Shown: positions 1 to 64,000 of the stretch, in pieces | Layout: every line of letters begins with the position of its first letter | How positions within the stretch are numbered: position 1 is the first letter of the stretch | The notes under the pieces: model-generated | Seen by the model: only the letters and a program-made list of their open reading frames with translations | Told to the model about the DNA's origin: nothing | Database searches by the model: none | Assembly: GCA_044229075.1 (NCBI GenBank) | Contig: JBGATS010000002.1 | Location: forward strand, 40,058-104,057 | Reading direction: 5' to 3' | From: Minisyncoccia bacterium | GTDB lineage: Bacteria; Patescibacteriota; Minisyncoccia; Phycocordibacterales; UBA1006 | DNA length: 64,000 nt | Program-made: the position numbers and the translations under genes

Positions 1-2
1 TT

Positions 3-998
3 GGTATTGTTGCAGTACCTGATGAACGACTGTATAAACTTGCAGAATTTTCAAAAACGAACAAAATAATTCCAGCAGCGATCGAATTTGTAGATATTGC
101 AGGACTGGTTGCAGGTGCCAGTAAAGGTGAAGGACTGGGAAACAAGTTCCTGTCACATATTCGTGAGGTAGATGCGATACTTGAAATGGTGCGCATTTTT
201 CCGGTTGCTGGTGGTGGAACGATGATTAATCATGTGTATGGCGATATGAATCCAATGCGTGACATTGGTGTTATTAATTTGGAACTAATTTTAGCGGATC
301 TTGAAACGGTTACAAAACGTGCATCAAATATCGTTCGCGAGGTAAAGCAGGGAAACAAGACTGCAATTCTGGAACAGTCTATTATAGAAAGATTTTTGAA
401 AGCACTACAAGATGAAAAAATGGCGAACACAGTAGAGCTGACCGAGGATGAAGAAAAAATTGCAAAGCAGTTGAATCTGTTAACACGGAAAAAATTTATC
501 TATGGTTTAAATAAACGCGCAGGCGCAGAAAATCTTGATCAATCAAATCCAGAAGAATTTAAAAAGGTATGTAAAGCAATAGAAGAAATGGGCTCAGAAT
601 GGGTGATTATCGACGCAAAGGTTGAACACGAGTTATCAGAATTCGAAGGCGATGAAAAAGCAGAAATGCGCGCGATGTTACAAGCCGATACAGAGGCTGA
701 CGATGGAATTAATACGTTAATTATAAAATCATATACACTGCTTAGACTTGAAACGTATTTCACAACAGGAGAGGTTGAAACCCGCGCATGGACGATTGCA
801 AAAAATTCGACCGCACCAGTTGCAGCGGCTGCGATTCATACCGATTTTCAGACAAAGTTCATCCGGGCAGAGGTAGTATTTTGGTCAGATTTATTGAATG
901 CGGGATCATTTGCCAATGCAAAATCAGCAGGACTGGTTCGAACAGAAGGGAAGGAATACATTGTAAAAGATGGTGACGTGATGGAGTTTAAGATATAA
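3..998 (+). CDS. ychF: Ribosome-binding ATPase YchF (Obg-family GTPase), 5'-truncated by window edge
   Basis: Frame-3 translation from nt 3 reads GIVAVPDERL...FVDIAGLVAGASKGEGLGNKFLSHIREVDAI. C-terminal TGS-like region ends ...DGDVMEFKI at 998. These are typical YchF motifs. Confidence 0.85.
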   Translation, partial: GIVAVPDERLYKLAEFSKTNKIIPAAIEFVDIAGLVAGASKGEGLGNKFLSHIREVDAILEMVRIFPVAGGGTMINHVYGDMNPMRDIGVINLELILADLETVTKRASNIVREVKQGNKTAILEQSIIERFLKALQDEKMANTVELTEDEEKIAKQLNLLTRKKFIYGLNKRAGAENLDQSNPEEFKKVCKAIEEMGSEWVIIDAKVEHELSEFEGDEKAEMRAMLQADTEADDGINTLIIKSYTLLRLETYFTTGEVETRAWTIAKNSTAPVAAAAIHTDFQTKFIRAEVVFWSDLLNAGSFANAKSAGLVRTEGKEYIVKDGDVMEFKI

Positions 999-1055
999 AG
1001 TATTCAATAAATAAAAATGATTGAAATTATTAATTTAGAATGATATAGTCTTTCT

Positions 1056-2060
1056 ATGACATCACAACAACCGCGCGAGTTTATTATCTATTTAGGCTAT
1101 ACAATCAGTTATCTGGTTGTAGCAATTTCGTTTATTATTTTCTCGTTTTCATTTACGAATATTTTATTTCCGGAAACTGGTAGTTATTCATCATTGGGGT
1201 ATCAATCTGTATTTGGTTCGCTTGGCGTATTTACCACAGCAGTATTGGTATTTTTGGCGATGGTTTGGGTGGTGTTTAGATTAGTACAAGAGAAAAAAAC
1301 TCACCCTGACAGTAAACCACGATTATGGTTGTTACAACTGGGAATGTTTGTAGGGTTTGTGGTGCTTGCTATTACGCTTGCTGTATTAATTAAATTCTTT
1401 TTTTCTGGAGAAATTACGGCACGGTTTTTAATAAAGACTGCAATTGTTTTAGTAGTTGGTATTGATGCTGTGCTGTTTTTCCGTCATGAATCTGCAAAAA
1501 CAATTGATACTCCAAAATGGATTTCACTAGGTGCGAGTATTGGTGCTATGATCGTTATGATTGCAGGAATTATTACAACATTTGTATACCTAGGAACACC
1601 AAATATTGCACGTGCAATTCGATATGATCAACAACGAACAAATGATCTGCAGTCATTACAATCAACTATTACGAATTGGTATCAATCACATGGTGAATTA
1701 CCAACAGATTTGGCAACATTAAAAAAACAAGATTATTACCAAGAACCTCGCGATCCAGAATACTTGAAAGGAAAGGTGTACACCTATCAAGTGATCGATG
1801 CTAAAAAATTACAGTATCAAGTATGTGCGGATTTTGCACTTGCTTCTGATAATAAATTTGTTATTCGTAAAGATCGAGCTGAATTTAATAACGGGCGTGG
1901 TAGTGTACCAATACCAGTTGTATATGATGAAACTCAGGCTGGAATTGTTTCAGAAACAAGTCTGGAAAATCAATGGGATCATGCTGCAGGAAAACATTGT
2001 TTTGATCGAGTAATTGATACAAAGATGTATCCTTTTTATAATAATAAAGTGAAGCGGTAA
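1056..2060 (+). CDS. Polytopic membrane protein with C-terminal pseudopilin/GspG-like extracellular domain
   Basis: N-terminal ~190 aa carry about 5 hydrophobic helices. The C-terminal segment RYDQQRTNDLQSLQSTITNWYQSHGELPTDLATL...DPEYLKGKVYTYQV...YQVCADF resembles the type II secretion/type IV pseudopilin fold pattern. No prepilin cleavage motif is seen. Confidence 0.35.
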   Translation: MTSQQPREFIIYLGYTISYLVVAISFIIFSFSFTNILFPETGSYSSLGYQSVFGSLGVFTTAVLVFLAMVWVVFRLVQEKKTHPDSKPRLWLLQLGMFVGFVVLAITLAVLIKFFFSGEITARFLIKTAIVLVVGIDAVLFFRHESAKTIDTPKWISLGASIGAMIVMIAGIITTFVYLGTPNIARAIRYDQQRTNDLQSLQSTITNWYQSHGELPTDLATLKKQDYYQEPRDPEYLKGKVYTYQVIDAKKLQYQVCADFALASDNKFVIRKDRAEFNNGRGSVPIPVVYDETQAGIVSETSLENQWDHAAGKHCFDRVIDTKMYPFYNNKVKR

Positions 2061-2064
2061 ACTT

Positions 2065-2577
2065 ATGAACGAGTCAAGTAAATTATACGTCTACCACGGA
2101 TCACATGAATTGTTTGATCTTGCGATTCCAAAAAGACAAGTTCGTAAAGGATTAAATCCCGATCCAAACGGAGAAAAATACATCACTGTATTTGATGATA
2201 TTTCATTTCATGCAACACCCTATAAATGGATTGCGTTAAATTATATATGTCAGTGCCAAAATATCTTATATCAAGGAAAAGAGTATTGGTATGCTACAGG
2301 TGTAGACTTGCGGGAATATAAAGAAGAAATTGAGATATACGGCGTTGAGTCTCTTGAGAAAAGTTTAGAAATATTATTTGGACAAGGTGGATATTTATTT
2401 ACGTTTGATGCAAAAGATTTCATCCATCAAGAAGGATTAGGAATTAACGAAGTAATTGCAAAATCACCAGTTACGCCAATCTCTGTAGAACGAATTGATG
2501 ATCCTGTATCTGAAATTAAAAAACTAGGAATACCTTTTATATTTAAAGATCTTACACTCCCAGAGAATAATTGGTAA
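2065..2577 (+). CDS. Hypothetical protein (possible divergent ART-PolyVal-like fold)
   Basis: 170-aa ORF immediately downstream of the previous gene. It begins KLYVYHGSHELFD, reminiscent of the vYHGT start of ART-PolyVal-type domains, and later has a QEG motif. This is weak. Confidence 0.3.
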   Translation: MNESSKLYVYHGSHELFDLAIPKRQVRKGLNPDPNGEKYITVFDDISFHATPYKWIALNYICQCQNILYQGKEYWYATGVDLREYKEEIEIYGVESLEKSLEILFGQGGYLFTFDAKDFIHQEGLGINEVIAKSPVTPISVERIDDPVSEIKKLGIPFIFKDLTLPENNW

Positions 2578-2601
2578 AACCTCGATTTATGCGAGGTTTT
2601 T

Positions 2602-2610
2602 TGGTATACT
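2602..2610 (+). promoter_or_regulatory. Extended -10 promoter element TGGTATACT (genome-wide recurring motif), about 9 nt upstream of ATG at 2620
   Basis: The same motif (TGGTATACT, TGATATACT, TGGTATAGT or TAGTATAC) recurs 7-18 nt upstream of many start codons. These include genes at 3483, 3810, 8030, 12193, 15031, 39869 and 60696, plus minus-strand murG and ftsZ. It is preceded here by a small terminator hairpin (cctcgatttatgcgagg). Confidence 0.55.
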
Positions 2611-2619
2611 AATTATGTT

Positions 2620-3429
2620 ATGAAAAAATCAATTATTTCGACATTATTTATCAGTTTGTTTGTATTATTAGGAGTTATGCATAGTGCGTTAGCATTATCA
2701 ATGGTTGAAGATAATCGGGCCAAACTAAAATGTATTGAAAATGGAGGTAGTTATTCGTTTAAAATTAGCTCACTTGATGCAGAAGGTAGTTGTACTTTCC
2801 CAGATGGTTCAGTTTGTGAGGAATGGGCATATTATGATGGAGTGTGTACGCCAAAAAAAGTAAATTCAATCAGTGACTTGCCTGCAACATGTGTTGCCGC
2901 ATTTGATGGGTGTAACTCATGTTCTAAAATTTCAGGCGGACAATGGGCATGTACTATGAAGGCATGCTTGAATCAATCAACAAGTCCTGCTGCATACTGC
3001 AAAAAATTTCAAACAACTAATCCTGATCCGATAGCGTGCCCAGCAATCTATGCGCCAGTATGTGGTGATATTAGTGATCGTGTACGATGCATTACAGCGC
3101 CATGTATTGCCGAAAGAACATACAGCAACGAATGCATGTTGAATGCTGATGGTGCAAAAAAGATATCAGATGGTGAATGTAAATCAGTTTCAACAAAACC
3201 GTCATTTTGCAATGCGACATATATCAAATTAGTTCGTGGATCTCGTGGTGACTATGTTCGTGGATTGCAAGAATATCTGCGTGATCAAGGATATAATCCT
3301 GGAACTATTGATGGTGTATTTGGTCGCCAAGTAGCTGCTGCAGTAAAAACATTTCAGAAAAATAACGGATTAGTTACTGATGGAGTTTTTGGAAAAGGAT
3401 CTAGGGCAAAAGTATGTGCAATGTTTTAA
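2620..3429 (+). CDS. Secreted Cys-rich protein with DUF333 (putative-hemolysin-like), Kazal-type inhibitor-like and peptidoglycan-binding (PG_binding_1) domains
   Basis: Signal peptide MKKSIISTLFISLFVLLGVMHSALA. The segment CIENGGSYSF...CTFPDGSVCEEWAYYDGVC matches the DUF333 pattern. The segment CPAIYAPVCG...TYSNECMLNADGAKKISDGEC matches the Kazal pattern. The C-terminal GLQEYLRDQGYNPGTIDGVFGRQVAAAVKTFQKNNGLVTDGVFG matches a PG-binding repeat. Confidence 0.6.
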   Translation: MKKSIISTLFISLFVLLGVMHSALALSMVEDNRAKLKCIENGGSYSFKISSLDAEGSCTFPDGSVCEEWAYYDGVCTPKKVNSISDLPATCVAAFDGCNSCSKISGGQWACTMKACLNQSTSPAAYCKKFQTTNPDPIACPAIYAPVCGDISDRVRCITAPCIAERTYSNECMLNADGAKKISDGECKSVSTKPSFCNATYIKLVRGSRGDYVRGLQEYLRDQGYNPGTIDGVFGRQVAAAVKTFQKNNGLVTDGVFGKGSRAKVCAMF

Positions 3430-3482
3430 TATCTTAAACCTCTCGAGTAATCGAGTGGTTTTTGATATACTCATTAAATACT

Positions 3483-3770
3483 ATGAAAAGAACATTTACA
3501 GTTACTGCAAAATTATGGCAATGGAGTGGCGATATGTCGTCATGGCATTTTATGTACGTTCCCAAAGATATTTCAGAAATACTGCGAACACGCTATCCAA
3601 AATCTGCAATGATCAAATGTAAGTTTATGATAGGTAATACAATATGGAACAGTAGTATGTTTCGTAATAATCAAGAGAAAAATTATTTAATACCAGTTAA
3701 AAAATCCGTCCGAAAGGCAGAACACCTTTTCCCGGGTGAGGAAATTACGGTGAAAATTGAAGTGCTGTAA
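3483..3770 (+). CDS. DUF1905-family small protein
   Basis: MKRTFTVTAKLWQWSGDMSSWHFMYVPKDISEIL matches the DUF1905 N-terminal pattern. An upstream TGATATACT -10 lies at 3456-3464. The ORF track starts at 3462, and the ATG at 3483 is preferred. Confidence 0.5.
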   Translation: MKRTFTVTAKLWQWSGDMSSWHFMYVPKDISEILRTRYPKSAMIKCKFMIGNTIWNSSMFRNNQEKNYLIPVKKSVRKAEHLFPGEEITVKIEVL

Positions 3771-3809
3771 ATATCGATTTTTTGAGGGTTTTTTGGTATA
3801 GTGAACTAT

Positions 3810-4400
3810 ATGAAATTTGATAATCCTCCGAAAATTGAAAAAACAATAAGTTCTAAAGATTATAAGGAAATTATAGAAACACCTGAGTTCCAAAAATGGT
3901 TTTCTGGAAGTGTTGTTATAGATGATAAGGGTAATCCTTTGGTTGTATATCATTCTACTAATATCAAAAACTTTGAGGGTCAAAATCTTAAAAGAAATGA
4001 AAAAGCTAAGAAATGGAATTCTTTCGGTATATATTTCTCTTCTGATAAATATGCTACAAGAAATTTTTTTACTCAAGATTATATGGATTCAAAAGAGATA
4101 CTTGATAGGTTATTAAAATATGACTCAGAAGAAACAAAAGATATACAAAAAGATAAACAAGAATTTGAAGAAAAATATGAACCAATAACAAAAACATTTT
4201 CTTGTTTTCTGTCTATTAAAAATCCGTTATTACTTGATGATCATGAAGAACTCATAGAGTTATATTATTCGGGAACTACTTTTGATAAATTAAATGAAAA
4301 ATATGATGGAATAATTATTAAACACGATTCAGAATTTACCGATCAATACATTGTTTTTAATCCAGAACAAATTTATATGCTTCCATCTTTAATTAAATAA
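3810..4400 (+). CDS. Standalone ART-PolyVal-like (predicted ADP-ribosyltransferase-fold) protein
   Basis: FQKWFSGSVVIDDKGNPLVVYHSTN...FGIYFSSDKYA...FLSIKNPLLLD...YDGIIIKHDSEFTDQYIVFNPEQIYM follows the motif order recalled for the ADP-ribosyltransferase-like domain of phage polyvalent proteins. TGGTATAGT lies 7 nt upstream of the ATG at 3810. Confidence 0.4.
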   Translation: MKFDNPPKIEKTISSKDYKEIIETPEFQKWFSGSVVIDDKGNPLVVYHSTNIKNFEGQNLKRNEKAKKWNSFGIYFSSDKYATRNFFTQDYMDSKEILDRLLKYDSEETKDIQKDKQEFEEKYEPITKTFSCFLSIKNPLLLDDHEELIELYYSGTTFDKLNEKYDGIIIKHDSEFTDQYIVFNPEQIYMLPSLIK

Positions 4401-4405
4401 ACTAT

Positions 4406-7400
4406 ATGAAACCCTACGATCACAAAAAAATTGAAAAGAAATGGCAGAAGACTTGGGTAGATACTAATGTGTATAAAACACTCTCTGCAAAACAGGCTCG
4501 TGCTAAAAAACTCAAACCATATTATGTACTGGATATGTTTCCGTATCCGTCTGGTGCAGGTTTACATGTTGGTCATCCACGCGGATATATTGCATCCGAT
4601 GTTTTTGCGCGCATGAAACGCATGAGCGGTTTTAACGTATTGCATCCAATGGGATTTGATAGTTTTGGGCTTCCTGCAGAACAATATGCAATCAAGACTG
4701 GAAAAAATCCTGGACCATTTACTAATGAACTAGTAAAACGATACAAGGAACAATTGTCGATCCTTGGCTTTTCATATGACTGGAATCGTCAGGTTGCAAC
4801 ACATGATCCAGAATATTATCGATGGACACAGTGGATTTTCTTACAGATTTATAACAGTTGGTATGATAAGGAAAAGCAAAAAGCTCGACCGATTACAGAT
4901 CTTGAAAAAGAATTTGCGAAAAATGGAAATGAAAAAGTGAACGCAGTTTGTGATCAGAATACTCCGACTTTTTCAAAAACAGATTGGAAGAACTTTTCAG
5001 ATTTGGAAAAGCAAAACATGTTAATGAAATACCGATTGGCGTACGAGGGATATGCCGAGGTCAATTGGTGTGCAGAAATGGGAACCGTGCTCGCCAATGA
5101 TGAGGTGATCGAGGTAGATGGCAAAATGGTTTCCGAGCGAGGTGAATTTCCCGTTGAGAAAAAATCAATGCGGCAGTGGTTTATGCGCATTACTGCATAC
5201 GCTGATCGGTTAATTGATGGACTCGACGAAATCGATTGGTCAAACAGTATCAAGGAAATTCAACGGAATTGGATTGGAAAAAGTGAGGGAAGTGAGATTG
5301 AGTTCGGAATTGTCTCAGATAAAAAGACTAGGATCTTCGGTGAAAAAATTACGGGTTCCATTGAAAGAAGTATTGTAAAAGTTATATTAAGAAACAAAGA
5401 CGGAAAAATTCTCGTTCTCGATTCAAAAGGTTTCGGATTAGATCTTCCTGGAGGTGCGATTGAAAGCAATGAATCATTAGAAAAAACAGCAGTTCGGGAA
5501 CTTCAAGAAGAAACGGAATATACAAATTTTAGATTTGTAAAAAACATGAGTTCTGACTTTATTAACTACTATCACCTCAATAGACAACAGTATTTTCACG
5601 GAAAAATTCATGTACTTTTATATGATTTAATTAACGATGAAAAATCTATAAAAAATGTTCAGTCAGGAGAAAATGAAACCAAAGATAAATGGATTAACCC
5701 ACAAGAGTTATATGATATTTTTCCAAAAGATTCAGCTTATAAAACTGCTTTAAAGAAATCAATTTTTGATTATATAAGTATACAGAAAAATCAAATAACA
5801 GTATTCACAACGCGTGCAGACACATTATTTGGTGTGACCTATGTTGTGTTGGCGCCAGAGCATGATTTGGTTCAGCAATTAAAATCACACATTACAAACT
5901 GGGATGAAGTTGAACAATATATCGCATCAGTAAAATCAAAATCAGATGAAGATCGCACTGCAGCAAAAGAAAAAACAGGAATACAATTAGAGGGAATTTT
6001 TGCAGTAAATCCAGTAAGCGATGAGCAAGTTCCAGTATGGATTGCGGATTATATATTAGCTGGATATGGAACAGGAGCAGTGATGGCAGTTCCTGCGCAT
6101 GATGAACGAGACTTTGAGTTTGCACAGAAATATGATCTACCGGTTAAGCATGTTGTTTCCCGTGTTCTTGATTATAAGGATCATAAAGAAGGTGTTCCAC
6201 ATTTAGTACGAAAAACAGTTGATCCTATTATTCGTGATAAGGAAGGGAATTTTTATTTAATACGTGAAAGTGAAGAAGATGTACACTTCGCAGGAGGTGG
6301 GGTTGAGGAAGGAGAAAGTGATATAGAAACTGCTCGGCGTGAAATAATTGAAGAAACAGGATTTACGGATTTTATTATCGGCAACCCAATTAATCTTTAT
6401 ATTTCTGCAACAGGTTATAGAGCAGCAAAAAATAGAAATCAGACTGGGTATGGAACTGCATATGAAGTTGTATTAAATAGTACTCAGCAGATTCCATCAG
6501 AAATTGATCAAGGAATCCATACGGTAGTAAAGGTTTCAAAGGATGATGTCTTAAAATCAATCACATGGGAGCATCATCGTTGGATTTTTGAAGCGTATTT
6601 AAACGGACCAAAAGCTTTTACAGACGAAGGTTTACTTATCGACTCTGGTCAGTTTAATAATATGAATTCTACTGAAGCTCGCAAAGCAATTACGGAATTT
6701 GTTGGTGGGAAATTGGTTACTAAATACAAAATGCGCGATGCAATCTTTGCACGACAGCGATATTGGGGTGAACCGATTCCGTTAATCCATGAAAAAGACG
6801 GGCTAATTGAAGCAATTCCAGAGAAGCAACTTCCACTAACTCTTCCACCTGTCAAAAGTTATGCACCAAGTGGAAATGGTGAAGGGCCGCTTGCGACTGT
6901 AAAATCATGGGTGACTGCAGGCTACGAAACCAACACCATGCCGGGCTGGGCTGGATCATCATGGTATTTCTTGCGCTATACGGACCCAACGAACAAGAAA
7001 AAATTTGCAGATGAATCAGAACTTGATTATTGGTTTGGGAAAAATGGTGGGGTGAATATGTATGTCGGTGGTGCAGAGCATGCAACAGGACACCTCCTCT
7101 ATTCTCGTTTTTGGCACAAGGTCTTGAAAGATTTGGGATATGTAAAAACAGAGGAACCGTTCCAGGCATTGCGTAATCAGGGTATGATTGGTGGTGCCGA
7201 TGGACGCAAAATGTCAAAACGGTGGGGAAATGTGATCAACCCAGATGATGTGGTGCGTGATATGGGTGCTGATACATTGCGTGTGTATGAATCATTCATG
7301 GGACCATTTGATGCCCACCTACCATGGAGTATTGATGGTATTGCAGGCGCGCGACGATTTATTGAACGTATTTGGCGATTCCAAACTAAAGTTTCAAATA

Positions 7401-7876
7401 CAGTAAAGACTACCGAACATCTTGAGAAAGTTCTCCATAAAACAATCAAAAAAGTGAGTGAAGATATTCAAAACTTTGCGTTCAATACAGCAGTATCGTC
7501 CATGATGATTTTTGCAAACGAACTTGAAAAAGCAGAATCAATCAATATTGCTGATTTTAAAAAATTCCTCCAAATTCTCGCTCCGTTTGCACCACATATT
7601 ACGGATGAATTATGGGCAAGTCTTGGTGAGAAAAAATCAATTCATAGTGCATCATGGCCAACATTTGATCCAAAAAAGGTAATCGATACTACCATCACTA
7701 TCGGAATTCAAATCAATGGAAAAGTGCGTGCCGAAATAGAAATTAATCGCGAAGAGTCATCAGAAAACATACAATCAATAGTTTTGGCAATGCCAGAAAT
7801 TATCAAATGGATTGATGGAAAAGAAATAAAGAAATTTATTTATGTTCCAGGAAGGGTGATTAATATTGTTGTATAG
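4406..7876 (+). CDS. leuS: Leucyl-tRNA synthetase carrying two inserted NUDIX hydrolase domains
   Basis: Class I motifs are present: PYPSGAGLHVGHPRGY (HIGH), KMSKRWGN (KMSKS), and the CP1 marker TVFTTRADTLFGVTYVVLAPEH. The ORF is 1156 aa against about 820-880 usual. Extra segments at aa ~301-463 and ~585-740 each contain a canonical NUDIX box: GGAIESNESLEKTAVRELQEETEY and GGGVEEGESDIETARREIIEETGF. Confidence 0.9.
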   Translation: MKPYDHKKIEKKWQKTWVDTNVYKTLSAKQARAKKLKPYYVLDMFPYPSGAGLHVGHPRGYIASDVFARMKRMSGFNVLHPMGFDSFGLPAEQYAIKTGKNPGPFTNELVKRYKEQLSILGFSYDWNRQVATHDPEYYRWTQWIFLQIYNSWYDKEKQKARPITDLEKEFAKNGNEKVNAVCDQNTPTFSKTDWKNFSDLEKQNMLMKYRLAYEGYAEVNWCAEMGTVLANDEVIEVDGKMVSERGEFPVEKKSMRQWFMRITAYADRLIDGLDEIDWSNSIKEIQRNWIGKSEGSEIEFGIVSDKKTRIFGEKITGSIERSIVKVILRNKDGKILVLDSKGFGLDLPGGAIESNESLEKTAVRELQEETEYTNFRFVKNMSSDFINYYHLNRQQYFHGKIHVLLYDLINDEKSIKNVQSGENETKDKWINPQELYDIFPKDSAYKTALKKSIFDYISIQKNQITVFTTRADTLFGVTYVVLAPEHDLVQQLKSHITNWDEVEQYIASVKSKSDEDRTAAKEKTGIQLEGIFAVNPVSDEQVPVWIADYILAGYGTGAVMAVPAHDERDFEFAQKYDLPVKHVVSRVLDYKDHKEGVPHLVRKTVDPIIRDKEGNFYLIRESEEDVHFAGGGVEEGESDIETARREIIEETGFTDFIIGNPINLYISATGYRAAKNRNQTGYGTAYEVVLNSTQQIPSEIDQGIHTVVKVSKDDVLKSITWEHHRWIFEAYLNGPKAFTDEGLLIDSGQFNNMNSTEARKAITEFVGGKLVTKYKMRDAIFARQRYWGEPIPLIHEKDGLIEAIPEKQLPLTLPPVKSYAPSGNGEGPLATVKSWVTAGYETNTMPGWAGSSWYFLRYTDPTNKKKFADESELDYWFGKNGGVNMYVGGAEHATGHLLYSRFWHKVLKDLGYVKTEEPFQALRNQGMIGGADGRKMSKRWGNVINPDDVVRDMGADTLRVYESFMGPFDAHLPWSIDGIAGARRFIERIWRFQTKVSNTVKTTEHLEKVLHKTIKKVSEDIQNFAFNTAVSSMMIFANELEKAESINIADFKKFLQILAPFAPHITDELWASLGEKKSIHSASWPTFDPKKVIDTTITIGIQINGKVRAEIEINREESSENIQSIVLAMPEIIKWIDGKEIKKFIYVPGRVINIVV

Positions 7877-7894
7877 AAAATAGTATACAAAAAA

Positions 7895-7946
7895 TACAAA
7901 CAACAGAGGGGCGCCGCAGGCGCCCCCCCTTTTTTTTTGTTGTTTG
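7895..7946 (+). terminator. Rho-independent terminator after leuS
   Basis: A GC hairpin gaggggcgcc-gca-ggcgcccccc is followed by T9 and flanked by caaacaaca/tgttgtttg. Confidence 0.85.
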
Positions 7947-8029
7947 TATTATAGTGTTTTCAAAAAGACACATCTATCCACAGAATCAATCTTCCAAAAA
8001 TAGTAAAATAGGTTTATACTGGTGCGTAT

Positions 8030-10399
8030 ATGTTTAAAAAAATAACTCGTGGAATTTCTTCAGTAATTGGGCGTGGACTTACCTTCATAGCCCCAAAAAA
8101 AGAATCGTCATTTTTTTTTATTAGTCTTTTAGTACTCGTTGGAATCGTACTTTTAGGATTTATTCCTATGGCTGGAGTCAACGGACTTTTTGCAAAGAAT
8201 CTCCTCCTTCCATTTTTTGCAGGAGCAATGCTTATTCTTGTCGCAGGACAAGCCTTGAAACAGGGTGCTTTTACTCTCTTGGAACAAAAAAGCTCACTCG
8301 TGATTGGTGGATCTTTACTTATAATGTTGATTGTATCTTTTTTTGCAGTTGCTCCAAAAACAGCACTTTTTGGATCTTTTGGTGAAACACCTTCATTTCT
8401 TTTATTGTTATCACTTGTTATTATCTTTTATGTTGCAGCTATCTCTTTTAAAAAATTCTCCCATACATTAGGACTGTTATTAGTGCTTGCAATGGTATAC
8501 AGTATTACCTTTCTCCATATAATTATTCGGATTATTTTTGGCCCCCAGATACTCTCTTTTGGATTCATGAACACTATTACAACAACGTTAATAGGGTCAT
8601 GGACAGATTTTGCAATCCTTTCAATGATTATTATGGTATTAGGGGTTATCTGTTTTGAGGTTGGTAAATTTACTCGTCCAGCAAAAATAATAACAGGATT
8701 AGTCACCATACTTGGATTTTTAGGGATGGTGTTAGTTAATATGAAATGGATTTGGATTTTTGGTGGAGCTTCATTACTTGTGTTTTCAGTATATACATTT
8801 TCTTTAGCATATTGGGATCCAGAAAAAGAATCCTATGAATCAAGTAGAACTGTTCCATGGTTTACTATTCTATTATTTATTGCAACATTAGTCGGACTTA
8901 TTTTCGGGAGTTTCGTTACTCAATTTATTGGTAATTATCGTTCAATTAGTTATCAAGAAGTGTATCCAAGTATTCCAGCAACTTTTCAAGCAACAGTAAA
9001 AGGTTTTACAGAACGACCACTTACAGGAACCGGGTTGGGTGATTTTGATCATTTATGGAATCTTGTAAAACCTGTGCAACTTTCAGGTACTCATCCAGGG
9101 TCTCTCGAGTTTGCAAGTGGATATAGTTTTGTCACAACAGTTATTGCAACTACAGGAGTTTTAGGAATATTTGCTATTATAGCACTGTTTGGAATCTTCT
9201 GTATTCGTATTGTACGTGTTATCAAAAAAGAATTTTCGAGTATCCATTCTCGGTTTATGATTACACTTACTATTGCAGGCGCAGTAATGACATCATTAGT
9301 ATTATTAATTGATTACCCAGGAACAAGCATTATGCTCATTTGGACTGTTTTTATGGGGTCATTGTGGGGAATCCATCATGATAGAGAAGAGAAAAAACTT
9401 TCATTTGTTCATGATCCTCGAACAAGTTTCTTTGGGATGATTGTTATTGTTCTCTTGGTAGCTGTAGGTGCTATGTCCATGTATATCAGTATTCGCAAAA
9501 CAGTATCAATAGTTTCCTATAGTACATCGTTACAATTACTTGCACAGAATAACATTGATGCAGGAGTTGCAAAATTAGTACAAGCAAATCAACTATGGTC
9601 GAGTGATTTTTATCATCGAGCATTAGCAAATCAAGTTCTTGCACAGGTTCGTGTGTTGGGGAATCAGCCAGGTATTTCAAAGGAAGTACTCGGGAAAGAA
9701 GTAGAACGTATTTTATCACTAGGTGTTTCATATGCAAACGCTGCAACTACTGCTGATCCGAATAATTACCGCAACTGGACAATGTTGGGTAATGTATATC
9801 AGTTCTTTGGGAACCTCCAGGTTGAAGGTGCTCTTGAAAAAGCGCGATCAGCATATACCAAGTCATCACAGCTTTCACCAAACGACAGAACATTGGATAT
9901 TTTATTTGCAAATAATTACCTTTCTTCTGGTGATAAAACAACTGCAACGTCATTGATCAATGATTCAATTAAAAAATATCCAACCCAAGATGCGTATACA
10001 TGGCTCTATCAACAAGATATTTCTGAAAAATCTTTTGATAAGGCTGCGCAAAATTTAGTTAATGCAATTAGTCTGGATATTACTAACTATGGACTCATTA
10101 ACGAGTTTGGTATATTAATGTTTGCCCAAGGAAACTATCAAGAGGCAGCAACTGCCTTCGAGCAATCATTGTCCGTATATCGACTGCAACCAGTAGTGTT
10201 TGCGTATCTCGGTGTATCATACGAATCTCTTTCTAAAACAGAACAGGCAGAACAAGTTTTTGCATTCCTGAGAAAAGAACTTCCTGACAATGCTGATACA
10301 TTTATCGATCAAGCGAGAAAGCAAAAAGGATCACTCTCGACACAAGTAATACCTCAAATACAAACACCAACTGAATCTATTATTCCCGTGTCTCAATAA
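8030..10399 (+). CDS. Polytopic membrane protein, O-antigen ligase/polymerase-like, with C-terminal TPR-like repeats
   Basis: More than 10 predicted TM helices are followed by a soluble C-terminal region with TPR-like A/Y/L periodicity (NYRNWTMLGNVYQFFGNLQVEGALEKARSAYTKSSQL...). TTTATACT lies 8 nt upstream of the ATG. Confidence 0.4.
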   Translation: MFKKITRGISSVIGRGLTFIAPKKESSFFFISLLVLVGIVLLGFIPMAGVNGLFAKNLLLPFFAGAMLILVAGQALKQGAFTLLEQKSSLVIGGSLLIMLIVSFFAVAPKTALFGSFGETPSFLLLLSLVIIFYVAAISFKKFSHTLGLLLVLAMVYSITFLHIIIRIIFGPQILSFGFMNTITTTLIGSWTDFAILSMIIMVLGVICFEVGKFTRPAKIITGLVTILGFLGMVLVNMKWIWIFGGASLLVFSVYTFSLAYWDPEKESYESSRTVPWFTILLFIATLVGLIFGSFVTQFIGNYRSISYQEVYPSIPATFQATVKGFTERPLTGTGLGDFDHLWNLVKPVQLSGTHPGSLEFASGYSFVTTVIATTGVLGIFAIIALFGIFCIRIVRVIKKEFSSIHSRFMITLTIAGAVMTSLVLLIDYPGTSIMLIWTVFMGSLWGIHHDREEKKLSFVHDPRTSFFGMIVIVLLVAVGAMSMYISIRKTVSIVSYSTSLQLLAQNNIDAGVAKLVQANQLWSSDFYHRALANQVLAQVRVLGNQPGISKEVLGKEVERILSLGVSYANAATTADPNNYRNWTMLGNVYQFFGNLQVEGALEKARSAYTKSSQLSPNDRTLDILFANNYLSSGDKTTATSLINDSIKKYPTQDAYTWLYQQDISEKSFDKAAQNLVNAISLDITNYGLINEFGILMFAQGNYQEAATAFEQSLSVYRLQPVVFAYLGVSYESLSKTEQAEQVFAFLRKELPDNADTFIDQARKQKGSLSTQVIPQIQTPTESIIPVSQ

Positions 10400-10414
10400 A
10401 TTTTTTAATACAAT

Positions 10415-12106
10415 ATGATTAAGCGCGTCCTCTCAATGATATATAATCGATCATCAGGCATCAATGAGGCCGCTTTTTTGTTGGGATTATTTACACTTGT
10501 TTCTCAATTACTTGGTCTGGTACGAGATCGATTACTCGCAACCTATTTGGGGGCGGGGACACAATTGGATGTGTATTATGCAGCGTTCAAGATCCCTGAT
10601 TTCTTATTCGTTTCTATTGCATCACTTGCATCGATTACTGTTTTATTACCATTTCTTTCGCAAAAATATAAAGATGGAGATAGTAATAATTATCGAGAGG
10701 CAAAATTATTTTTTGATCAAGTGTTTACGGTACTTCTCGTATTTTTGGTTGGAGTGAGTGTTATCTTGTTTTTTATGATGCCATTTCTTGCAAAAATCGT
10801 TGCTCCTGGTTTCACTAGTGAACAAACACAAACTCTTGTAATGCTTTCTCGAATTATGTTGGTACAACCAATTATTATTGGTGTGTCTAATATGGTGTCG
10901 AGCGTAACCCAAATGTTTAAAAAGTTTTTTATCACTGCTCTTTCCCCAGTTCTTTATAATATTGGTATTATTCTCGGAATTATTTGGTTGTATCCATTGA
11001 TAGGTATTACTGGGCTCGCATACGGAGTTATTATTGGGGCACTATTTCACTTTGTTATTCAGGTGCCGACCCTTTATTCCATTAAATTTTTCCCACGATT
11101 TGCACGTAATATCGACTGGAGAGAGCTATTGATTATTATAAAAACCTCTATTCCACGCACACTGGGGTTGTCTATGTCCACCATTACTGCGCTCGTCCTC
11201 ACCTCTATTGCGTCCACGTTGGCTACAGGATCTATTTCGTTGTTTAATTTAACAAACAACATGTTAAATGTTCCTATCGGAGTGGTTGCAATATCATATT
11301 CTGTTGCGTCTTTTCCTGTGTTAGTGAAATTTTTTCATGATCAAGATCGCGATAAATTTGTAGCATATATAATTAATGCAACTCGGAAGATTATATTTTT
11401 TTCGGTTCCGATCACAGTTCTTTTTATCGTTTTGCGGGCCCAGATTGTTCGTGTTATTTTGGGCTCTCAATCATTTTCATGGAATGATACCCGATTAGCA
11501 GCGGCGTCACTTGCATTGTTTGTTATCGGACTCGTTGCACAAAGTTTAGTGCATCTATTTGTCCGCGGATACTATGCAGCAGGGAATACACGTAAACCGC
11601 TCTTGATGAATTTTTCTGGGGAAGTTATTACAGTACTATTAGCTTTTGTATTCATTGGTCTCCTCCGGGATGGACCTCTCTATATCTTTTTTGTGAATAC
11701 GCTACGATTAACCGGAATTAGCGATATCACCTTACTTGCATTACCGCTTGCATTTTCTATAGGAAATATTTGTAACTATCTATTATTATTATGGGTATTC
11801 AGAAAAGATTTTCCCGAAGCAAAGAATTTTTCTCTTCAAAAAACAACCATGCAAACTATTTTTGCATCACTGATAATGGGAGGCATTTCCTATGGTATTT
11901 TGAACCTACTACCACAAGTAATTCGTCAGGAAACGTTTGGGGGAATTTTCTTGCAAGGGTTACTCGCAGGATGTATGGGAATGGTTGTGTTTGTTATTGT
12001 AATGATGGCAATAGGGAACGAGGAAATGATGGAATTTACCAAAACTGTCCGTCGCAAATTCTGGAAAGCGAATGTGGTAATTGATCAGAGCGCGATTGAT
12101 AATTAA
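10415..12106 (+). CDS. murJ: Lipid II flippase MurJ (MviN)
   Basis: N-terminus AAFLLGLFTLVSQLLGLVRDRLLATYLGAGTQLDVYYAAFKIPDFLF and about 14 TM helices, as is typical of MurJ. Confidence 0.85.
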   Translation: MIKRVLSMIYNRSSGINEAAFLLGLFTLVSQLLGLVRDRLLATYLGAGTQLDVYYAAFKIPDFLFVSIASLASITVLLPFLSQKYKDGDSNNYREAKLFFDQVFTVLLVFLVGVSVILFFMMPFLAKIVAPGFTSEQTQTLVMLSRIMLVQPIIIGVSNMVSSVTQMFKKFFITALSPVLYNIGIILGIIWLYPLIGITGLAYGVIIGALFHFVIQVPTLYSIKFFPRFARNIDWRELLIIIKTSIPRTLGLSMSTITALVLTSIASTLATGSISLFNLTNNMLNVPIGVVAISYSVASFPVLVKFFHDQDRDKFVAYIINATRKIIFFSVPITVLFIVLRAQIVRVILGSQSFSWNDTRLAAASLALFVIGLVAQSLVHLFVRGYYAAGNTRKPLLMNFSGEVITVLLAFVFIGLLRDGPLYIFFVNTLRLTGISDITLLALPLAFSIGNICNYLLLLWVFRKDFPEAKNFSLQKTTMQTIFASLIMGGISYGILNLLPQVIRQETFGGIFLQGLLAGCMGMVVFVIVMMAIGNEEMMEFTKTVRRKFWKANVVIDQSAIDN

Positions 12107-12124
12107 AAATCCAATAATATTATT

Positions 12125-12157
12125 AAAAAGCCTTTGAAATTTCAAAGGCTTTTTTTA
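12125..12157 (+). terminator. Rho-independent terminator after murJ
   Basis: Hairpin aaagcctttgaaatttcaaaggcttt followed by T6. Confidence 0.8.
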
Positions 12158-12192
12158 TTACAAAAATATGGTAGTATACGGATACTTTTTCT

Positions 12193-13992
12193 ATGAATCT
12201 ATCTCTCTCAAAAATCAGAAACTTTTCCATTATTGCCCATATCGACCATGGAAAGTCAACATTGGCGGATCGAATGTTGGAGGTCACCCATACTGTCGAA
12301 AAACGTAAAATGCAGGACCAAATCTTGGACTCTATGGAACTGGAACGAGAGCGGGGAATTACGATTAAAATGCAGCCAGTACGTATGCAGTACGGTGATT
12401 TTGTGTTGAATTTGATTGATACTCCTGGACATATTGATTTTTCGTATGAGGTTTCCCGAGCATTGAAGGCGGTTGAAGGTTCAATTCTATTGGTTGACGC
12501 AACCCAGGGTGTACAGGCACAAACACTTACGACACTGGAAATGGCAAAGGCTGCAGGCTTGGTTATTATTCCTGCAGTATCAAAAATTGATTCACCACTT
12601 GCACGTGTTGATGATGTAAAACTTGAAATTGCAGAGATTCTCGATTGTGATATCGATGATATTGTTGAGGTTTCTGGTCGCACTGGGCAAGGTGTTTCTG
12701 ATATTTTGGACCGTGTAATCGAAAAAATCCCAGCACCAATAACGACACATCAGGGGGCTGATGATGTTTCTGCCTTGATTTTTGATTTCGAATATTCTAA
12801 TCACCAGGGAGTTATTGTCTATGTACGTATGTTCGACGGTACGATTCAGCGAGGAGATCAGGTACTCTTTTCTGTTGCACGAGAGAAATTTACTATAATG
12901 GAGGTTGGTACCTTTTCGCCAGGAAAAACGTCTCAGAGCACTCTTAATGCGGGCGAAATCGGATATATTGTAACAGGTATCAAGCAGCCAGGTATTGCGT
13001 CGGTTGGTGATACTATTACGCATGCGCGCAGACCACTTCTACCGCTTCATGGGTATCAACACCCACGCCCTGTCGTGTGGGCATCGGTATATCCAGAATC
13101 CCAGGATGATTTTATGGATTTGAAGCAAGCGTTGGCACGATTGCGTTTGTCCGATTCTGCGTTTTCCTATGAAGAAGAATCATCCGGCGCACTGGGTCGT
13201 GGGTTCCGTTGCGGTTTCTTGGGAATGCTCCACATGGAAATTATCACCGAGCGTCTTCATCGGGAATTCTCGCTTGATCTCATTGTTACCTTGCCAAGTA
13301 TTACGTATCAAGTAACCACAAAAACAGGGAAAGAGTTAACTATTTATTCACCACACTTGTTTCCTAATGACGGCGAGGTAAAACTTGTTCGTGAACCATG
13401 GGTATCAGTTCATATTATGACTCCCAATGAATACCTGGGTGGTATTTCAACACTTGCCCATGAACATGAAGCAGAAATCACCCTTATGAATACTTTTGGT
13501 GATGGACGAACAAAAGTAGATTTGCTCATGCCGCTACGGGAGCTCATGCGTAATTTCTTTGATGAACTAAAATCAGTAACTTCTGGGTATGCGTCTATTG
13601 CGTATGATTTTTCCGAAATGCGGGATGCAGACGTTACTCGACTTGATATTCTTCTTGCAGGGGATAGTGTCCCTGCGTTTACCCGGGTGATTGCTCGACG
13701 GAGGGCATTAGAGGAGGCAGAAGAAGCTGTTGAAAAACTACACGATATTATGCCACGTCAGCAATTTGAAATGAAAGTTCAGGGCTACGCATTAGGTCGT
13801 ATTATCGCATCAAAAACCATCAAGGCGTTCCGTAAAGACGTGCTCATGAAAGGAAGTAAAATGGTAGGTGCAGGGGATAGTAGTCGTAAGAAAAAACTTC
13901 TCGAAAAACAAAAAGAAGGAAAAAAACGAATGCAGCAAACAGGGCGAGTACATATTCCTCATGAAGTTTTTCTAAAAATGATGAGAAAATAA
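12193..13992 (+). CDS. lepA: Elongation factor 4 (LepA)
   Basis: NFSIIAHIDHGKSTLADRMLE (G1), DTPGHIDF (G3) and the LepA-specific C-terminal domain. TGGTAGTATAC sits upstream. Confidence 0.95.
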   Translation: MNLSLSKIRNFSIIAHIDHGKSTLADRMLEVTHTVEKRKMQDQILDSMELERERGITIKMQPVRMQYGDFVLNLIDTPGHIDFSYEVSRALKAVEGSILLVDATQGVQAQTLTTLEMAKAAGLVIIPAVSKIDSPLARVDDVKLEIAEILDCDIDDIVEVSGRTGQGVSDILDRVIEKIPAPITTHQGADDVSALIFDFEYSNHQGVIVYVRMFDGTIQRGDQVLFSVAREKFTIMEVGTFSPGKTSQSTLNAGEIGYIVTGIKQPGIASVGDTITHARRPLLPLHGYQHPRPVVWASVYPESQDDFMDLKQALARLRLSDSAFSYEEESSGALGRGFRCGFLGMLHMEIITERLHREFSLDLIVTLPSITYQVTTKTGKELTIYSPHLFPNDGEVKLVREPWVSVHIMTPNEYLGGISTLAHEHEAEITLMNTFGDGRTKVDLLMPLRELMRNFFDELKSVTSGYASIAYDFSEMRDADVTRLDILLAGDSVPAFTRVIARRRALEEAEEAVEKLHDIMPRQQFEMKVQGYALGRIIASKTIKAFRKDVLMKGSKMVGAGDSSRKKKLLEKQKEGKKRMQQTGRVHIPHEVFLKMMRK

Positions 13993-13994
13993 AA

Positions 13995-14028
13995 AACAGA
14001 GATAGTCAATGACCGTCTCTGTTTTTTA
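13995..14028 (+). terminator. Terminator after lepA
   Basis: Hairpin acagagat...gtctctgt followed by T6. Confidence 0.7.
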
Positions 14029-14166
14029 TTAGAATGACATAGTAAACAGTAATATCATAGAGATAATAACAAGAATTACTATAACTCGCCAAACCCACTT
14101 TACCCAGGTTTTATTTTTTGTTCTAAAAATATTCATAATGTGATAGTATACAGATATCGGAATTCT

Positions 14167-14538
14167 ATGCAAGGTATTCATCGTCACAAAGAAAGCTTCT
14201 TCTTTTCTCACTTTTGGGTGGGAGTGTTGGTAGTGGTATTCGGAATTGCATCGTTTTCCGTATCTAAGATGTATAAAAAATATATTCATGCAAAATCGGT
14301 GCGAAACGATTTTCATGCTGAATTACTAGAAACACAACATCAACAAGCAAAACTTCAAGAAAATATTGACGCTCTTTCTACTGATCGAGGAAAAGAATCA
14401 GAAATTAGAGATCGATACCGTATTGTGAAAGAAGGGGAACAGATGATCCTCATTGTTGATAATGATCAAAAAGTGACAGATCCCACAGAACAAGCAACAA
14501 CTCAAAAAAAATCACGTATTATGGATTTGTTTCAATAA
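14167..14538 (+). CDS. FtsB/DivIC-like septum formation initiator (single TM plus coiled coil)
   Basis: TM segment FFSHFWVGVLVVVFGIASF is followed by a coiled coil LLETQHQQAKLQENIDALSTDRGKESEIRDRYRIVKEGEQMILI, as is typical of DivIC/FtsB. It is preferred over the overlapping antisense ORF 14029..14316. Confidence 0.4.
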   Translation: MQGIHRHKESFFFSHFWVGVLVVVFGIASFSVSKMYKKYIHAKSVRNDFHAELLETQHQQAKLQENIDALSTDRGKESEIRDRYRIVKEGEQMILIVDNDQKVTDPTEQATTQKKSRIMDLFQ

Positions 14539-14593
14539 CATAACCATGATATACTTGTAATGTAATTAATAGATTAATACACCTTATATTGTT

Positions 14594-14848
14594 ATGCAGA
14601 AAATAACTATTTACTCCACGCCTACTTGTCATTTTTGCCATATGGCAAAAGATCATCTTCAGGATCATAATATCCCATTTACCGATATTGATGTTTCTGT
14701 TGATATGGCAGCACGAACCCACATGATGGACATGACAGGACAAATGGGTGTTCCGGTAATTATGATCGAACAAGAAGAAAAAGACCCCGTGGTTATGGTA
14801 GGATTTAACCAGAAATTAATCGACGAGACGCTTGGTATCAATGATTAA
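14594..14848 (+). CDS. Glutaredoxin-like protein (NrdH/YruB family, CxxC)
   Basis: ITIYSTPTCHFCHMAKDHLQDHNIPFTDIDV...GVPVIMI matches a thioredoxin-fold glutaredoxin pattern with CHFC. Confidence 0.7.
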   Translation: MQKITIYSTPTCHFCHMAKDHLQDHNIPFTDIDVSVDMAARTHMMDMTGQMGVPVIMIEQEEKDPVVMVGFNQKLIDETLGIND

Positions 14849-14892
14849 TTATGGTATATAAAAATTACTTGGAGACAAGTAATTTTTATATT

Positions 14893-14964
14893 GCCCCTAT
14901 AGTTTAATGGATAGAACTGTTCCGTCCTAAGGAATTAATCCTCGTTCGATTCGGGGTAGGGGCA
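14893..14964 (+). tRNA. tRNA-Arg (anticodon CCT)
   Basis: A manual cloverleaf fits: acceptor GCCCCTA/TAGGGGC, D-arm GTTT-AATGGATA-GAAC, anticodon stem GTTCC/GGAAT with loop GTCCTAA, T-arm CCTCG-TTCGATT-CGGGG, discriminator A. Confidence 0.8.
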
Positions 14965-14974
14965 CTTGTTAATG

Positions 14975-15015
14975 CACAAAGCGGGGAAATTCCTTCGGAA
15001 TTTCCCCGCTTTGTG
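14975..15015 (+). other. Perfect 19-bp stem / 3-nt loop hairpin immediately 3' of tRNA-Arg, overlapping the next promoter
   Basis: cacaaagcggggaaattcc-ttc-ggaatttccccgctttgtg. Its 3' arm runs into TGTGGTATACT (15012-15022), the -10 of the gene at 15031. Confidence 0.7.
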
Positions 15016-15030
15016 GTATACTCGCAACAT

Positions 15031-15306
15031 ATGGATGAATCAACAAAAAAACTTCTCGACCAGACATATCGTCTTACAGAAGAAAATAACAGGTATCTCA
15101 AAAAAATCGATCGACGGCAGCGATTAAATTTTTATTGGCGATTATTTATTATGATTCTGGCAGTAGCGTCTGCGTTGGGAATATATTATTATATGCAACC
15201 GTATATAGATCAAGTAATCACTATTTATAACCAAGTAGAGAAAAATGTTGCCCAATTTGGAACAGTTCCAGAACAGATAAAAAGTTTTCTTCCATTCAAA
15301 AAATAG
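15031..15306 (+). CDS. Small membrane protein, hypothetical
   Basis: MDESTKKLL... with one TM helix (FYWRLFIMILAVASALGIYYYM). The ATG lies 8 nt after the TATACT -10. The ORF track's GTG at 15013 is less likely. Confidence 0.4.
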   Translation: MDESTKKLLDQTYRLTEENNRYLKKIDRRQRLNFYWRLFIMILAVASALGIYYYMQPYIDQVITIYNQVEKNVAQFGTVPEQIKSFLPFKK

Positions 15307-15385
15307 TTGATTTTTTATCGTTTTTTTGATATGATATTTTTCAGGTTAATCACCGGGTTATACAGTTTTCCGCCGTATAACCATT

Positions 15386-15458
15386 GCCGAGATAGCTCAG
15401 TTGGTAGAGCGCTTCCCTGAAGAGGAATAGGTCCCCGGTTCGAGCCCGGGTCTCGGCA
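15386..15458 (+). tRNA. tRNA-Phe (anticodon GAA)
   Basis: Acceptor GCCGAGA/TCTCGGC, D-arm GCTC-AGTTGGTA-GAGC, anticodon loop CTGAAGA, T-arm CCCGG-TTCGAGC-CCGGG, discriminator A. Confidence 0.85.
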
Positions 15459-15524
15459 CACTTGACAATAATTTTTTTTAATATATTTTTAATAAAAATA
15501 TTTCAATAACTTAAAATATAAAAA

Positions 15525-16238
15525 ATGGAGACACTATTTGATAAAGTTTTTAAAAACTTAGAATTAATTGACTTTTTTGTTTTTAATAATCAAAAAACGA
15601 AGATTACGGAAGTTTCTGGTAATTTTTACTCAACAGATTCAGTGAATTTAGCAGCAGCATATAATATAAAAACAGATTCCTATAGCATTCATTCAAGGCT
15701 TAAGAATTTAAACAAAGAAACTTTCGTCAATGAGTTTTCGGCTATACGATCAGATCGTGTTTTAAATACAATTTTGCCTTGCTATTTGAACGAAAAACAA
15801 GAACTGCATGAAATGCCTGAGTTTTCAGAACTTCCTAAAAAAAGTTTTAAACATACAGTGGCAGCTTTATGTGCACACGAAGTGAGGCATCGCAGTCAAT
15901 TTGTTCGAAATCTTAATGAATCAATTTTTCATAATTATGAAATTTTGCAAGAATTTAAACTTTTCTATAATTTTAATAATTATTATATAGAAAAATTAAT
16001 AAGTACGGGCGCATACCCTACAGAACATTATCATTTAGAATTAGATGCGATGATGATTGAAGAAATTTTTCTATATGAATTGTGGCTTGCTGAAGAAAAT
16101 GGTATGACTTTTGATCAAGCGATAGAGCAAGCATCAAAGATTATCTCCATGAGCACAGAAGAACTTCGAGATAGGTTGTATCAATTTTGTTATCTTGGAA
16201 CGAATTATTTTAAAAATTACACAAAACACCAGACATAA
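15525..16238 (+). CDS. Hypothetical protein with HExxH motif (possible metallopeptidase-like)
   Basis: 237-aa ORF that is very AT-rich. The motif CAHEVRHRSQF contains HEVRH. No other recognisable domain. Confidence 0.35.
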   Translation: METLFDKVFKNLELIDFFVFNNQKTKITEVSGNFYSTDSVNLAAAYNIKTDSYSIHSRLKNLNKETFVNEFSAIRSDRVLNTILPCYLNEKQELHEMPEFSELPKKSFKHTVAALCAHEVRHRSQFVRNLNESIFHNYEILQEFKLFYNFNNYYIEKLISTGAYPTEHYHLELDAMMIEEIFLYELWLAEENGMTFDQAIEQASKIISMSTEELRDRLYQFCYLGTNYFKNYTKHQT

Positions 16239-16256
16239 ATAGCTGGTGTTTTTTTA
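16226..16256. terminator. Bidirectional terminator between the convergent genes at 15525-16238 and 16254-16805
   Basis: caccag-acataaatag-ctggtg followed by T7. Confidence 0.75.
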
Positions 16257-16805
16257 TAGCGCTTTCAATTTTACAGTTCTTACCTTATTAAACTTTGGAA
16301 GTCGTATCGTGAGGAGCCCATGATGTTCTGTCGCCGCAGCATCATCGATGGCAACTTCGTCAGGGAGTTGGATGGTTCGTGAAAATGGCCCCCAATAGAG
16401 TTCTTGGATAGAAAATTCATTCGTGTATGAATTATTTGGGTTATCACGACGTCCGCGAATGGTGATTTCATCACGAGAAAGAATGATTTCCAAGTGCTCT
16501 TTCTTGATCCCTGCGGTCATAGTCTGAATAACAATTTCTTTATCATTATGAAAAACATCAACTGCGAGTTCTGCTTCGGTTTCAATGTCTTCCTCTGGTT
16601 CTACTTGATCAAAATCAGGTTCCGAAGAAGAAATTTGTTGCAGACGATGTATAGGAGTTTGATAATGATCAGAAAATGTATGAGGACCTCTGTGATCAGT
16701 ATCCTCAAAAGAGTCTTGTGATATGACCAATGAATCTGGTTCATCATTCTGCATACGAATAGTTCCTGTTAATCGTTCAAAAAATGAAAGTTTTTTTGTA
16801 GACAT
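16254..16805 (-). CDS. Hsp20/alpha-crystallin family small heat-shock protein
   Basis: The alpha-crystallin domain pattern VDVFHNDKEIVIQTMTAGIKKEHLEIILSRDEITIRGRR...GPFSRTIQLPDEVAIDDAAATEHHGLLTIRLPK is present. Confidence 0.7.
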   Translation of the reverse strand: MSTKKLSFFERLTGTIRMQNDEPDSLVISQDSFEDTDHRGPHTFSDHYQTPIHRLQQISSSEPDFDQVEPEEDIETEAELAVDVFHNDKEIVIQTMTAGIKKEHLEIILSRDEITIRGRRDNPNNSYTNEFSIQELYWGPFSRTIQLPDEVAIDDAAATEHHGLLTIRLPKFNKVRTVKLKAL

Positions 16806-16825
16806 ATATCAATATAGTATCATGT

Positions 16826-17539
16826 TCATAGAGTACCTGCAAGAGCTTGTTCATTAAAATGCGCAAGTCTATGAATTCGTCCAAAGATAATTACTACAAT
16901 TAACCCAATAAACCATAATCCCGAAAGACTAATAATAATACTCCGTGTAGTATTAATCATAATAAAGTAATTGAAAATTGCATGGAGTCCAATAGCAAGT
17001 CCTAGTCCGAATACTGCATGCACCCATTTCATAAACGCGGTTTCATAATAAGCAATTCCCAACATAATACCTACAATAGCAACACAGATTGTATGAAGGA
17101 GTGTTGCACCAATAAATCGTAGATTACTGGCGAAGAGAAATGCACTGATTGGGCCTGTGGAAGGCTCAATGAGGTAGAGCGTATTTTCCAACCCCGAAAA
17201 ACCAAGTGCTAGGGTAATAAGATACAATGCATAATCTGTCGGTTTTGTAATACGATATACAGAGAAAGAAATGAGTGCGGTTACAATTACTTTGATAACT
17301 TCTTCAATGATTGCGAATGCTAATACGTACTCTTTTTGATCAAGATTTGTCAGGAGTATTACATGACTCAATGGGAAGACAAGGAACACACACACCATCC
17401 CCATGATATAGAGAAAAGATAAAAAACCCGTTTGTACAGGTTTTTTATCTTGTGAAAACCAGAACCATAACCACAAAAAAGTAGGAATAATTCCCCCAAC
17501 AATTGCCCATAATAACATTTCTGGTTTTATACCGGCCAT
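16826..17539 (-). CDS. PrsW-family intramembrane protease
   Basis: Polytopic protein with the PrsW signature motifs EEVIK (EExxK), FSGLENTLY, HTICVAIVG and HAIFNYF. Confidence 0.6.
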   Translation of the reverse strand: MAGIKPEMLLWAIVGGIIPTFLWLWFWFSQDKKPVQTGFLSFLYIMGMVCVFLVFPLSHVILLTNLDQKEYVLAFAIIEEVIKVIVTALISFSVYRITKPTDYALYLITLALGFSGLENTLYLIEPSTGPISAFLFASNLRFIGATLLHTICVAIVGIMLGIAYYETAFMKWVHAVFGLGLAIGLHAIFNYFIMINTTRSIIISLSGLWFIGLIVVIIFGRIHRLAHFNEQALAGTL

Positions 17540-20250
17540 GACTCTATTATAAGCAATTTTTGCGATTTTGTCTTGTCTTTTTCAGTATAGAGCATACTCC
17601 AAATTTCCTCGGTAATGAACGGCATAAACGGGTGGAGAACCTTGATCAAGGTGACCAAGTGTGTACGGAGCGTCCATTGTGCGCTGACTTTATTTCGATG
17701 CTCTGCAATTTTTACCTTTGATCGTTCTAGGATATTACTCGCAAATGTGTCCCAAAAATAATGATAGAGTTTTTCAGAAACCAGATAGAATTTATACTCT
17801 GACATTTCCTTGGTAATTTCAGTAATAAACGCATTCAATGCATCAATAGATTGCCTGTCTTCTGTATCATATTCAGGTTTCTGATCAAGATCTAAATCAT
17901 AAGTTTGTTCCATGACGAATCGTGTCGCGTTCCAGATCTTGTTTGCGAATTTTGAATAGGCTTTTATTTTCTCCTCGGTCATCGTGGTTGGCTGTCCTGG
18001 TCCGACGCCGACAATCATCGACATACGCAGTGCGTCTGCGCCGTGTTTTGCAATCGTTTCGAGCGGATCAATAGCAGTCGCAGGGTTTGATTTGCTCATT
18101 TTCTTTCCATTTTTATCCAACACCATTCCGTGCAAATAAACAGTTTTAAAGGGTACCTCGTCGAGTAAATATCGCGACATCAAGATCATACGTGCAACCC
18201 AAAAGAATATAATATCGTTTCCTGTTTCCAGTACTGATGTTGGGTGATAGGTTTTTAAATCTGATGTATGTTCAGGCCAACCAAGCGTTGAAAATGTCCA
18301 TAGTCCTGATGAAAACCATGTGTCGAGCGTGTCAGAATCTTGAGAAAGATTTTCACCTTTGGGATTTATAAAAATAGGGAATTCAGTAATACTTGCATTA
18401 TCTACACGCCATTTTTTTCGGAATGCAACAAGATCATATTCTTCTTCAAGAACGGCTTTCATTACTGCAGAAAATGTAGCATGTCCCACAATTAAGATGT
18501 CACCATTACTTGCGTCATTATGGATAATTTCCCAAGCACGCTTTGCACGAGCGATCAGTTCATCCTGGGTTTCACCAGTTTTATCATTGAAAGCTGCCAT
18601 CAGTATAGGAATTTTTCTACTAGGAGTACCTTCAACACTTCCGCCATTGATTTCACGAAACTCAGGAGAAGTTTCAATATCAAGTCCCAACGTATCAGCA
18701 ATTATTTTTGCAGTATCATGAGCGCGCGAAAGGTCTGAAGAGAATATTTTAGTAATATTTTTATCTTTCAATAATTTAGCTGTAGTTTTCGCTTGCTCAC
18801 GACCTTTGTCGGTAAGTGGTGTATCATTTTGACCAGCATATATATGCGCAGCATTTGCTTCTGATTCGCCATGGCGGACTAAAATAATGTTTCGCTTTTT
18901 TTGCAAATGGATATTATTATTTTTGTCATACCAAACAGGAATCCGATGTCCGTACCAAATTTGTCGGGAAATACACCAATCGCGTAGGTTTTCGATCCAA
19001 TGAAAATAAACCTTTTCAAATTGTGCTGGCATTATTTTAATATCACCATTACGCACTGTTTCGATCATGAGTTCTTTCAATGATTTATTATTGCGTGCAG
19101 GAATTTTCTTGTTCACATCAACGAACCACTGCAATTTTGGTAATGGTTCAATAATTCCTTTTGACCGTTCTGCGATAGAGACATTTTGTTTTACCGTTTC
19201 TTCTTTCTCGAGTAATCCTTCAGTTCTCAAGTATTCAATAACTACTTCACGCGCCTCGGTTGTTTTCTTGCCTAATATAGTTTCGTCACCAACCGTCATT
19301 TTTGCAAATTCGTTGATTACAGGTTTTACCTCGAGTCCGTGACGCTGTGCAATATCCCAGTCGATTTGACTGTGTGCAGGTGTCACACCCAGGGCGCCTG
19401 TTCCAAATTCTGGTTCGACAGATTCATCAGTAATAATTTTGATTGAAAGTGGAACACCACAAAAAACACCTTCGTATGTTTTTCCTACGAATTCTTTATA
19501 ACGTGCATCATTAGGATGAACCGCTACGGCAACATCACCAACCTTTGTCTCGGGTCGGGTAGTAGAAATGGCAACAGGGAAGTCTTTCCAATATTTGAAG
19601 GTATATAATAGTGCATCGCGTTCCTCGTGATCAATTTCATCATCTGAAATAACCGTCTGACCTTTTGGATCCCAGTTTACAATTTTATATCCACGATAAA
19701 TCAATCCGTCATCATACATTTGTTTGAACGCGGTGTTTACGGCAACCGATCTTTTTCCATCCAATGTAAATGCTTCACGTGACCAATCAACAGATGCGCC
19801 CATTTTGCGTACTTGGCTCACAATGGTGTCATGGGAATTTTGTGCGAATTCGTTTACTCGTTTCAAAAATTCCTCGCGGCCGAGATCTTGTTTACGGATT
19901 TTTTCTTTTTCAAGATTTTTTTCTACAATGGTTTGGGTGGCAATGGCTGCATGATCGGTTCCTGGGAGCCAGAGCGTTTTTTTGCCTTGCATACGTGCAA
20001 ATCGTGTCATGATATCCTGGATCACCAACATGAACGCATGTCCGGTATGTAATGTTCCGGTTACATTGGGTGGTGGTAGTACTATCGAAAATGGCTCTGC
20101 GCTTACATCAGTAACTCCTTTTTCAATACAAATATCTGGATTAAAAAATCCAGATTCTTCCCAAGTTTTGTAGATAGATTCTTCAACTTCAGAGGCATTA
20201 TACGGTTTTAATAATTTTTCAGGAACATTTGCCTTGTTTTCAAAAGTCAT
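17527..20250 (-). CDS. valS: Valyl-tRNA synthetase carrying an inserted histidine-phosphatase (PGAM-like) domain
   Basis: PPPNVTGTLHTGHAF (HIGH), KMSKSNPATAIDP (KMSKS), CISRQIWYGHRIPVWY and TLDTWFSSGLWTFSTLGWPE are present. Between the last two motifs, about 190 extra aa contain ILVRHGESEAN...GQNDTPLTDKGREQA...IFSSDLSRAHDTA...ILIVGHATF. These are the RHG catalytic motif plus the second conserved His of the histidine phosphatase superfamily. Confidence 0.9.
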   Translation of the reverse strand: MTFENKANVPEKLLKPYNASEVEESIYKTWEESGFFNPDICIEKGVTDVSAEPFSIVLPPPNVTGTLHTGHAFMLVIQDIMTRFARMQGKKTLWLPGTDHAAIATQTIVEKNLEKEKIRKQDLGREEFLKRVNEFAQNSHDTIVSQVRKMGASVDWSREAFTLDGKRSVAVNTAFKQMYDDGLIYRGYKIVNWDPKGQTVISDDEIDHEERDALLYTFKYWKDFPVAISTTRPETKVGDVAVAVHPNDARYKEFVGKTYEGVFCGVPLSIKIITDESVEPEFGTGALGVTPAHSQIDWDIAQRHGLEVKPVINEFAKMTVGDETILGKKTTEAREVVIEYLRTEGLLEKEETVKQNVSIAERSKGIIEPLPKLQWFVDVNKKIPARNNKSLKELMIETVRNGDIKIMPAQFEKVYFHWIENLRDWCISRQIWYGHRIPVWYDKNNNIHLQKKRNIILVRHGESEANAAHIYAGQNDTPLTDKGREQAKTTAKLLKDKNITKIFSSDLSRAHDTAKIIADTLGLDIETSPEFREINGGSVEGTPSRKIPILMAAFNDKTGETQDELIARAKRAWEIIHNDASNGDILIVGHATFSAVMKAVLEEEYDLVAFRKKWRVDNASITEFPIFINPKGENLSQDSDTLDTWFSSGLWTFSTLGWPEHTSDLKTYHPTSVLETGNDIIFFWVARMILMSRYLLDEVPFKTVYLHGMVLDKNGKKMSKSNPATAIDPLETIAKHGADALRMSMIVGVGPGQPTTMTEEKIKAYSKFANKIWNATRFVMEQTYDLDLDQKPEYDTEDRQSIDALNAFITEITKEMSEYKFYLVSEKLYHYFWDTFASNILERSKVKIAEHRNKVSAQWTLRTHLVTLIKVLHPFMPFITEEIWSMLYTEKDKTKSQKLLIIESWPV

Positions 20251-20331
20251 ATGGAGAGACTATACCATTTTATATGTTTTTTGAGGAGTACTTGACATTT
20301 ATATATAAATATGATAATATAAAAAGAAAAA

Positions 20332-20589
20332 ATGGAAACATTAAAAAATATAGGTATTGCATTAGGAGAGATTTTCTTGGCAATACTAAACGCTGTTGGG
20401 AGCGTTGTAAAAAGTTACCCAAAATTCTTTGGACTTTTGTTCATTATCAGCACAGTTTTTCTGGGTTGTATAATAAGTAAACCTTTCATGGATTTTGTAG
20501 CGCAAATCATTGCGCTCGGAATCATGATTGGTTTAGGGTTTATGATCTTCGGGTCTAAATCTCAATCTAAACCACCAAAGAAAAAATAG
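20332..20589 (+). CDS. Small membrane protein, hypothetical
   Basis: 85 aa with two hydrophobic helices. Upstream TTGACA-N17-TAATAT promoter. Confidence 0.4.
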   Translation: METLKNIGIALGEIFLAILNAVGSVVKSYPKFFGLLFIISTVFLGCIISKPFMDFVAQIIALGIMIGLGFMIFGSKSQSKPPKKK

Positions 20590-20674
20590 AAAAAGGAGAA
20601 TGCGGATGCCTAATTATAAAATTCCGCTCAATCTTTAAGAAGAGGATAGTGTATTGTCTTTTTAACGGTTGAAA

Positions 20675-21862
20675 CTACAATGACAAATTTCCATTTGCAA
20701 TAATATTGTTATAAATATTATCAGGATTTTTTTTGTACTTGAAATATCCAGCAAGTCCAATCATGAGTGCATTGTCACCAGTCAGTTCGCGAATAGGGAA
20801 ATGAATATGTTCACGTGGAATAATCTCGGAAATTTTTTCTATAAGAGATTCTTTGATTCGATTATTTGCAGAAACACCACCACCAACGATTAGGGTTTGC
20901 ACGCCAAAATCATTCATCGCTGAACGTGTTTTTTTAGTGATAACCTCGGCTGCTGCTTCTTGGAATTCATGACAGATTTCACTTTTCAAATGTTCTGGGA
21001 TGATATCATTGTGAGCAGACTTGATATCGCGAACAGTATATAATACAGCAGTTTTTAGCCCAGAAAACGAAAAATCGTAGTCTTTTGAGTGGATCATAGG
21101 ACGAGGTAGTTCAATACTCGACTGTGTAGATTTTTCATGCTGGAGAGCCATTTTTGAGACTTCTGGACCACCTGGATAGGGAAGTCCCAGTATTCTGGCA
21201 ACTTTATCAAAAGCTTCACCAACTGCATCGTCACGTGTTTTTCCGATAATTTCATATTGACCTAAGTTTTTCACTAATACCAACTCTGTATGTCCACCAG
21301 AGATTAATAATGCAAGTGCGGGAAATGGAAAGAGTTTATGTTGGACAGAAAAAGTATTTCCTTGCTCTGGATTATTTTCTGGAACGAGTACTGACAGAAT
21401 ATGACCTTCCATGTGGTTTACAGGAATAACAGGAATGTTCCACAATACTCCAACCGCTTTTGCAAAGCTTATACCAACCCATAGCGCAGGTTCCAGTCCT
21501 GGACCAGAGGTCACACAAACTGCATCAATACCAGGATTTGAAATTGGCAGTACGTGTTTCATAAATGATTCAAGAAGTTGTGATTCGCGCTGTAGTATTG
21601 TTTCGATTTCAAGATTATAGATAACCTCTGAATGTGAAACTACTTCCTGATTTAAAATTTTCAGTAAGATGGGAACAAGGTTTTTTTGATGTTCTCGTTT
21701 TGCTAAAGCAGGGAACACGCCACCAAATTCCTGATGAATATCGATCTGCGATTGTGTAATAGTGCTGTGAACGTCAAAATCAACCCCAGAAGCTGTTTCT
21801 GTGGCGGTAAAGAGGGAAAGGCTGGTTTCATCACAGGATGTTTCAATAGCTAAAATCTTCAT
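20675..21862 (-). CDS. tsaD: tRNA N6-threonylcarbamoyladenosine synthase TsaD (Kae1/YgjD)
   Basis: KILAIETSCDETSLSL...FGGVFPALAKREH...IDAVCVTSGPGLEPALWVGISFAKAVG...NHMEGH. Confidence 0.85.
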   Translation of the reverse strand: MKILAIETSCDETSLSLFTATETASGVDFDVHSTITQSQIDIHQEFGGVFPALAKREHQKNLVPILLKILNQEVVSHSEVIYNLEIETILQRESQLLESFMKHVLPISNPGIDAVCVTSGPGLEPALWVGISFAKAVGVLWNIPVIPVNHMEGHILSVLVPENNPEQGNTFSVQHKLFPFPALALLISGGHTELVLVKNLGQYEIIGKTRDDAVGEAFDKVARILGLPYPGGPEVSKMALQHEKSTQSSIELPRPMIHSKDYDFSFSGLKTAVLYTVRDIKSAHNDIIPEHLKSEICHEFQEAAAEVITKKTRSAMNDFGVQTLIVGGGVSANNRIKESLIEKISEIIPREHIHFPIRELTGDNALMIGLAGYFKYKKNPDNIYNNIIANGNLSL

Positions 21863-22037
21863 AATTTGTAATCTAGCATAGATTTTTTATTCAGAGAAAT
21901 GTTTTTCTCGAAAGGATTGACTTTTTATAAAAAATAATATATTATTAATAACTGACACAGCTCGTTGTAAAAAGAATACCTCTTTTGCAAACGGGTTTTT
22001 TATTTTAAAAAAATTAATAACCAAAACAAAATTAAAT

Positions 22038-23237
22038 ATGGAACAGAAAAAACTAAAAAACATTCGGATAGCCATTATTGGACCATCTGGAGCAGGAAAG
22101 ACAACACTAATTGATTTACTTTTTATTGTCTTTAGAAATATGCATTTTGCAATTTCTGATACAACAAAAACATTACCAATTGGGCATGTGAATGGACAGG
22201 AATATAATTATATTTCTACTGAAAAGTTTTCTGAAAAGAGAAAAGATAATCTCTATGCAGAATATAATGACCAATTTAATGATTGGTATGGTACACCACT
22301 ATCAGAAACTGATATTACAGATCATTCTGTAATATTTAATGTTGATGTTGATGGTGCAAGAAATTTGAAAAAAATATTTCCAGATTTGGTAACAATTTTT
22401 ATTAAACCACCTAGTGTACAGGAATTAGAGCGACGACTACTTGTCCGTGCTCGTGAAACCGAAGAAAAAATTAAATTACGCATTAGACGTTATCGGTATG
22501 AAAAGAAATTTATACCATTTTTTGACTACTGTTTAACAAATAATGATTTAGATGGATGTTTTGCAAAACTTGCAGCAATTATTTTCAAAGAACAAGGTGG
22601 AATTATTACGGCAATTGATGGTACTGCTGCTAGTGGTAAGGGTACTATAGCAAAGGAGCTTGCTAAAATATTTGATGCTTATCACTTGGATTCTGGTTTG
22701 ATTTATCGCAGTATTACCTACGCAATGATTAACGAGGGAATCACTCATGATGATGAAAATCTTGGACAATATTTATCAAGATTTTTAGAAACCTTTTCAG
22801 GTGTTGAAGATGAAAAATTACTACGCACTGAGGAAATTAGTGTGAAGGTTGCTAATTTTAGCGGCTTGAAAGAAGTTCGTAGGATCGCTTTTCAACTTCA
22901 AATGAAAATGGCATATCATTTTGGGCATTGTCATATTATTGCGGAAGGTCGCGATATGACAACATTTGTATTTAGCGAAGCTCAATACAAATTCTTTGTG
23001 GATTGTCCGTTGGATATTCGTGCAGAACGACGATCAAAACAGTTTAGGTACTTAAAAAATTCTGCAGATTATTGGAATATTTATAATGCACTAGAATGTC
23101 GTGATAGAGCTGACAGAGAACGAAAACTTCATCCTTTGAAGTTTTGCCCATGGCTAGGTGTTAAGAAAATCAATAACATTAAACTTCTTGAAAAAACAAT
23201 TGAAAAAACTATCTCTTTTTACAAAGAAGCCGCTTGA
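22038..23237 (+). CDS. gmk/cmk: Bifunctional guanylate kinase / cytidylate kinase fusion
   Basis: N-terminal half: IIGPSGAGKTTL...ISDTTK...NGQEYNYISTEKF...WYGT...FIKPPSVQELERRL is Gmk-like. C-terminal half: ITAIDGTAASGKGTIAKELAKIFDAYHLDSGLIYR...AEGRDMTTFVF...DIRAERRSKQ is Cmk-like. Confidence 0.8.
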   Translation: MEQKKLKNIRIAIIGPSGAGKTTLIDLLFIVFRNMHFAISDTTKTLPIGHVNGQEYNYISTEKFSEKRKDNLYAEYNDQFNDWYGTPLSETDITDHSVIFNVDVDGARNLKKIFPDLVTIFIKPPSVQELERRLLVRARETEEKIKLRIRRYRYEKKFIPFFDYCLTNNDLDGCFAKLAAIIFKEQGGIITAIDGTAASGKGTIAKELAKIFDAYHLDSGLIYRSITYAMINEGITHDDENLGQYLSRFLETFSGVEDEKLLRTEEISVKVANFSGLKEVRRIAFQLQMKMAYHFGHCHIIAEGRDMTTFVFSEAQYKFFVDCPLDIRAERRSKQFRYLKNSADYWNIYNALECRDRADRERKLHPLKFCPWLGVKKINNIKLLEKTIEKTISFYKEAA

Positions 23238-23256
23238 TTCGAAAAAATAGTTATTA

Positions 23257-23285
23257 AGCACCACAAATTGTGGTGCTTTTTCTTT
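23257..23285 (+). terminator. Terminator after gmk/cmk
   Basis: agcaccaca-aat-tgtggtgct followed by T5. Confidence 0.75.
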
Positions 23286-23305
23286 TTGTATTTTTCCTGT
23301 AGTGT

Positions 23306-24034
23306 ATGATTATTATGAGACTAGATCAGTATATCGTACATCATTTTGGATTGTCACGTGCTCGGGCACAATTACTCATTCGTGACGGATCAGTAACGTT
23401 CCGTGGTAAGGTGATTAAAAAATCATCACTTGATATGAGTAATACTATTGACCCGACAGACATAGTAATTACCGATACGGTGAAATATGTATCGCGCGCA
23501 GGATTGAAATTGGAACATGCATTGCGTGAATTTTCTGTAGATGTTACCGGAAAAAATTGTCTGGATATTGGATCCTCAACAGGCGGATTTACGGATTGTT
23601 TATTGCAATACGGTGCAACACATGTTGATTGTGTAGACGTTGGGTCCGATCAGCTACATATAACGATAAAAGACGATCTGCATGTTAGTGTGTATGAACA
23701 AACAGACATTAGAAATTTTAACTCAAGTCATACTTATGACGTAATTGTGTGTGATGTTTCGTTTATTTCTCTTGTCCATATTATTCCAGAATTACCACGA
23801 TTTTCAGATGGTAATACTCGAACTATTCTCTTGATCAAACCGCAGTTCGAGGTTGGTAAAGAATTTTTAAACAAACAGGGAATTGTGGTAAACGATCAAG
23901 CAGCTCAGGACTGTATTCAAAAAATAAAAAACACCCTGCATGAATTCGGTTTTGCCGAGCAGGGTGTTATACTATCACCAATTAATGGTGGTGATGGTAA
24001 TCAGGAGTTTTTAATCTATTCTTGCAAATCTTAA
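23306..24034 (+). CDS. tlyA: TlyA-family rRNA 2'-O-methyltransferase (S4 domain plus FtsJ-like MTase)
   Basis: RLDQYIVHHFGLSRARAQLLIRDGSVTFRGKVI (S4) and CLDIGSSTGGFTDCLLQYGATHVDCVDVG (MTase motif I). Confidence 0.8.
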   Translation: MIIMRLDQYIVHHFGLSRARAQLLIRDGSVTFRGKVIKKSSLDMSNTIDPTDIVITDTVKYVSRAGLKLEHALREFSVDVTGKNCLDIGSSTGGFTDCLLQYGATHVDCVDVGSDQLHITIKDDLHVSVYEQTDIRNFNSSHTYDVIVCDVSFISLVHIIPELPRFSDGNTRTILLIKPQFEVGKEFLNKQGIVVNDQAAQDCIQKIKNTLHEFGFAEQGVILSPINGGDGNQEFLIYSCKS

Positions 24035-24705
24035 ACTTCCTTTAATAATTCTTTTAAATCATACTCGTTATCTGTACGCGCAATCATAAATAACCCATTA
24101 TCTAATGGATAGAGGTAACTCATTAATGTGGTATCAGTACGGATGAAATCTTGGAAATCAGTAACGCTCTTTTGGTTACGCAAGGCATTATCAATCACAA
24201 CGATGCTTTTTTTGTGTAAAAAATACTTCAAATAATTCCAGTATTCTTGATAATTTCCACGATCTGCATCCATGAAAATAAAATCAAATACTATATCCTC
24301 GGGAATCATGGGCAAATAATTACCAATCATTCCACTGTGAAATTGCACAAACGGGAAATATGGACCAAGAGTATTGTGTGCAATTTCTGATTTTTCTGGA
24401 TTTTTCTCGAGCGTGATCATGTGTGCATGTTCGCCTTGCTCATCAAGTGCTGCAGCAATCCATAAGGTTGAATAACCAATCGAGGTGCCTAGTTCTAGGG
24501 CAGTTCTAAATCCAAGTTTGATAATTAAAGAATACAAAAATTGCCCAGTCGTTTTTGGAATACTCCACGCGCGTTCACCTACAGTAGTATCATTTTTCAA
24601 GTGATCACCACGGGCAATTTGTGATGGTGAATATATGACATAGGTTTGTGCATGGCGCGTTACTTTCTCGAGAAGATTTAAAAATATTTGACTTCGGGTA
24701 TTCAT
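24031..24705 (-). CDS. Class I SAM-dependent O-methyltransferase (family 3, YrrM/TrmR-like)
   Basis: ALELGTSIGYSTLWIAAAL...HMITLEKNPEKSEIA...FIFMDADRGNYQEYWNYL...VVIDNAL. Confidence 0.7.
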   Translation of the reverse strand: MNTRSQIFLNLLEKVTRHAQTYVIYSPSQIARGDHLKNDTTVGERAWSIPKTTGQFLYSLIIKLGFRTALELGTSIGYSTLWIAAALDEQGEHAHMITLEKNPEKSEIAHNTLGPYFPFVQFHSGMIGNYLPMIPEDIVFDFIFMDADRGNYQEYWNYLKYFLHKKSIVVIDNALRNQKSVTDFQDFIRTDTTLMSYLYPLDNGLFMIARTDNEYDLKELLKEV

Positions 24706-24706
24706 G

Positions 24707-24779
24707 TGCGCGATACAGGATTCGAACCTGTGACATCCACAACGTCAATGTGGCGCTCTACCAACTGAGCTAACCGCGC
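24707..24779 (-). tRNA. tRNA-Val (anticodon GAC)
   Basis: The reverse complement folds as acceptor GCGCGGT/ATCGCGC, D-arm GCTC-AGTTGGTA-GAGC, anticodon loop TTGACGT, T-arm ACAGG-TTCGAAT-CCTGT. Confidence 0.8.
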
Positions 24780-24865
24780 AAATTATAAAAAACTATAGCA
24801 CAGAAATCTTTTCGGATAAATTATTGACAATATTTAAAAAGTGAGTATTATAAAAAGAAAAAATT

Positions 24866-25228
24866 ATGACAAGTACTAAGAAAAAATCAGTGTTGGATAT
24901 GAAATTATTCAGTAGAGAAGAGATTAACAAAAACAACATTGTATTCGCGATTGCATACACAATCCACAAATACAAAATAACGTTTTTCGCGGATGATTTT
25001 TTGCAATTTATCAACACGCAACATCGTGAATACTGGCTCGATATTCTCACCATTATTCCTGATGAGCGTCGTGAGATTAAAGAACAAATTATCTATCAAA
25101 TTGGACCAGTAAATCCAAGAGATATGAAAAAATTGTTCGAGGTATTTAAAAACGATGGGGAATTTTGTCGTTTTATCATAGAACAAAATGAATGCCACCA
25201 ACAAATTGTTGATCATGCGTCAGCATAA
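24866..25228 (+). CDS. Hypothetical protein
   Basis: 120-aa ORF with an upstream TTGACA-N16-TATTAT promoter at 24826-24852. The antisense ORF 24905..25216 is rejected. Confidence 0.4.
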   Translation: MTSTKKKSVLDMKLFSREEINKNNIVFAIAYTIHKYKITFFADDFLQFINTQHREYWLDILTIIPDERREIKEQIIYQIGPVNPRDMKKLFEVFKNDGEFCRFIIEQNECHQQIVDHASA

Positions 25229-25334
25229 ATAATGGTATTTCTAAAAATAAAGACATGACTTCTGTTGTGTCTTTTTCTTGATTTTTATTGAAAATCTGAT
25301 ATGCTGTTTCTCGTGGTAACCATAGGTTTACTTT

Positions 25335-25406
25335 GGCCCTATCGTCTATCGGTTAGGACAGCAGGTTTTCATTCTGCAAAGCGGGGTTCGACTCCCCGTA
25401 GGGTCA
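25335..25406 (+). tRNA. tRNA-Glu (anticodon TTC); integration target of the downstream island
   Basis: Acceptor GGCCCTA/TAGGGTC, Glu-type D-arm TC-GTCTATCGGTTAGGAC, anticodon stem GCAGG/TCTGC with loop TTTTCAT, T-arm CGGGG-TTCGACT-CCCCG. Confidence 0.8.
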
Positions 25407-25460
25407 CAATAGAGAGAGCTAGTTCGAGCGCTCGAGAAGGGTCGAAACTAGCAAACAAAA

Positions 25461-25485
25461 GCAAGTCAGAAATGACTTGCTTTTG
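25461..25485 (+). terminator. Terminator downstream of tRNA-Glu
   Basis: gcaagtca-gaaa-tgacttgc followed by TTTT. Confidence 0.75.
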
Positions 25486-25517
25486 TTGTACTAAACTACA
25501 ACGATTTGTGATACAAT
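25485..25517 (+). promoter_or_regulatory. Candidate C-box-like palindrome (GTTGTA-N6-TACAAC) plus extended -10 (TGTGATACAAT) upstream of the controller gene
   Basis: Inverted repeat gttgta ctaaac tacaac at 25485-25502 sits at the -35 position relative to TGnTACAAT at 25508-25517. ATG at 25524. Confidence 0.4.
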
Positions 25518-25523
25518 ATTTTT

Positions 25524-25730
25524 ATGAAAGATGATGCTAAGAAATTGGGAGAAAATCTCAAAATGATCAGAACAAAGAAGGATATTACACAAACACAACT
25601 TGCGGATATCCTTGGAGTCGACAAGTCTTTTGTGAGTAATATTGAGAACGGAAAAACCAACCCTACTCTTTCAACTATTACTAATCTAGCTCAAGCGTTG
25701 AATGTGTCGACTAATGAATTATTAAAATAA
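25524..25730 (+). CDS. XRE-family HTH regulator, probable R-M controller (C) protein
   Basis: 68 aa with the Cro/C1-type HTH LKMIRTKKDITQTQLADILGVDKSFVSNIENGKTNP...LAQALNVSTNELL. It lies directly upstream of the restriction and methyltransferase genes. Confidence 0.65.
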   Translation: MKDDAKKLGENLKMIRTKKDITQTQLADILGVDKSFVSNIENGKTNPTLSTITNLAQALNVSTNELLK

Positions 25731-25734
25731 ATTT

Positions 25735-26715
25735 ATGGCAAGTACAAATTCTAAACAAATGACAACAGGAAAATCTTTTGAGTATGCTCTATTGATTTCC
25801 TTTGAAGAAAAATTGAAAGATAAAACAAATCTTGAGGTCGTAAAAAACTCTGCTTTTGATGTTGCAAAAAGTTGTTTTGATAGTGTTTCTAATCTTGAAA
25901 GAAGTGAGTATCTTCTGTCTGCAAGTTTTGCGGTTAACTTTTTAATGGATATAGAGCCAAGACTTTCAAATGATATTGGAAAAGACGATATTCTTCAACT
26001 TGAAATTTTATCAGATAACCATGGTAAAGCTGGTGATGTTCGTGATGTGCTTGCTATCAGATTACTTCAAAAATGGGAAATTGGTGTTTCTGCAAAGAAT
26101 AATCATATGGCAGTAAAACATTCTCGACTATCGTCGAGTATTGATTTTGGTGACAAGTGGTTAGGGTCCAAAGCTTCTAGTGAGTATTTTAATGAAATAA
26201 CTCCGATATTCTCTAGTCTTGAACAAATAAGAAAAGAAAGTGGAGCAAAAAAGAAGTGGAGTGAATTGGGTGATTATCACTCTACAATTTATGTTCCTAT
26301 TCTTAAAGCTTTTATAAAAGAACTAAAAAATCTGTACAAAAAAGATCCTGCAAGGGTTGCATCTAATCTGGTTGCTTACCTGGTTGGAAAAAAGGATTTT
26401 TATAAAGTAATCAAAGGGAAAAATTCTGTTGAAATTCATGCGTATAATTTAAACGGAACTTTAAATCTCCCATTTAAGGATGTTCAGCCTAAGTATAAAA
26501 CCCCAAAGGTCCCACTTCCTACTGAAATAGTTGATATAGATTTCAAGAATGGTAGTGACACAACAGCTATCGTAACAATGAATAATGATTGGACTTTGTC
26601 ATTCCGAATTCACAATGCAAGTTCAAGAGTTGAATCTTCTTTAAAGTTCGATATCAATCTTTTAAAATCACCAAATAAATTATTTAAAAACACGTTAACG
26701 ATAAGTAAAGATTAA
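25735..26715 (+). CDS. Putative type II restriction endonuclease of the C-R-M module
   Basis: 326-aa ORF between the C protein and the C5-methyltransferase, with 4-nt gaps. It has a possible PD-(D/E)xK-like segment GDVRDV...WEIGVSAK. The call rests mainly on position. Confidence 0.45.
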   Translation: MASTNSKQMTTGKSFEYALLISFEEKLKDKTNLEVVKNSAFDVAKSCFDSVSNLERSEYLLSASFAVNFLMDIEPRLSNDIGKDDILQLEILSDNHGKAGDVRDVLAIRLLQKWEIGVSAKNNHMAVKHSRLSSSIDFGDKWLGSKASSEYFNEITPIFSSLEQIRKESGAKKKWSELGDYHSTIYVPILKAFIKELKNLYKKDPARVASNLVAYLVGKKDFYKVIKGKNSVEIHAYNLNGTLNLPFKDVQPKYKTPKVPLPTEIVDIDFKNGSDTTAIVTMNNDWTLSFRIHNASSRVESSLKFDINLLKSPNKLFKNTLTISKD

Positions 26716-26719
26716 AATT

Positions 26720-27697
26720 ATGAAATTAGCTTCATTATTCACAGGTGCAGGAGGACTTGATTTAGGCTTTGAAAAAGCTGGTTTTCATGTTGTTTGGGCA
26801 AATGAGTATGATTCAACAATTTGGGATACATTTGAATATAACTTTCCAAAAACAAAACTCGACCGTCGTAGTATTGTAGATGTATCCCACTCAGATATTC
26901 CTAAAGTTGATGGAATTATCGGAGGTCCACCATGTCAGAGCTGGAGTGAGGCTGGGGCTGGTCGTGGAATAAACGATAAACGAGGTCAGTTATTTTTTGA
27001 TTATGTTCGATTACTAAAAGAAAGACAACCAAAGTTTTTCCTAGCTGAGAACGTTGCTGGAATTCTTCATCCGAAACATGCAGAGGCTTTTAATAATATT
27101 ATTAAATCATTTGAAGATGCTGGCTATGTAATATCCTGGAAATTATTAAACGCAAATGATTATGACGTTCCTGAGGACAGACTTCGTGTAATTATAGTTG
27201 GTTATCATAAAAAACTTAAAAAGAAATTTGAATTTCCTGAACCGCAAAAGTATAAACCCGTTCTTAAGGATGCAATTTTTGATTTACGATTAGCTAAACC
27301 TGCAAAAGATAAAAACAAAACAAATGGAGATGCCCTAAAAATACCAAACCATGAGTACATGATTGGTGGGTTTTCTACTATGTATATGTCACGAAATCGC
27401 GTTAGATCTTGGGATGAACCATCTTTTACTATCCAAGCTGGTGGTCGTCATGCACCACTACATCCACAAGCCCCAAAAATGAAATTCATATCTCAAAATG
27501 AAAGAGTTTTTGTTCCTGGTAAAGAAGATTTATATCGCCGTTTATCGGTACGAGAATGTGCAAGAATACAAACATTTCCCGATGATTTTATTTTTAAATA
27601 TCGTGATGTAGCTGATGGATATAAAATGATAGGTAATGCTGTACCAGTTAATTTTGCATACCATATAGCTAAGAAAATAATGAAAGATTTAAAATAA
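26720..27697 (+). CDS. DNA (cytosine-5)-methyltransferase, M.HaeIII-like
   Basis: Motif I LFTGAGGLDLGF, motif IV GGPPCQSWS, motif VI FLAENV and motif X IGNAVPVNFA are present. Long stretches (KNKTNG...NHEY.IG.FST..MSRNRVR.W.EP.FT.QA.GR...LHPQAP...YRRL.VRECAR.Q.FPDDFIF.Y...DGYKMIGNAVPVN) match my recollection of M.HaeIII (GGCC). Confidence 0.85.
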   Translation: MKLASLFTGAGGLDLGFEKAGFHVVWANEYDSTIWDTFEYNFPKTKLDRRSIVDVSHSDIPKVDGIIGGPPCQSWSEAGAGRGINDKRGQLFFDYVRLLKERQPKFFLAENVAGILHPKHAEAFNNIIKSFEDAGYVISWKLLNANDYDVPEDRLRVIIVGYHKKLKKKFEFPEPQKYKPVLKDAIFDLRLAKPAKDKNKTNGDALKIPNHEYMIGGFSTMYMSRNRVRSWDEPSFTIQAGGRHAPLHPQAPKMKFISQNERVFVPGKEDLYRRLSVRECARIQTFPDDFIFKYRDVADGYKMIGNAVPVNFAYHIAKKIMKDLK

Positions 27698-27708
27698 AGA
27701 ATAAAGAG

Positions 27709-28974
27709 CTAAATTTTAATTATTTTGTTTTTCAAAATCAACTCACTACTGATACATTCCAAGATAGATCTTTGTTCTAGCGGAGATCCTTCTTTTAGTA
27801 CAAATTTTGTATAATCCCTGAGATCAATTGGTTCTATTTTTTCTGTCTTTTTCTTACCCAAGAACATTGCTTGTAGTTTCTTGAACTTCTGTATCTCAAC
27901 ATCAAGTTTTGCTGTCAACTTAACCTTATTGATATTTAAGGTATCAACCATATCGAGTAGTGACTCAATTAGTTCAGTCTCGTTCAATGCAGGGTTCTTA
28001 CAATTCCGATCTTTGGCTTTTGTACATCGGTAATATACATGTCGATTTACTCCACCATTCAGTAGCTTCTTGAATTTTTCATCGGCAGTAATACCTGATC
28101 CACACACTCCACATTTCATAATTCTCGTAAAGGCAAATTCCTTGCCTTGTGATTTTATAGTCTGCGATTTGATAGAATTTCGTGTCTCATCAAATAATTC
28201 CTTGGAGATGATCGGCTTATGTTTTCCCTCATACCAGATACCAGCACCTTGAGGAAACTCAAAGCGACCATAATAGAAAGTATTATTTATAATTTTGAAC
28301 ACATTTCCTAGACTTAAGTGAAAACCTCTGTGAGTTTTGAAATTGAGATCATATCGTAACCATGCGTGTACTTTTGATACACTCCATTTTTCGTAGCTGA
28401 TCTTCTCAAATATCTGGCGTATGGTATCGGCTCGTTCTGGATCTATTTCCACCTCACACTTGGCTAATCGTTGGTTAGGCTTTCTATATCCTGTTGGTGG
28501 TTGTACTGGCCATAGACCCATTTCGCATCTCGCCCTCATTCCACGCTTTACATTGATACTTTTATTATCATTTTCTAGTTTTGCTTGAGAACACAGAATC
28601 ATCAACAAGAACTTATCACTTGGAGAATTCGTAAATGTCTGACCAAATGTTTTGATCTGAATTAGTTTTTTCTGATCCATTCTATCTACGAGTTTTCCAA
28701 GATCTCCTGCATTACGAGAAAGTCTATCGGGTGCCCATGTGATTATTCCGTTGAATATATCAGTATCGATATCTTTTACGATTTCCTCAAATACTGGTCT
28801 TTGTCCTGACTCTTTTGCACTATGTGATTCCTTCCGAATCTCAACTATGGTGAGATTTTCACGTTCTGCAATCTGTCTCATTTCCTTGATCTGAGAATCA
28901 ATAGAAAGAGCTTGTTTTTCTTCAGCTTCTGTTGATTTACGAGCATATAAGCAATATTTTAATGGTGCTTCCAT
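27709..28974 (-). CDS. Large serine recombinase (resolvase/invertase N-domain plus recombinase domain plus Zn-ribbon)
   Basis: N-terminus YARKSTEAEEKQALSIDSQIKEMRQIAERENL...WAPDRLSRNAGDLGKLVD holds the catalytic Ser region. A recombinase domain and a C-terminal CGVCGS...YYRCTK...C zinc ribbon follow. Confidence 0.85.
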   Translation of the reverse strand: MEAPLKYCLYARKSTEAEEKQALSIDSQIKEMRQIAERENLTIVEIRKESHSAKESGQRPVFEEIVKDIDTDIFNGIITWAPDRLSRNAGDLGKLVDRMDQKKLIQIKTFGQTFTNSPSDKFLLMILCSQAKLENDNKSINVKRGMRARCEMGLWPVQPPTGYRKPNQRLAKCEVEIDPERADTIRQIFEKISYEKWSVSKVHAWLRYDLNFKTHRGFHLSLGNVFKIINNTFYYGRFEFPQGAGIWYEGKHKPIISKELFDETRNSIKSQTIKSQGKEFAFTRIMKCGVCGSGITADEKFKKLLNGGVNRHVYYRCTKAKDRNCKNPALNETELIESLLDMVDTLNINKVKLTAKLDVEIQKFKKLQAMFLGKKKTEKIEPIDLRDYTKFVLKEGSPLEQRSILECISSELILKNKIIKI

Positions 28975-29009
28975 ATGTATATTAATGACAGACCAGTTGG
29001 TGGTGCATA

Positions 29010-29043
29010 GTCTATGCAGAACTATAAATACGTCGCATACTCG
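29010..29043 (+). repeat. 34-bp direct repeat copy 1 (GTCTATGCAGAACTATAAATACGTCGCATACTCG), promoter/operator-like, upstream of the MTase gene
   Basis: It matches 32 of 34 positions with the copy at 30151-30184. Both copies lie about 85-90 nt upstream of consecutive + strand genes. Confidence 0.7.
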
Positions 29044-29128
29044 AATTTAGTAAAATAGTTAGATATTTACATTTATTAAAATATATGTTAATATTTATTA
29101 AATTTTACTCATTTTAAATTTAATAACA

Positions 29129-30094
29129 ATGAAAAGTCAATTTATTAAAGATTACGGTACAACCGTAACACCAGAAATTTATATTAATGCCCTGCAAGGA
29201 CATCAGTACATCCCACAAGCAGATAAATGTATAGGTGATATTGTATCCAGAAAGCTAAACATTAGTCTTCCAGAAGATAAATTTTCTTTACTAGATGTAG
29301 GTTGTGGACCTAATAGATTAACTTCTCAATTTGCTGCTATTGTTGGCTCGGGAGTTGTTGGTATTGATATATCTGAGTCATTCATTAGGTTTTCAAATGA
29401 AAACTTGCCATGTTTAAAGCCTGGTAATATGCGTTCCAATCCTACCTTTTTTCAGATTGATTTTAGTAATACTAAAGAGTTAGGAATTCTTAAAGAGTCG
29501 CGACCTTTTGATGTTATTATTATGCATGGTGTTATGCATCATATTCATGGTAGTGATAGAATTTCGTTCATTCAAAATGCTTATGACTATCTTTACAGTA
29601 CAGGAACTCTCATTATTGGAGATGAATTTATAGCTGATTATGATTCAGATCAAACTCGTAAAGATAATATTGCAAAATTTTACTGCCATATTATTGATGA
29701 AGCTCGCAAAGGTGGATTCAATAAATTAGCTGAAGAAGAGGCAAAAAATCTTATTGACGATTACTTTTCAGGAACAGAATATGCCGGCTACGGAGGTAGT
29801 AAAGTGTTTGAATGTATTTATGAATTCTCTCAAAAGATTAATACTGAATTCTATACCAGAGGTATATTTGGTGAATTTACTAAACTCATTGATCTTATGG
29901 AAAAGAATATTATAAGATTAATAGAACATCTTGAGCCGAACACAACTTCCTTTAATCGAGGCGATTATAAAACTTCTATTAATAAGTTTGCGTCAGAAGT
30001 CAGCGAGTACGGATTTACACTTTCAGAAACCTATAGGATTGGTCCTGTGGATCAATTGGGTGGTATGGGGGTTTTGGTTTTCAAAAAGTATTAG
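29129..30094 (+). CDS. Class I SAM-dependent methyltransferase with extra C-terminal domain
   Basis: LLDVGCGPNRLT (motif I), VGIDIS, FDVIIMHGVMHHI and GTLIIGDEF are followed by an approx. 130-aa C-terminal extension of unknown function. Confidence 0.65.
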   Translation: MKSQFIKDYGTTVTPEIYINALQGHQYIPQADKCIGDIVSRKLNISLPEDKFSLLDVGCGPNRLTSQFAAIVGSGVVGIDISESFIRFSNENLPCLKPGNMRSNPTFFQIDFSNTKELGILKESRPFDVIIMHGVMHHIHGSDRISFIQNAYDYLYSTGTLIIGDEFIADYDSDQTRKDNIAKFYCHIIDEARKGGFNKLAEEEAKNLIDDYFSGTEYAGYGGSKVFECIYEFSQKINTEFYTRGIFGEFTKLIDLMEKNIIRLIEHLEPNTTSFNRGDYKTSINKFASEVSEYGFTLSETYRIGPVDQLGGMGVLVFKKY

Positions 30095-30105
30095 ATTACG
30101 CTTTT

Positions 30106-30140
30106 AACGGATTGTTCAATTGAACAATCCGTTTTTTATT
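30106..30140 (+). terminator. Terminator after the MTase gene
   Basis: Perfect hairpin aacggattgttcaat/tgaacaatccgtt followed by T6. Confidence 0.85.
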
Positions 30141-30150
30141 TTTAAATTTG

Positions 30151-30184
30151 GTCTATGCAGAACTAAAAATACGTCACATACTCG
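30151..30184 (+). repeat. 34-bp direct repeat copy 2 (GTCTATGCAGAACTAAAAATACGTCACATACTCG) upstream of the radical-SAM gene
   Basis: See copy 1. It contains the TAAAAAT/TATAAAT -10-like core. Confidence 0.7.
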
Positions 30185-30271
30185 TGAAGTCTTTTTAAAT
30201 ATAACACTTGATTTATTTATAAAGTATGATATAATAAAAACAAAATTTCGTAACTTGTAAAATAAATAAAA

Positions 30272-32200
30272 ATGAAAAATAAAATTCTAAATTTCGTCAA
30301 AATAACTGGAGTTTTGTTGCTTTTATTTGTAACATTTCTTTCACAGTTATCATTTACAGTATCCAAGTATATTGGGATACCTCCTAACCATGAGGCAGGG
30401 TCAGGAACATCTGCATGTGTAGAATATGAAATAGATGGAAAAATTTATCGAAACTATTCATCTGAAGCCATAAAGCTATATAATCTTGATTCTTGCAGAG
30501 TAGGAATACATTTGCCTGGATATTTTAATCCAAGTAATGGAGAAACAAGTCCAATGAGTACGCATTTCCCTAAAAAAGATATTCAATTTTGTTTCAAGTA
30601 TGTTGAATATATCTTACCTGTACAAGTAAGAGTTCCAACAAGAAAAAACCAAAAGGATTACTCTTTTAGGGTCATGGGAGTATCTGCTCCTCAATGGGTT
30701 TCAACTGGGGGTACTTCTATAAGTTACGCACTTGATAGTCGAACACCTTTTAGCTTGCAAAATGCCCTAAGGCTTGCCGTACAAGACGCACAAAGATCAC
30801 AAAGTGTTTGGGGTCTTTCTAATTGGTCTGACCCTGAAAATCTTCATGACTCAGTATTTCTCATGAATTATTTTGAAGAAGAAAAAGAAAACTTCGTTCA
30901 AAGAATTCGTGAAATACAACCACATGTACTATTTATCGGATCAATGACACTTTCATTTCCTGGTGCAGTTCAAATTGCTAAACTAGCAAAACAAGAACTA
31001 GGTAATGTGTTCGTTGTTCTTGGCGGTAAACATGCTATTGAAACCATCTATTGGAAAGATAATCAAGTAAATCACCATCCCGCTTCGCCAACATTATTAA
31101 TGCAAAATAAGTCTATACCAGAAGTATTTGACTTAGTGGTATCGGGTGACGGTGAAGATGTTGTAAAATCTATTGGAGAGATATTAGGTCAAGAAATTGT
31201 AAATCAAAAATGTATTTTACCTTTTTCTGAATATCAAAATAGTTTTGAAAAAACAAAAGGTAATTTTATACTTACTTGGTTTGAGGATGGGAAAATTAAA
31301 AGTTTTACTAAGCAAAAAAACCCACTTGAGCACGATCTACTTCCGTCACCAGTCTCTCTTTTTGGTGTAAATACATCTTTTCCTGTTTTTGGAAAAGAGT
31401 TTACAGCACATGTTTATAGTGACATGGGAAAAGGTTGCGTATTTAATTGTTTTTTCTGTTCCGAACGTTCTGCAATTAATGGTCCTATTGTGCAATCTGG
31501 TAGTCCGGCAAAAAGACTTTACACACAACTCAGAGATGCTTCTTTGCAAAATGATTCAATGAGTGCGTTTGTAGAGGATTCGATTTTACTTATGGGTTTA
31601 CCAAAACATTTAGATGAGTTTGTTTGTCTTCTTGAATCAAATCCTTTACCTATTGTATTTGGAGGTCAATTTACTATTGATAATTTACTTGATCCAAAGG
31701 TTCAGCCTTGTATTCAAAGATTATCTCAATTAGGATTAGTATATATTTATACTGGAATGGAAACTTCCAACGAAGAAATTGCCACAGAAATGAGTAAAAA
31801 CACCAAGAGGAAAGAAGGTTGGATTGAGCGAAACAAAAAAGCTGTCCAATTTGTAACAGATTTAGGCATTAAACACGGAGTAAGTATTCTTTGGGGATTA
31901 GGTGAGTCATCTCAAGATCGACAAAACCAACTTTCAATTATTGAAAGTTTCCAAAATAAATATAATAATCCTGTTTGTGTATCACCTAATTGGGCAACCC
32001 AACATCCTTTGTTTAATCAATCTCAGTTCATATACACTGATTGGGGTACTGATAAGGATAGTGATTACTTAAAATATTTCACGCAATTATTTGGAGAAGC
32101 TTCTGAAAGGTATTGTTTGAACAACATAAACCTTCCAGATACTAAAGAGTTAGAGTTTTTGATTTCAAAGTTTCGCCAATTAAATATTAAAAATATTTAA
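30272..32200 (+). CDS. Membrane-anchored B12-binding radical SAM enzyme (class B radical-SAM-like) with novel approx. 200-aa N-terminal domain
   Basis: N-terminal hydrophobic anchor ILNFVKITGVLLLLFVTFLS. A B12-binding-like segment HVLFIGSMTLSFPGAVQIAKLAKQELGNVFVVLGGKHA. The CVFNCFFC (CxxxCxxC) radical SAM cluster motif at about aa 390. Confidence 0.6.
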   Translation: MKNKILNFVKITGVLLLLFVTFLSQLSFTVSKYIGIPPNHEAGSGTSACVEYEIDGKIYRNYSSEAIKLYNLDSCRVGIHLPGYFNPSNGETSPMSTHFPKKDIQFCFKYVEYILPVQVRVPTRKNQKDYSFRVMGVSAPQWVSTGGTSISYALDSRTPFSLQNALRLAVQDAQRSQSVWGLSNWSDPENLHDSVFLMNYFEEEKENFVQRIREIQPHVLFIGSMTLSFPGAVQIAKLAKQELGNVFVVLGGKHAIETIYWKDNQVNHHPASPTLLMQNKSIPEVFDLVVSGDGEDVVKSIGEILGQEIVNQKCILPFSEYQNSFEKTKGNFILTWFEDGKIKSFTKQKNPLEHDLLPSPVSLFGVNTSFPVFGKEFTAHVYSDMGKGCVFNCFFCSERSAINGPIVQSGSPAKRLYTQLRDASLQNDSMSAFVEDSILLMGLPKHLDEFVCLLESNPLPIVFGGQFTIDNLLDPKVQPCIQRLSQLGLVYIYTGMETSNEEIATEMSKNTKRKEGWIERNKKAVQFVTDLGIKHGVSILWGLGESSQDRQNQLSIIESFQNKYNNPVCVSPNWATQHPLFNQSQFIYTDWGTDKDSDYLKYFTQLFGEASERYCLNNINLPDTKELEFLISKFRQLNIKNI

Positions 32201-32229
32201 TTGGTATTGTAAAGAGCAAGTGTCCTGTA

Positions 32230-33264
32230 TTAGGTCTTGCTCTTTTTTATTTCAATTAATTTTTGCACTAGTTTTTTAAAATCAGTAATCTTTGTTTTAC
32301 TTGTAAACGAAATACGAATTCCGGGATTTTTTGGTTCTGTAATGGAATACTTTTTATTATGAAAAACATGAATATTGTATTCTTTTAGGTTATTAATAAC
32401 TTTTTCGATATTTCTTTTCCACGGAATAGTTACTATATAATCTACCTGGTTTTGTGTTTTGTATACAGTAAGATCGTTTTCTTTGATCAATTTTTCAAGG
32501 TAATTTCTTTTTTGACGAAGAATTTTAGAATTAATTATTACTTTCTTTATATTCACTAAAGTTGAATATATTTCTCTTGAAAACTCTTTTGGATCAATAG
32601 ACCATTGATCCATGTTATATTTTTTCCTTAAAGATTTACTAATATAACAAAACCCAATATGAGGTTCTGCATTTATAAATTTAGAAGTAACCCCTAGATA
32701 AATATCTGAAATCTTTTTTGGGTTCACTGATAGTATACCAACTGACTGAGAACCATCAACTATTAGTATATTATGAGGGTTTATCTTTTTAATCTCTCTA
32801 TATAATTTTTCATTAACAAATCTTTCGCCTGTCATTCGTGATACATGCGAGATAATAATTATTGCGGGCTTTTTCCTGATTACTTTTTCTATATTCTCCA
32901 AGTTTACTTCTGGATTAAAAAGTGTGACATCCTTTTTAATAAAGGGAACCGATTTTTGTTTTACGTAATTTGGGTACGTTGTTTCGCGAACAGGAAGCTT
33001 ACCTGTTCCAAATAATGTTTTAAACCACTTAATCTCGTGATTACTTATAAATATATTATAGTCACTTTTTTCAAGTATTGGTTTTAGTGAAAAAATAAGA
33101 GATGTTGTTAGATTTTGAGAAAAAGACAAAGAATCGTTTTTACCTAAGTGTAAAAGCCTTTTTAGTAAAAAGCAAAAATCTTGAAAATTTTTAGTATAAT
33201 TTTTAATACTAGTGTTTTCTAACTGCTTAATCTTACGCCCGTCTGAATAATTTAAGTAAATCAT
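32230..33264 (-). CDS. Class V PLP-dependent aminotransferase / cysteine-desulfurase-like protein (divergent)
   Basis: Fold-type I class V pattern: IYLNYS..., ISNHEIKW (EH-like), AIIIISHVSRMTGERF, ILIVDGSQSVG and TSKF (candidate PLP lysine). It is very AT-rich and convergent with the radical SAM gene. Confidence 0.5.
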   Translation of the reverse strand: MIYLNYSDGRKIKQLENTSIKNYTKNFQDFCFLLKRLLHLGKNDSLSFSQNLTTSLIFSLKPILEKSDYNIFISNHEIKWFKTLFGTGKLPVRETTYPNYVKQKSVPFIKKDVTLFNPEVNLENIEKVIRKKPAIIIISHVSRMTGERFVNEKLYREIKKINPHNILIVDGSQSVGILSVNPKKISDIYLGVTSKFINAEPHIGFCYISKSLRKKYNMDQWSIDPKEFSREIYSTLVNIKKVIINSKILRQKRNYLEKLIKENDLTVYKTQNQVDYIVTIPWKRNIEKVINNLKEYNIHVFHNKKYSITEPKNPGIRISFTSKTKITDFKKLVQKLIEIKKSKT

Positions 33265-33420
33265 TATACAAATATTAACATATATTATCTCTATACAAAA
33301 CCATTAATCTATTTCATACTCGCATGACCTCTTAGCAAAACATATTTTTTGCGATATGATCATGGAATATTAACATAAAGTGTGTTAATATAAGATTATA
33401 ACTTAATAAAATTAAAATGA

Positions 33421-33615
33421 CCTAACCCCTTTGGTTTTCCAAAGGATATGGTTGCAAAACTCGCTACAAGATAAAAACCCCATCATCAGGGGCTATTACT
33501 TGTAGCGAGTCGTATCGGGAAACTGGTACGGGTAACTTCGGTTACCGATGCCTTGGTGGTGGGATTTTTGTTTACCACCAAAATATTATTAACCATAAAA
33601 ACTCGCTACAAAAAT
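33421..33615 (+). other. Highly structured non-coding region (possible cis-regulatory RNA) upstream of the gene at 33616
   Basis: Direct repeat AAAACTCGCTACAA at 33456 and 33597. The inverted copy CTTGTAGCGAG at 33499 can pair with either. Hairpins ggtaac-ttcg-gttacc and ttggtggtggg...ccaccaa lie between. This gives alternative-pairing geometry. Confidence 0.4.
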
Positions 33616-34128
33616 ATGGAAACAAAAACTCTTTCCCAAAAAGGAATGGGTTGGGCTAAAAAACATCCAATCCTTTCCGTCATTGGGGTCATTTTTATAA
33701 TAGGACTTATCGGCAGTATTGTTGATCCTTCTGAAAAGAAACCAGATGAGCCTAAATTACAAGAACAAGTTCAGCAGGTTGTGTTTGATGTTCCTTCGCT
33801 TATTGGGAAAAACATAGATGAAATTGAATTTATCTACGGCAAGGAAGAATCACAGGAACCGAATGAGTATCAAATTAATACCGTTACTGAATGGAGTAAG
33901 GAATTCAAAAGGGATGAATTTATTCTTCTTGTAACATATGACTACAAAACAAGAGTTGTTAAAGATTTCTTTGTTTCTGCAACTGACGAAATTTATGAGA
34001 GTAGAGATAAGGATCGAATGATGAGTATTACAAATACTAATAAATATGATTCAAAATATTCAGTATCATTTGTAAAAGCAATGACTGACTCAACTCGATT
34101 CACTGGAATACAGATTTCGCCAAAATAA
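33616..34128 (+). CDS. Membrane-anchored hypothetical protein
   Basis: METKTLSQKGMGWAKKHPILSVIGVIFIIGLIGSIV (TM) is followed by an approx. 130-aa soluble domain. The ORF-track start at 33553 overlaps the structured region, and the ATG at 33616 is preferred. Confidence 0.4.
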   Translation: METKTLSQKGMGWAKKHPILSVIGVIFIIGLIGSIVDPSEKKPDEPKLQEQVQQVVFDVPSLIGKNIDEIEFIYGKEESQEPNEYQINTVTEWSKEFKRDEFILLVTYDYKTRVVKDFFVSATDEIYESRDKDRMMSITNTNKYDSKYSVSFVKAMTDSTRFTGIQISPK

Positions 34129-34299
34129 AGTTATGGGTTTTCGTAGTCAAATTAAGGTTTGGATCAGAAAATTCTTTCATAAGAAAGATAATATATTCAT
34201 TATTAAAATGTGGATCAATATTCCCACCAAACCAAAACCACAGAAACCCTATATACCCAAAAAGCGATCGTTGAACGTATCGCTTTTTGATTATATGGA

Positions 34300-34884
34300 T
34301 TAATCATCATTATCTTCGTTTAAAAATTGAGCATTTATTTCATTTATCTTTTCTGACAAACTATTAAGCTGTTCGGTCACAATATTTTTTACTGCAGGAT
34401 CACTAAGATCGGTCATATCTAAAAATGGTGATTCTGGCTTCATTGGGTGGTATCGACCACTGTTATGCCGTAATGCAAATATGATTGCATTGAGGTCTCC
34501 TTCAAGGATTTTCTTCATGAGCATTGATTCTCCAATATCAAGAAAGTCTAATCTTCTTTCTTGTGGAGTATTAAAGAGGTTAATATCCAACATGCCATTT
34601 TTCGGCTTTTTCATAAAACGGTCATCGTTATGTGAAAGCCAGTATTTAATCATCCCTGAATCGCCTTGCTTGATCTTGTTGATAGTCTGACTAGTCGCCA
34701 AATCGTTCACATTGTTAATTCCTTGTGTCATACATTCTTCGTACTGTTTCTTGAAATCAGGATCTTCCTTAAGCCATCTAAAAATAGTTTGTCGGGAAAG
34801 GTTTAACTGTTTACAGACAGCACTAACAACAGGAGTATTCCTGAGTTCTTCGAGAAAAAGTTTTGATTTACGATGCTTTTTCAT
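34300..34884 (-). CDS. HTH protein, phage terminase small-subunit-like
   Basis: HTH VSAVCKQLNLSRQTIFRWLKEDPDF sits near the N-terminus and the C-terminus is acidic. It lies next to the ParB-methyltransferase gene, as in phage packaging/partition modules. The alternative start at 35001 would overlap the upstream gene by 134 nt. Confidence 0.4.
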   Translation of the reverse strand: MKKHRKSKLFLEELRNTPVVSAVCKQLNLSRQTIFRWLKEDPDFKKQYEECMTQGINNVNDLATSQTINKIKQGDSGMIKYWLSHNDDRFMKKPKNGMLDINLFNTPQERRLDFLDIGESMLMKKILEGDLNAIIFALRHNSGRYHPMKPESPFLDMTDLSDPAVKNIVTEQLNSLSEKINEINAQFLNEDNDD

Positions 34885-36169
34885 AGCTAATAATTTGTGC
34901 TTTGTTGCCAGCCAACTTTTCGTATCTACTGATGATGAGATCGCAGAATACTGGTTCCATTTCAATACCGTATACAACTCTTTGTAATTGTTCTGCTGCA
35001 ATTAACGTACTTCCTGATCCGAGAAAACTATCAAGGATAATATCGCCAGGGAGTGTGCACCTACGAATCGCTTTCTCATGTAATTCAACAGGTTTTGTCG
35101 TGGCGTGCTTATAATCTTTTCCGCTGACTCTTTTTGCAGTCCAGATATTCACTTCATCAATTGAATCATTACCCGTGGTAATTTCCTTGTTCATGATCTC
35201 GGTTAATCCTTGCTCTTTCTTTGAAAGATACGGATGACCTTTTGTTCCATAGATACATGGCTCATAACACTTATTGAACGCGACCAAGGGCGTTGGGTTG
35301 TGTCCATTTTTGACCCACAAACATACTCGCTTATTCTCAATACCTAATTCTCGATAGAGTACCTGAACTATCCAAATATGTTGTTCTGTATTCCAATAGA
35401 ATACATGTACATCTTTCTTTGAAACTGCCAAGGCGGCTGACATGCTTTGCTTGAGGAAACTTTTGTATTCCTCATCCGTTTTGTTGTCAGTAACAGTTCC
35501 GCCGTAGTTTTGTTTACCACCCAAACCTTTATCATAGTCTAGGTTGATATTGTAAATCGGATCAGAGTAGATCATGGAAGCCTGCTTGTCTTCAAACAAT
35601 CTTTTTAACACTTCAGGATCAGTAGAATCACCGCAGATTATCTTGTGTTTGCCAAGGATGACAATGTCGCCAGTTTTAACTCGGGGTTCTTTAATATTCT
35701 TAAGTTCTTTTGCAACATCAAAGTTCTCAACTTTGGTAGTGATGTTGTTATCCCAGATATTTGCAAGATCAGATTTAGGGAATCCGACTTCTGTGAGTAG
35801 TTCAATATCGAATTCTTTGAGTAGTTCAAAATCCCAATCACCACCAAGCGCATTACTAGAAATCAAATAGCCCTTAGCTTCTTCATCAGTGAGTTTTCTA
35901 TTAGGTACACGAACATCAATAATTTCATTGTCTCGACCGAGTAGCTTGAGAACTTTGATTCGTTGATGACCTGCAAGAATACTGCCATCCACATCAATTG
36001 CAGGTATTTCAACGAGGTTATATTTCTCGAAACTTCGTTTAAGAGCATCTAACTGGCTCGGGCTAATCTTCCGAGGGTTTTTAATGTGAGGCACAAGTTC
36101 AGAAACTGTTCGTGTTTCTGTGTGCCAAGTAAGTTTTGTAGACATAATGAAAACGCAAACCAATATCAA
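34868..36169 (-). CDS. ParB-like nuclease domain fused to N6/N4 DNA methyltransferase (phage-type)
   Basis: ParB/Srx N-domain VSELVPHIKNPRKISPSQLDALKRSFEKYNLVEIPAIDVDGSILAGHQRIKVLKLLG. DPIY (DPPY-like motif IV) SDPIYNINLD. A C-terminal ILDSFLGSGSTLIAAEQLQRVVYGIE (motif I; beta-class order). Confidence 0.8.
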   Translation of the reverse strand: MILVCVFIMSTKLTWHTETRTVSELVPHIKNPRKISPSQLDALKRSFEKYNLVEIPAIDVDGSILAGHQRIKVLKLLGRDNEIIDVRVPNRKLTDEEAKGYLISSNALGGDWDFELLKEFDIELLTEVGFPKSDLANIWDNNITTKVENFDVAKELKNIKEPRVKTGDIVILGKHKIICGDSTDPEVLKRLFEDKQASMIYSDPIYNINLDYDKGLGGKQNYGGTVTDNKTDEEYKSFLKQSMSAALAVSKKDVHVFYWNTEQHIWIVQVLYRELGIENKRVCLWVKNGHNPTPLVAFNKCYEPCIYGTKGHPYLSKKEQGLTEIMNKEITTGNDSIDEVNIWTAKRVSGKDYKHATTKPVELHEKAIRRCTLPGDIILDSFLGSGSTLIAAEQLQRVVYGIEMEPVFCDLIISRYEKLAGNKAQIISYEKAS

Positions 36170-36537
36170 GATATTGGCAACTAAATTAATAAAAAATCGG
36201 TTTGCGATATGTCCTTCCGCTGATACTATGTGACTACTTAGAGTCTGGTGACCATGTGCTAGAACAATGTTGCAAATAAAGTATATGATTTATTTGATAC
36301 AAAGTAAACAAAAAAGCATTATAAATAAGTACTTTTTGAGGAAAGTGTAATATGCACTGTATAGTGGATATTCGATTAAAAATTTGATTGACGGATTTTA
36401 GTTATCCACAGTTTTATTTTTCAGTATCAAGATCTGACAAAAAATTGTATCAGTTTTAGATAGTAAGGACTGTCACTTTTGTCACTTTTTTGATAGAATT
36501 ATAATACAAACATATTTTCACTTACTATAGAAAAACT
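36170..36537. other. AT-rich intergenic region with nested palindromes and DnaA-box-like motifs (candidate replication origin of the element)
   Basis: Nested inverted repeat CGCAAACC-AATATC-AA-GATATTGG...GGTTTGCG at 36175-36230. A perfect TTATCCACA at 36403-36411. An inverted near-copy AGTGGATAT at about 36362. A tandem GTCACTTTT x2 at 36471-36488. Confidence 0.35.
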
Positions 36538-37278
36538 ATGAATAATGAATTACTCAAAAACTGTAAAAAATTATTGAATGCTTACAAAGATGGTCTTTTA
36601 GGTCAAACAATAATGCCCGAGGATACAAACCCTGGTTTTTCCGATAGTGAGGCAGAATTAAGAATTGCATATTTTACTCTTCCTATGGCACTAAACTATC
36701 AACGTGATAGTTACAAACTTTGGGAAGCCGCCCTCAAGACTTTTAATGATCCCGAAACTAAATTTGTGTTTAATGTAGCTAAAGTATCCCAAGCACCTGA
36801 AGAAGATTTAAGAAATGCTTTGATGAAATATAAGCTTGCTTTACAGCCAAATAAACATATAAATACATGGAGGACTATTGCTCATACTATTAATGATAAC
36901 TGGGGTTCCTTTGTAAAATTCTTTGAGTCAAATATTGGTGATTTTCTCAATTTAAAACAGAAAGTCAAAGTAGAGCACAAGAAAGGATTCCCATATCTAT
37001 CAGGACCGAAGATTTTCAATTACTGGTCTTTTATTATGACGACTTATGGCGGTATAAAATTATCTAATCGTGACTGGATTGAAATTGCTCCAGATACACA
37101 CATAACTCAATGCTCTGTGAAGTTAGGAGCTATAACACCTGATGAAGCGGTGAGTCTTACCAAAGATCAAATTTCTGAAAGATGGCGGAAACTATTAATG
37201 GGAAGTAGTATTGATCCAATCGACATGCACTCGCCATTGTGGTTCTGGAGTAGGAATGGATTTCTATATAAATTATAA
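36538..37278 (+). CDS. HhH-GPD superfamily DNA glycosylase-like protein
   Basis: FPYLSGPKIFNYWSFIMTTYGGIKLSNRDWIEIAPDTHITQCSVKLGAI matches the helix-hairpin-helix plus I.VDTHV.R pattern of the EndoIII/MagIII family. An Asp-containing GSSIDPID follows. Confidence 0.45.
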   Translation: MNNELLKNCKKLLNAYKDGLLGQTIMPEDTNPGFSDSEAELRIAYFTLPMALNYQRDSYKLWEAALKTFNDPETKFVFNVAKVSQAPEEDLRNALMKYKLALQPNKHINTWRTIAHTINDNWGSFVKFFESNIGDFLNLKQKVKVEHKKGFPYLSGPKIFNYWSFIMTTYGGIKLSNRDWIEIAPDTHITQCSVKLGAITPDEAVSLTKDQISERWRKLLMGSSIDPIDMHSPLWFWSRNGFLYKL

Positions 37279-37440
37279 ATTTTTTAGTCTCTCGAGAAGG
37301 GTCAGAAAAATTATTAGAAAATACTAAAAATAACCTTACAGGGTAATGAATCAAAAGGTTCTATCTCGAAAAGGCTCACCAACTCGTGCTAGCACGAGAA
37401 GTATACAAAAACAGCCAATCTTTGGCTGTTTTTGTATCAT

Positions 37441-38382
37441 TTATTTAGTTTTTAATTCCATATAAATATCCTCAACCGCTTTTACGGCGTCACCTGCAGC
37501 AATATTATTTTGATGATAGTAAATATCGGTACAGTCACCAGCTGCCCAGATTCCAGACAGGGAAGAAGCTTGAGTCCACGGATTAATTTTTATATTTCCA
37601 AATTCGTTTTTATCTACTAAATTATTCAAATATCCAGTGTTTGGAATCTGACCAACCTCGACAAAAATTCCGTTTACGTTCAAAATTTCCTCAACATTAT
37701 CATTATTTTTGATTTTCAATCCGGTGACAAATTTTTCGCCAATTACCTCTATTGGTTGGGTATTTTTCATAATTTTCAAATTTGGGTGTTGAGATAATTT
37801 TTCAACAGTAATTTGATCAGCTTTGAAGTGATCGCTACGATTGATTAAATAAACCGTAGGGCAATAGGCAAGGAGTTGCACAGCAGACTCAAATCCTGCA
37901 TTTCCACCACCAATAACAGCTACGGGCATACCAGAAAACAATGGCCCATCACATGACGCACAATAGACAACACCACGATTTTCAAATTGATCAGCGCCAG
38001 GAATAGTGAGTTTGCGACGAGAACTACCTGTAGTTACCAGTATCGTTTTTGTGGTATAGATTTCCTTGCTTGTTACAACAGAAAAACCATTATCCGTTTT
38101 GGTCACAGATTCAACCATTTGTCCTGTGAAAATATCAAGAAATTCACCCTTGTAATATTCAACATGTGATTTCAAGTTCTTTGCCAAGTCTGCACCTGCA
38201 ATTTCAGGTGTTCCAATCCAGTTGTAGATGGTTTCTGATACGACAGATTGTCCACCAAATTCAGTAGTAATAATTGCAGTTGATAATTGTTTGCGTGCTG
38301 CGTATACAGCTGCTGCACATCCAGCAGGCCCGCCGCCGATGATGATAAGGTCGTAGGTTTTCATAGGGTAATAGTATAACAT
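37441..38382 (-). CDS. trxB: Thioredoxin reductase
   Basis: YDLIIIGGGPAGCAAAVYAA (FAD), CASCDG redox-active disulfide, VIGGGNAGFESA (NADPH). Confidence 0.9.
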   Translation of the reverse strand: MLYYYPMKTYDLIIIGGGPAGCAAAVYAARKQLSTAIITTEFGGQSVVSETIYNWIGTPEIAGADLAKNLKSHVEYYKGEFLDIFTGQMVESVTKTDNGFSVVTSKEIYTTKTILVTTGSSRRKLTIPGADQFENRGVVYCASCDGPLFSGMPVAVIGGGNAGFESAVQLLAYCPTVYLINRSDHFKADQITVEKLSQHPNLKIMKNTQPIEVIGEKFVTGLKIKNNDNVEEILNVNGIFVEVGQIPNTGYLNNLVDKNEFGNIKINPWTQASSLSGIWAAGDCTDIYYHQNNIAAGDAVKAVEDIYMELKTK

Positions 38383-38497
38383 ATTATATAATAATGCAGT
38401 ACTTTCCCTGATCTTTTAAGCAGAAAATACTGTATTTGACAGAAAATTATCTATAGAAAAATAAAAATTCCCACATAATATATGAGAATTTTTAGTA

Positions 38498-39727
38498 TTA
38501 TTTCTTCCGTCGTAGAAACGCTGGAACCGCAGACCAATCATCTTCATCATCACTGATTTCCTCGATAACACGTTGAGGTGAAGTCATTGAAGACTGTTGA
38601 GTCTGAATAAAAGGTTGTTCGTCTAACGGTTCTTCAATAATAGGAGCTTTTTGTGTGAGTCGTTGAACAAACGGTGATTGAGTATTCTGTGCGGAGGTAT
38701 TTTTCTTTGAATTTCCTTGGAATCCTGTTGCAATAACGGTAACCTTGATCTCACCTTTTTTCAACTTATCATCATGGATAGGTCCAAAGATAATTTTTGC
38801 CTCTGGGTCAACTGAATCAGTAACTACCTGCGCAATCTGGTGTACTTCGTGCATGGTCAAATCATCACCACCTGCAATCGCAAAGAGAACTCCTTTTGCT
38901 CCAGATATCGCAACATCCAAGAGTGGGGAATTGATAGCTTCATAGGCAGCTTCTTCTGCTCGATTTTCACCACTGGCAATACCAATTCCCATGAATGCTG
39001 ATCCGGCATTTTGCATAACAGATTTAATATCTGCAAAATCGATATTGATGATTCCTTGGGTAGTGATGAGTTCAGAAATGCCTTCTACTGCTTGGCGGAG
39101 GATTTCATCAGACATAGCGAATGCATCCTTGAAAGTAGTATCCTTTGAGGTAATGGTGAGTAGACGATCGTTCGGTACCGTGATCAGTGCGTCAACGTTT
39201 TTCTCAAGTTCAGAGAGTCCGCTTTCCGCAATACGGTTACGTTGCTGTCCCTCGAAAGAGAATGGTTTTGTAACAACACCAATGGTGAGCGCGCCTTGAT
39301 CTTTTGCAATACTCGCAACGATTGGGGCAGCACCTGTTCCTGTCCCACCACCCATACCACAAGCAATAAATACCATATCAGCACCTTTAATTGCCTCTTG
39401 AATTTCTGCCTTTGTTTCCTCGGCTGCTTCACGACCTGTTTCTGGATTCATTCCAGTACCCTGACCACGTGTTAGGTTTCGTCCAATATGGATCTTTTTT
39501 GGTGCAAGTGAATTATGGAGATCCTGGGTGTCGGTATTCATACAAATGAATTCAACACCATCAACTTTTGAATTAATCATGTGATTGAGCGCATTGCGAC
39601 CAGATCCACCAACACCAACAACCTTAATACGTGCAATAGTTTCAATTTCAGGGTTTATTTTAGCCATAAAGTAAAGAGTATCCACCAGATTTGGCAGAAT
39701 GAGTTTAATCAATAATAATAAATTCAT
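38498..39727 (-). CDS. ftsZ: Cell division protein FtsZ
   Basis: IKVVGVGGSGRNALNHMI and GGGTGTGAAPIVASIAK (tubulin signature). C-terminal acidic tail ending DDWSAVPAFLRRKK. Confidence 0.95.
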   Translation of the reverse strand: MNLLLLIKLILPNLVDTLYFMAKINPEIETIARIKVVGVGGSGRNALNHMINSKVDGVEFICMNTDTQDLHNSLAPKKIHIGRNLTRGQGTGMNPETGREAAEETKAEIQEAIKGADMVFIACGMGGGTGTGAAPIVASIAKDQGALTIGVVTKPFSFEGQQRNRIAESGLSELEKNVDALITVPNDRLLTITSKDTTFKDAFAMSDEILRQAVEGISELITTQGIINIDFADIKSVMQNAGSAFMGIGIASGENRAEEAAYEAINSPLLDVAISGAKGVLFAIAGGDDLTMHEVHQIAQVVTDSVDPEAKIIFGPIHDDKLKKGEIKVTVIATGFQGNSKKNTSAQNTQSPFVQRLTQKAPIIEEPLDEQPFIQTQQSSMTSPQRVIEEISDDEDDWSAVPAFLRRKK

Positions 39728-39868
39728 TATATCAAGTTTTTTCAGAAGTTACAACAACCTCGTATACCACATTTACTATTAGAGAATAATTTTTAAAAGA
39801 ACGCAAATAGTTAATTACCAGTAAATGACTAGAGTATTTTTTAAAAAAATGGTACACTAAAACCGTTT

Positions 39869-40153
39869 ATGAAACATTCAAAAATTATTTTGACCATTGG
39901 GATTTGGTTTCTGATTATTCCACTATTAGGAATTCCTTTATCAGTCAAGAAATTTCTCTTGGTTATTCCAGCACTTTTACTCATTGCGATGGCAATTACC
40001 GCAATTCGTAATGAACGTGATGATTTTCCAAATATTTCCTCAGATCACGAGGAACTCATCCATGAAGTTGCCGAGGATATTGCTGATGATATTATTAATC
40101 ATGCAGACGAGGTTACTACTCACGAGATGAAAAAACTAAGAGATATTTTATAA
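39869..40153 (+). CDS. Small membrane protein, hypothetical
   Basis: Two TM helices and an acidic C-terminus. TGGTACACT lies upstream. Confidence 0.35.
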   Translation: MKHSKIILTIGIWFLIIPLLGIPLSVKKFLLVIPALLLIAMAITAIRNERDDFPNISSDHEELIHEVAEDIADDIINHADEVTTHEMKKLRDIL

Positions 40154-40155
40154 TT

Positions 40156-41343
40156 ATGCATACACCTAAAAAACCATTTATTATTACAGGAATACTCCTC
40201 GCTATAATTGTTGGTTTTTTTGTTTTCGGTTTTTTCTTTTCTGGTGCTCAGAGCTCTACACAACCTATCGTAGTCGATCAAATCCCTCCCGAAAATACTA
40301 TACAAAATGAACAATTGATACCTATGGCCAAGGAAAATCAAGAAGTGGATTCGTCGGTTGGTTTTCATCAAAAAACACCTGAAACAGTTCGTGCATTGTA
40401 TATGTCAGCATGGACTGCTAGCAGTATAAAGGATCGCGAAAAATTATTAAAAACAATAGAATCATCGAATTCTATCAATGCAGTTGTATTAGATATTAAG
40501 GATGCAACAGGGAGAGTATCATTTCTGGTTAATGATCCTATTGTTGCAAATACGGGGTCACCAGAAAATAAGATTTCCAATATTCGCGAATTTATTCAAC
40601 AACTTCATGAAAAGAATATCTATATTATTGGCCGTATATCAGTTTTTCAGGACCCTTATCTGACTAAAAAATATCCCGAATGGGCAATACAAAGTATTTC
40701 AAAAAAATCTCCATGGAAAGATAGAAAAGGACTTTCTTTTCTTGACCCAACAGAGGATGCGGTACATGAATACATTATTGCGCTTGCCCGAGCATCGTAT
40801 GAGATTGGTTTTGATGAGATTAATTTTGACTATATTCGATTCCCGTCTGATGGAAATATGCAAGATATTCGCTACCCAGAAAATTCTGGTACTCGATCAG
40901 AAATACTGGAGAGATTTTTCAAGAAGCTCCATAATGAAATGATTATTGATCAGATTCCAACATCGGCAGACCTCTTTGGATTAACAACTGAAGCTATCGA
41001 CGATATGGGAATTGGACAAGTTCTCGAAAAAATATTGCCGTACTTTGACTTTATTGCTCCAATGATTTATCCTTCTCATTATGGTAAAGGGTATCAAGGG
41101 TTTTCTAATCCTGCAGAGCATCCTTACACGGTAGTAAAAAGTGCTATGCAACAAGGTATTGCACGCGCAGCGAATATGGAACTTTCTCCAAATAAGTTTC
41201 GTCCATGGATTCAAGATTTTGACATGGGAGCTTCCTATGGTACTACAGAAATCCTTGATCAGATTAAAGCGCTTGAAGAATTACACATTCAGAGCTTTAT
41301 GGTATGGGATCCGGCAAATCGTTATACACAAAATGTTTATTAA
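40156..41343 (+). CDS. Membrane-anchored TIM-barrel glycoside-hydrolase-like protein (DUF4015/GHL-type), putative
   Basis: N-terminal TM. Motifs VRALYMSAWTA...INAVVLDIKDATG and FDEINFDYIRFP resemble the YngK/DUF4015 family. Confidence 0.35.
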   Translation: MHTPKKPFIITGILLAIIVGFFVFGFFFSGAQSSTQPIVVDQIPPENTIQNEQLIPMAKENQEVDSSVGFHQKTPETVRALYMSAWTASSIKDREKLLKTIESSNSINAVVLDIKDATGRVSFLVNDPIVANTGSPENKISNIREFIQQLHEKNIYIIGRISVFQDPYLTKKYPEWAIQSISKKSPWKDRKGLSFLDPTEDAVHEYIIALARASYEIGFDEINFDYIRFPSDGNMQDIRYPENSGTRSEILERFFKKLHNEMIIDQIPTSADLFGLTTEAIDDMGIGQVLEKILPYFDFIAPMIYPSHYGKGYQGFSNPAEHPYTVVKSAMQQGIARAANMELSPNKFRPWIQDFDMGASYGTTEILDQIKALEELHIQSFMVWDPANRYTQNVY

Positions 41344-42570
41344 ATGTACTTATATATTATGTATTCACCTCAACACAAAAAAATTATTCAAAATACCTTA
41401 ATAGTTATTGGGATAATTTTTGCGTTTTTCCTTGGGTATATTTTTGGTAATAAAAATACTACTACCAATGCTGCAGATCAACAAAATCAATTAATTACGA
41501 CACGTGGAGACTTTACTCAGTTTTGGAATGTATGGAGTCTCCTAGATGAAAAATATCCTTTCAAAGAGAAAATACCGGCAGATACCGACCGTATGTATGG
41601 GGCAATCGCGGGAATGGTTGCATCGTTCAAGGATCCGTATACTATGTTTTTTCCACCAAAGGAAGCAAAACTTTTTGCAGAGGATGTCAAGGGTGAATTC
41701 AGTGGTGTCGGCATGGAAGTAGGGATGAAAGATGGAATTTTAACAGTAATTAGCCCCTTAAAAGGGTCTCCTGCTGAACAATCGGGTGTATTAGCAGGCG
41801 ATTATATTGTTAAAGTTGATGGAAAAACAACTGAGGGGATGTCGCCAGAAGAGGCAATCACACTTATACGAGGAAAGGCGGGCACATCTGTAATACTTAC
41901 TATTGCACGAAAAGGGGATAGTAATTTTCAAGATATTACAATTGTTCGAGAAACTATTGCAATGCCGATTATTGAAACAAAAATTGACGGGGATATTTTC
42001 ATTATTAATTTCTACAGCTTTTCTGAAACATCACCAAAATTGTTTGCTGATGCGTTTCAAAAATTTAAGGAGAGTGGTTTGAAAAAAATGATTATTGATT
42101 TGCGAAATAATCCTGGCGGGTATATGGATGCAGCAGTTGATATTGGGAGTTATTTTATCCCTCAAGGAAAAATTATCATTCGTGAAAGTTTTGGGGAAAC
42201 TCAACCAGAAACAATATATAGAAGTAATGGTACTGATGAAATGTTGCAGCGTAATTTTAAGTTGATCGTACTCGTAAATGGCGGATCAGCATCGGCATCA
42301 GAAATTCTCGCAGGAGCTCTTTCAGAGCATGGAGTTGCAAAAACGGTTGGAACACAAACTTTTGGAAAAGGGTCTGTGCAAGAATTAATTCCATTAACCG
42401 ATGGTTCATCAGTAAAAATTACTGTTGCAAAATGGTTTACCCCCAATGGAATTTCAATTTCTGAAAAAGGAATTACCCCTGATTATGTGGTAACGCCTGG
42501 TGATACAAAATCTGGTACAGATACAGTCCTCGACGAGGCAAAAAAATTATTAGGAACAACAAAAAAATAA
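41344..42570 (+). CDS. ctpA: C-terminal processing peptidase (S41, Ctp/Prc) with PDZ domain
   Basis: FSGVGMEVGMKDGILTVISPLKGSPAEQSGVLAGDYIVKVDG (PDZ), IIDLRNNPGGYMDAAVDIG and ASASEILAGAL (S41 catalytic region). Confidence 0.8.
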   Translation: MYLYIMYSPQHKKIIQNTLIVIGIIFAFFLGYIFGNKNTTTNAADQQNQLITTRGDFTQFWNVWSLLDEKYPFKEKIPADTDRMYGAIAGMVASFKDPYTMFFPPKEAKLFAEDVKGEFSGVGMEVGMKDGILTVISPLKGSPAEQSGVLAGDYIVKVDGKTTEGMSPEEAITLIRGKAGTSVILTIARKGDSNFQDITIVRETIAMPIIETKIDGDIFIINFYSFSETSPKLFADAFQKFKESGLKKMIIDLRNNPGGYMDAAVDIGSYFIPQGKIIIRESFGETQPETIYRSNGTDEMLQRNFKLIVLVNGGSASASEILAGALSEHGVAKTVGTQTFGKGSVQELIPLTDGSSVKITVAKWFTPNGISISEKGITPDYVVTPGDTKSGTDTVLDEAKKLLGTTKK

Positions 42571-42579
42571 TTATTATTT

Positions 42580-43020
42580 ATGAAAGTATTTTTTATTAAA
42601 AATTTGAAAGGAAAAGGAAAGATTGGTGATATTGTAGAAGTATCCGATGGATATGCAATGAATTATCTGGTCAAAGGAGGCTACGCAGTGCGAGCGACCG
42701 AAGAGGTTGTTCGACGACACAGCCAAGAAAAAGCCCTCCATGATGCAGAAGAAAAACAACAGGAAGAAAAAATTCAACAAGATTTTGCAATGATTAATAA
42801 AAAAATAATAACACTTGTAGCGACACAAAAAGATTTAAAAGGGAAATTATATCAATCAATTCGTATTGAAGAAATCATTTCAGAAATTCGAAATCGGTAT
42901 AAAGTATTTCTCGATAAAAAATACGCAGATCACTACATACCTATTAAGACAATAGGGAAGTATGAAGTTTCATTTTCGTCCGGTACTAATAAAGGTATTA
43001 TAACTGTTATTGTTCAATAA
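42580..43020 (+). CDS. rplI: 50S ribosomal protein L9
   Basis: [37 protein letters not shown] is the L9 N-domain signature. Confidence 0.85.
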
Positions 43021-43022
43021 AA

Positions 43023-43052
43023 AACCTCCTTGATGTACAAGAAGGTTTTTTA
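43023..43052. terminator. Bidirectional terminator between rplI and rpmA
   Basis: aacctccttg-atgta-caagaaggtt followed by T6. Confidence 0.7.
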
Positions 43053-43328
43053 TTGTGAGATAACGTTCGCAACTTTTTTATTAGTTGTTGTACCATTAAA
43101 TTTCTCTTTTCTTTTCGTAGAGAATTTTACCTTTCCAGGTTTTGTCGCAAAGAGGGTATGATCTTTTCCAACAGAAACATTTGTTCCGGCCAAAATACGG
43201 GTACCACGCTGACGAACAATGATTGCTCCGGTTTGTGCAAATTCACCATCGTATAATTTTGTACCAAGATATTTTGGATTTGAATCAGTAAGGTTTTTTG
43301 CGGAACCTGCCGCTTTTCGGGTTGCCAT
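43050..43328 (-). CDS. rpmA: 50S ribosomal protein L27
   Basis: [12 protein letters not shown]...[34 protein letters not shown]. Confidence 0.9.
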
Positions 43329-43416
43329 AGTGTATAAATAATAATTACTTTATTTTTAATAATATGCTATAATGAGCAGTATAACCTAAAAGGTAAAATT
43401 AATCAAGTACTTTTTT

Positions 43417-43887
43417 ATGGAAGAAAAAATTGTTTCCTTTATTAAAAAACCGGCAACACTGCGGTTAGTGTATTTCATTGGGTGCATGGCACTGTCTTTT
43501 TTCTTTGGGGTATATGCCCATTATTCACTAACAGAAGAAAGGAATAGTCCAACATTAGTAATTCCCGAACAACCACTTCCTCTGGCATATCGATACAAGA
43601 ATCCAGAGATAGCAAATCCATATGATCTATTACCTGCAGTTTCGATGGCAACATCATCAGGAGAAGATAATTCGGGAACAGTATTAAGTGGTACTAACCA
43701 AGACGAAGAGGTGCCTGCTCAAAAACCAACACAAAATTATGCCTTTGTAGCATCAAAAACAGGTTCAAAATATTATCCAGTTGACTGTGGGAGTGTCTCA
43801 CGGATTAAGCCAGAAAATAGAGTTTATTTTGCAACAGAGACAGCAGCTCTTGAAAAAGGATATGAACGAACGAGTGCGTGTAAATAA
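43417..43887 (+). CDS. Membrane-anchored hypothetical protein with Ada-metal-binding-like C-terminal segment
   Basis: One TM. C-terminus YYPVDCGSVSRIKPENRVYFATETAALEKGYERTSAC resembles the Ada N-domain pattern but has only two Cys. Confidence 0.3.
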   Translation: MEEKIVSFIKKPATLRLVYFIGCMALSFFFGVYAHYSLTEERNSPTLVIPEQPLPLAYRYKNPEIANPYDLLPAVSMATSSGEDNSGTVLSGTNQDEEVPAQKPTQNYAFVASKTGSKYYPVDCGSVSRIKPENRVYFATETAALEKGYERTSACK

Positions 43888-43930
43888 AAATAGTTGAATC
43901 TACTCTCAGAACATTTTAGAAACTTATTCT

Positions 43931-44833
43931 ATGAAAAAAGTACTTATTAGTTGTTTACTCATTATTTTCTTCGCGGTTAACTACCACGCATTTTTTGGTG
44001 ATAATATAGTATCGTTTCCAAAAATTTCATTTACATCTCTTTGGAAGTCTATTACTTTTCAAAAAGGCGCACCGCAACAAATTGCTTCTGACACAGTATC
44101 AGTACCACAAGAGGTTTACGAACAAGCAAAAGATATAACAACAAAGGATGTACTATCTCCAATCAACCGTGAGTCCCTTATTAATTTAATTAATAAAGAG
44201 CGAAAGGAAAGAGGATTTCTACCACTTCAAATGGTTACTGTATTGAATAATTCAGCAGAAGCAAAGAATAATGATATGGTTGCATATCAGTACTTTGCTC
44301 ACGAATCACCAAAGGATAACGAAAAAAACTTTTCTTATTTTATTACTCGACAAAAATATGACTTTGTCCGAGTGAGCGAAAACCTTGCGATGGGGGATTT
44401 TCAAAATGCACAAGAAGTAGTAGATGCATGGATGAAAAGCCCTACACATCGATCGAATATTCTCTACCAACACTATTCGGAAACAGGTATTGCTGTACAA
44501 CAAGCAACTCTCTTTGGGAAAAAGGTACTCCTAATTACACAACATTTTGGGATACCTCGATCAGCATGCCCACCCGTTCCAGGGGCGGTTATTTCGCTTA
44601 TGCGAGATCTTGAATATAAAGCAGACACAAAACGTAGTATACTTGATAACTTGAAGCAAGAAATTGATACCCAAGAAAAAACAGGAAATTTTGAGGCGTC
44701 CAACGAAATTATAGGGAAGTATAATGAAGTTATCCGAGCTTATAATCAGCTAGTGTTAGATTTTCAGAATATATCAACAGAATATACTAAACAAATTAAT
44801 GCATATGATGCATGTATCCAGAAATTAAATTAA
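43931..44833 (+). CDS. Secreted CAP/SCP-domain (YkwD-like) protein
   Basis: Signal peptide. The CAP motifs are HR-N-IL (THRSNIL) and YSETGIAV. Confidence 0.6.
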   Translation: MKKVLISCLLIIFFAVNYHAFFGDNIVSFPKISFTSLWKSITFQKGAPQQIASDTVSVPQEVYEQAKDITTKDVLSPINRESLINLINKERKERGFLPLQMVTVLNNSAEAKNNDMVAYQYFAHESPKDNEKNFSYFITRQKYDFVRVSENLAMGDFQNAQEVVDAWMKSPTHRSNILYQHYSETGIAVQQATLFGKKVLLITQHFGIPRSACPPVPGAVISLMRDLEYKADTKRSILDNLKQEIDTQEKTGNFEASNEIIGKYNEVIRAYNQLVLDFQNISTEYTKQINAYDACIQKLN

Positions 44834-44985
44834 TTACGTCTCTGAAGAGAATCTTTTCTTAAAGGAAAATAATGGAAGGGAGCTTATAGGAAATACTCAA
44901 TGATAAAAATATATAATTGTCCCACAATATATCTTTTGTAACAAATAATATAGTTATTTATAAATAAAGTATTAATTCTAATAAT

Positions 44986-45018
44986 AAGAAGGGCTCTTAT
45001 AGGCCCTTCTTATTATTT
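44986..45018. terminator. Bidirectional terminator
   Basis: aagaagggc-tcttata-gcccttctt followed by ATTATTT. Confidence 0.75.
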
Positions 45019-45051
45019 ATTCCTCCTTATTCAATTTATGTAATAGTTTCT

Positions 45052-45441
45052 TTATTTCATACTGTCGAGCTTATCGTGGATTTTTGTTAGCTCTGTTTTC
45101 AATGCTTCGAGAGTTAGTGATTCTTGTGCGAGATTCGCTTCAACCTCAAAAATTTCATTCGATGTTTTTGTACTAAGAGTTGCATCTCGCTCAACGTTTT
45201 TGATAATAATTGCGTTACCCACCATTGTATGTAAAAACATTCCGAGTCCACCCAATAATAATAATCCAACAATCAAAGAAGTAACTGCGGGAAGTTCTAT
45301 TGTGTCTGCGATATGCCAAACCCCTCTCCAAAATAACACAACGCCAACTCCTGCAAAAAAAGCATGAATGAAAGGTATTCTTTCAAAAAATTTTCGAGAA
45401 CGTTCTTCTATTTGTAAAAGTATATTCGTTATATAGTTCAT
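45052..45441 (-). CDS. Small membrane protein, hypothetical
   Basis: Two TM helices and a C-terminal coiled-coil-like segment. Confidence 0.35.
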   Translation of the reverse strand: MNYITNILLQIEERSRKFFERIPFIHAFFAGVGVVLFWRGVWHIADTIELPAVTSLIVGLLLLGGLGMFLHTMVGNAIIIKNVERDATLSTKTSNEIFEVEANLAQESLTLEALKTELTKIHDKLDSMK

Positions 45442-45535
45442 ATAATTGTAAGTATATCATTATAAAACTGTTTTGTGTATATTTTGTTTAAAATAAAAAA
45501 AATCTTACAAGAAATATGTAAGATTTTTAATAATT

Positions 45536-45904
45536 TCAATTTTGACAGAATTTAAAGGGGATATTTTCCTTTACTAAATTTTCCATTTTAAAAAGTGGAA
45601 ACAAGAGAACCCGACCAATGAATCTATCATAGAAACATCGAGTCGTTTTTAAGTTAATTACTTCCCTTTCTGTTGAAAAAGATTCCCATAATAATGGAAT
45701 ATCTTTTTCTGGAAAGTCAAGATCTTGAGATGGAATTACTTTACCTGTACTATTAATAAAGAAGAACAATTCCCAACCGAAGAGGTGTGACGAGGTTTTT
45801 GAAAGATAAATTGCCCCCCTCTTCTCACATTCTCCGAAGTATAAAATTTTTACTTCTTTAAACACTTTAAATAACTTGTTTATATTATCCTTTACATTTT
45901 TCAT
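45536..45904 (-). CDS. Hypothetical protein
   Basis: 122-aa ORF in an AT-rich segment with no recognisable motifs. Confidence 0.3.
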   Translation of the reverse strand: MKNVKDNINKLFKVFKEVKILYFGECEKRGAIYLSKTSSHLFGWELFFFINSTGKVIPSQDLDFPEKDIPLLWESFSTEREVINLKTTRCFYDRFIGRVLLFPLFKMENLVKENIPFKFCQN

Positions 45905-46020
45905 ATTAATATTTTAGAAACAGTATAATATTAATTAAAAAATTAGTCAATATAACCCGTAAATATTTCAATAAAAAATCCGAGATAAATTTCCTATCAG
46001 ATTTCTTTGTATTAAAAAAT

Positions 46021-47355
46021 TTATTTATACCGAAAACCACTTGTCGGAAGATAAATCATCGGGTCAAGATATGCGTTAATTGGCGCAAGAGGCATAGTAT
46101 AGGTCTTTCCACTACACGCAGAACTCGGTCGCTCGGTAATACGGGCTCCTTCCTCACCATTAGCGCCAGATGTTGCAAAAACAGTGAGGTGAAGATGTGG
46201 CGCAGTAGAATGCCCAGTATTTCCAGAATACCCAATGAGATCACCTTTTTGTACTGTTTGCCCGGAAGAAACTTTGATTAGGGAAAGGTGCCCATATGCG
46301 GTGGAAAGTCCATTATTGTGGCGAATAAAAATCCATTTTCCAAAAGAAGCTTTCGAGCAGGTTTTATCAGTATCACCAGTACCTTCCACTACCCCGCTCC
46401 CTACTGCATAAACAGGTGTACCAACAGTAGCACGAAAATCGATACCACTGTGTGACCCTGATGTATAGAGTCTTCGTGCATCGACAGTTTTACCAAACCG
46501 TTGAGTGATGACAACTTCATCAACTGGCCACCCAAATGTCTCTGATCCCGTTTGTGGGAGATTTTTTGTACTTAATACGAATTTTAATTTTGATTCATAA
46601 CTTCGAATTTCACCATCAATCTGAGTTTTTTTCTTTTGAAGATCTGTGATCATTTTCTTGTATTCACTTTCTTTATTCTTTGTTTGTTTTAATAAAGAAT
46701 CCTTTTCTGCTCGTTCTAATGCAATGAGTTTTTCTTTATCAGCTAATTGTCCAGAGAGTTGTTCTAATTCACGTTTTTTCTGTTCTAAATCTTTTTGTGA
46801 GGATGTGAGATCGCTTGTCTTGTCATGCATATCAATAACAACTCCGCGAAGTTTATTTTGAATCGTAGTGAGATCATGGTAATCGATTAGGAATTCTGAA
46901 AGTGAATTTTTGCGGAAAAGTAATTCTATAAAAGATCGGTTATCGTTACGATCAAGAGACCGTAATGTTGCTGCAATTGCTTGTTTGTTTTGGTGAATTC
47001 CTTGAGATAAGTCTTGTATCTCGTCAATATTTTTCTCGATAGTAAAACTTGTTTTATCAATTTTTTTATGTGTTGAAGAGAGCGATGTTTCAAGAAGTCT
47101 TTCCGATCCACGTAATCGAGAAACTTCTTGGTTAAGATTCTTTGCTTGCCCAGAAACTTCTTGAACCTGGTTTTGGAAATGAATAATCTGGTTTTCCAGT
47201 TCCTGGATTTGTCGGTTTTTTTCCGCAATTTCATTTTCAATTTCGGTTTTTATTGTTTTTACTTGAGCAGATACAGAAAAACCTGCGGTAAGTAACATAA
47301 TGAAAATTAATATAATACTTTTACGAACATGATTCATATCATACAAGTATATCAT
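46021..47355 (-). CDS. M23 family peptidase with N-terminal coiled coil (EnvC/LytM-like)
   Basis: A long heptad-rich N-half. C-terminus GSHSGIDFRATVGTPVYAVGSGVV...GHLS...GDLIGYSGNTGHSTAPHLHLTV carries the HxxxD and HxH M23 motifs. Confidence 0.8.
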   Translation of the reverse strand: MIYLYDMNHVRKSIILIFIMLLTAGFSVSAQVKTIKTEIENEIAEKNRQIQELENQIIHFQNQVQEVSGQAKNLNQEVSRLRGSERLLETSLSSTHKKIDKTSFTIEKNIDEIQDLSQGIHQNKQAIAATLRSLDRNDNRSFIELLFRKNSLSEFLIDYHDLTTIQNKLRGVVIDMHDKTSDLTSSQKDLEQKKRELEQLSGQLADKEKLIALERAEKDSLLKQTKNKESEYKKMITDLQKKKTQIDGEIRSYESKLKFVLSTKNLPQTGSETFGWPVDEVVITQRFGKTVDARRLYTSGSHSGIDFRATVGTPVYAVGSGVVEGTGDTDKTCSKASFGKWIFIRHNNGLSTAYGHLSLIKVSSGQTVQKGDLIGYSGNTGHSTAPHLHLTVFATSGANGEEGARITERPSSACSGKTYTMPLAPINAYLDPMIYLPTSGFRYK

Positions 47356-47379
47356 ATAAAAACACCCGATTAGGTGTTT

Positions 47380-48723
47380 TTATAACATATTTATTACTTT
47401 GTCTATACGTTTCAATGTTTCTATTTTTCCAAAAATCTCTGCGAGCGTAAATGGATCAGGTGATTTCTCACGACCTGATAGAGCAAAACGCATTGGCCAG
47501 AGTACGCTCCCCCGCCCTACTGATTCTGCATAATCCCATATTACTGACTTAACTCCGTCATGAGTCCATGGATCACTATAATCTTGTAGTAGTTTTGTAA
47601 TCTCTTGTAAATGAGCTTTTGTTTGATCTAATGTATCAATTTTCCACGTTAATTTTTCAAGGTCGATAATTGGTTGTGATATAAAATAATCATACTCACC
47701 CTGTTGTGCCAATTCTGTAATCTGTCCAAAATAATCAATACGTTCTACAATAGTAGGAATTAATTTATCGAGCATTTCGTCAGCTAGGTTTTTTAGTTGT
47801 TCTGGTAGAAATTTGAGCACCCATTCTTTTTTCTCATTGTCAGAAAGTTGTTTGATATATTCACGATTAAACCAGTTGAGTTTTTCTGGATTGAAAACCG
47901 CTCCTGATTTTTGCATTCTTTCAAAATCAAAACGTTTAATAAGTTCAGGTATTGAAAAAACTTCTTGCTCTGATCCCGGGTCAGCAGGATTCCAGCCAAG
48001 CATTACAATACAATTAAATACAGCTTCTGGTAAATAACCCATTTTCGCATAGTCAGTCATTGCAAGTGCTCCTTTGCGTTTTGATAATTTTTTCTTATCT
48101 GCAGTAAGTACTAATGGGAGGTGTGCATATTGTGGGACGTCCCACCCAAGAGCTTCCATAATGAGTATGTGGCGCGGAGTATTAGAAATATGCTCTTCGG
48201 CTCGAATAACATGCGTGACACCTTCATCGTGATCATCAACAATCGCAGCTAAATGATATACCGGATCGTTAATAGTTCGAGCAAGTACAAAGTCACCTAA
48301 ATCAGTTGTATCGATAGTTACTGCACCGCGAATAAGGTCAGTGAAAGTAATAATTTTACCAGGATTTCTAAAACGAACAACGTCTTTCATATCTCCTGAA
48401 CCGTCTCTTGATTCTTCGTGAGATAAATAAGCTTTATCTTCTTTAATAAGATAATTTAAAATTTCTTTATGGCGTTCAAGGTTTTCTGACTGAATAAACA
48501 TTTCGTCGTGTTTAATTCCAAGCCATTCTAATGCCTCAAAAATATCTTCACGTGCCCCTTCTTGGTTACGAGCTTTATCAGTATCTTCGATACGGAGAAT
48601 AAACTTCCCATTATTTTGGCGAGCAAACAGCCATGCGTACATAGCAGTTCGATAACCTCCTGCATGAGCTTTTCCTGTTGGTGATGGTGCGAAACGCGTA
48701 ATGATCTTTGACATATATAACAA
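47380..48723 (-). CDS. gltX: Glutamyl-tRNA synthetase
   Basis: ITRFAPSPTGKAHAGGYRTAMYAWLFAR (HIGH-class), ILRIEDTD and KLSKRKGA (KMSKS variant). Confidence 0.9.
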   Translation of the reverse strand: MLYMSKIITRFAPSPTGKAHAGGYRTAMYAWLFARQNNGKFILRIEDTDKARNQEGAREDIFEALEWLGIKHDEMFIQSENLERHKEILNYLIKEDKAYLSHEESRDGSGDMKDVVRFRNPGKIITFTDLIRGAVTIDTTDLGDFVLARTINDPVYHLAAIVDDHDEGVTHVIRAEEHISNTPRHILIMEALGWDVPQYAHLPLVLTADKKKLSKRKGALAMTDYAKMGYLPEAVFNCIVMLGWNPADPGSEQEVFSIPELIKRFDFERMQKSGAVFNPEKLNWFNREYIKQLSDNEKKEWVLKFLPEQLKNLADEMLDKLIPTIVERIDYFGQITELAQQGEYDYFISQPIIDLEKLTWKIDTLDQTKAHLQEITKLLQDYSDPWTHDGVKSVIWDYAESVGRGSVLWPMRFALSGREKSPDPFTLAEIFGKIETLKRIDKVINML

Positions 48724-48751
48724 CTATAGCAGATTACAAAAAACAAAAAAC

Positions 48752-48777
48752 TTGACAATTATATATATATATATAAT
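48752..48777 (+). promoter_or_regulatory. Sigma70-like promoter TTGACA-14 nt-TATAAT whose spacer is a (TA)8 dinucleotide repeat
   Basis: TTGACA at 48752-48757, (TA)8 at 48760-48775, TATAAT at 48772-48777, and ATG of the downstream gene at 48802. Confidence 0.5.
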
Positions 48778-48801
48778 AGGTGTAAATCAAAATAAATAAG
48801 A

Positions 48802-49434
48802 ATGAAAAAAATTATTGTATTGTTTATGGTATGTATCTATTGCATATCAACAAATGCTGCTGACACGAGTATTGTTTCAAAATGGACCGATATTAGTGCC
48901 TGGCAAACCATTAGAATTAACTCCGAGCAAAAAGCACCATTACTCTGGGTGAGTCATGAACATAAAAAATTCTTTCTAGAAACGCGGGTAAATTTTGACT
49001 GGCTATCTACATTCGGAGTAATTGTAGGAAAAACTTTCCAAAAGAAAAATGAATTTTGGGTAACTCCAAAAGCTGGGTTACTACTGAGTGCTTCAAAGGA
49101 CGCTTATAATGGTACAACCTGGGAAGTAAATTTTGGAGGTACTAAAAAGAAATTTTCATATTTTACCAGGAATCAGTTTGCTACTTCGTTTCAAAAAAAG
49201 AACCCTGCTTTTGTTTATCAATTTGTAAATTTACAATTTGATGTCAATAAATATTTCAGTATAAGTGGTGCATATCAAATTTATCAAGAAACCCGTAAGG
49301 GCGTACTACCTGTATTAGATATAGGTCCGCAAGCCGTATTTAGATTCAAAGGATTTTATTTAAAAACTCGGTACACTGGTGATCTAATTTCAAAGTTGCA
49401 GAAAGTAACATTTGGGTTCGGTTATAATTTTTAA
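48802..49434 (+). CDS. Secreted protein with beta-barrel-like features (alternating hydrophobics, C-terminal ...GFGYNF)
   Basis: Signal peptide MKKIIVLFMVCIYCISTNA. Amphipathic beta-strand periodicity. A terminal aromatic Phe as in outer-membrane beta-barrels. Confidence 0.45.
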   Translation: MKKIIVLFMVCIYCISTNAADTSIVSKWTDISAWQTIRINSEQKAPLLWVSHEHKKFFLETRVNFDWLSTFGVIVGKTFQKKNEFWVTPKAGLLLSASKDAYNGTTWEVNFGGTKKKFSYFTRNQFATSFQKKNPAFVYQFVNLQFDVNKYFSISGAYQIYQETRKGVLPVLDIGPQAVFRFKGFYLKTRYTGDLISKLQKVTFGFGYNF

Positions 49435-49452
49435 AAAATAAACCACTCGATA

Positions 49453-49483
49453 AAAGCCTTATAAAATAAATAAGGCTTTTTTA
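49453..49483. terminator. Bidirectional terminator
   Basis: aaagcctta-taaaataaa-taaggcttt followed by TTT. Confidence 0.75.
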
Positions 49484-50611
49484 ATATTTTATATGACTCA
49501 ATCCTATCTCCATAACTTTTTGTGCGATTATTCGCGCTGCGCCAGGAACATAAAATGCGTGAGCTCCTGCTGCCATTTTATGATGTAGATTAAGATCTGA
49601 TACGATTCGGTCAATTTCATTAATGAGTATGTGAGGGGTGAGATTTTTTTCCTCAATGACAACTCCTGCACCCGCCCTGGCATAGTTATAGGCATTTTTA
49701 CGCTGATGGTCATTATTTGTGGTAGTAATTGGAATTACTACCGCAGGAATTCCCCAGGAAGCTATTTCGAACAACATCGATCCGGCACGTGACACAACCA
49801 CTTTTGCAATTCCTGCAGCCATACGAATGGATAATGGATTCAGAAATGCAAATGGTTTATAACGATTTTTCAAAGGCGATCCGTCCAAAACCGCAGACGA
49901 CCTACTGATCACTTCATCAAAATTTGCCTTCCCTGTTTGGTGAACAATTTGGTACTTTTGAACAAGTTCCGGCAATGCCTGGAGTACTGCATCATTAATA
50001 ATTTGTGCACCCAGTGATCCGCCGAGAATAAAAATAGTTGGCGTATCTTTTTCAAGACCAAGAAATTCATATGCACCATCGGCAATGGGATGTTCTAATT
50101 CAGGACGGATAGGTTGTCCGGTGCGTGCAGTTTTTTCTTTTGGAAAATATTCCACAGATTCTGTATAGGATAATGCAATAGCCTGTGCAAATTTTCCTGC
50201 CCATGCTGTTACACGGCCAGGCGCAGAGTCAGATTCATGAATGACAACAGGAATTCGTAATATTCGAGCGGCCAACAATGTTGGAAATGACGCGTATGCA
50301 CCTTTTGCAAAAACAACATCCGGATATATTTTGAACAAATCCCAAAAACCTACTAATACACCATAGGCAGTTTTGAATAAATCAGTGATGTTTTTTAGTG
50401 AAAAATAAATACGTAGTTTCCCTGCTGGAATTTCGACAAAATGGATTCTGTTTTCGAATAGTGCTTCGCGATCATATGGAGCATCAGAAAAATAATATAA
50501 CTGCACATGAGCTATTTTTTCTTCATCGATAATTTTATTTATCTCTTGAGCAACGGCAATCAATGGGTAGAAGTGCCCGCCTGTTCCTCCACCAGTTAAA
50601 ACTATTTTCAT
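49481..50611 (-). CDS. murG: UDP-N-acetylglucosamine--N-acetylmuramyl-(pentapeptide) pyrophosphoryl-undecaprenol GlcNAc transferase
   Basis: MKIVLTGGGTGGHFYPLIAVAQEI. The minus-strand TGATATACT lies 9 nt upstream of this ATG, so the longer ORF-track start at 50629 is unlikely. Confidence 0.85.
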   Translation of the reverse strand: MKIVLTGGGTGGHFYPLIAVAQEINKIIDEEKIAHVQLYYFSDAPYDREALFENRIHFVEIPAGKLRIYFSLKNITDLFKTAYGVLVGFWDLFKIYPDVVFAKGAYASFPTLLAARILRIPVVIHESDSAPGRVTAWAGKFAQAIALSYTESVEYFPKEKTARTGQPIRPELEHPIADGAYEFLGLEKDTPTIFILGGSLGAQIINDAVLQALPELVQKYQIVHQTGKANFDEVISRSSAVLDGSPLKNRYKPFAFLNPLSIRMAAGIAKVVVSRAGSMLFEIASWGIPAVVIPITTTNNDHQRKNAYNYARAGAGVVIEEKNLTPHILINEIDRIVSDLNLHHKMAAGAHAFYVPGAARIIAQKVMEIGLSHIKY

Positions 50612-50687
50612 ATTGAATAAGTATATCACGAGTTAGTATTCTTGCAAAAAAATCCTTTGCCCTCCTGACAGAAAGTAAACAAAGGAT

Positions 50688-51809
50688 TTACCGTTGAACT
50701 GGAATTGATACTGTTCTTTGGTATTGAGAAATATTCAAGACAATCCCAACAGATAATAACGCAAAGAGGAGCGCTGTTCCCCCGTGGGATACAAATACGA
50801 GAGGTAGTCCTGACAATGGGAAAAGTGCTATAGTTGATGCAATATTGAGAAGGGATTGTAATAATATTAATAAAATAATCCCAACTACAACAAATCGGTA
50901 AAAGGTATCGTGCGTTCTTAAGGCAATGACAAATCCACGAAGTCCGAAAAATAGATAGACAATGACTAGTCCTAGAGATCCAATAAATCCAAATTCCTCA
51001 GATACAACAGCATAAATCGAGTCTGAAAGTGGCTCGGGGAGGTATTTAAATTTTTGAACACTCTGTCCGAATCCGCGTCCAGTCATACCACCCGATCCAA
51101 CTGCAATGAGTGATTGCTGAATTTGATACGATGATCCTAGTGGATCATGCGCAGGATTCATGAATGTTGTAAGTCGTGAGAGGATATAAGGTCGTGTCAT
51201 GATGAGAATTCCACCGAGGAGTAATCCTACCAAGAATAGCATCCCAATATGTTTCCATTGTGCCCCAGACAAGAAATACATAATAATACAACTGATTGCA
51301 ATAATCATAAAAGTATCTGTGTCAGGTTGTGCAAGAAGAATTCCACCCACTACTCCTAATAAAACACATAATGGGAGCAAGGTGTTCCAGATTGTTTTTT
51401 CTTTTTTTTCAACATAAGCGAGCCATGCTGCATAATAGATAATGATAGTATATTTTAAAATTTCTGCAGGTTGGAATGAAATAAATCCAAGATCAATCCA
51501 ACGTGCAGCTCCACCGATTTTAACACCGACACCAGGTATAAGGACAATTGCCGTGGCAATAAGACTAATAATTGCCATAGGAAGCGCTGCCGTACGGAGA
51601 TACTTTAAAGGAATTTTTATCATACAATAGGCACCAACAATACCCCCAAAAAGACCTAAGATAACCTGTGTGAGAATTACTCGAGAAAGGTCACCTTTTG
51701 AACCTAATAAAGAAAGTGATGCCGAGAGAAAAAATAATAACCCGAAAACCACCAGAATTCCGGTCAAGATGAGAAATATTCTATCGATAGTAAATTGTTT
51801 TGTAGTCAT
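50688..51809 (-). CDS. ftsW: SEDS-family peptidoglycan glycosyltransferase FtsW/RodA
   Basis: A 10-TM SEDS pattern with the motifs GFQPAE and QTDLGT-like elements (ISFQPAEILK, AQPDTDTF). Confidence 0.8.
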   Translation of the reverse strand: MTTKQFTIDRIFLILTGILVVFGLLFFLSASLSLLGSKGDLSRVILTQVILGLFGGIVGAYCMIKIPLKYLRTAALPMAIISLIATAIVLIPGVGVKIGGAARWIDLGFISFQPAEILKYTIIIYYAAWLAYVEKKEKTIWNTLLPLCVLLGVVGGILLAQPDTDTFMIIAISCIIMYFLSGAQWKHIGMLFLVGLLLGGILIMTRPYILSRLTTFMNPAHDPLGSSYQIQQSLIAVGSGGMTGRGFGQSVQKFKYLPEPLSDSIYAVVSEEFGFIGSLGLVIVYLFFGLRGFVIALRTHDTFYRFVVVGIILLILLQSLLNIASTIALFPLSGLPLVFVSHGGTALLFALLSVGIVLNISQYQRTVSIPVQR

Positions 51810-51830
51810 AAGATATAATCAAAACTAGTG

Positions 51831-52889
51831 TTACCCGATAATTGCAATAACAATTCCCAAAATTGCAAACATGAGTGAAATAATCCAGTATCGCATGGTT
51901 ATCTTTTCTCGTGACCAACCGAGTGCTTCAAAATGATGGTGAAGTGGGGCAACGCGAAAGATTTTCCTTCCAAAAAATCTCTTTGAAATGATTTGAACAG
52001 TAGATGAAAATGAGGTAGCTAATAAGAGCGCCCCAATAATAGGCAATAATAATACTGCGTCAGTAAGAAACGCAATCGATGCAAGCATGAGGGTGAGCCC
52101 CAGCATCCCTGTTTCACCCATATAAAATCGCGCAGGAGGAATATTGAACCAGAGAAATGCGAGAGTTGCACCGCTGGTAACAAAACATAATGTTGCAATG
52201 TCTATCTGGTTCTGCATGAGCGCAATAGTACCAAACGCTCCATAGGCAATTGCCATCACCCCACCTGCGAGTCCATCAATTCCATCAATAACCCGGGATG
52301 AAAATGTTCCCAGTGTTACTAATACGAAGATTGGAATAAATAACCACCCAACATGCCAATATCCAAAAAAAGGTACATAGATATCTCGTATCCCAAGCTT
52401 CAAGAAAAAATATGAGCCAATTCCTATCCCAATTACAGTCACCAGTAGGATGAGATATTTTGAAGGGAGACCTTGTTTAATCTTTGAAAATCGATGAGCA
52501 AAAATTTCAACGAAATCTTCAAATAACCCAAACAATCCCCCGAATAATAATACTCCGACTGGAAGTAATGTCTGGTTACGACTCAAGAAATCAAGTTTAC
52601 CAAGAATTTCGCCACCAACAATAATTTTCAAAAGATAGACTACTACAATAGTGAGTACTACAGATCCCCAAATAATAACACCACCAACTCGTGGAGTGTG
52701 TATCTCGGAAGCTTCTTTTTCTGTATGGAGCTTTTTGAATGCCTCACTCATTTCATCTGGATTATCTAATCGCGATGACTGTTTCCAAAGCCGATATTGG
52801 TAAAAATAACGAGTAGCCAGCGGCGTGATTGCAATTCCAATCACAAAAGAAAGCATTGCTGGAAAAAAGATTTTTATAATATTCATCAT
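51831..52889 (-). CDS. mraY: Phospho-N-acetylmuramoyl-pentapeptide transferase
   Basis: NIPPARFYMGETGMLGL, DGIDGLAGG and HHHFE are the MraY motifs. Confidence 0.9.
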   Translation of the reverse strand: MMNIIKIFFPAMLSFVIGIAITPLATRYFYQYRLWKQSSRLDNPDEMSEAFKKLHTEKEASEIHTPRVGGVIIWGSVVLTIVVVYLLKIIVGGEILGKLDFLSRNQTLLPVGVLLFGGLFGLFEDFVEIFAHRFSKIKQGLPSKYLILLVTVIGIGIGSYFFLKLGIRDIYVPFFGYWHVGWLFIPIFVLVTLGTFSSRVIDGIDGLAGGVMAIAYGAFGTIALMQNQIDIATLCFVTSGATLAFLWFNIPPARFYMGETGMLGLTLMLASIAFLTDAVLLLPIIGALLLATSFSSTVQIISKRFFGRKIFRVAPLHHHFEALGWSREKITMRYWIISLMFAILGIVIAIIG

Positions 52890-52907
52890 AATTATAATAC
52901 AGGTAAA

Positions 52908-53498
52908 TTATTCAGAGAGTAATTCTTCTGATAGTGTTGATAAATCCTTTTCTGGTAGAGAATCCTGATTCCCTTCCAATGGTATTCGTTTTTCGATTTC
53001 GTCATGAAGTTCTTGAAATTTCGGCAATTGTGTTTGATTAAGAACTCCCAAAAATCGGAGTGCGTCTGCAGTAATAACATACCCAGAATTTCTACTATTC
53101 CCTATTTCCTTTTCTACCATACCACGCAAAACAAGACTGCGTAACATGAATTGCGAGTTGACTCCTCGGATATAATCAATAGACGATTTTGTAATCGGTC
53201 CGCGATATGCGATGAGCGCAAGTGTTTCCAGGGCACCTTTGGAAAATTCCTTGGTTATCTCTTCTTTTTCGAGCGTGTTCAGTACGTCTTTCAATTCTGG
53301 TCGAGTAACCAATGTCGCTGATTCATTGTGAACAAGGAGTACAACAGCTTGATCCGCAAGTAACCCGTGTAATTCTGTCACTGCAGCATGTACTGAATCT
53401 TTGTCAGTCTGTAACGAATCTGCAAGTTCACGAAAAGTCCACGTGTCGCCACTGGTGAACAAGAGTGCATGGATAAGTTGAGTAAGTGGTTGTGTCAT
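52908..53498 (-). CDS. scpB: Segregation and condensation protein B
   Basis: LIHALLFTSGDTWTFRELADSL plus tandem winged-helix domains. Confidence 0.8.
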   Translation of the reverse strand: MTQPLTQLIHALLFTSGDTWTFRELADSLQTDKDSVHAAVTELHGLLADQAVVLLVHNESATLVTRPELKDVLNTLEKEEITKEFSKGALETLALIAYRGPITKSSIDYIRGVNSQFMLRSLVLRGMVEKEIGNSRNSGYVITADALRFLGVLNQTQLPKFQELHDEIEKRIPLEGNQDSLPEKDLSTLSEELLSE

Positions 53499-53503
53499 AA
53501 AAT

Positions 53504-54286
53504 TTATACATCAGTTTCTGATAATTCATAGGGATGTGCGACAATATCCTCAAAAAGATTTTCCTGGGCAACGGTAACGAGCGCCTTTTTCACCATTTCC
53601 AGTACTGCCAGAAATGAGAGTACTGCATATACTTTCGCCTCACGTCGTTCTGTAGGATTAGCTGCGTTGCGATATCGATCGGTAGCATCACGCAGACTGA
53701 AGAGTGATCCAGATTGGACTGCCTGGGCAACACGATCCATAACTTGCTCCAGAGTAATTGTTGTCTTTACTGATTTTTCTACAAGTTTTTCAACAACAGG
53801 GAGTGCTACAAAAAGTTCAGAGAGAACATTAATGAGTACTGCTGATGATACAGAATCGTGTGGTGCAAAAATAGGAACTTTCTTTTCCTTTGGCGGGGTA
53901 CCTCGATAGGATGCCGGTTTTTTATTAAATAATTTTCCAAAATCCTCACTGTATCGCTTGAGGATTTCATAGAGACGTAACCGCTCGGTCAGATCATCAA
54001 TTGATTCGGTCTCTTCTTCTGAAAGTTCAATGGTAGGTACCAGGCTACGTGCTTTGATCAATACCAATGTTGCTGCTACCGCCAAAAATTGTGATTGACC
54101 TGCGATTACTTCTTCATCGGATGATTTAAATTCTTCTGAACTATTCAGTGTACTCATAGATGACAAGTAATCCTGTGTTACTTCTGCCAATGAAATTTCT
54201 GAAACATGCATTTTCTTTGATTCTATTAAATCCAAGAGAAGTTCAAGAGGTCCTTCAAAGTATGAAGTTTTTAATTGAAACGACAT
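53504..54286 (-). CDS. scpA: Segregation and condensation protein A
   Basis: FEGPLELLLDLIESKKMHVSEISLAEVTQDYL is the ScpA N-terminal signature. Confidence 0.8.
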   Translation of the reverse strand: MSFQLKTSYFEGPLELLLDLIESKKMHVSEISLAEVTQDYLSSMSTLNSSEEFKSSDEEVIAGQSQFLAVAATLVLIKARSLVPTIELSEEETESIDDLTERLRLYEILKRYSEDFGKLFNKKPASYRGTPPKEKKVPIFAPHDSVSSAVLINVLSELFVALPVVEKLVEKSVKTTITLEQVMDRVAQAVQSGSLFSLRDATDRYRNAANPTERREAKVYAVLSFLAVLEMVKKALVTVAQENLFEDIVAHPYELSETDV

Positions 54287-54324
54287 AATAAGAATTATAT
54301 CATAAAAACCGCATTAATGCAGTT

Positions 54325-55653
54325 TTATTTTGAGAGCCTTTGATCAATTCGATTAATGTCTCGTGGGAATAATGTCGCTTCCTTTACGTTTTCAACACCT
54401 AGAAATTTTTGAGTCAATCGCTCTAGACCCATTCCAATTCCACCATGTGGCGGAATACCATACTTAAATGCCATCAAATAGAATTCAAATTTTTCAGGAT
54501 CAAGTCCTTTGCTTTTCATTTTCTCGATCAACATTTCATAGTCATGAACACGCTGACTTCCAGAAATGATTTCAACACCTCGAAACAATAGATCGAAACT
54601 TTTTGTCATACCTGGATCAGCAGGGTCTTCCATGGTGTAAAATGGTCGCTTTGAAACCGGATAATGTGTTACGAACACGAAATCACTTCCAAGATTTTTT
54701 GCTGCGTATTCACACAGCCACCGTTCATCTTCTGGTTCTAGATCTGGCTCGGTGGTAATATCTTTTCCAGTTTCTTTTTTGATTAACTCTTGTGCTTCTC
54801 GTAATTTCATCACTGGGAATGATTCAGGTGCCATAGGTAATCCCATTTCAAAAAATGAAAGCTCCTTTTGTGCTTTTTCTCCTACAGATTTAACAATATG
54901 TCGAAGTGTCGCCGAGATCATATTCATGATGTCAGTATGATCAGTAATGAACCCCATTTCGACATCGAGCATGGTCATTTCATTCAGGTGACGACTTGTT
55001 GCATGTTTTTCAGCACGGAATTGAGGACCTGTTGTATACACTCGCTCAAACACGCCTACCATCATTTGTTTATACAACTGAGGACTTGTTGAAAGATATG
55101 CTGGCTGGTTGTACAGATATTCAAGCTTGAATACTCCTGCACCACCTTCCGCATCGCTACCCGTGATTCGTGGTGCTTGGAATTCAATAAAGTTTTGTGA
55201 GTCTAAATATTCACGAAATGCAGTTAAAATAATTTGCTGAGTTTTGAAAATCCCTTTTTCTCGTTCACGACGAAGCGTAAGTGGTCGGAAGTCGAGCAAT
55301 GTATCAAGATTTAATTCAGCATCGCTTGAAAACGGAAGTTCATTTGCAGTACTAATAATTTCGAGCCTTAAAATTTCAAGTTCAATATCACCATTCTGTT
55401 TGTCAGCTTGGCGATTACGTTCTGGTCGCTCATTTACTTTTCCTGTTACCGATACAACGTATTCAGTTTTAATTTCTTTTGCAATATCGATCGCAGCACT
55501 TCCAGGTAGTACCACACCCTGTACATATCCTGTACGATCACGAAAGTCGAAGAAAACCATTTTCCCCTGATCACGACGAACAGATACCCACCCTTGAATC
55601 ATTGCCTCGCTTCCCTTGTGATTTGATAAATCACCAATTAAAATTCTTTGCAT
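54325..55653 (-). CDS. aspS: Aspartyl-tRNA synthetase (class IIb, archaeal/non-discriminating-like)
   Basis: Class II motifs FRAEKHATSRHLNEMTMLDVEMGF, GGIGMGLERL and a terminal FPRDINRIDQRL. The N-domain begins MQRILIGDL...MIQGWVSVRRDQGKMVFFDFRDRTG. A TATAAT lies 7 nt upstream of this ATG, so the longer ORF-track start at 55764 is unlikely. Confidence 0.8.
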   Translation of the reverse strand: MQRILIGDLSNHKGSEAMIQGWVSVRRDQGKMVFFDFRDRTGYVQGVVLPGSAAIDIAKEIKTEYVVSVTGKVNERPERNRQADKQNGDIELEILRLEIISTANELPFSSDAELNLDTLLDFRPLTLRREREKGIFKTQQIILTAFREYLDSQNFIEFQAPRITGSDAEGGAGVFKLEYLYNQPAYLSTSPQLYKQMMVGVFERVYTTGPQFRAEKHATSRHLNEMTMLDVEMGFITDHTDIMNMISATLRHIVKSVGEKAQKELSFFEMGLPMAPESFPVMKLREAQELIKKETGKDITTEPDLEPEDERWLCEYAAKNLGSDFVFVTHYPVSKRPFYTMEDPADPGMTKSFDLLFRGVEIISGSQRVHDYEMLIEKMKSKGLDPEKFEFYLMAFKYGIPPHGGIGMGLERLTQKFLGVENVKEATLFPRDINRIDQRLSK

Positions 55654-55792
55654 AAAAATTATATCCAGATTGGTTTTTATAAGTGAAATACTACACTGTT
55701 TTCGTATTTGAGTATGAGCTCGATTTGTTGTTCTATGAAAGAAATAGTCACGCAGAATAGACAATAGTATGTATGGAACACTTATTCAAAAT

Positions 55793-55975
55793 AAAAACCC
55801 CTCTGAACTTATGTATAATTATGAGCCGACGCTCGTAATGACTGATAAATTCAGAGGGGCGGAGAGTTTCCGCGGTGCCACCCTCAATTATACTCTTTTC
55901 TGAAATATAGGACTATTTCAAGCCTCCTCGCCAGGTGTCAGTTGGGTCACCGGAACAGGAATACTATAGCAATAT
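55793..55975 (-). promoter_or_regulatory. T-box riboswitch leader (promoter TGCTATAGT, short Stem I, T-box sequence, terminator) upstream of aspS
   Basis: Minus-strand RNA reads ...CCGGUGACCCAACUGACACCUGG (Stem I). Then ...AAUUGAGGGUGGCACCGCGG (T-box consensus AAUUAGGGUGGNACCGCG). Then AAACUCUCCGCCCCUCUGAA...UUCAGAGGGG-UUUUUAU (terminator). The UGGC bulge fits a G73 discriminator. Confidence 0.7.
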
Positions 55976-56145
55976 TTTGGTGGTTGTGGTACTTGACAAA
56001 TACTATTAAATATGCTAACATTGTACGTAGATGATAAAAATCATCATTGTTCTTTACAAAGTCTTTCATAATGAATTGTTTGGTGAATTAAGTAATTTTT
56101 CTTTATTACTAAAAATTATTTAATTCACCAAATCATTTTTATAGT

Positions 56146-56913
56146 ATGAAAACATTTTTTTTATTTTTAGGACAAAGTTCTGTTAGCATTTTTGACGGTG
56201 TAAAAACCAAGAGAGGACATAAAGGAAATTATGTCCAACTGGCAGAAATTCCAGGCGTTCCAGCAGAAAAATTTCAAATGAGGCTGGATTTTAAAAATCC
56301 GGCAATCCTGGATAATAAAGGGGTTATAAAAGAACTCTTTATTAAAATCTATGGAGCTCAACGATTTCGTGATGCTGGGTTTGTTAGTGCGTGTGCACCA
56401 ACAAAAAAAACGAGTGCGATTATGATTTTCACCAGCAAACATTGGCCAGAGCTGGGTTTGGAGATTATGGAGGGTAAACCAAACGGTGAGTTTCCTGGTG
56501 TTCAAATTATGAACGAGGGCGACACACTACGTTTTACCCACGCAAATGTTGGTTATCAATTAACCAACAGTGGTGGCGAGCCCTGGTTGACCAAGGTACT
56601 AAAACCAAAAATGGTACCTACTACTGTAAAGCAGTCAAAAACTGCTACGCCAGTAGAGGTGGTGGACAACCGGAAAAAAATTACCGAACAACCAAAAGTT
56701 GTTGGTAAAATACCAGTTGAAAAAATTGAGCAAAAAAATTCTCAGATCAAAAAATTTGAGAAAAAATATGCCCAAAAACCACCAACAGCGGGTAATAGTA
56801 ACAACAAGGAAGTTATGAAGAAAAAAATTTCTCATAACAAACCGACAACCTTTAAAGCTTTTAGTGGCTTAAAGGAATTACTTGCTGATACTGGTGTCAC
56901 AACAACCAGCTAA
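56146..56913 (+). CDS. Hypothetical protein with Lys-rich C-terminal tail
   Basis: 255-aa ORF with no recognisable motifs, followed by a strong terminator. Confidence 0.4.
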   Translation: MKTFFLFLGQSSVSIFDGVKTKRGHKGNYVQLAEIPGVPAEKFQMRLDFKNPAILDNKGVIKELFIKIYGAQRFRDAGFVSACAPTKKTSAIMIFTSKHWPELGLEIMEGKPNGEFPGVQIMNEGDTLRFTHANVGYQLTNSGGEPWLTKVLKPKMVPTTVKQSKTATPVEVVDNRKKITEQPKVVGKIPVEKIEQKNSQIKKFEKKYAQKPPTAGNSNNKEVMKKKISHNKPTTFKAFSGLKELLADTGVTTTS

Positions 56914-56923
56914 CTTAATACTT

Positions 56924-56990
56924 CCCCTCGGTGACAGCGAGGGGATTTTTGTTACAAAAAAAACGAAACTAATATAGTTTCGTTTTTTAT
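56924..56990. terminator. Tandem terminators (cccctcg-gtgacag-cgagggg followed by T5, then aaacgaaact-aatat-agtttcgttt followed by T6) between convergent genes
   Basis: Two consecutive GC hairpins with U-tracts. The second serves the minus-strand ABC transporter gene. Confidence 0.8.
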
Positions 56991-58798
56991 TATTTATAAC
57001 CTTCAGCCTGTAATTCAAACAATTCTTTATATCTACCATTATTAATTTCCATTAATTCGGTATGACTTCCCTGTTCAATGATGGTTCCGTGTTCGATCAG
57101 AATAATTTTATCTGCGTCGCGCACATTACTGAATTTATGGGAAATGATAATTCTGGTTTGGTTTTTGTGATTTTCTCGAAGTGCCTTGAAAATTTTGTCT
57201 TCGGATAGTGCGTCTACAGATGCTGTCGGTTCATCTAAAATCATAATTGATGCCTGACGATATAATACGCGAGCTAAAACTACTTTTTGTTTTTGACCTT
57301 TTGAAAGCTCTATTCCTCCGTGGAATTCTGTACCTACTTTTTGTTGATATTGTTCTGGTAAATCTTTAATAAATTCGTGCGCAGTTGATTCATGAGCACT
57401 TTGCTCTACTAGATTTTGATCATGTTTTGAAACATCGCCGAGCATAATATTTTCCGCGATAGTTTCTTCGGAATATAATTCATATTCTTGCAGTAAAATT
57501 GCCAAACATTTTTTCCAAGATACTAGGTCGTATTCTTTTAAATTTATACCGTTAACAAGAATTTCACCTGTCGTTGGGTCGTATACACGCGTAATAAGTT
57601 TTAACAATGTTGATTTTCCTGCACCATTCAATCCTACAATTGCAAGATTATCCCCACGATTGATTTCTAAATTTATATTATTCAGTACTATTTTATCGGA
57701 TCCAGGATAAGAGAATGAAAGATTTTTAAGAGAAACAACTTTTAATTCGTCAGGGTTTATTAATTTTGTCCCAGATTGTACAAGAGTTTCTGTCTCAAGA
57801 AAATCAAGCATTGTATCAACATTTTTCTTATGCTCATTCATTTTTCCAAAATTACTAAAAAGCACATTTAATGAACCTTGGAATCGAGAGACAACACTAA
57901 AACTAAAAACTAATGATCCGACCGCAAGACTTCCCAATCGAACATCACGAATCAATAAATAAAACGCAATAATAAACGAGGCAGTAAGAATCAGTTCTCC
58001 AATCAAATCGCTCTTTGCTTTTCCAAAATACATATTACCAATTTTTTGGTGAAACACACTAATTAATGACAAAAACTTATTTTTGAACACATTTACTAAT
58101 CCAAAATTCTTGAGTTCAGTCACCGCATCTTTATGTTGTAATGCATTTGTTTTTACTGTCCACATACGCCATTCTTCAAAATTTTCTTTATGAATTTTTG
58201 CAGAAAGTTTTGCGCCTTTTTGTTCAATAAAATAAGTCGGTAATGAACCAAGTAAGATAATTATAAAGACTATTGGAGATATAATTATAATAGAAACACT
58301 GGCAACAATTAATGCAGTTATTTGTTTTATACTATCAGTAATATTATTACTGATAGTATAAAAAGATGACCATCCGCGATTATTTGCAATACCATACATA
58401 TTTTGTAGTTCTGGCTGTTCAATTGTTCCAATATCTAAATATTCCATCTTTTTAAAAAACAATCCTTGCAGGTGACGTGAAACCGCATTTGATTGAATAT
58501 TCCAAACATACCCGTTAATAATCGAAATAAATGCAGGAACGATTTCTGATAAAATTAACAAGAGAAAACCCTTCATTAAAACAATAGTTCGTGCACCATT
58601 AATTCCATGCACAACAAACTCGTTTACAATAATTCCTACTGCACCAAATTGGGCAAACAAGAAAACAGCTCCAATCATAGAGGTTATATACCGAAGTATT
58701 GAGTACTTTTTCGATCCTTGAATTGCTTCTATAAAAACAAATTTCAACACAGTCCACAATGAACGCTCTCTTTCAATAATATTTGGTAATTGTGCCAT
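56990..58798 (-). CDS. ABC transporter, fused permease/ATP-binding exporter (MsbA-like)
   Basis: Six TM helices. Walker A GLNGAGKSTLLKLI. ABC signature LSKGQKQKVVLARVL. Walker B IMILDEPTASVD. Confidence 0.85.
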   Translation of the reverse strand: MAQLPNIIERERSLWTVLKFVFIEAIQGSKKYSILRYITSMIGAVFLFAQFGAVGIIVNEFVVHGINGARTIVLMKGFLLLILSEIVPAFISIINGYVWNIQSNAVSRHLQGLFFKKMEYLDIGTIEQPELQNMYGIANNRGWSSFYTISNNITDSIKQITALIVASVSIIIISPIVFIIILLGSLPTYFIEQKGAKLSAKIHKENFEEWRMWTVKTNALQHKDAVTELKNFGLVNVFKNKFLSLISVFHQKIGNMYFGKAKSDLIGELILTASFIIAFYLLIRDVRLGSLAVGSLVFSFSVVSRFQGSLNVLFSNFGKMNEHKKNVDTMLDFLETETLVQSGTKLINPDELKVVSLKNLSFSYPGSDKIVLNNINLEINRGDNLAIVGLNGAGKSTLLKLITRVYDPTTGEILVNGINLKEYDLVSWKKCLAILLQEYELYSEETIAENIMLGDVSKHDQNLVEQSAHESTAHEFIKDLPEQYQQKVGTEFHGGIELSKGQKQKVVLARVLYRQASIMILDEPTASVDALSEDKIFKALRENHKNQTRIIISHKFSNVRDADKIILIEHGTIIEQGSHTELMEINNGRYKELFELQAEGYK

Positions 58799-58853
58799 AA
58801 AAAATTTAGAGTAGATAAAGGCTAATAAGTCTATTATTTTACCAAATTAATAA

Positions 58854-60545
58854 TTATTCGTCAATAAATAGGCGTGCAAATTTTATATCATCAAAACTGA
58901 CCTCGTATCCGGATTGTTCCAAAGACCGCTTGATCGGTGTTAATTTCACGTCAAAAATTGATTCATTACTATTTTTTACCGCATTATACGCGTCACGAAC
59001 CTGGGAAAGGAGTTCAGAATCGATAGAAAGGTGCGGGAAATCGCGCAGCGATTTCCCGCTGTCTTTTATTTTCTGCAAATGTTCAATAATCGTTCCCTTT
59101 CCTAATTCTCGATTCTTTGCAATTTCATCGAGCGACATTCCTTGTGATAATAGATCGCCTGTTATTTCATGGGTTTTACGATGATCAATTTTTATCTTTT
59201 TTTCTTTCTTGGTACTTTTCTCCAGTGTTCCACCGCATGCAATAATAAATTCCTCGTGACGTTTTGTTATCTCTGATGATGATAATTCTGCAAGTTTCCC
59301 AGTGAACATGTCGGACGCTCGCTGCAACTGTTGATCAATAGACAAAATACGCGGATCGACAGATAATGCAGATTCAGAAAATCCCACCAGGTGTAACCCA
59401 CCCAATGTTCGTACACGTGACAGCGCAACATACCCCATTCCATAGGCAAATGACTTTGATAGATCAATGACCGCTGCGTCGAGCGACATTCCTTGTGATT
59501 TGTGCACTGTAATTGCCCACGCGTGACGTAGTGGAATTTGACTGATTGATGCAAGTACGCGACCATCATCCTCGATAGACCAGGTTTGTGGTTCTACGAT
59601 AATTTCAATGCCTGATAATGTTTTCACTACAGGTAATTCATCATCGTTAATATCAATGACTTCGCCACGGGTTCCGTTCACATACCCTAGTTCAAAATTA
59701 TTTTTTACAAACATAACCTGAGCACCAATTTTTAACTGTAATGTTGTTGGTGCAAGACAACTTTTTTTCAAGGTTTCCACCAGATTTGCTTTTCCCTTAC
59801 TGGTCATTTCATACAGATATTCATCGTCGGTAATATTTTCTAATTGCTGAAAATTGATCTGGTCAACGTCTACATTATGAGTAAAGAGTTTTGTAATACC
59901 TGAAAAATCATCTTCGTCATATTCACGAACACGATCTTGGAGTACTTCTGCATGTTCCTCGGTCACCGTTCCTGCGCGAATAGCATTGAGAATCTGTGTA
60001 AAAAAATCATCATTCTGACGAAATTGTTCGGTCAGATAGCATGTGGTTAGTCCCATACCGTTCCAAATAGACGAGTCAATTACCAGCTGTACATCATTAT
60101 TACGAGAAACAGGTGGTAATTGGAATAAATCTCCACAGAGTACTACCTGAATACCACCAAACGGTTGTGCGTGGTTACGTTTCATGGCACGACATAAACG
60201 ATCAAGCGTGTCGAGAAAGGTGCCCGAAAGCATCGAGATTTCATCAATTACAAGCACCTTTACTTTTTGATAGCGATCATACAGATATTTTTTCTCGTCC
60301 ATCATTTCTATTTCATACTCTGATAAGGTTTCCTTGATACCCATTCCAGACCATGCATGGATCGTCATACCGCCGATATGGGTTGCTGCAATACCAGTTG
60401 ATGCAGTAACTGCAATTGGAATTTCATGATCATAACAATACTGAATATACTGGTTAAGCACGTAGGTCTTCCCTGTTCCAGCACCACCCGTAAGAAATAC
60501 ATTTTTACCCATTTTTAAAATTGAAAGCGCATCGGACTGAGTCAT
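58854..60545 (-). CDS. Pif1/RecD-like SF1 DNA helicase with C-terminal HTH domain
   Basis: Walker A LTGGAGTGKTY, DEISML (motif II), QLPPV. C-terminal ITGDLLSQGMSLDEIAKNRELGKGTIIEHLQK is an HTH. Confidence 0.75.
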   Translation of the reverse strand: MTQSDALSILKMGKNVFLTGGAGTGKTYVLNQYIQYCYDHEIPIAVTASTGIAATHIGGMTIHAWSGMGIKETLSEYEIEMMDEKKYLYDRYQKVKVLVIDEISMLSGTFLDTLDRLCRAMKRNHAQPFGGIQVVLCGDLFQLPPVSRNNDVQLVIDSSIWNGMGLTTCYLTEQFRQNDDFFTQILNAIRAGTVTEEHAEVLQDRVREYDEDDFSGITKLFTHNVDVDQINFQQLENITDDEYLYEMTSKGKANLVETLKKSCLAPTTLQLKIGAQVMFVKNNFELGYVNGTRGEVIDINDDELPVVKTLSGIEIIVEPQTWSIEDDGRVLASISQIPLRHAWAITVHKSQGMSLDAAVIDLSKSFAYGMGYVALSRVRTLGGLHLVGFSESALSVDPRILSIDQQLQRASDMFTGKLAELSSSEITKRHEEFIIACGGTLEKSTKKEKKIKIDHRKTHEITGDLLSQGMSLDEIAKNRELGKGTIIEHLQKIKDSGKSLRDFPHLSIDSELLSQVRDAYNAVKNSNESIFDVKLTPIKRSLEQSGYEVSFDDIKFARLFIDE

Positions 60546-60695
60546 AATTCTACAGAGTATATCAAAATTATAATAACTTCCCTAATCTTGACAGACTTTT
60601 TATTAATAAGTTTTCTAAAAAGAAAAGAGACGGGAAAATTACTCTATGTTTTCTATTTCCTGGTTTTTTTGCGATTAATCAGTATACTATCATCT

Positions 60696-61658
60696 ATGAA
60701 AACACCGAAATCCCTTTTTCAAAGGAACACAAAACCAAAGAAAAAAAATGCTATTTATTTTGAGAAAACGCAATCAAAAAGAATTTCACGTAGACCAGAA
60801 CCTCTTCAACCTTCTTCTGCAAGAAAAACACAGAAAAAAACCAATTCCAAAGACACCTTACCGCGTCCAATAAAAAAAACTACTCGTGTCAAAAAAATAG
60901 TAAAGAAGGTAACAAAGAAAGTATTTTCACTGAAAAAGAAACCCTTGAAAATCCTTCCCAGTACTCTCTCTATAGGTCTTATTCGTCTCGAGAAATACAT
61001 GGCGCAATCTGGTATGGCATCACGTCGTGAAGCAAAAGATTTTATTCATCGCGGAATTGTTACCGTAAATCGACAGGTAATAAAAAATCCTGGTCACGGT
61101 ATCAACCCGGAAAAAGACAGTGTATCGTTTGTAAAAGGCACCGTGATTACACCGGAAGTTATCTTACTCTATAAACCTCGCGGGGTTGAAACGATGAAGA
61201 CAAGCCCAGAGAATCATGATATTCATGATCGATTCCCTCAATTTTCACACCTTGCACCTATTGGACGACTTGATAAAGATTCCGAGGGGTTAATTATTCT
61301 TTCTAATGATGGAGTACTCGCAAAAAAAATGACTGCGGTAAATTCTCCCATTGAAAAAGAATATCGCGTAACGGTACGAGAGGATGTTTTTCCAGTATTG
61401 TTACAAAAAATGGAGCGAGGAATTATTCTGGATAAAGTTATTACAAAACCATGCATCACAAAGAAAATTTCTACCCACGAGTTTTCTATTACTCTCACCG
61501 AGGGACGAAAACATCAGGTTCGTCGTATGGCAAACGCATGTAAATTAACTGTGACCAGGTTAGTTCGCATACGAATCGGAGCATTAACCATTGGAAAAAT
61601 GACCGCTGGAAATTTTAAAAAAATTCCGAATAGTTTAACCCAAGAAATGAAAAAATAA
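60696..61658 (+). CDS. RsuA/RluB-family pseudouridine synthase with Lys/Arg-rich N-terminal extension
   Basis: S4 domain IRLEKYMAQSGMASRREAKDFIHRGIVTVN and catalytic region HLAPIGRLDKDSEGLIILSNDG. An approx. 95-aa basic N-terminal tail precedes these. AGTATACTA lies 7 nt upstream of the ATG at 60696, so the ORF-track start at 60588 is unlikely. Confidence 0.75.
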   Translation: MKTPKSLFQRNTKPKKKNAIYFEKTQSKRISRRPEPLQPSSARKTQKKTNSKDTLPRPIKKTTRVKKIVKKVTKKVFSLKKKPLKILPSTLSIGLIRLEKYMAQSGMASRREAKDFIHRGIVTVNRQVIKNPGHGINPEKDSVSFVKGTVITPEVILLYKPRGVETMKTSPENHDIHDRFPQFSHLAPIGRLDKDSEGLIILSNDGVLAKKMTAVNSPIEKEYRVTVREDVFPVLLQKMERGIILDKVITKPCITKKISTHEFSITLTEGRKHQVRRMANACKLTVTRLVRIRIGALTIGKMTAGNFKKIPNSLTQEMKK

Positions 61659-61679
61659 AAAGCACCTTGGTGCTTTTTA

Positions 61680-62633
61680 TTATAATCCAATTCTCTCTCG
61701 AACCACTTTCATTTTTTCACTCGCTTTTGCACTTGCCTTTTCTGCTCCTTTTTTCAAAATTTCTACAACCAATTCTGGATTATTTGCATACTCTTCACGT
61801 CGTTTTCGCATTGGTGCTATAAATTCTAAAATATCGGTTAGTAATGCTTCTTTTAGATCTTTGTACTTCCCTTTTTTTTCTTCGTATAAACTCGCAAGTT
61901 CTGCTTCTGATTTGAACAACTTATGAATTGCATACACATTTGTTGGTATATCACCACTTGAATCTGTCACAATACTCATAACTGCTTTTTTGATTTCTTC
62001 ATCAGTACCGAACAATGGGATTGTATTTTTATACGACTTACTCATTTTCTGACCGTCCGTTCCTGGAACCACTGCAACTGATGTAACTATTTTTTCTGTT
62101 GGTTCTTTAAAGACTCCATCACCCCAGGTGTTATGAAATTTTCGTACAATTTCACGAGCAATTTCTACATGTTGTACTTGATCTTGCCCTACAGGAACAA
62201 TATCTGCGTCATACATAACGATATCTGCTGCCATCAAGAGAGGATAGTTAAATGTCCCTACTGATATTTCCTTGTTTTTTGCTTCAGCATCCTTGAACGC
62301 ATGTGCCCGCATTAATTGTGGCATCGTCGTAATACAAGAAAAAATCCAAGAAAGTTCTGTAACCTCTGGAACATCCTGTTGTCGCCACAGGGTAATTTTT
62401 TCTGGATCAAGACCAATTCCTAATAAATCTAATACGAGATCTTGTTCAAGTTTCTGTTGATCTTCGCGTGACTTTATTTCTCCGGTGAGCGCATGATAGC
62501 TGGGAATAAAGATATAGGTGTCATATTCGTGCTGTAAATCAACCCACTGTCGGAGGGCTCCAAAATAGTTTCCAATATGAGCTTTTCCGGTCGGTTTAAT
62601 TCCAGAAAGGAGTATTTTTTTTGATATAGCCAT
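61680..62633 (-). CDS. trpS: Tryptophanyl-tRNA synthetase
   Basis: KKILLSGIKPTGKAHIGNYFGA (HIGH-class) and GQKMSKSYKN (KMSKS). Confidence 0.9.
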   Translation of the reverse strand: MAISKKILLSGIKPTGKAHIGNYFGALRQWVDLQHEYDTYIFIPSYHALTGEIKSREDQQKLEQDLVLDLLGIGLDPEKITLWRQQDVPEVTELSWIFSCITTMPQLMRAHAFKDAEAKNKEISVGTFNYPLLMAADIVMYDADIVPVGQDQVQHVEIAREIVRKFHNTWGDGVFKEPTEKIVTSVAVVPGTDGQKMSKSYKNTIPLFGTDEEIKKAVMSIVTDSSGDIPTNVYAIHKLFKSEAELASLYEEKKGKYKDLKEALLTDILEFIAPMRKRREEYANNPELVVEILKKGAEKASAKASEKMKVVRERIGL

Positions 62634-62645
62634 ACAGATAAAAAA

Positions 62646-63410
62646 TTATTCAGAACGTTGTCGCACAATTTCATAACATACAATTCCCGCGGTTACTGAC
62701 GCATTCAATGATTCAACCTCGCGTGTCATTGGAATTTTTAGGATTGTATCACAATGATCTAATGTTTTTGCGCGAATACCTTGAGCTTCGTTCCCGATAA
62801 TAATTGCACTATGCGCGTCGTCGAATCGATAGCGCCATAGGTTTTGCGCTTCACGACCTTCTTGATCGTGAGATGAAAGCCCAACAACCCAGAACTTCTT
62901 TTGTTTCAAGAGTTCGACACATTGGTTAATATTCCCAACCTGAATAATTGGAATACGACCCACAGTACCTGCAGAGGTTTTGAACACAGCGCTGGTAACA
63001 GGAGCTTGGTTTAATTCTGCAACAATAATTGCATCGACTGCCAATCCGGCAGCGCTACGAATAATTGCCCCAATATTGGAAACATCGGTAATATGGTCGA
63101 GAACAACAACAGTTTGTAATGGCGATTCATCGGTAATTGTTCCCAGATAATCAGAAAGATTATCATAGTCAAACGGTTTTGATAGCGCAATAACTCCTTG
63201 ATGCGAAACATCGTCGCGCAACCAATCCTTGATCTGTTTTTCGCTAGTATCACTTACAGGAACACCTGCACGTTTTGCAAGTACACGAATTTCATCATAT
63301 CCAGACTGTTTCCCTGTTTCTTTAATATAAACACGTTTCAATGATTCTGGTTTTGTACGAAGCGCCTCAACTACCACATTTTTCCCATAAATATAAAAGT
63401 CTTTTGTCAT
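62646..63410 (-). CDS. rlmB: SpoU/TrmH-family RNA 2'-O-methyltransferase (RlmB-like)
   Basis: FYIYGKNVVVEAL (substrate-binding domain), VVVLDHITDVSNIGAIIRSAAGLAVDAIIV and LNASVTAGIVCYE (SPOUT motifs). The ORF-track start at 63548 would overlap tRNA-Gln, so Met47 at 63410 is preferred. Confidence 0.75.
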   Translation of the reverse strand: MTKDFYIYGKNVVVEALRTKPESLKRVYIKETGKQSGYDEIRVLAKRAGVPVSDTSEKQIKDWLRDDVSHQGVIALSKPFDYDNLSDYLGTITDESPLQTVVVLDHITDVSNIGAIIRSAAGLAVDAIIVAELNQAPVTSAVFKTSAGTVGRIPIIQVGNINQCVELLKQKKFWVVGLSSHDQEGREAQNLWRYRFDDAHSAIIIGNEAQGIRAKTLDHCDTILKIPMTREVESLNASVTAGIVCYEIVRQRSE

Positions 63411-63506
63411 AGAGAAAACATACCACAAAGACGGTTTTTTTGCTACAGGACTGGATTTTTTTGTACAATACGCTATACTACGAAATGTGTTTCCAATTGG
63501 AAATTT

Positions 63507-63577
63507 TGCCAGTTCGTCTAATGGTAGGACTTTGGTTTCTGGTACCAACTATTGGGGTTCGAGTCCCTGACTGGCAG
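63507..63577 (+). tRNA. tRNA-Gln (anticodon CTG); probable integration site of a second element
   Basis: Acceptor TGCCAGT/ACTGGCA with discriminator G, Gln-type D-arm TC-GTCTAATGGTAGGAC, anticodon stem TTGGT/ACCAA with loop TTCTGGT, T-arm TGGGG-TTCGAGT-CCCTG. Confidence 0.8.
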
Positions 63578-63793
63578 CACAAATTCAAAATTCGTTTTTT
63601 CGCCAAAATGCGGAGCGTCGCAAAGCGACGCGACTGGAGTTTCCGCCAGAATTCGCCAAGGGTTTTTGAAATCCAAAAGAAGCGAGCGGGACGCGAGGCG
63701 GGGGTTCCCTGATGATTACGTCAGTCAAAACAAAGTTTTGTGAGCCAATCTTTAGAAGCGATAATTATCAATATTTAACATAAACCTTTTTCT

Positions 63794-64000
63794 ATGAACA
63801 AATTCTTTCTATATGCGAGAAAATCTACCGACGAGCCAGATCGTCAGATTTTGAGTATTGAGGCACAAATTGACGAATTGAAAGAATTTGCAGAGCGAGA
63901 GCAGTTAGAGATTGTTGAAACTTTTATTGAATCACAAACCGCTAAGGAGCCGGGCAGACCTATTTTCAACAATATGCTCTCGCTCATAGAAAAAGGCAAA
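63794..64000 (+). CDS. Serine recombinase, N-terminal fragment (continues beyond window)
   Basis: MNKFFLYARKSTDEPDRQILSIEAQIDELKEFAEREQLEIVETFIESQTAKEPGRPIF matches the N-terminus of the island recombinase at 27709-28974 (YARKST...SI..Q). Confidence 0.7.
   Translation, partial: MNKFFLYARKSTDEPDRQILSIEAQIDELKEFAEREQLEIVETFIESQTAKEPGRPIFNNMLSLIEKGK

Follow-up and report, generated by a model that had tools for sequence, protein, structure and literature searches.

T-boxes are the model for how an RNA can recognise a particular tRNA and tell whether it is charged. To our knowledge, almost no regulation has been described in bacteria of the candidate phyla radiation (CPR), and in the open-access literature we found no paper on T-boxes in CPR, Patescibacteria, Parcubacteria or Saccharibacteria. 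In a 64,000-nucleotide stretch of DNA from a CPR bacterium (hereafter the window), a T-box leader lies on the minus strand, 5' of aspS. A first-pass annotation of the window had proposed that this leader controls aspS by transcription attenuation, with an unusually short Stem I and a specifier that could be read as either Asp or Asn. Is this leader a real T-box, and which of the two tRNAs would it read? Judging from its sequence, the aspS leader is a real T-box riboswitch, a compact new version of a known type whose function we infer, and it appears to read tRNA-Asp, not tRNA-Asn. The features that we discuss are listed in Table 1.

Table 1. Features of the aspS leader, the spacer and the gene, by position in the window.
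Feature	Position	Strand	Basis or details
Extended -10, TGCTATAGT	55963..55971	-	sequence
Ultrashort Stem I, 32 nt	55924..55955	-	forced 32-column alignment and covariation
Stem I C-stem	UUCC 55955-52 with GGAG 55927-24	-	
K-turn (putative)	GA 55948-47 and GA 55929-28 (tandem G.A positions)	-	3-nt bulge GGU; 3b.3n is C.C
Stem I upper helix, 3-4 bp	CCA(A) 55945-42 with (C)UGG 55934-31	-	
Terminal loop CUGACAC	55941-35	-	layout like an anticodon loop: Y-U-NNN-A-M
Specifier GAC (Asp codon); U55940 before, conserved purine A55936 after	55937..55939	-	fixed register to the K-turn
Lineage-specific linker hairpin UGAAAUA-GUCCUA-UAUUUCA	55901..55920	-	folding prediction
RAG purine motif GAG	55893..55895	-	conserved in compact relatives
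T-box sequence AGGGUGGCACCGCG, inside AAUUGAGGGUGGCACCGCGG (55889-55870)	55871..55884	-	14/14 to consensus
7-nt bulge UGGCACC	55880-55874	-	
Antiterminator: A1 GAGGG/CCCUC, bulge UGGCACC, A2 GCGG/CCGC, loop AAACUCU	55854..55885	-	-11.1 kcal/mol
Intrinsic terminator: 62-nt hairpin and U-tract UUUUUAUUUU	55859-55798 and 55797-55788	-	-31.1 kcal/mol
Conserved spacer element between terminator and aspS, ~115 nt	55671..55787	-	nhmmer, alignment
Promoter-like TTCACT-18-TATAAT, ends 4 nt before the aspS ATG	55658..55687	-	consensus scan 10/12
aspS, 442 aa	54325..55653	-	Pfam tRNA-synt_2 and tRNA_anti-codon

Relatives of the leader

We compared the leader with relatives from genomes (12) and from metagenomes (69); individual loci are designated by L numbers. 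Homology of AspRS was the sole criterion for recruiting the leaders of the genome set. For the metagenome set, the search pattern included TGACA, and so the invariance of GAC there was imposed by the search. The same architecture was found in 69 of 120 metagenome matches. An AspRS gene follows in 57 of these 69, and 11 of the remaining 12 have 210 nt or less of sequence downstream. In the compact relatives, a sensor of 84-105 nt holds the promoter, the K-turn, the specifier loop, the RAG motif, the T-box and the terminator; the conservation of all of these elements in sensors of this size argues for selection on function. (The role of RAG in T-boxes is described in PMC11297988.)

T-box core, antiterminator and terminator

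All 14 positions of the conserved T-box sequence AGGGUGGNACCGCG (PMC11297988) are matched in the leader, where a near-consensus had been reported, and GGUGGNACC occurs once in the 64-kb window, at the T-box. The UGGC at 55880-55877 lies in the 7-nt bulge and is complementary to 3'-GCCA, so it is predicted to pair with the 3' end of a tRNA with discriminator G73, which supports the annotation's expectation of a G73 tRNA. The discriminator of bacterial tRNA-Asp is G73. Running ARAGORN on the window and 200 loci yielded no tRNA-Asp gene and a single tRNA-Asn (at L137), which has G73.

In 23 relatives, pairing in helices A1 and A2 of the antiterminator is 96-97%, and the outer pairs show compensatory changes. 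At the base of A2 is a G-C pair instead of the usual G.U, and CGC stands in place of CGU in 51 of 55 relatives. The terminator has a 15-bp outer stem and an inner stem-loop (arms CCCCUCUGAA... and ...UUCAGAGGGG), and the 3' strand of A1 lies within its 5' arm. L008 and L166 have this terminator too. Because the antiterminator and the terminator both use 55859-55854, they are mutually exclusive, and the competition between them that the annotation described is borne out.

The extended -10 that had been noted upstream is indeed present, and transcription would begin one to three bases ahead of Stem I, at about 55956-55958. The motif TGnTAnnnT occurs 6-8 nt upstream of the C-stem of the K-turn in L008, L166, L094 and L153, and 37 of 64 metagenome relatives have a TANNNT hexamer whose end is 3-11 nt upstream.

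Detection with covariance models

The first-pass annotation had made the T-box depend on a covariance-model match and on an antiterminator pairing that can form. The pairing can form (Table 1), while the Rfam model RF00230 has no match in the window at its gathering score: a local scan of the window gave 30.9 bits (E = 4.2e-5), as compared to a gathering cutoff of 93. The leaders of the relatives also fall below the threshold, with 32-55 bits or no detection. Since such leaders score well below the Rfam threshold, genome annotations miss them. The sub-threshold alignment of RF00230 puts Stem I in an AT-rich hairpin at 56072-56142. We rejected this placement as wrong, since L008 and L166 have no such hairpin and the conserved promoter is located downstream of it.

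We built a covariance model (R1) from 23 relatives, with the window and its two closest relatives left out. R1 matches 55955-55853 over the full model with 54.4 bits (E ~8e-12), which implies that the features of the leader are more than chance. Across the 23 sequences, the covariation of the full model is 0.444, as compared to 0.186 in shuffles (0/500), and the leader folds more stably than its shuffles (z = -2.7). The complete T-box core, the mutually exclusive hairpins and the match to R1 uphold the proposal of a T-box leader on aspS that would act by transcription attenuation.

A short Stem I built on a K-turn

The annotation had paired CCGGUG with CACCUGG around the loop ACCCAACUGA. This pairing is the minimum-energy fold of the window sequence alone, and its covariation across 74 relatives is 0.086, against 0.082 in shuffles. 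Stem I is indeed drastically reduced, but in another register: the conserved fold with a K-turn covaries and the proposed fold does not.

For the covariation of Stem I, we used an N-padded alignment of 74 distinct relatives in a fixed register, instead of MAFFT alignment of the Stem I segments, which mis-aligned the AAC leaders L003 and L005. In these 74 relatives, 86.5% of cells are paired, with 154 double-sided changes. The covariation of the fold is 0.705, as compared to 0.261 in shuffles (0/500) and at most 0.155 in slid controls. Pairs 2-4 of the C-stem, which was no selection criterion, are 86-100% paired and include CG, UA, AU and GC variants. The two GA dinucleotides of the K-turn are invariant in 74 of 74, which is partly imposed by the selection filter. 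They are also found in the window and in 10 parsed leaders of the genome set, including L003 and L005, which were recruited through AspRS and parsed in a way that itself required GA/GA. Of the 74 relatives, 65 have C-G as the -1b.-1n pair and 9 have U.G; the bulge measures 3 nt, and most sequences have U at L3. At the sequence level, then, the leader has the C-stem, the 3-nt bulge, the G.A/A.G pairs and the NC-stem expected of a K-turn.

Stem I closes in the specifier loop after 32 nt in total, and the distal platform (the AG bulge and the distal loop) is absent. Inspection by eye of Stem I from L027 (Kaiserbacteria) gave no clear fold.

The linker: Stem II and Stem III

In the window, the linker hairpin lies 5' of the RAG motif. 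Model R1 treats it as an insertion, and it is probably a remnant of Stem II or a replacement for it. The corresponding position in L008 is occupied by a Stem II that bears an S-turn-like motif (GGAAGAA...AAGUAGAACC), and in L166 it is empty. Both the S-turn of Stem II and IIA/B are absent from the window, L004, L018, L020, L024, L025 and L166; an S-turn-like Stem II is present in L008, L011, L016, L002, L003, L005 and L017. (We considered a rule that 7-nt terminal loops go with the loss of Stem II and 6-nt loops with its presence, and dropped it because many metagenome leaders without Stem II have 6-nt loops.) Canonically, Stem III stands between the purines of RRRxG/RAG and an AA. The leader has both the GAG and the AA that precedes helix A1, but just UAU separates them, so there is no hairpin at the canonical position of Stem III. 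The compact relatives conserve ...AWGAG-NNN(N)-AAA...AGGG, and the others have GAG-hairpin-NAAGUAGGG.

The specifier points to tRNA-Asp

Every YUGACA leader that was recruited by AspRS homology alone has GAC followed by A in a fixed register from the K-turn. This loop, with GAC and the purine, is found in the window and in L004, L008, L011, L016, L018, L020, L024 and L025, and L017 has the same terminal loop. A specifier of GAC followed by A in the conserved register suggests that the leader senses tRNA-Asp, whose anticodon GUC would pair with GAC. The ambiguity between Asp and Asn disappears in this register, as the AAC of the window is made up of the last position(s) of the helix and the first position of the loop, which vary in the relatives. 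An Asn-sensing T-box on aspS, which the annotation had also raised, is supported in two of the relatives and not in the window: L003 and L005 have Asn-specifier leaders (loop ACAACA) on orthologous aspS genes. Across orthologous aspS genes, the specifier differs by a single base, GAC (Asp) versus AAC (Asn).

The spacer, the proximal promoter-like site and the enzyme

Using nhmmer, we found the spacer element in the window, L008 and L166 only. It forms a long hairpin in L008 and L166 and is degraded in the window. (The element can also be read as a 34-codon ORF.) The promoter-like site that follows, from which the annotation had deduced dual control, is a possible T-box-independent leaderless start. 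Across the window, the 0-12 nt upstream of start codons show an enrichment of about 5-fold in -10-like hexamers, and a Shine-Dalgarno sequence is absent before aspS and before 39 of 40 genes. In L011, L016, L018, L020, L024 and L025, the ATG is just ~20-35 nt past the terminator. This leaves no room for a second promoter, so read-through transcripts must be translated mRNA in these relatives.

The product of aspS has an archaeal-type catalytic core and an N-terminal OB-fold anticodon-binding domain. It scores 500 bits against the NCBIfam family for aspartate--tRNA(Asn) ligase (NF003483; cutoff 353) and 387.5 bits against TIGR00458 (cutoff 368.4). Its sequence qualifies as an aspartate--tRNA(Asn) ligase equivalog, that is, as a member of the non-discriminating (archaeal-type) AspRS family. 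The first-pass annotation had reached the same assignment from the C-terminus. The NCBIfam score supports the assignment itself, but the argument from the C-terminus is weak because an anticodon-binding N-domain that is 96% identical sits on a bacterial-type catalytic core in L166. Neither asnS nor gatCAB is within the 64-kb window, and no gatCAB adjoins aspS. An exact-protein look-up gave no other record of the identical AspRS protein.

Proposed mechanism and alternatives

We consider it highly probable that the leader is a transcription-attenuation T-box, which adjusts read-through into aspS to the charging of tRNA-Asp(GUC). Transcription would start a few bases past the extended -10, and the first 32 nt would fold into the K-turn, a helix of 3-4 bp and the loop CUGACAC, as supported by covariation. 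This loop would present GAC and the following A as an anticodon loop presents its triplet, and the anticodon GUC of tRNA-Asp would pair with the GAC. If the tRNA is uncharged, its 3'-GCCA would pair with the UGGC of the bulge, with help from the purines of GAG (RAG). With the tRNA docked, the antiterminator, weak at -11 kcal/mol, would be stabilised against a terminator of -31 kcal/mol, and read-through by RNA polymerase would then reach aspS, 134 nt downstream. A charged tRNA would be unable to dock, and the terminator would form. Unlike the T-boxes described so far, the leader lacks a distal Stem I to bind the elbow, an S-turn in Stem II, a IIA/B pseudoknot and a hairpin at Stem III, so the tRNA would be held only at its anticodon and its acceptor end. 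On the other side, a leader without all three modules could bind tRNA too weakly; the base of A2 is G-C, not the G.U to which steric sensing of the aminoacyl group has been ascribed; and the promoter-like site before the ATG could bypass the riboswitch.

Could the leader instead sense tRNA-Asn by AAC, which would couple a non-discriminating AspRS to the supply of Asn-tRNA? An AAC is present at 55943-55941, UGGC is compatible with the G73 of tRNA-Asp and tRNA-Asn alike, and the enzyme scores as an aspartate--tRNA(Asn) ligase. Furthermore, the orthologous aspS genes of L003 and L005 have leaders with AAC in the specifier register, and a T-box with an Asn specifier on an AspRS-GatCAB operon is already known from C. 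acetobutylicum (Saad 2012, as cited in PMC4206432). However, the AAC of the window consists of helix positions 3-4 and loop position 1, where the relatives have GGC, AGC, GAC or AAC; it is followed by U, not by the conserved purine; and it is the GAC and A of the window that sit at the exact position of the AAC and A in L003 and L005. We regard sensing of tRNA-Asn as very improbable. We give still less weight, and hardly any, to a T-box with two codons that takes both tRNA-Asp and tRNA-Asn, for which the NT-box of C. acetobutylicum is a precedent (Saad 2013, as cited in PMC4206432). If the weak, A.C-closed helix opened, the leader would have a 9-nt loop, ACUGACACC, with AAC-adjacent and GAC triplets. 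However, the closest relatives do not keep the AAC (L166 has CCGA-CUGACAC and L008 has CCGG-CUGACA), and there is no other hint of a second specifier in the leader.

The leader might also be a decaying relic that lost tRNA binding along with Stem II, so that the terminator insulates aspS, which would be expressed from the TATAAT adjacent to the ATG. The middle section of the window's leader does resemble a degraded Stem II when compared to L008, the ~115-nt spacer is degraded relative to L008 and L166, the promoter-like site with 10 of 12 matches ends 4 nt before the ATG, and published mutational work found Stem II and Stem III to be necessary in other T-boxes. Nevertheless, we think that decay is unlikely. 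The T-box core, the bulge, A1 and A2, the K-turn, the specifier loop and RAG are all intact, and -10-like hexamers by start codons are generic in this genome. Many divergent sequences share the layout without Stem II and Stem III and carry compensatory changes, a pattern that decay would not give. It is scarcely credible that the conserved YTGACA is a -35 hexamer that acts at the DNA level, with incidental complementarity on either side. CTGACA-18-(TG)AAATAGT does score 9/12 in the promoter scan, and several relatives have an exact TTGACA, but no -10 is conserved 17-19 nt downstream in L166, L153 and L097, and the conserved -10 sits upstream of the YTGACA element. Also, the two flanking helices covary and the two GA dinucleotides are invariant, which is a constraint at the level of RNA.

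A T-box that reads tRNA-Asp in the window may be one example of something broader. We are evenly divided on whether these leaders, of 84-105 nt, form a natural "two-point" mini T-box that reads the tRNA only by an anticodon-loop-like kissing loop on a K-turn and by an NCCA-binding bulge, without an elbow platform, a Stem II S-turn or pseudoknot, or Stem III. In CPR and other uncultured bacteria, such a T-box would be widespread upstream of three different forms of aspS, and standard Rfam annotation would leave it undetected.

Implications

In current structural work, the elbow platform of Stem I is essential, or else Stem II with IIA/B where the platform is missing, and Stem III is part of the discriminator. 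A conserved and covarying family without all three modules would mark the minimum for tRNA sensing. If it is functional, it contradicts two views: that a truncated Stem I makes Stem II essential, and that T-boxes cannot do without Stem III. This family would also offer the smallest scaffold in nature on which to study how a T-box recognises its tRNA, and a very small construct for biophysics and engineering. Amino-acid-responsive control of genes would then exist in the reduced genomes of CPR bacteria, and the switching between GAC and AAC on orthologous aspS genes bears on the regulation of indirect Asn-tRNA synthesis.

Comparison with known T-box systems

The leader resembles the class II T-boxes of actinobacterial ileS (structures from Mycobacterium tuberculosis and Nocardia farcinica) in that Stem I consists of a K-turn and a short hairpin, the specifier lies in the terminal loop and is followed by a purine, and there is no distal platform to bind the elbow. 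The codon is at about nt 16-19 in both (C18/A19 in N. farcinica ileS, and columns 17-20 in the leader of the window), and the S-turn-like Stem II of the ileS T-boxes is also found in relatives L008, L011, L016, L002, L003, L005 and L017. In contrast, three modules that the ileS T-boxes need (the S-turn of Stem II, the pseudoknot IIA/B, and Stem III) are all absent from the leader of the window. The ileS T-boxes act by sequestering the Shine-Dalgarno sequence, whereas the window has an intrinsic terminator with a U-tract and no Shine-Dalgarno sequence before aspS. Furthermore, the ileS T-boxes read Ile and are from Actinobacteria, while this leader, from CPR, would read Asp.

Like the glyQS T-boxes, the leader has no Stem II or IIA/B, and its read-out would be transcription termination. 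The codon-anticodon pair is rich in G and C in both (GGC/GCC in glyQS and GAC/GUC in the window), which is a possible reason that Stem II is dispensable. However, Stem III and a long Stem I are both retained in glyQS, where the distal loops of Stem I stack on the elbow of the tRNA; the leader of the window has neither. With the canonical Firmicute type described by RF00230 (including Asp-specific aspS leaders), the leader shares the 14-nt T-box sequence, the 7-nt bulge, the antiterminator/terminator switch, the K-turn (NNU-GA ... GA), a specifier followed by a purine, and control of a gene for an aminoacyl-tRNA synthetase. Unlike that type, it has its specifier in the terminal loop, not in an internal loop with an S-turn; it is without the AG bulge, the distal loop, Stem II, IIA/B and Stem III; and the basal pair of A2 is G-C, not G.U.

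Finally, as described for C. acetobutylicum in the studies cited in PMC4206432 (Saad 2012, 2013), where a non-discriminating aspS with gatCAB has an Asn T-box and there is a two-codon NT-box, this T-box is on a gene for an AspRS of the non-discriminating type. As described there, the C. acetobutylicum Asn T-box is canonical and full-length, whereas the leader of the window is compact, has GAC, and has no gatCAB beside its aspS. Relatives L003 and L005, like the C. acetobutylicum Asn T-box reported in those studies, have an Asn specifier, in their case AAC, on orthologous aspS genes.

A T-box leader upstream of aspS

The window comes from a CPR bacterium (Patescibacteria, Paceibacteria-like), and among GTDB genomes, the 80 loci with the closest AspRS are nearly all labelled as Paceibacterota, Parcubacteria-group, or "Saccharibacteria" MAGs. 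The first-pass annotation had proposed that a T-box riboswitch precedes aspS, to be checked with the Rfam T-box model. All of the sequence elements that it named (the -10, T-box, bulge, antiterminator, and terminator) are present on the minus strand. Because the antiterminator and the terminator have 55859-55854 in common, the switch can form. The Rfam scan gave a mixed answer: the window fell below the gathering score, and a permissive local scan gave a weak match (30.9 bits vs. 93, E = 4.2e-5) with good alignment in the 3' half only. The Stem I placed by Rfam is an AT-rich hairpin (56072-56142) and is a mis-assignment. None of the 10 genome relatives scanned (L002-L005, L008, L011, L016, L018, L020, and L024) reached the Rfam threshold; five scored 32-55 bits, and leaders lacking Stem II were missed entirely.

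We built a covariance model (R1) from 23 compact relatives, that is, leaders without distal Stem I, Stem II, or Stem III; the window and its two closest relatives, L008 and L166, were left out. R1 matches the window leader end to end (54.4 bits, E of about 8e-12), with an extra hairpin taken as an insertion. The seed alignment supports each of the four helices (covariation of 0.444 vs. 0.186 in shuffles, 0/500). Judged from its sequence, the window leader is a real T-box and the original call was correct; Stem I had been given the wrong register, and the specifier is Asp.

Features of the aspS leader, its relatives, and the rest of the window
Feature	Position	Strand	Detail
Extended -10	55971-55963	-	TGCTATAGT
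Stem I	55955-55924	-	UUCC-GGU-GA-C-CCA(A)-CUGACAC-(C)UGG-C-GA-GGAG
Small hairpin at Stem II position	55920-55901	-
RAG purines	55895-55893		GAG
T-box 14-mer	55884-55871	-	AGGGUGGCACCGCG, 14/14 to consensus
7-nt bulge	55880-55874	-	UGGCACC
Antiterminator	55885-55854	-	GAGGG / GCGG-AAACUCU-CCGC / CCCUC, -11.1 kcal/mol
Terminator	55859-55798 (hairpin)	-	62-nt hairpin, then UUUUUAUUUU, -31.1 kcal/mol
Spacer element	55671-55787	-	L008 counterpart 2580-2706
aspS	54325-55653	-	442-aa AspRS, OB-fold anticodon-binding domain and class II core
AT-rich inverted repeat	56072-56135		about 24 bp
Orphan ORF	56146-56913	+	255 aa
L003 Asn-specifier leader	~1382-1409
L005 Asn-specifier leader	~2528-2555
L002 Asp-specifier leader	~2606-2663
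L017 T-box	847-1050
LeuRS	4406-7876	+	NUDIX insert, aa 323-441
Ile/Val-type enzyme	17527-20250	-	histidine-phosphatase insert, aa 455-624
Fused kinases	22038-23237	+	one ORF
Putative mobile island	25335-28974
LOOT RNA (RF03000)	33419-33546	+	88.3 bits
ORF 3' of LOOT RNA	33553-34128

A minimal Stem I with an Asp specifier

In the relatives, the 5' part of the leader is built on one constant plan. The first strand of a 3-4 bp C-stem leads into a 3-nt bulge, GA, and a single base; a 3-4 bp helix then carries the loop (Y-U-G-A-C-A-(M)), and on the way back the second helix strand is followed by a single base, GA, and the second C-stem strand. T-box Stem I has this same K-turn (GA-motif) layout (Rfam consensus gaUGA...GAG), but here the helix above the K-turn runs straight into the specifier loop. 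Stem I is indeed reduced, as had been proposed: the specifier loop caps a short helix directly on the K-turn. The window's Stem I lacks a distal part and, with it, the elbow platform.

In a fixed-register alignment of 74 distinct sequences, where entry required a paired inner helix and both GA motifs (so that these features are partly imposed, and the C-stem is not), pairing fills 86.5% of the cells, double-sided changes number 154 (vs. 52 in shuffles), and covariation is 0.705 (vs. 0.261 in shuffles, 0/500, with slid controls at 0.155 or below). C-stem pairs 2-4 are 86-100% paired across these sequences, with C-G, U-A, A-U, and G-C variants. The pairing originally given for Stem I (CCGGUG with CACC.GG) is the minimum-energy fold of the window sequence taken alone, but its covariation (0.086) is that of shuffles (0.082), and it seems to arise by chance from the sequence of the bulge in this lineage.

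The specifier (the codon-like triplet read by the tRNA anticodon) had been considered ambiguous between Asp (GAC) and Asn (AAC). In the window, and in eight relatives that were recruited without reference to leader sequence (L004, L008, L011, L016, L018, L020, L024, and L025), GAC and a following A keep a constant spacing from the K-turn; L017 likewise carries GAC and A in that register. The window's AAC joins the final position of the helix to the first base of the loop; at these positions relatives read GGC, AGC, GAC, or AGU. Because the GAC register is fixed and the AAC positions vary, the window leader is predicted to sense tRNA-Asp.

In L003 and L005, whose AspRS are 75-76% identical to the window's, the loop is ACAACA, with AAC and A exactly in the GAC register. 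Their sister leader in L002 has the loop ACGACA, with GAC in the same register and an extra hairpin inserted in the loop. (The T-box bulge is UGGU, not UGGC, in all three.) A single G/A change is therefore enough to turn an Asp specifier into an Asn one, or back, among orthologous aspS leaders. The Asn-specifier leaders echo the Asn T-box on the ND-AspRS/GatCAB operon of C. acetobutylicum, which is published, as cited in PMC4206432.

The analysis shows the Stem I fold, the antiterminator/terminator alternative, the conserved GAC register, and the link to aspS. If the window's leader works as T-boxes do, GAC would pair with the anticodon GUC of tRNA-Asp, UGGC would pair with the 3'-GCCA of the uncharged tRNA, and this pairing would lead to read-through. 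We speculate that this loop of 7 nt (Y-U-GAC-A-M) imitates an anticodon loop, with U33-like and purine-37-like positions, and enters a pre-organised loop-loop complex; the two G-C pairs of this complex would then make the Stem II clamp dispensable.

Missing modules

The leaders of L008, L011, L016, L002, L003, L005, and L017 have a Stem II that bears an S-turn-like motif (GGAAGAA ... AGUAGAACC) and is followed by a hairpin; our comparison of leaders found none in the window, L004, L018, L020, L024, L025, or L166. The window's small hairpin at this position looks like a Stem II remnant. In L166 the position is empty; across the T-box, terminator, and spacer, this relative and the window are about 81% identical. 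Relatives with Stem III have GAG-hairpin-NAAGUAGGG; the window, L008, L166, L094, L142, L153, L159, the L093 group, and others have AWGAG-NNN(N)-AAA..AGGG. Because only NNN(N) separates GAG from AAA, there is no room for a Stem III hairpin. The window keeps AA and the purines of the RAG motif. Measured from the K-turn to the end of antiterminator helix A1, the window's sensor has 103 nt, and those of L094, L142, L159, and L166 have 84-86 nt. In 51 of 55 family members, antiterminator helix A2 (window region 55859-55873, minus strand) has a G-C basal pair in place of G.U; PMC7583486 names the G.U pair of A2 as the principal steric sensor for the aminoacyl group.

Distribution

The 80 genome loci were recruited by AspRS homology alone; in 12 (L002-L005, L008, L011, L016, L018, L020, L024, L025, and L027), a T-box core lies no more than a few hundred bases 5' of aspS. 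L017 has its Asp (GAC) T-box, complete with K-turn, Stem II, and terminator, 2 kb 5' of aspS; a signal-peptide protein of 237 aa and an ORF of 296 aa are encoded in between, which suggests an extended T-box-controlled operon.

A single scan of metagenomes matched at least 120 loci; its pattern, TGACA-N4-7-GAG-N25-55-GGGTGGCACCGCG, itself imposes GAC. Among the matches listed, 69 of 120 have the K-turn/short-hairpin architecture. An AspRS gene comes next in 57 of these 69, and in 11 of the other 12 the sequence available downstream is no longer than 210 nt. The AspRS behind the listed leaders is archaeal-type at 25 loci, a 465-475-aa bacterial type without the GAD insertion at 11, and the ordinary 590-aa bacterial type at 21, the last mostly from what look to be a few related metagenome samples.

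Compact Asp T-boxes before ordinary 590-aa bacterial-type aspS (L083, L084, L096, L099, L119, L128, L199, and similar) have no obvious U-tract terminator 3' of the antiterminator. They have a GGGUGCC...GGUGCCC hairpin, which could pair with the T-box GGCACC, and an A-rich stretch with GGGAC, then AUG. This group may use a different read-out, translational or sequestering.

A mosaic aspS and its surroundings

Residues 3-95 of the window's AspRS (the anticodon-binding domain) are 96% identical to the L166 enzyme; beyond them, identity falls to about 28%, and the catalytic core of L166 is bacterial-type and GAD-less. Residues 117-442 (the catalytic domain) are 98% identical to the archaeal-type enzyme of L008, while the N-termini are only 86% identical. 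By these identities, aspS is a mosaic with a breakpoint near codon 95-116, and the T-box leader, as in L166, travels with the N-domain. The window's AspRS scores above the NCBIfam cutoffs for aspartate--tRNA(Asn) ligase. A non-discriminating AspRS had been argued from the C-terminus. Discrimination between tRNA-Asp and tRNA-Asn lies largely in the anticodon-binding domain, so the C-terminus of this mosaic gene, whose N-domain is shared with an enzyme with a bacterial core, says nothing firm about it.

Downstream of aspS are scpA, scpB, and cell-wall genes; upstream are an orphan divergent ORF and an ABC transporter. The orphan ORF has no Pfam match and lies just 3' of a near-perfect AT-rich inverted repeat, which Rfam took for Stem I. 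This block, between the ABC transporter and the T-box, looks like an insertion because it has no counterpart in L008 or L166.

A TTCACT-18-TATAAT promoter-like site, previously taken as a sign of dual control, ends 4 nt 5' of the aspS ATG. Such sites are typical of this genome and not special to aspS: TATAAT-like hexamers 0-12 nt 5' of start codons number 23, against about 4.7 expected (about five-fold), and only 1 of 40 window genes has a Shine-Dalgarno-like sequence (example starts: 2620, 8030, 12193, 16805, 17539, 37278, 38382, 54286, and 55653). This suggests that leaderless or SD-independent initiation may be pervasive here. A T-box-independent start at aspS is possible. In six relatives the ATG comes about 20-35 nt past the terminator, so it must be possible to translate transcripts that read through the T-box without an SD.

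A conserved element of ~115 nt separates the terminator from the aspS ATG in the window, L008, and L166 only. A long hairpin with compensatory changes forms from it in L008 (-39 kcal/mol) and L166 (-27 kcal/mol); the window's copy of this hairpin is degraded (-15 kcal/mol), but a 34-codon frame (..FCVTISFIEQQIELILKYEN..) is preserved. It may be an RNA element or a small ORF.

Elsewhere in the window, a LOOT RNA lies directly 5' of an ORF with no Pfam match. LeuRS and an Ile/Val-type enzyme, both class I, have foreign domains inserted in their catalytic domains; neither gene has a T-box in the window. Domains of guanylate kinase and cytidylate kinase are joined in one ORF. A region that looks like an integrated mobile island, right next to tRNA-Glu, carries a HaeIII-type restriction enzyme, a C5 cytosine methylase, and a large serine recombinase.

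Comparison with known T-boxes

In the open-access literature we found no mention of T-boxes in CPR, Patescibacteria, Parcubacteria, or Saccharibacteria, and an earlier description elsewhere is possible. The TBDB class II model was built from Actinobacteria only. According to PMC11297988, which also defines the RAG motif, and to the 2020 T-box review PMC7583486, a short Stem I is compensated by Stem II plus IIA/B. In the review, mutational work on other T-boxes finds both Stem II and Stem III necessary, and glycine T-boxes can omit Stem II while keeping a long Stem I, probably owing to strong GGC/GCC pairing. The architecture described here, conserved and covarying, is at the sequence level a new and strongly reduced form of T-box. 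The compact CPR leaders share the ultrashort Stem I of actinobacterial T-boxes and the Stem II-less state of glyQS, and unlike either of these, they also lack Stem III.
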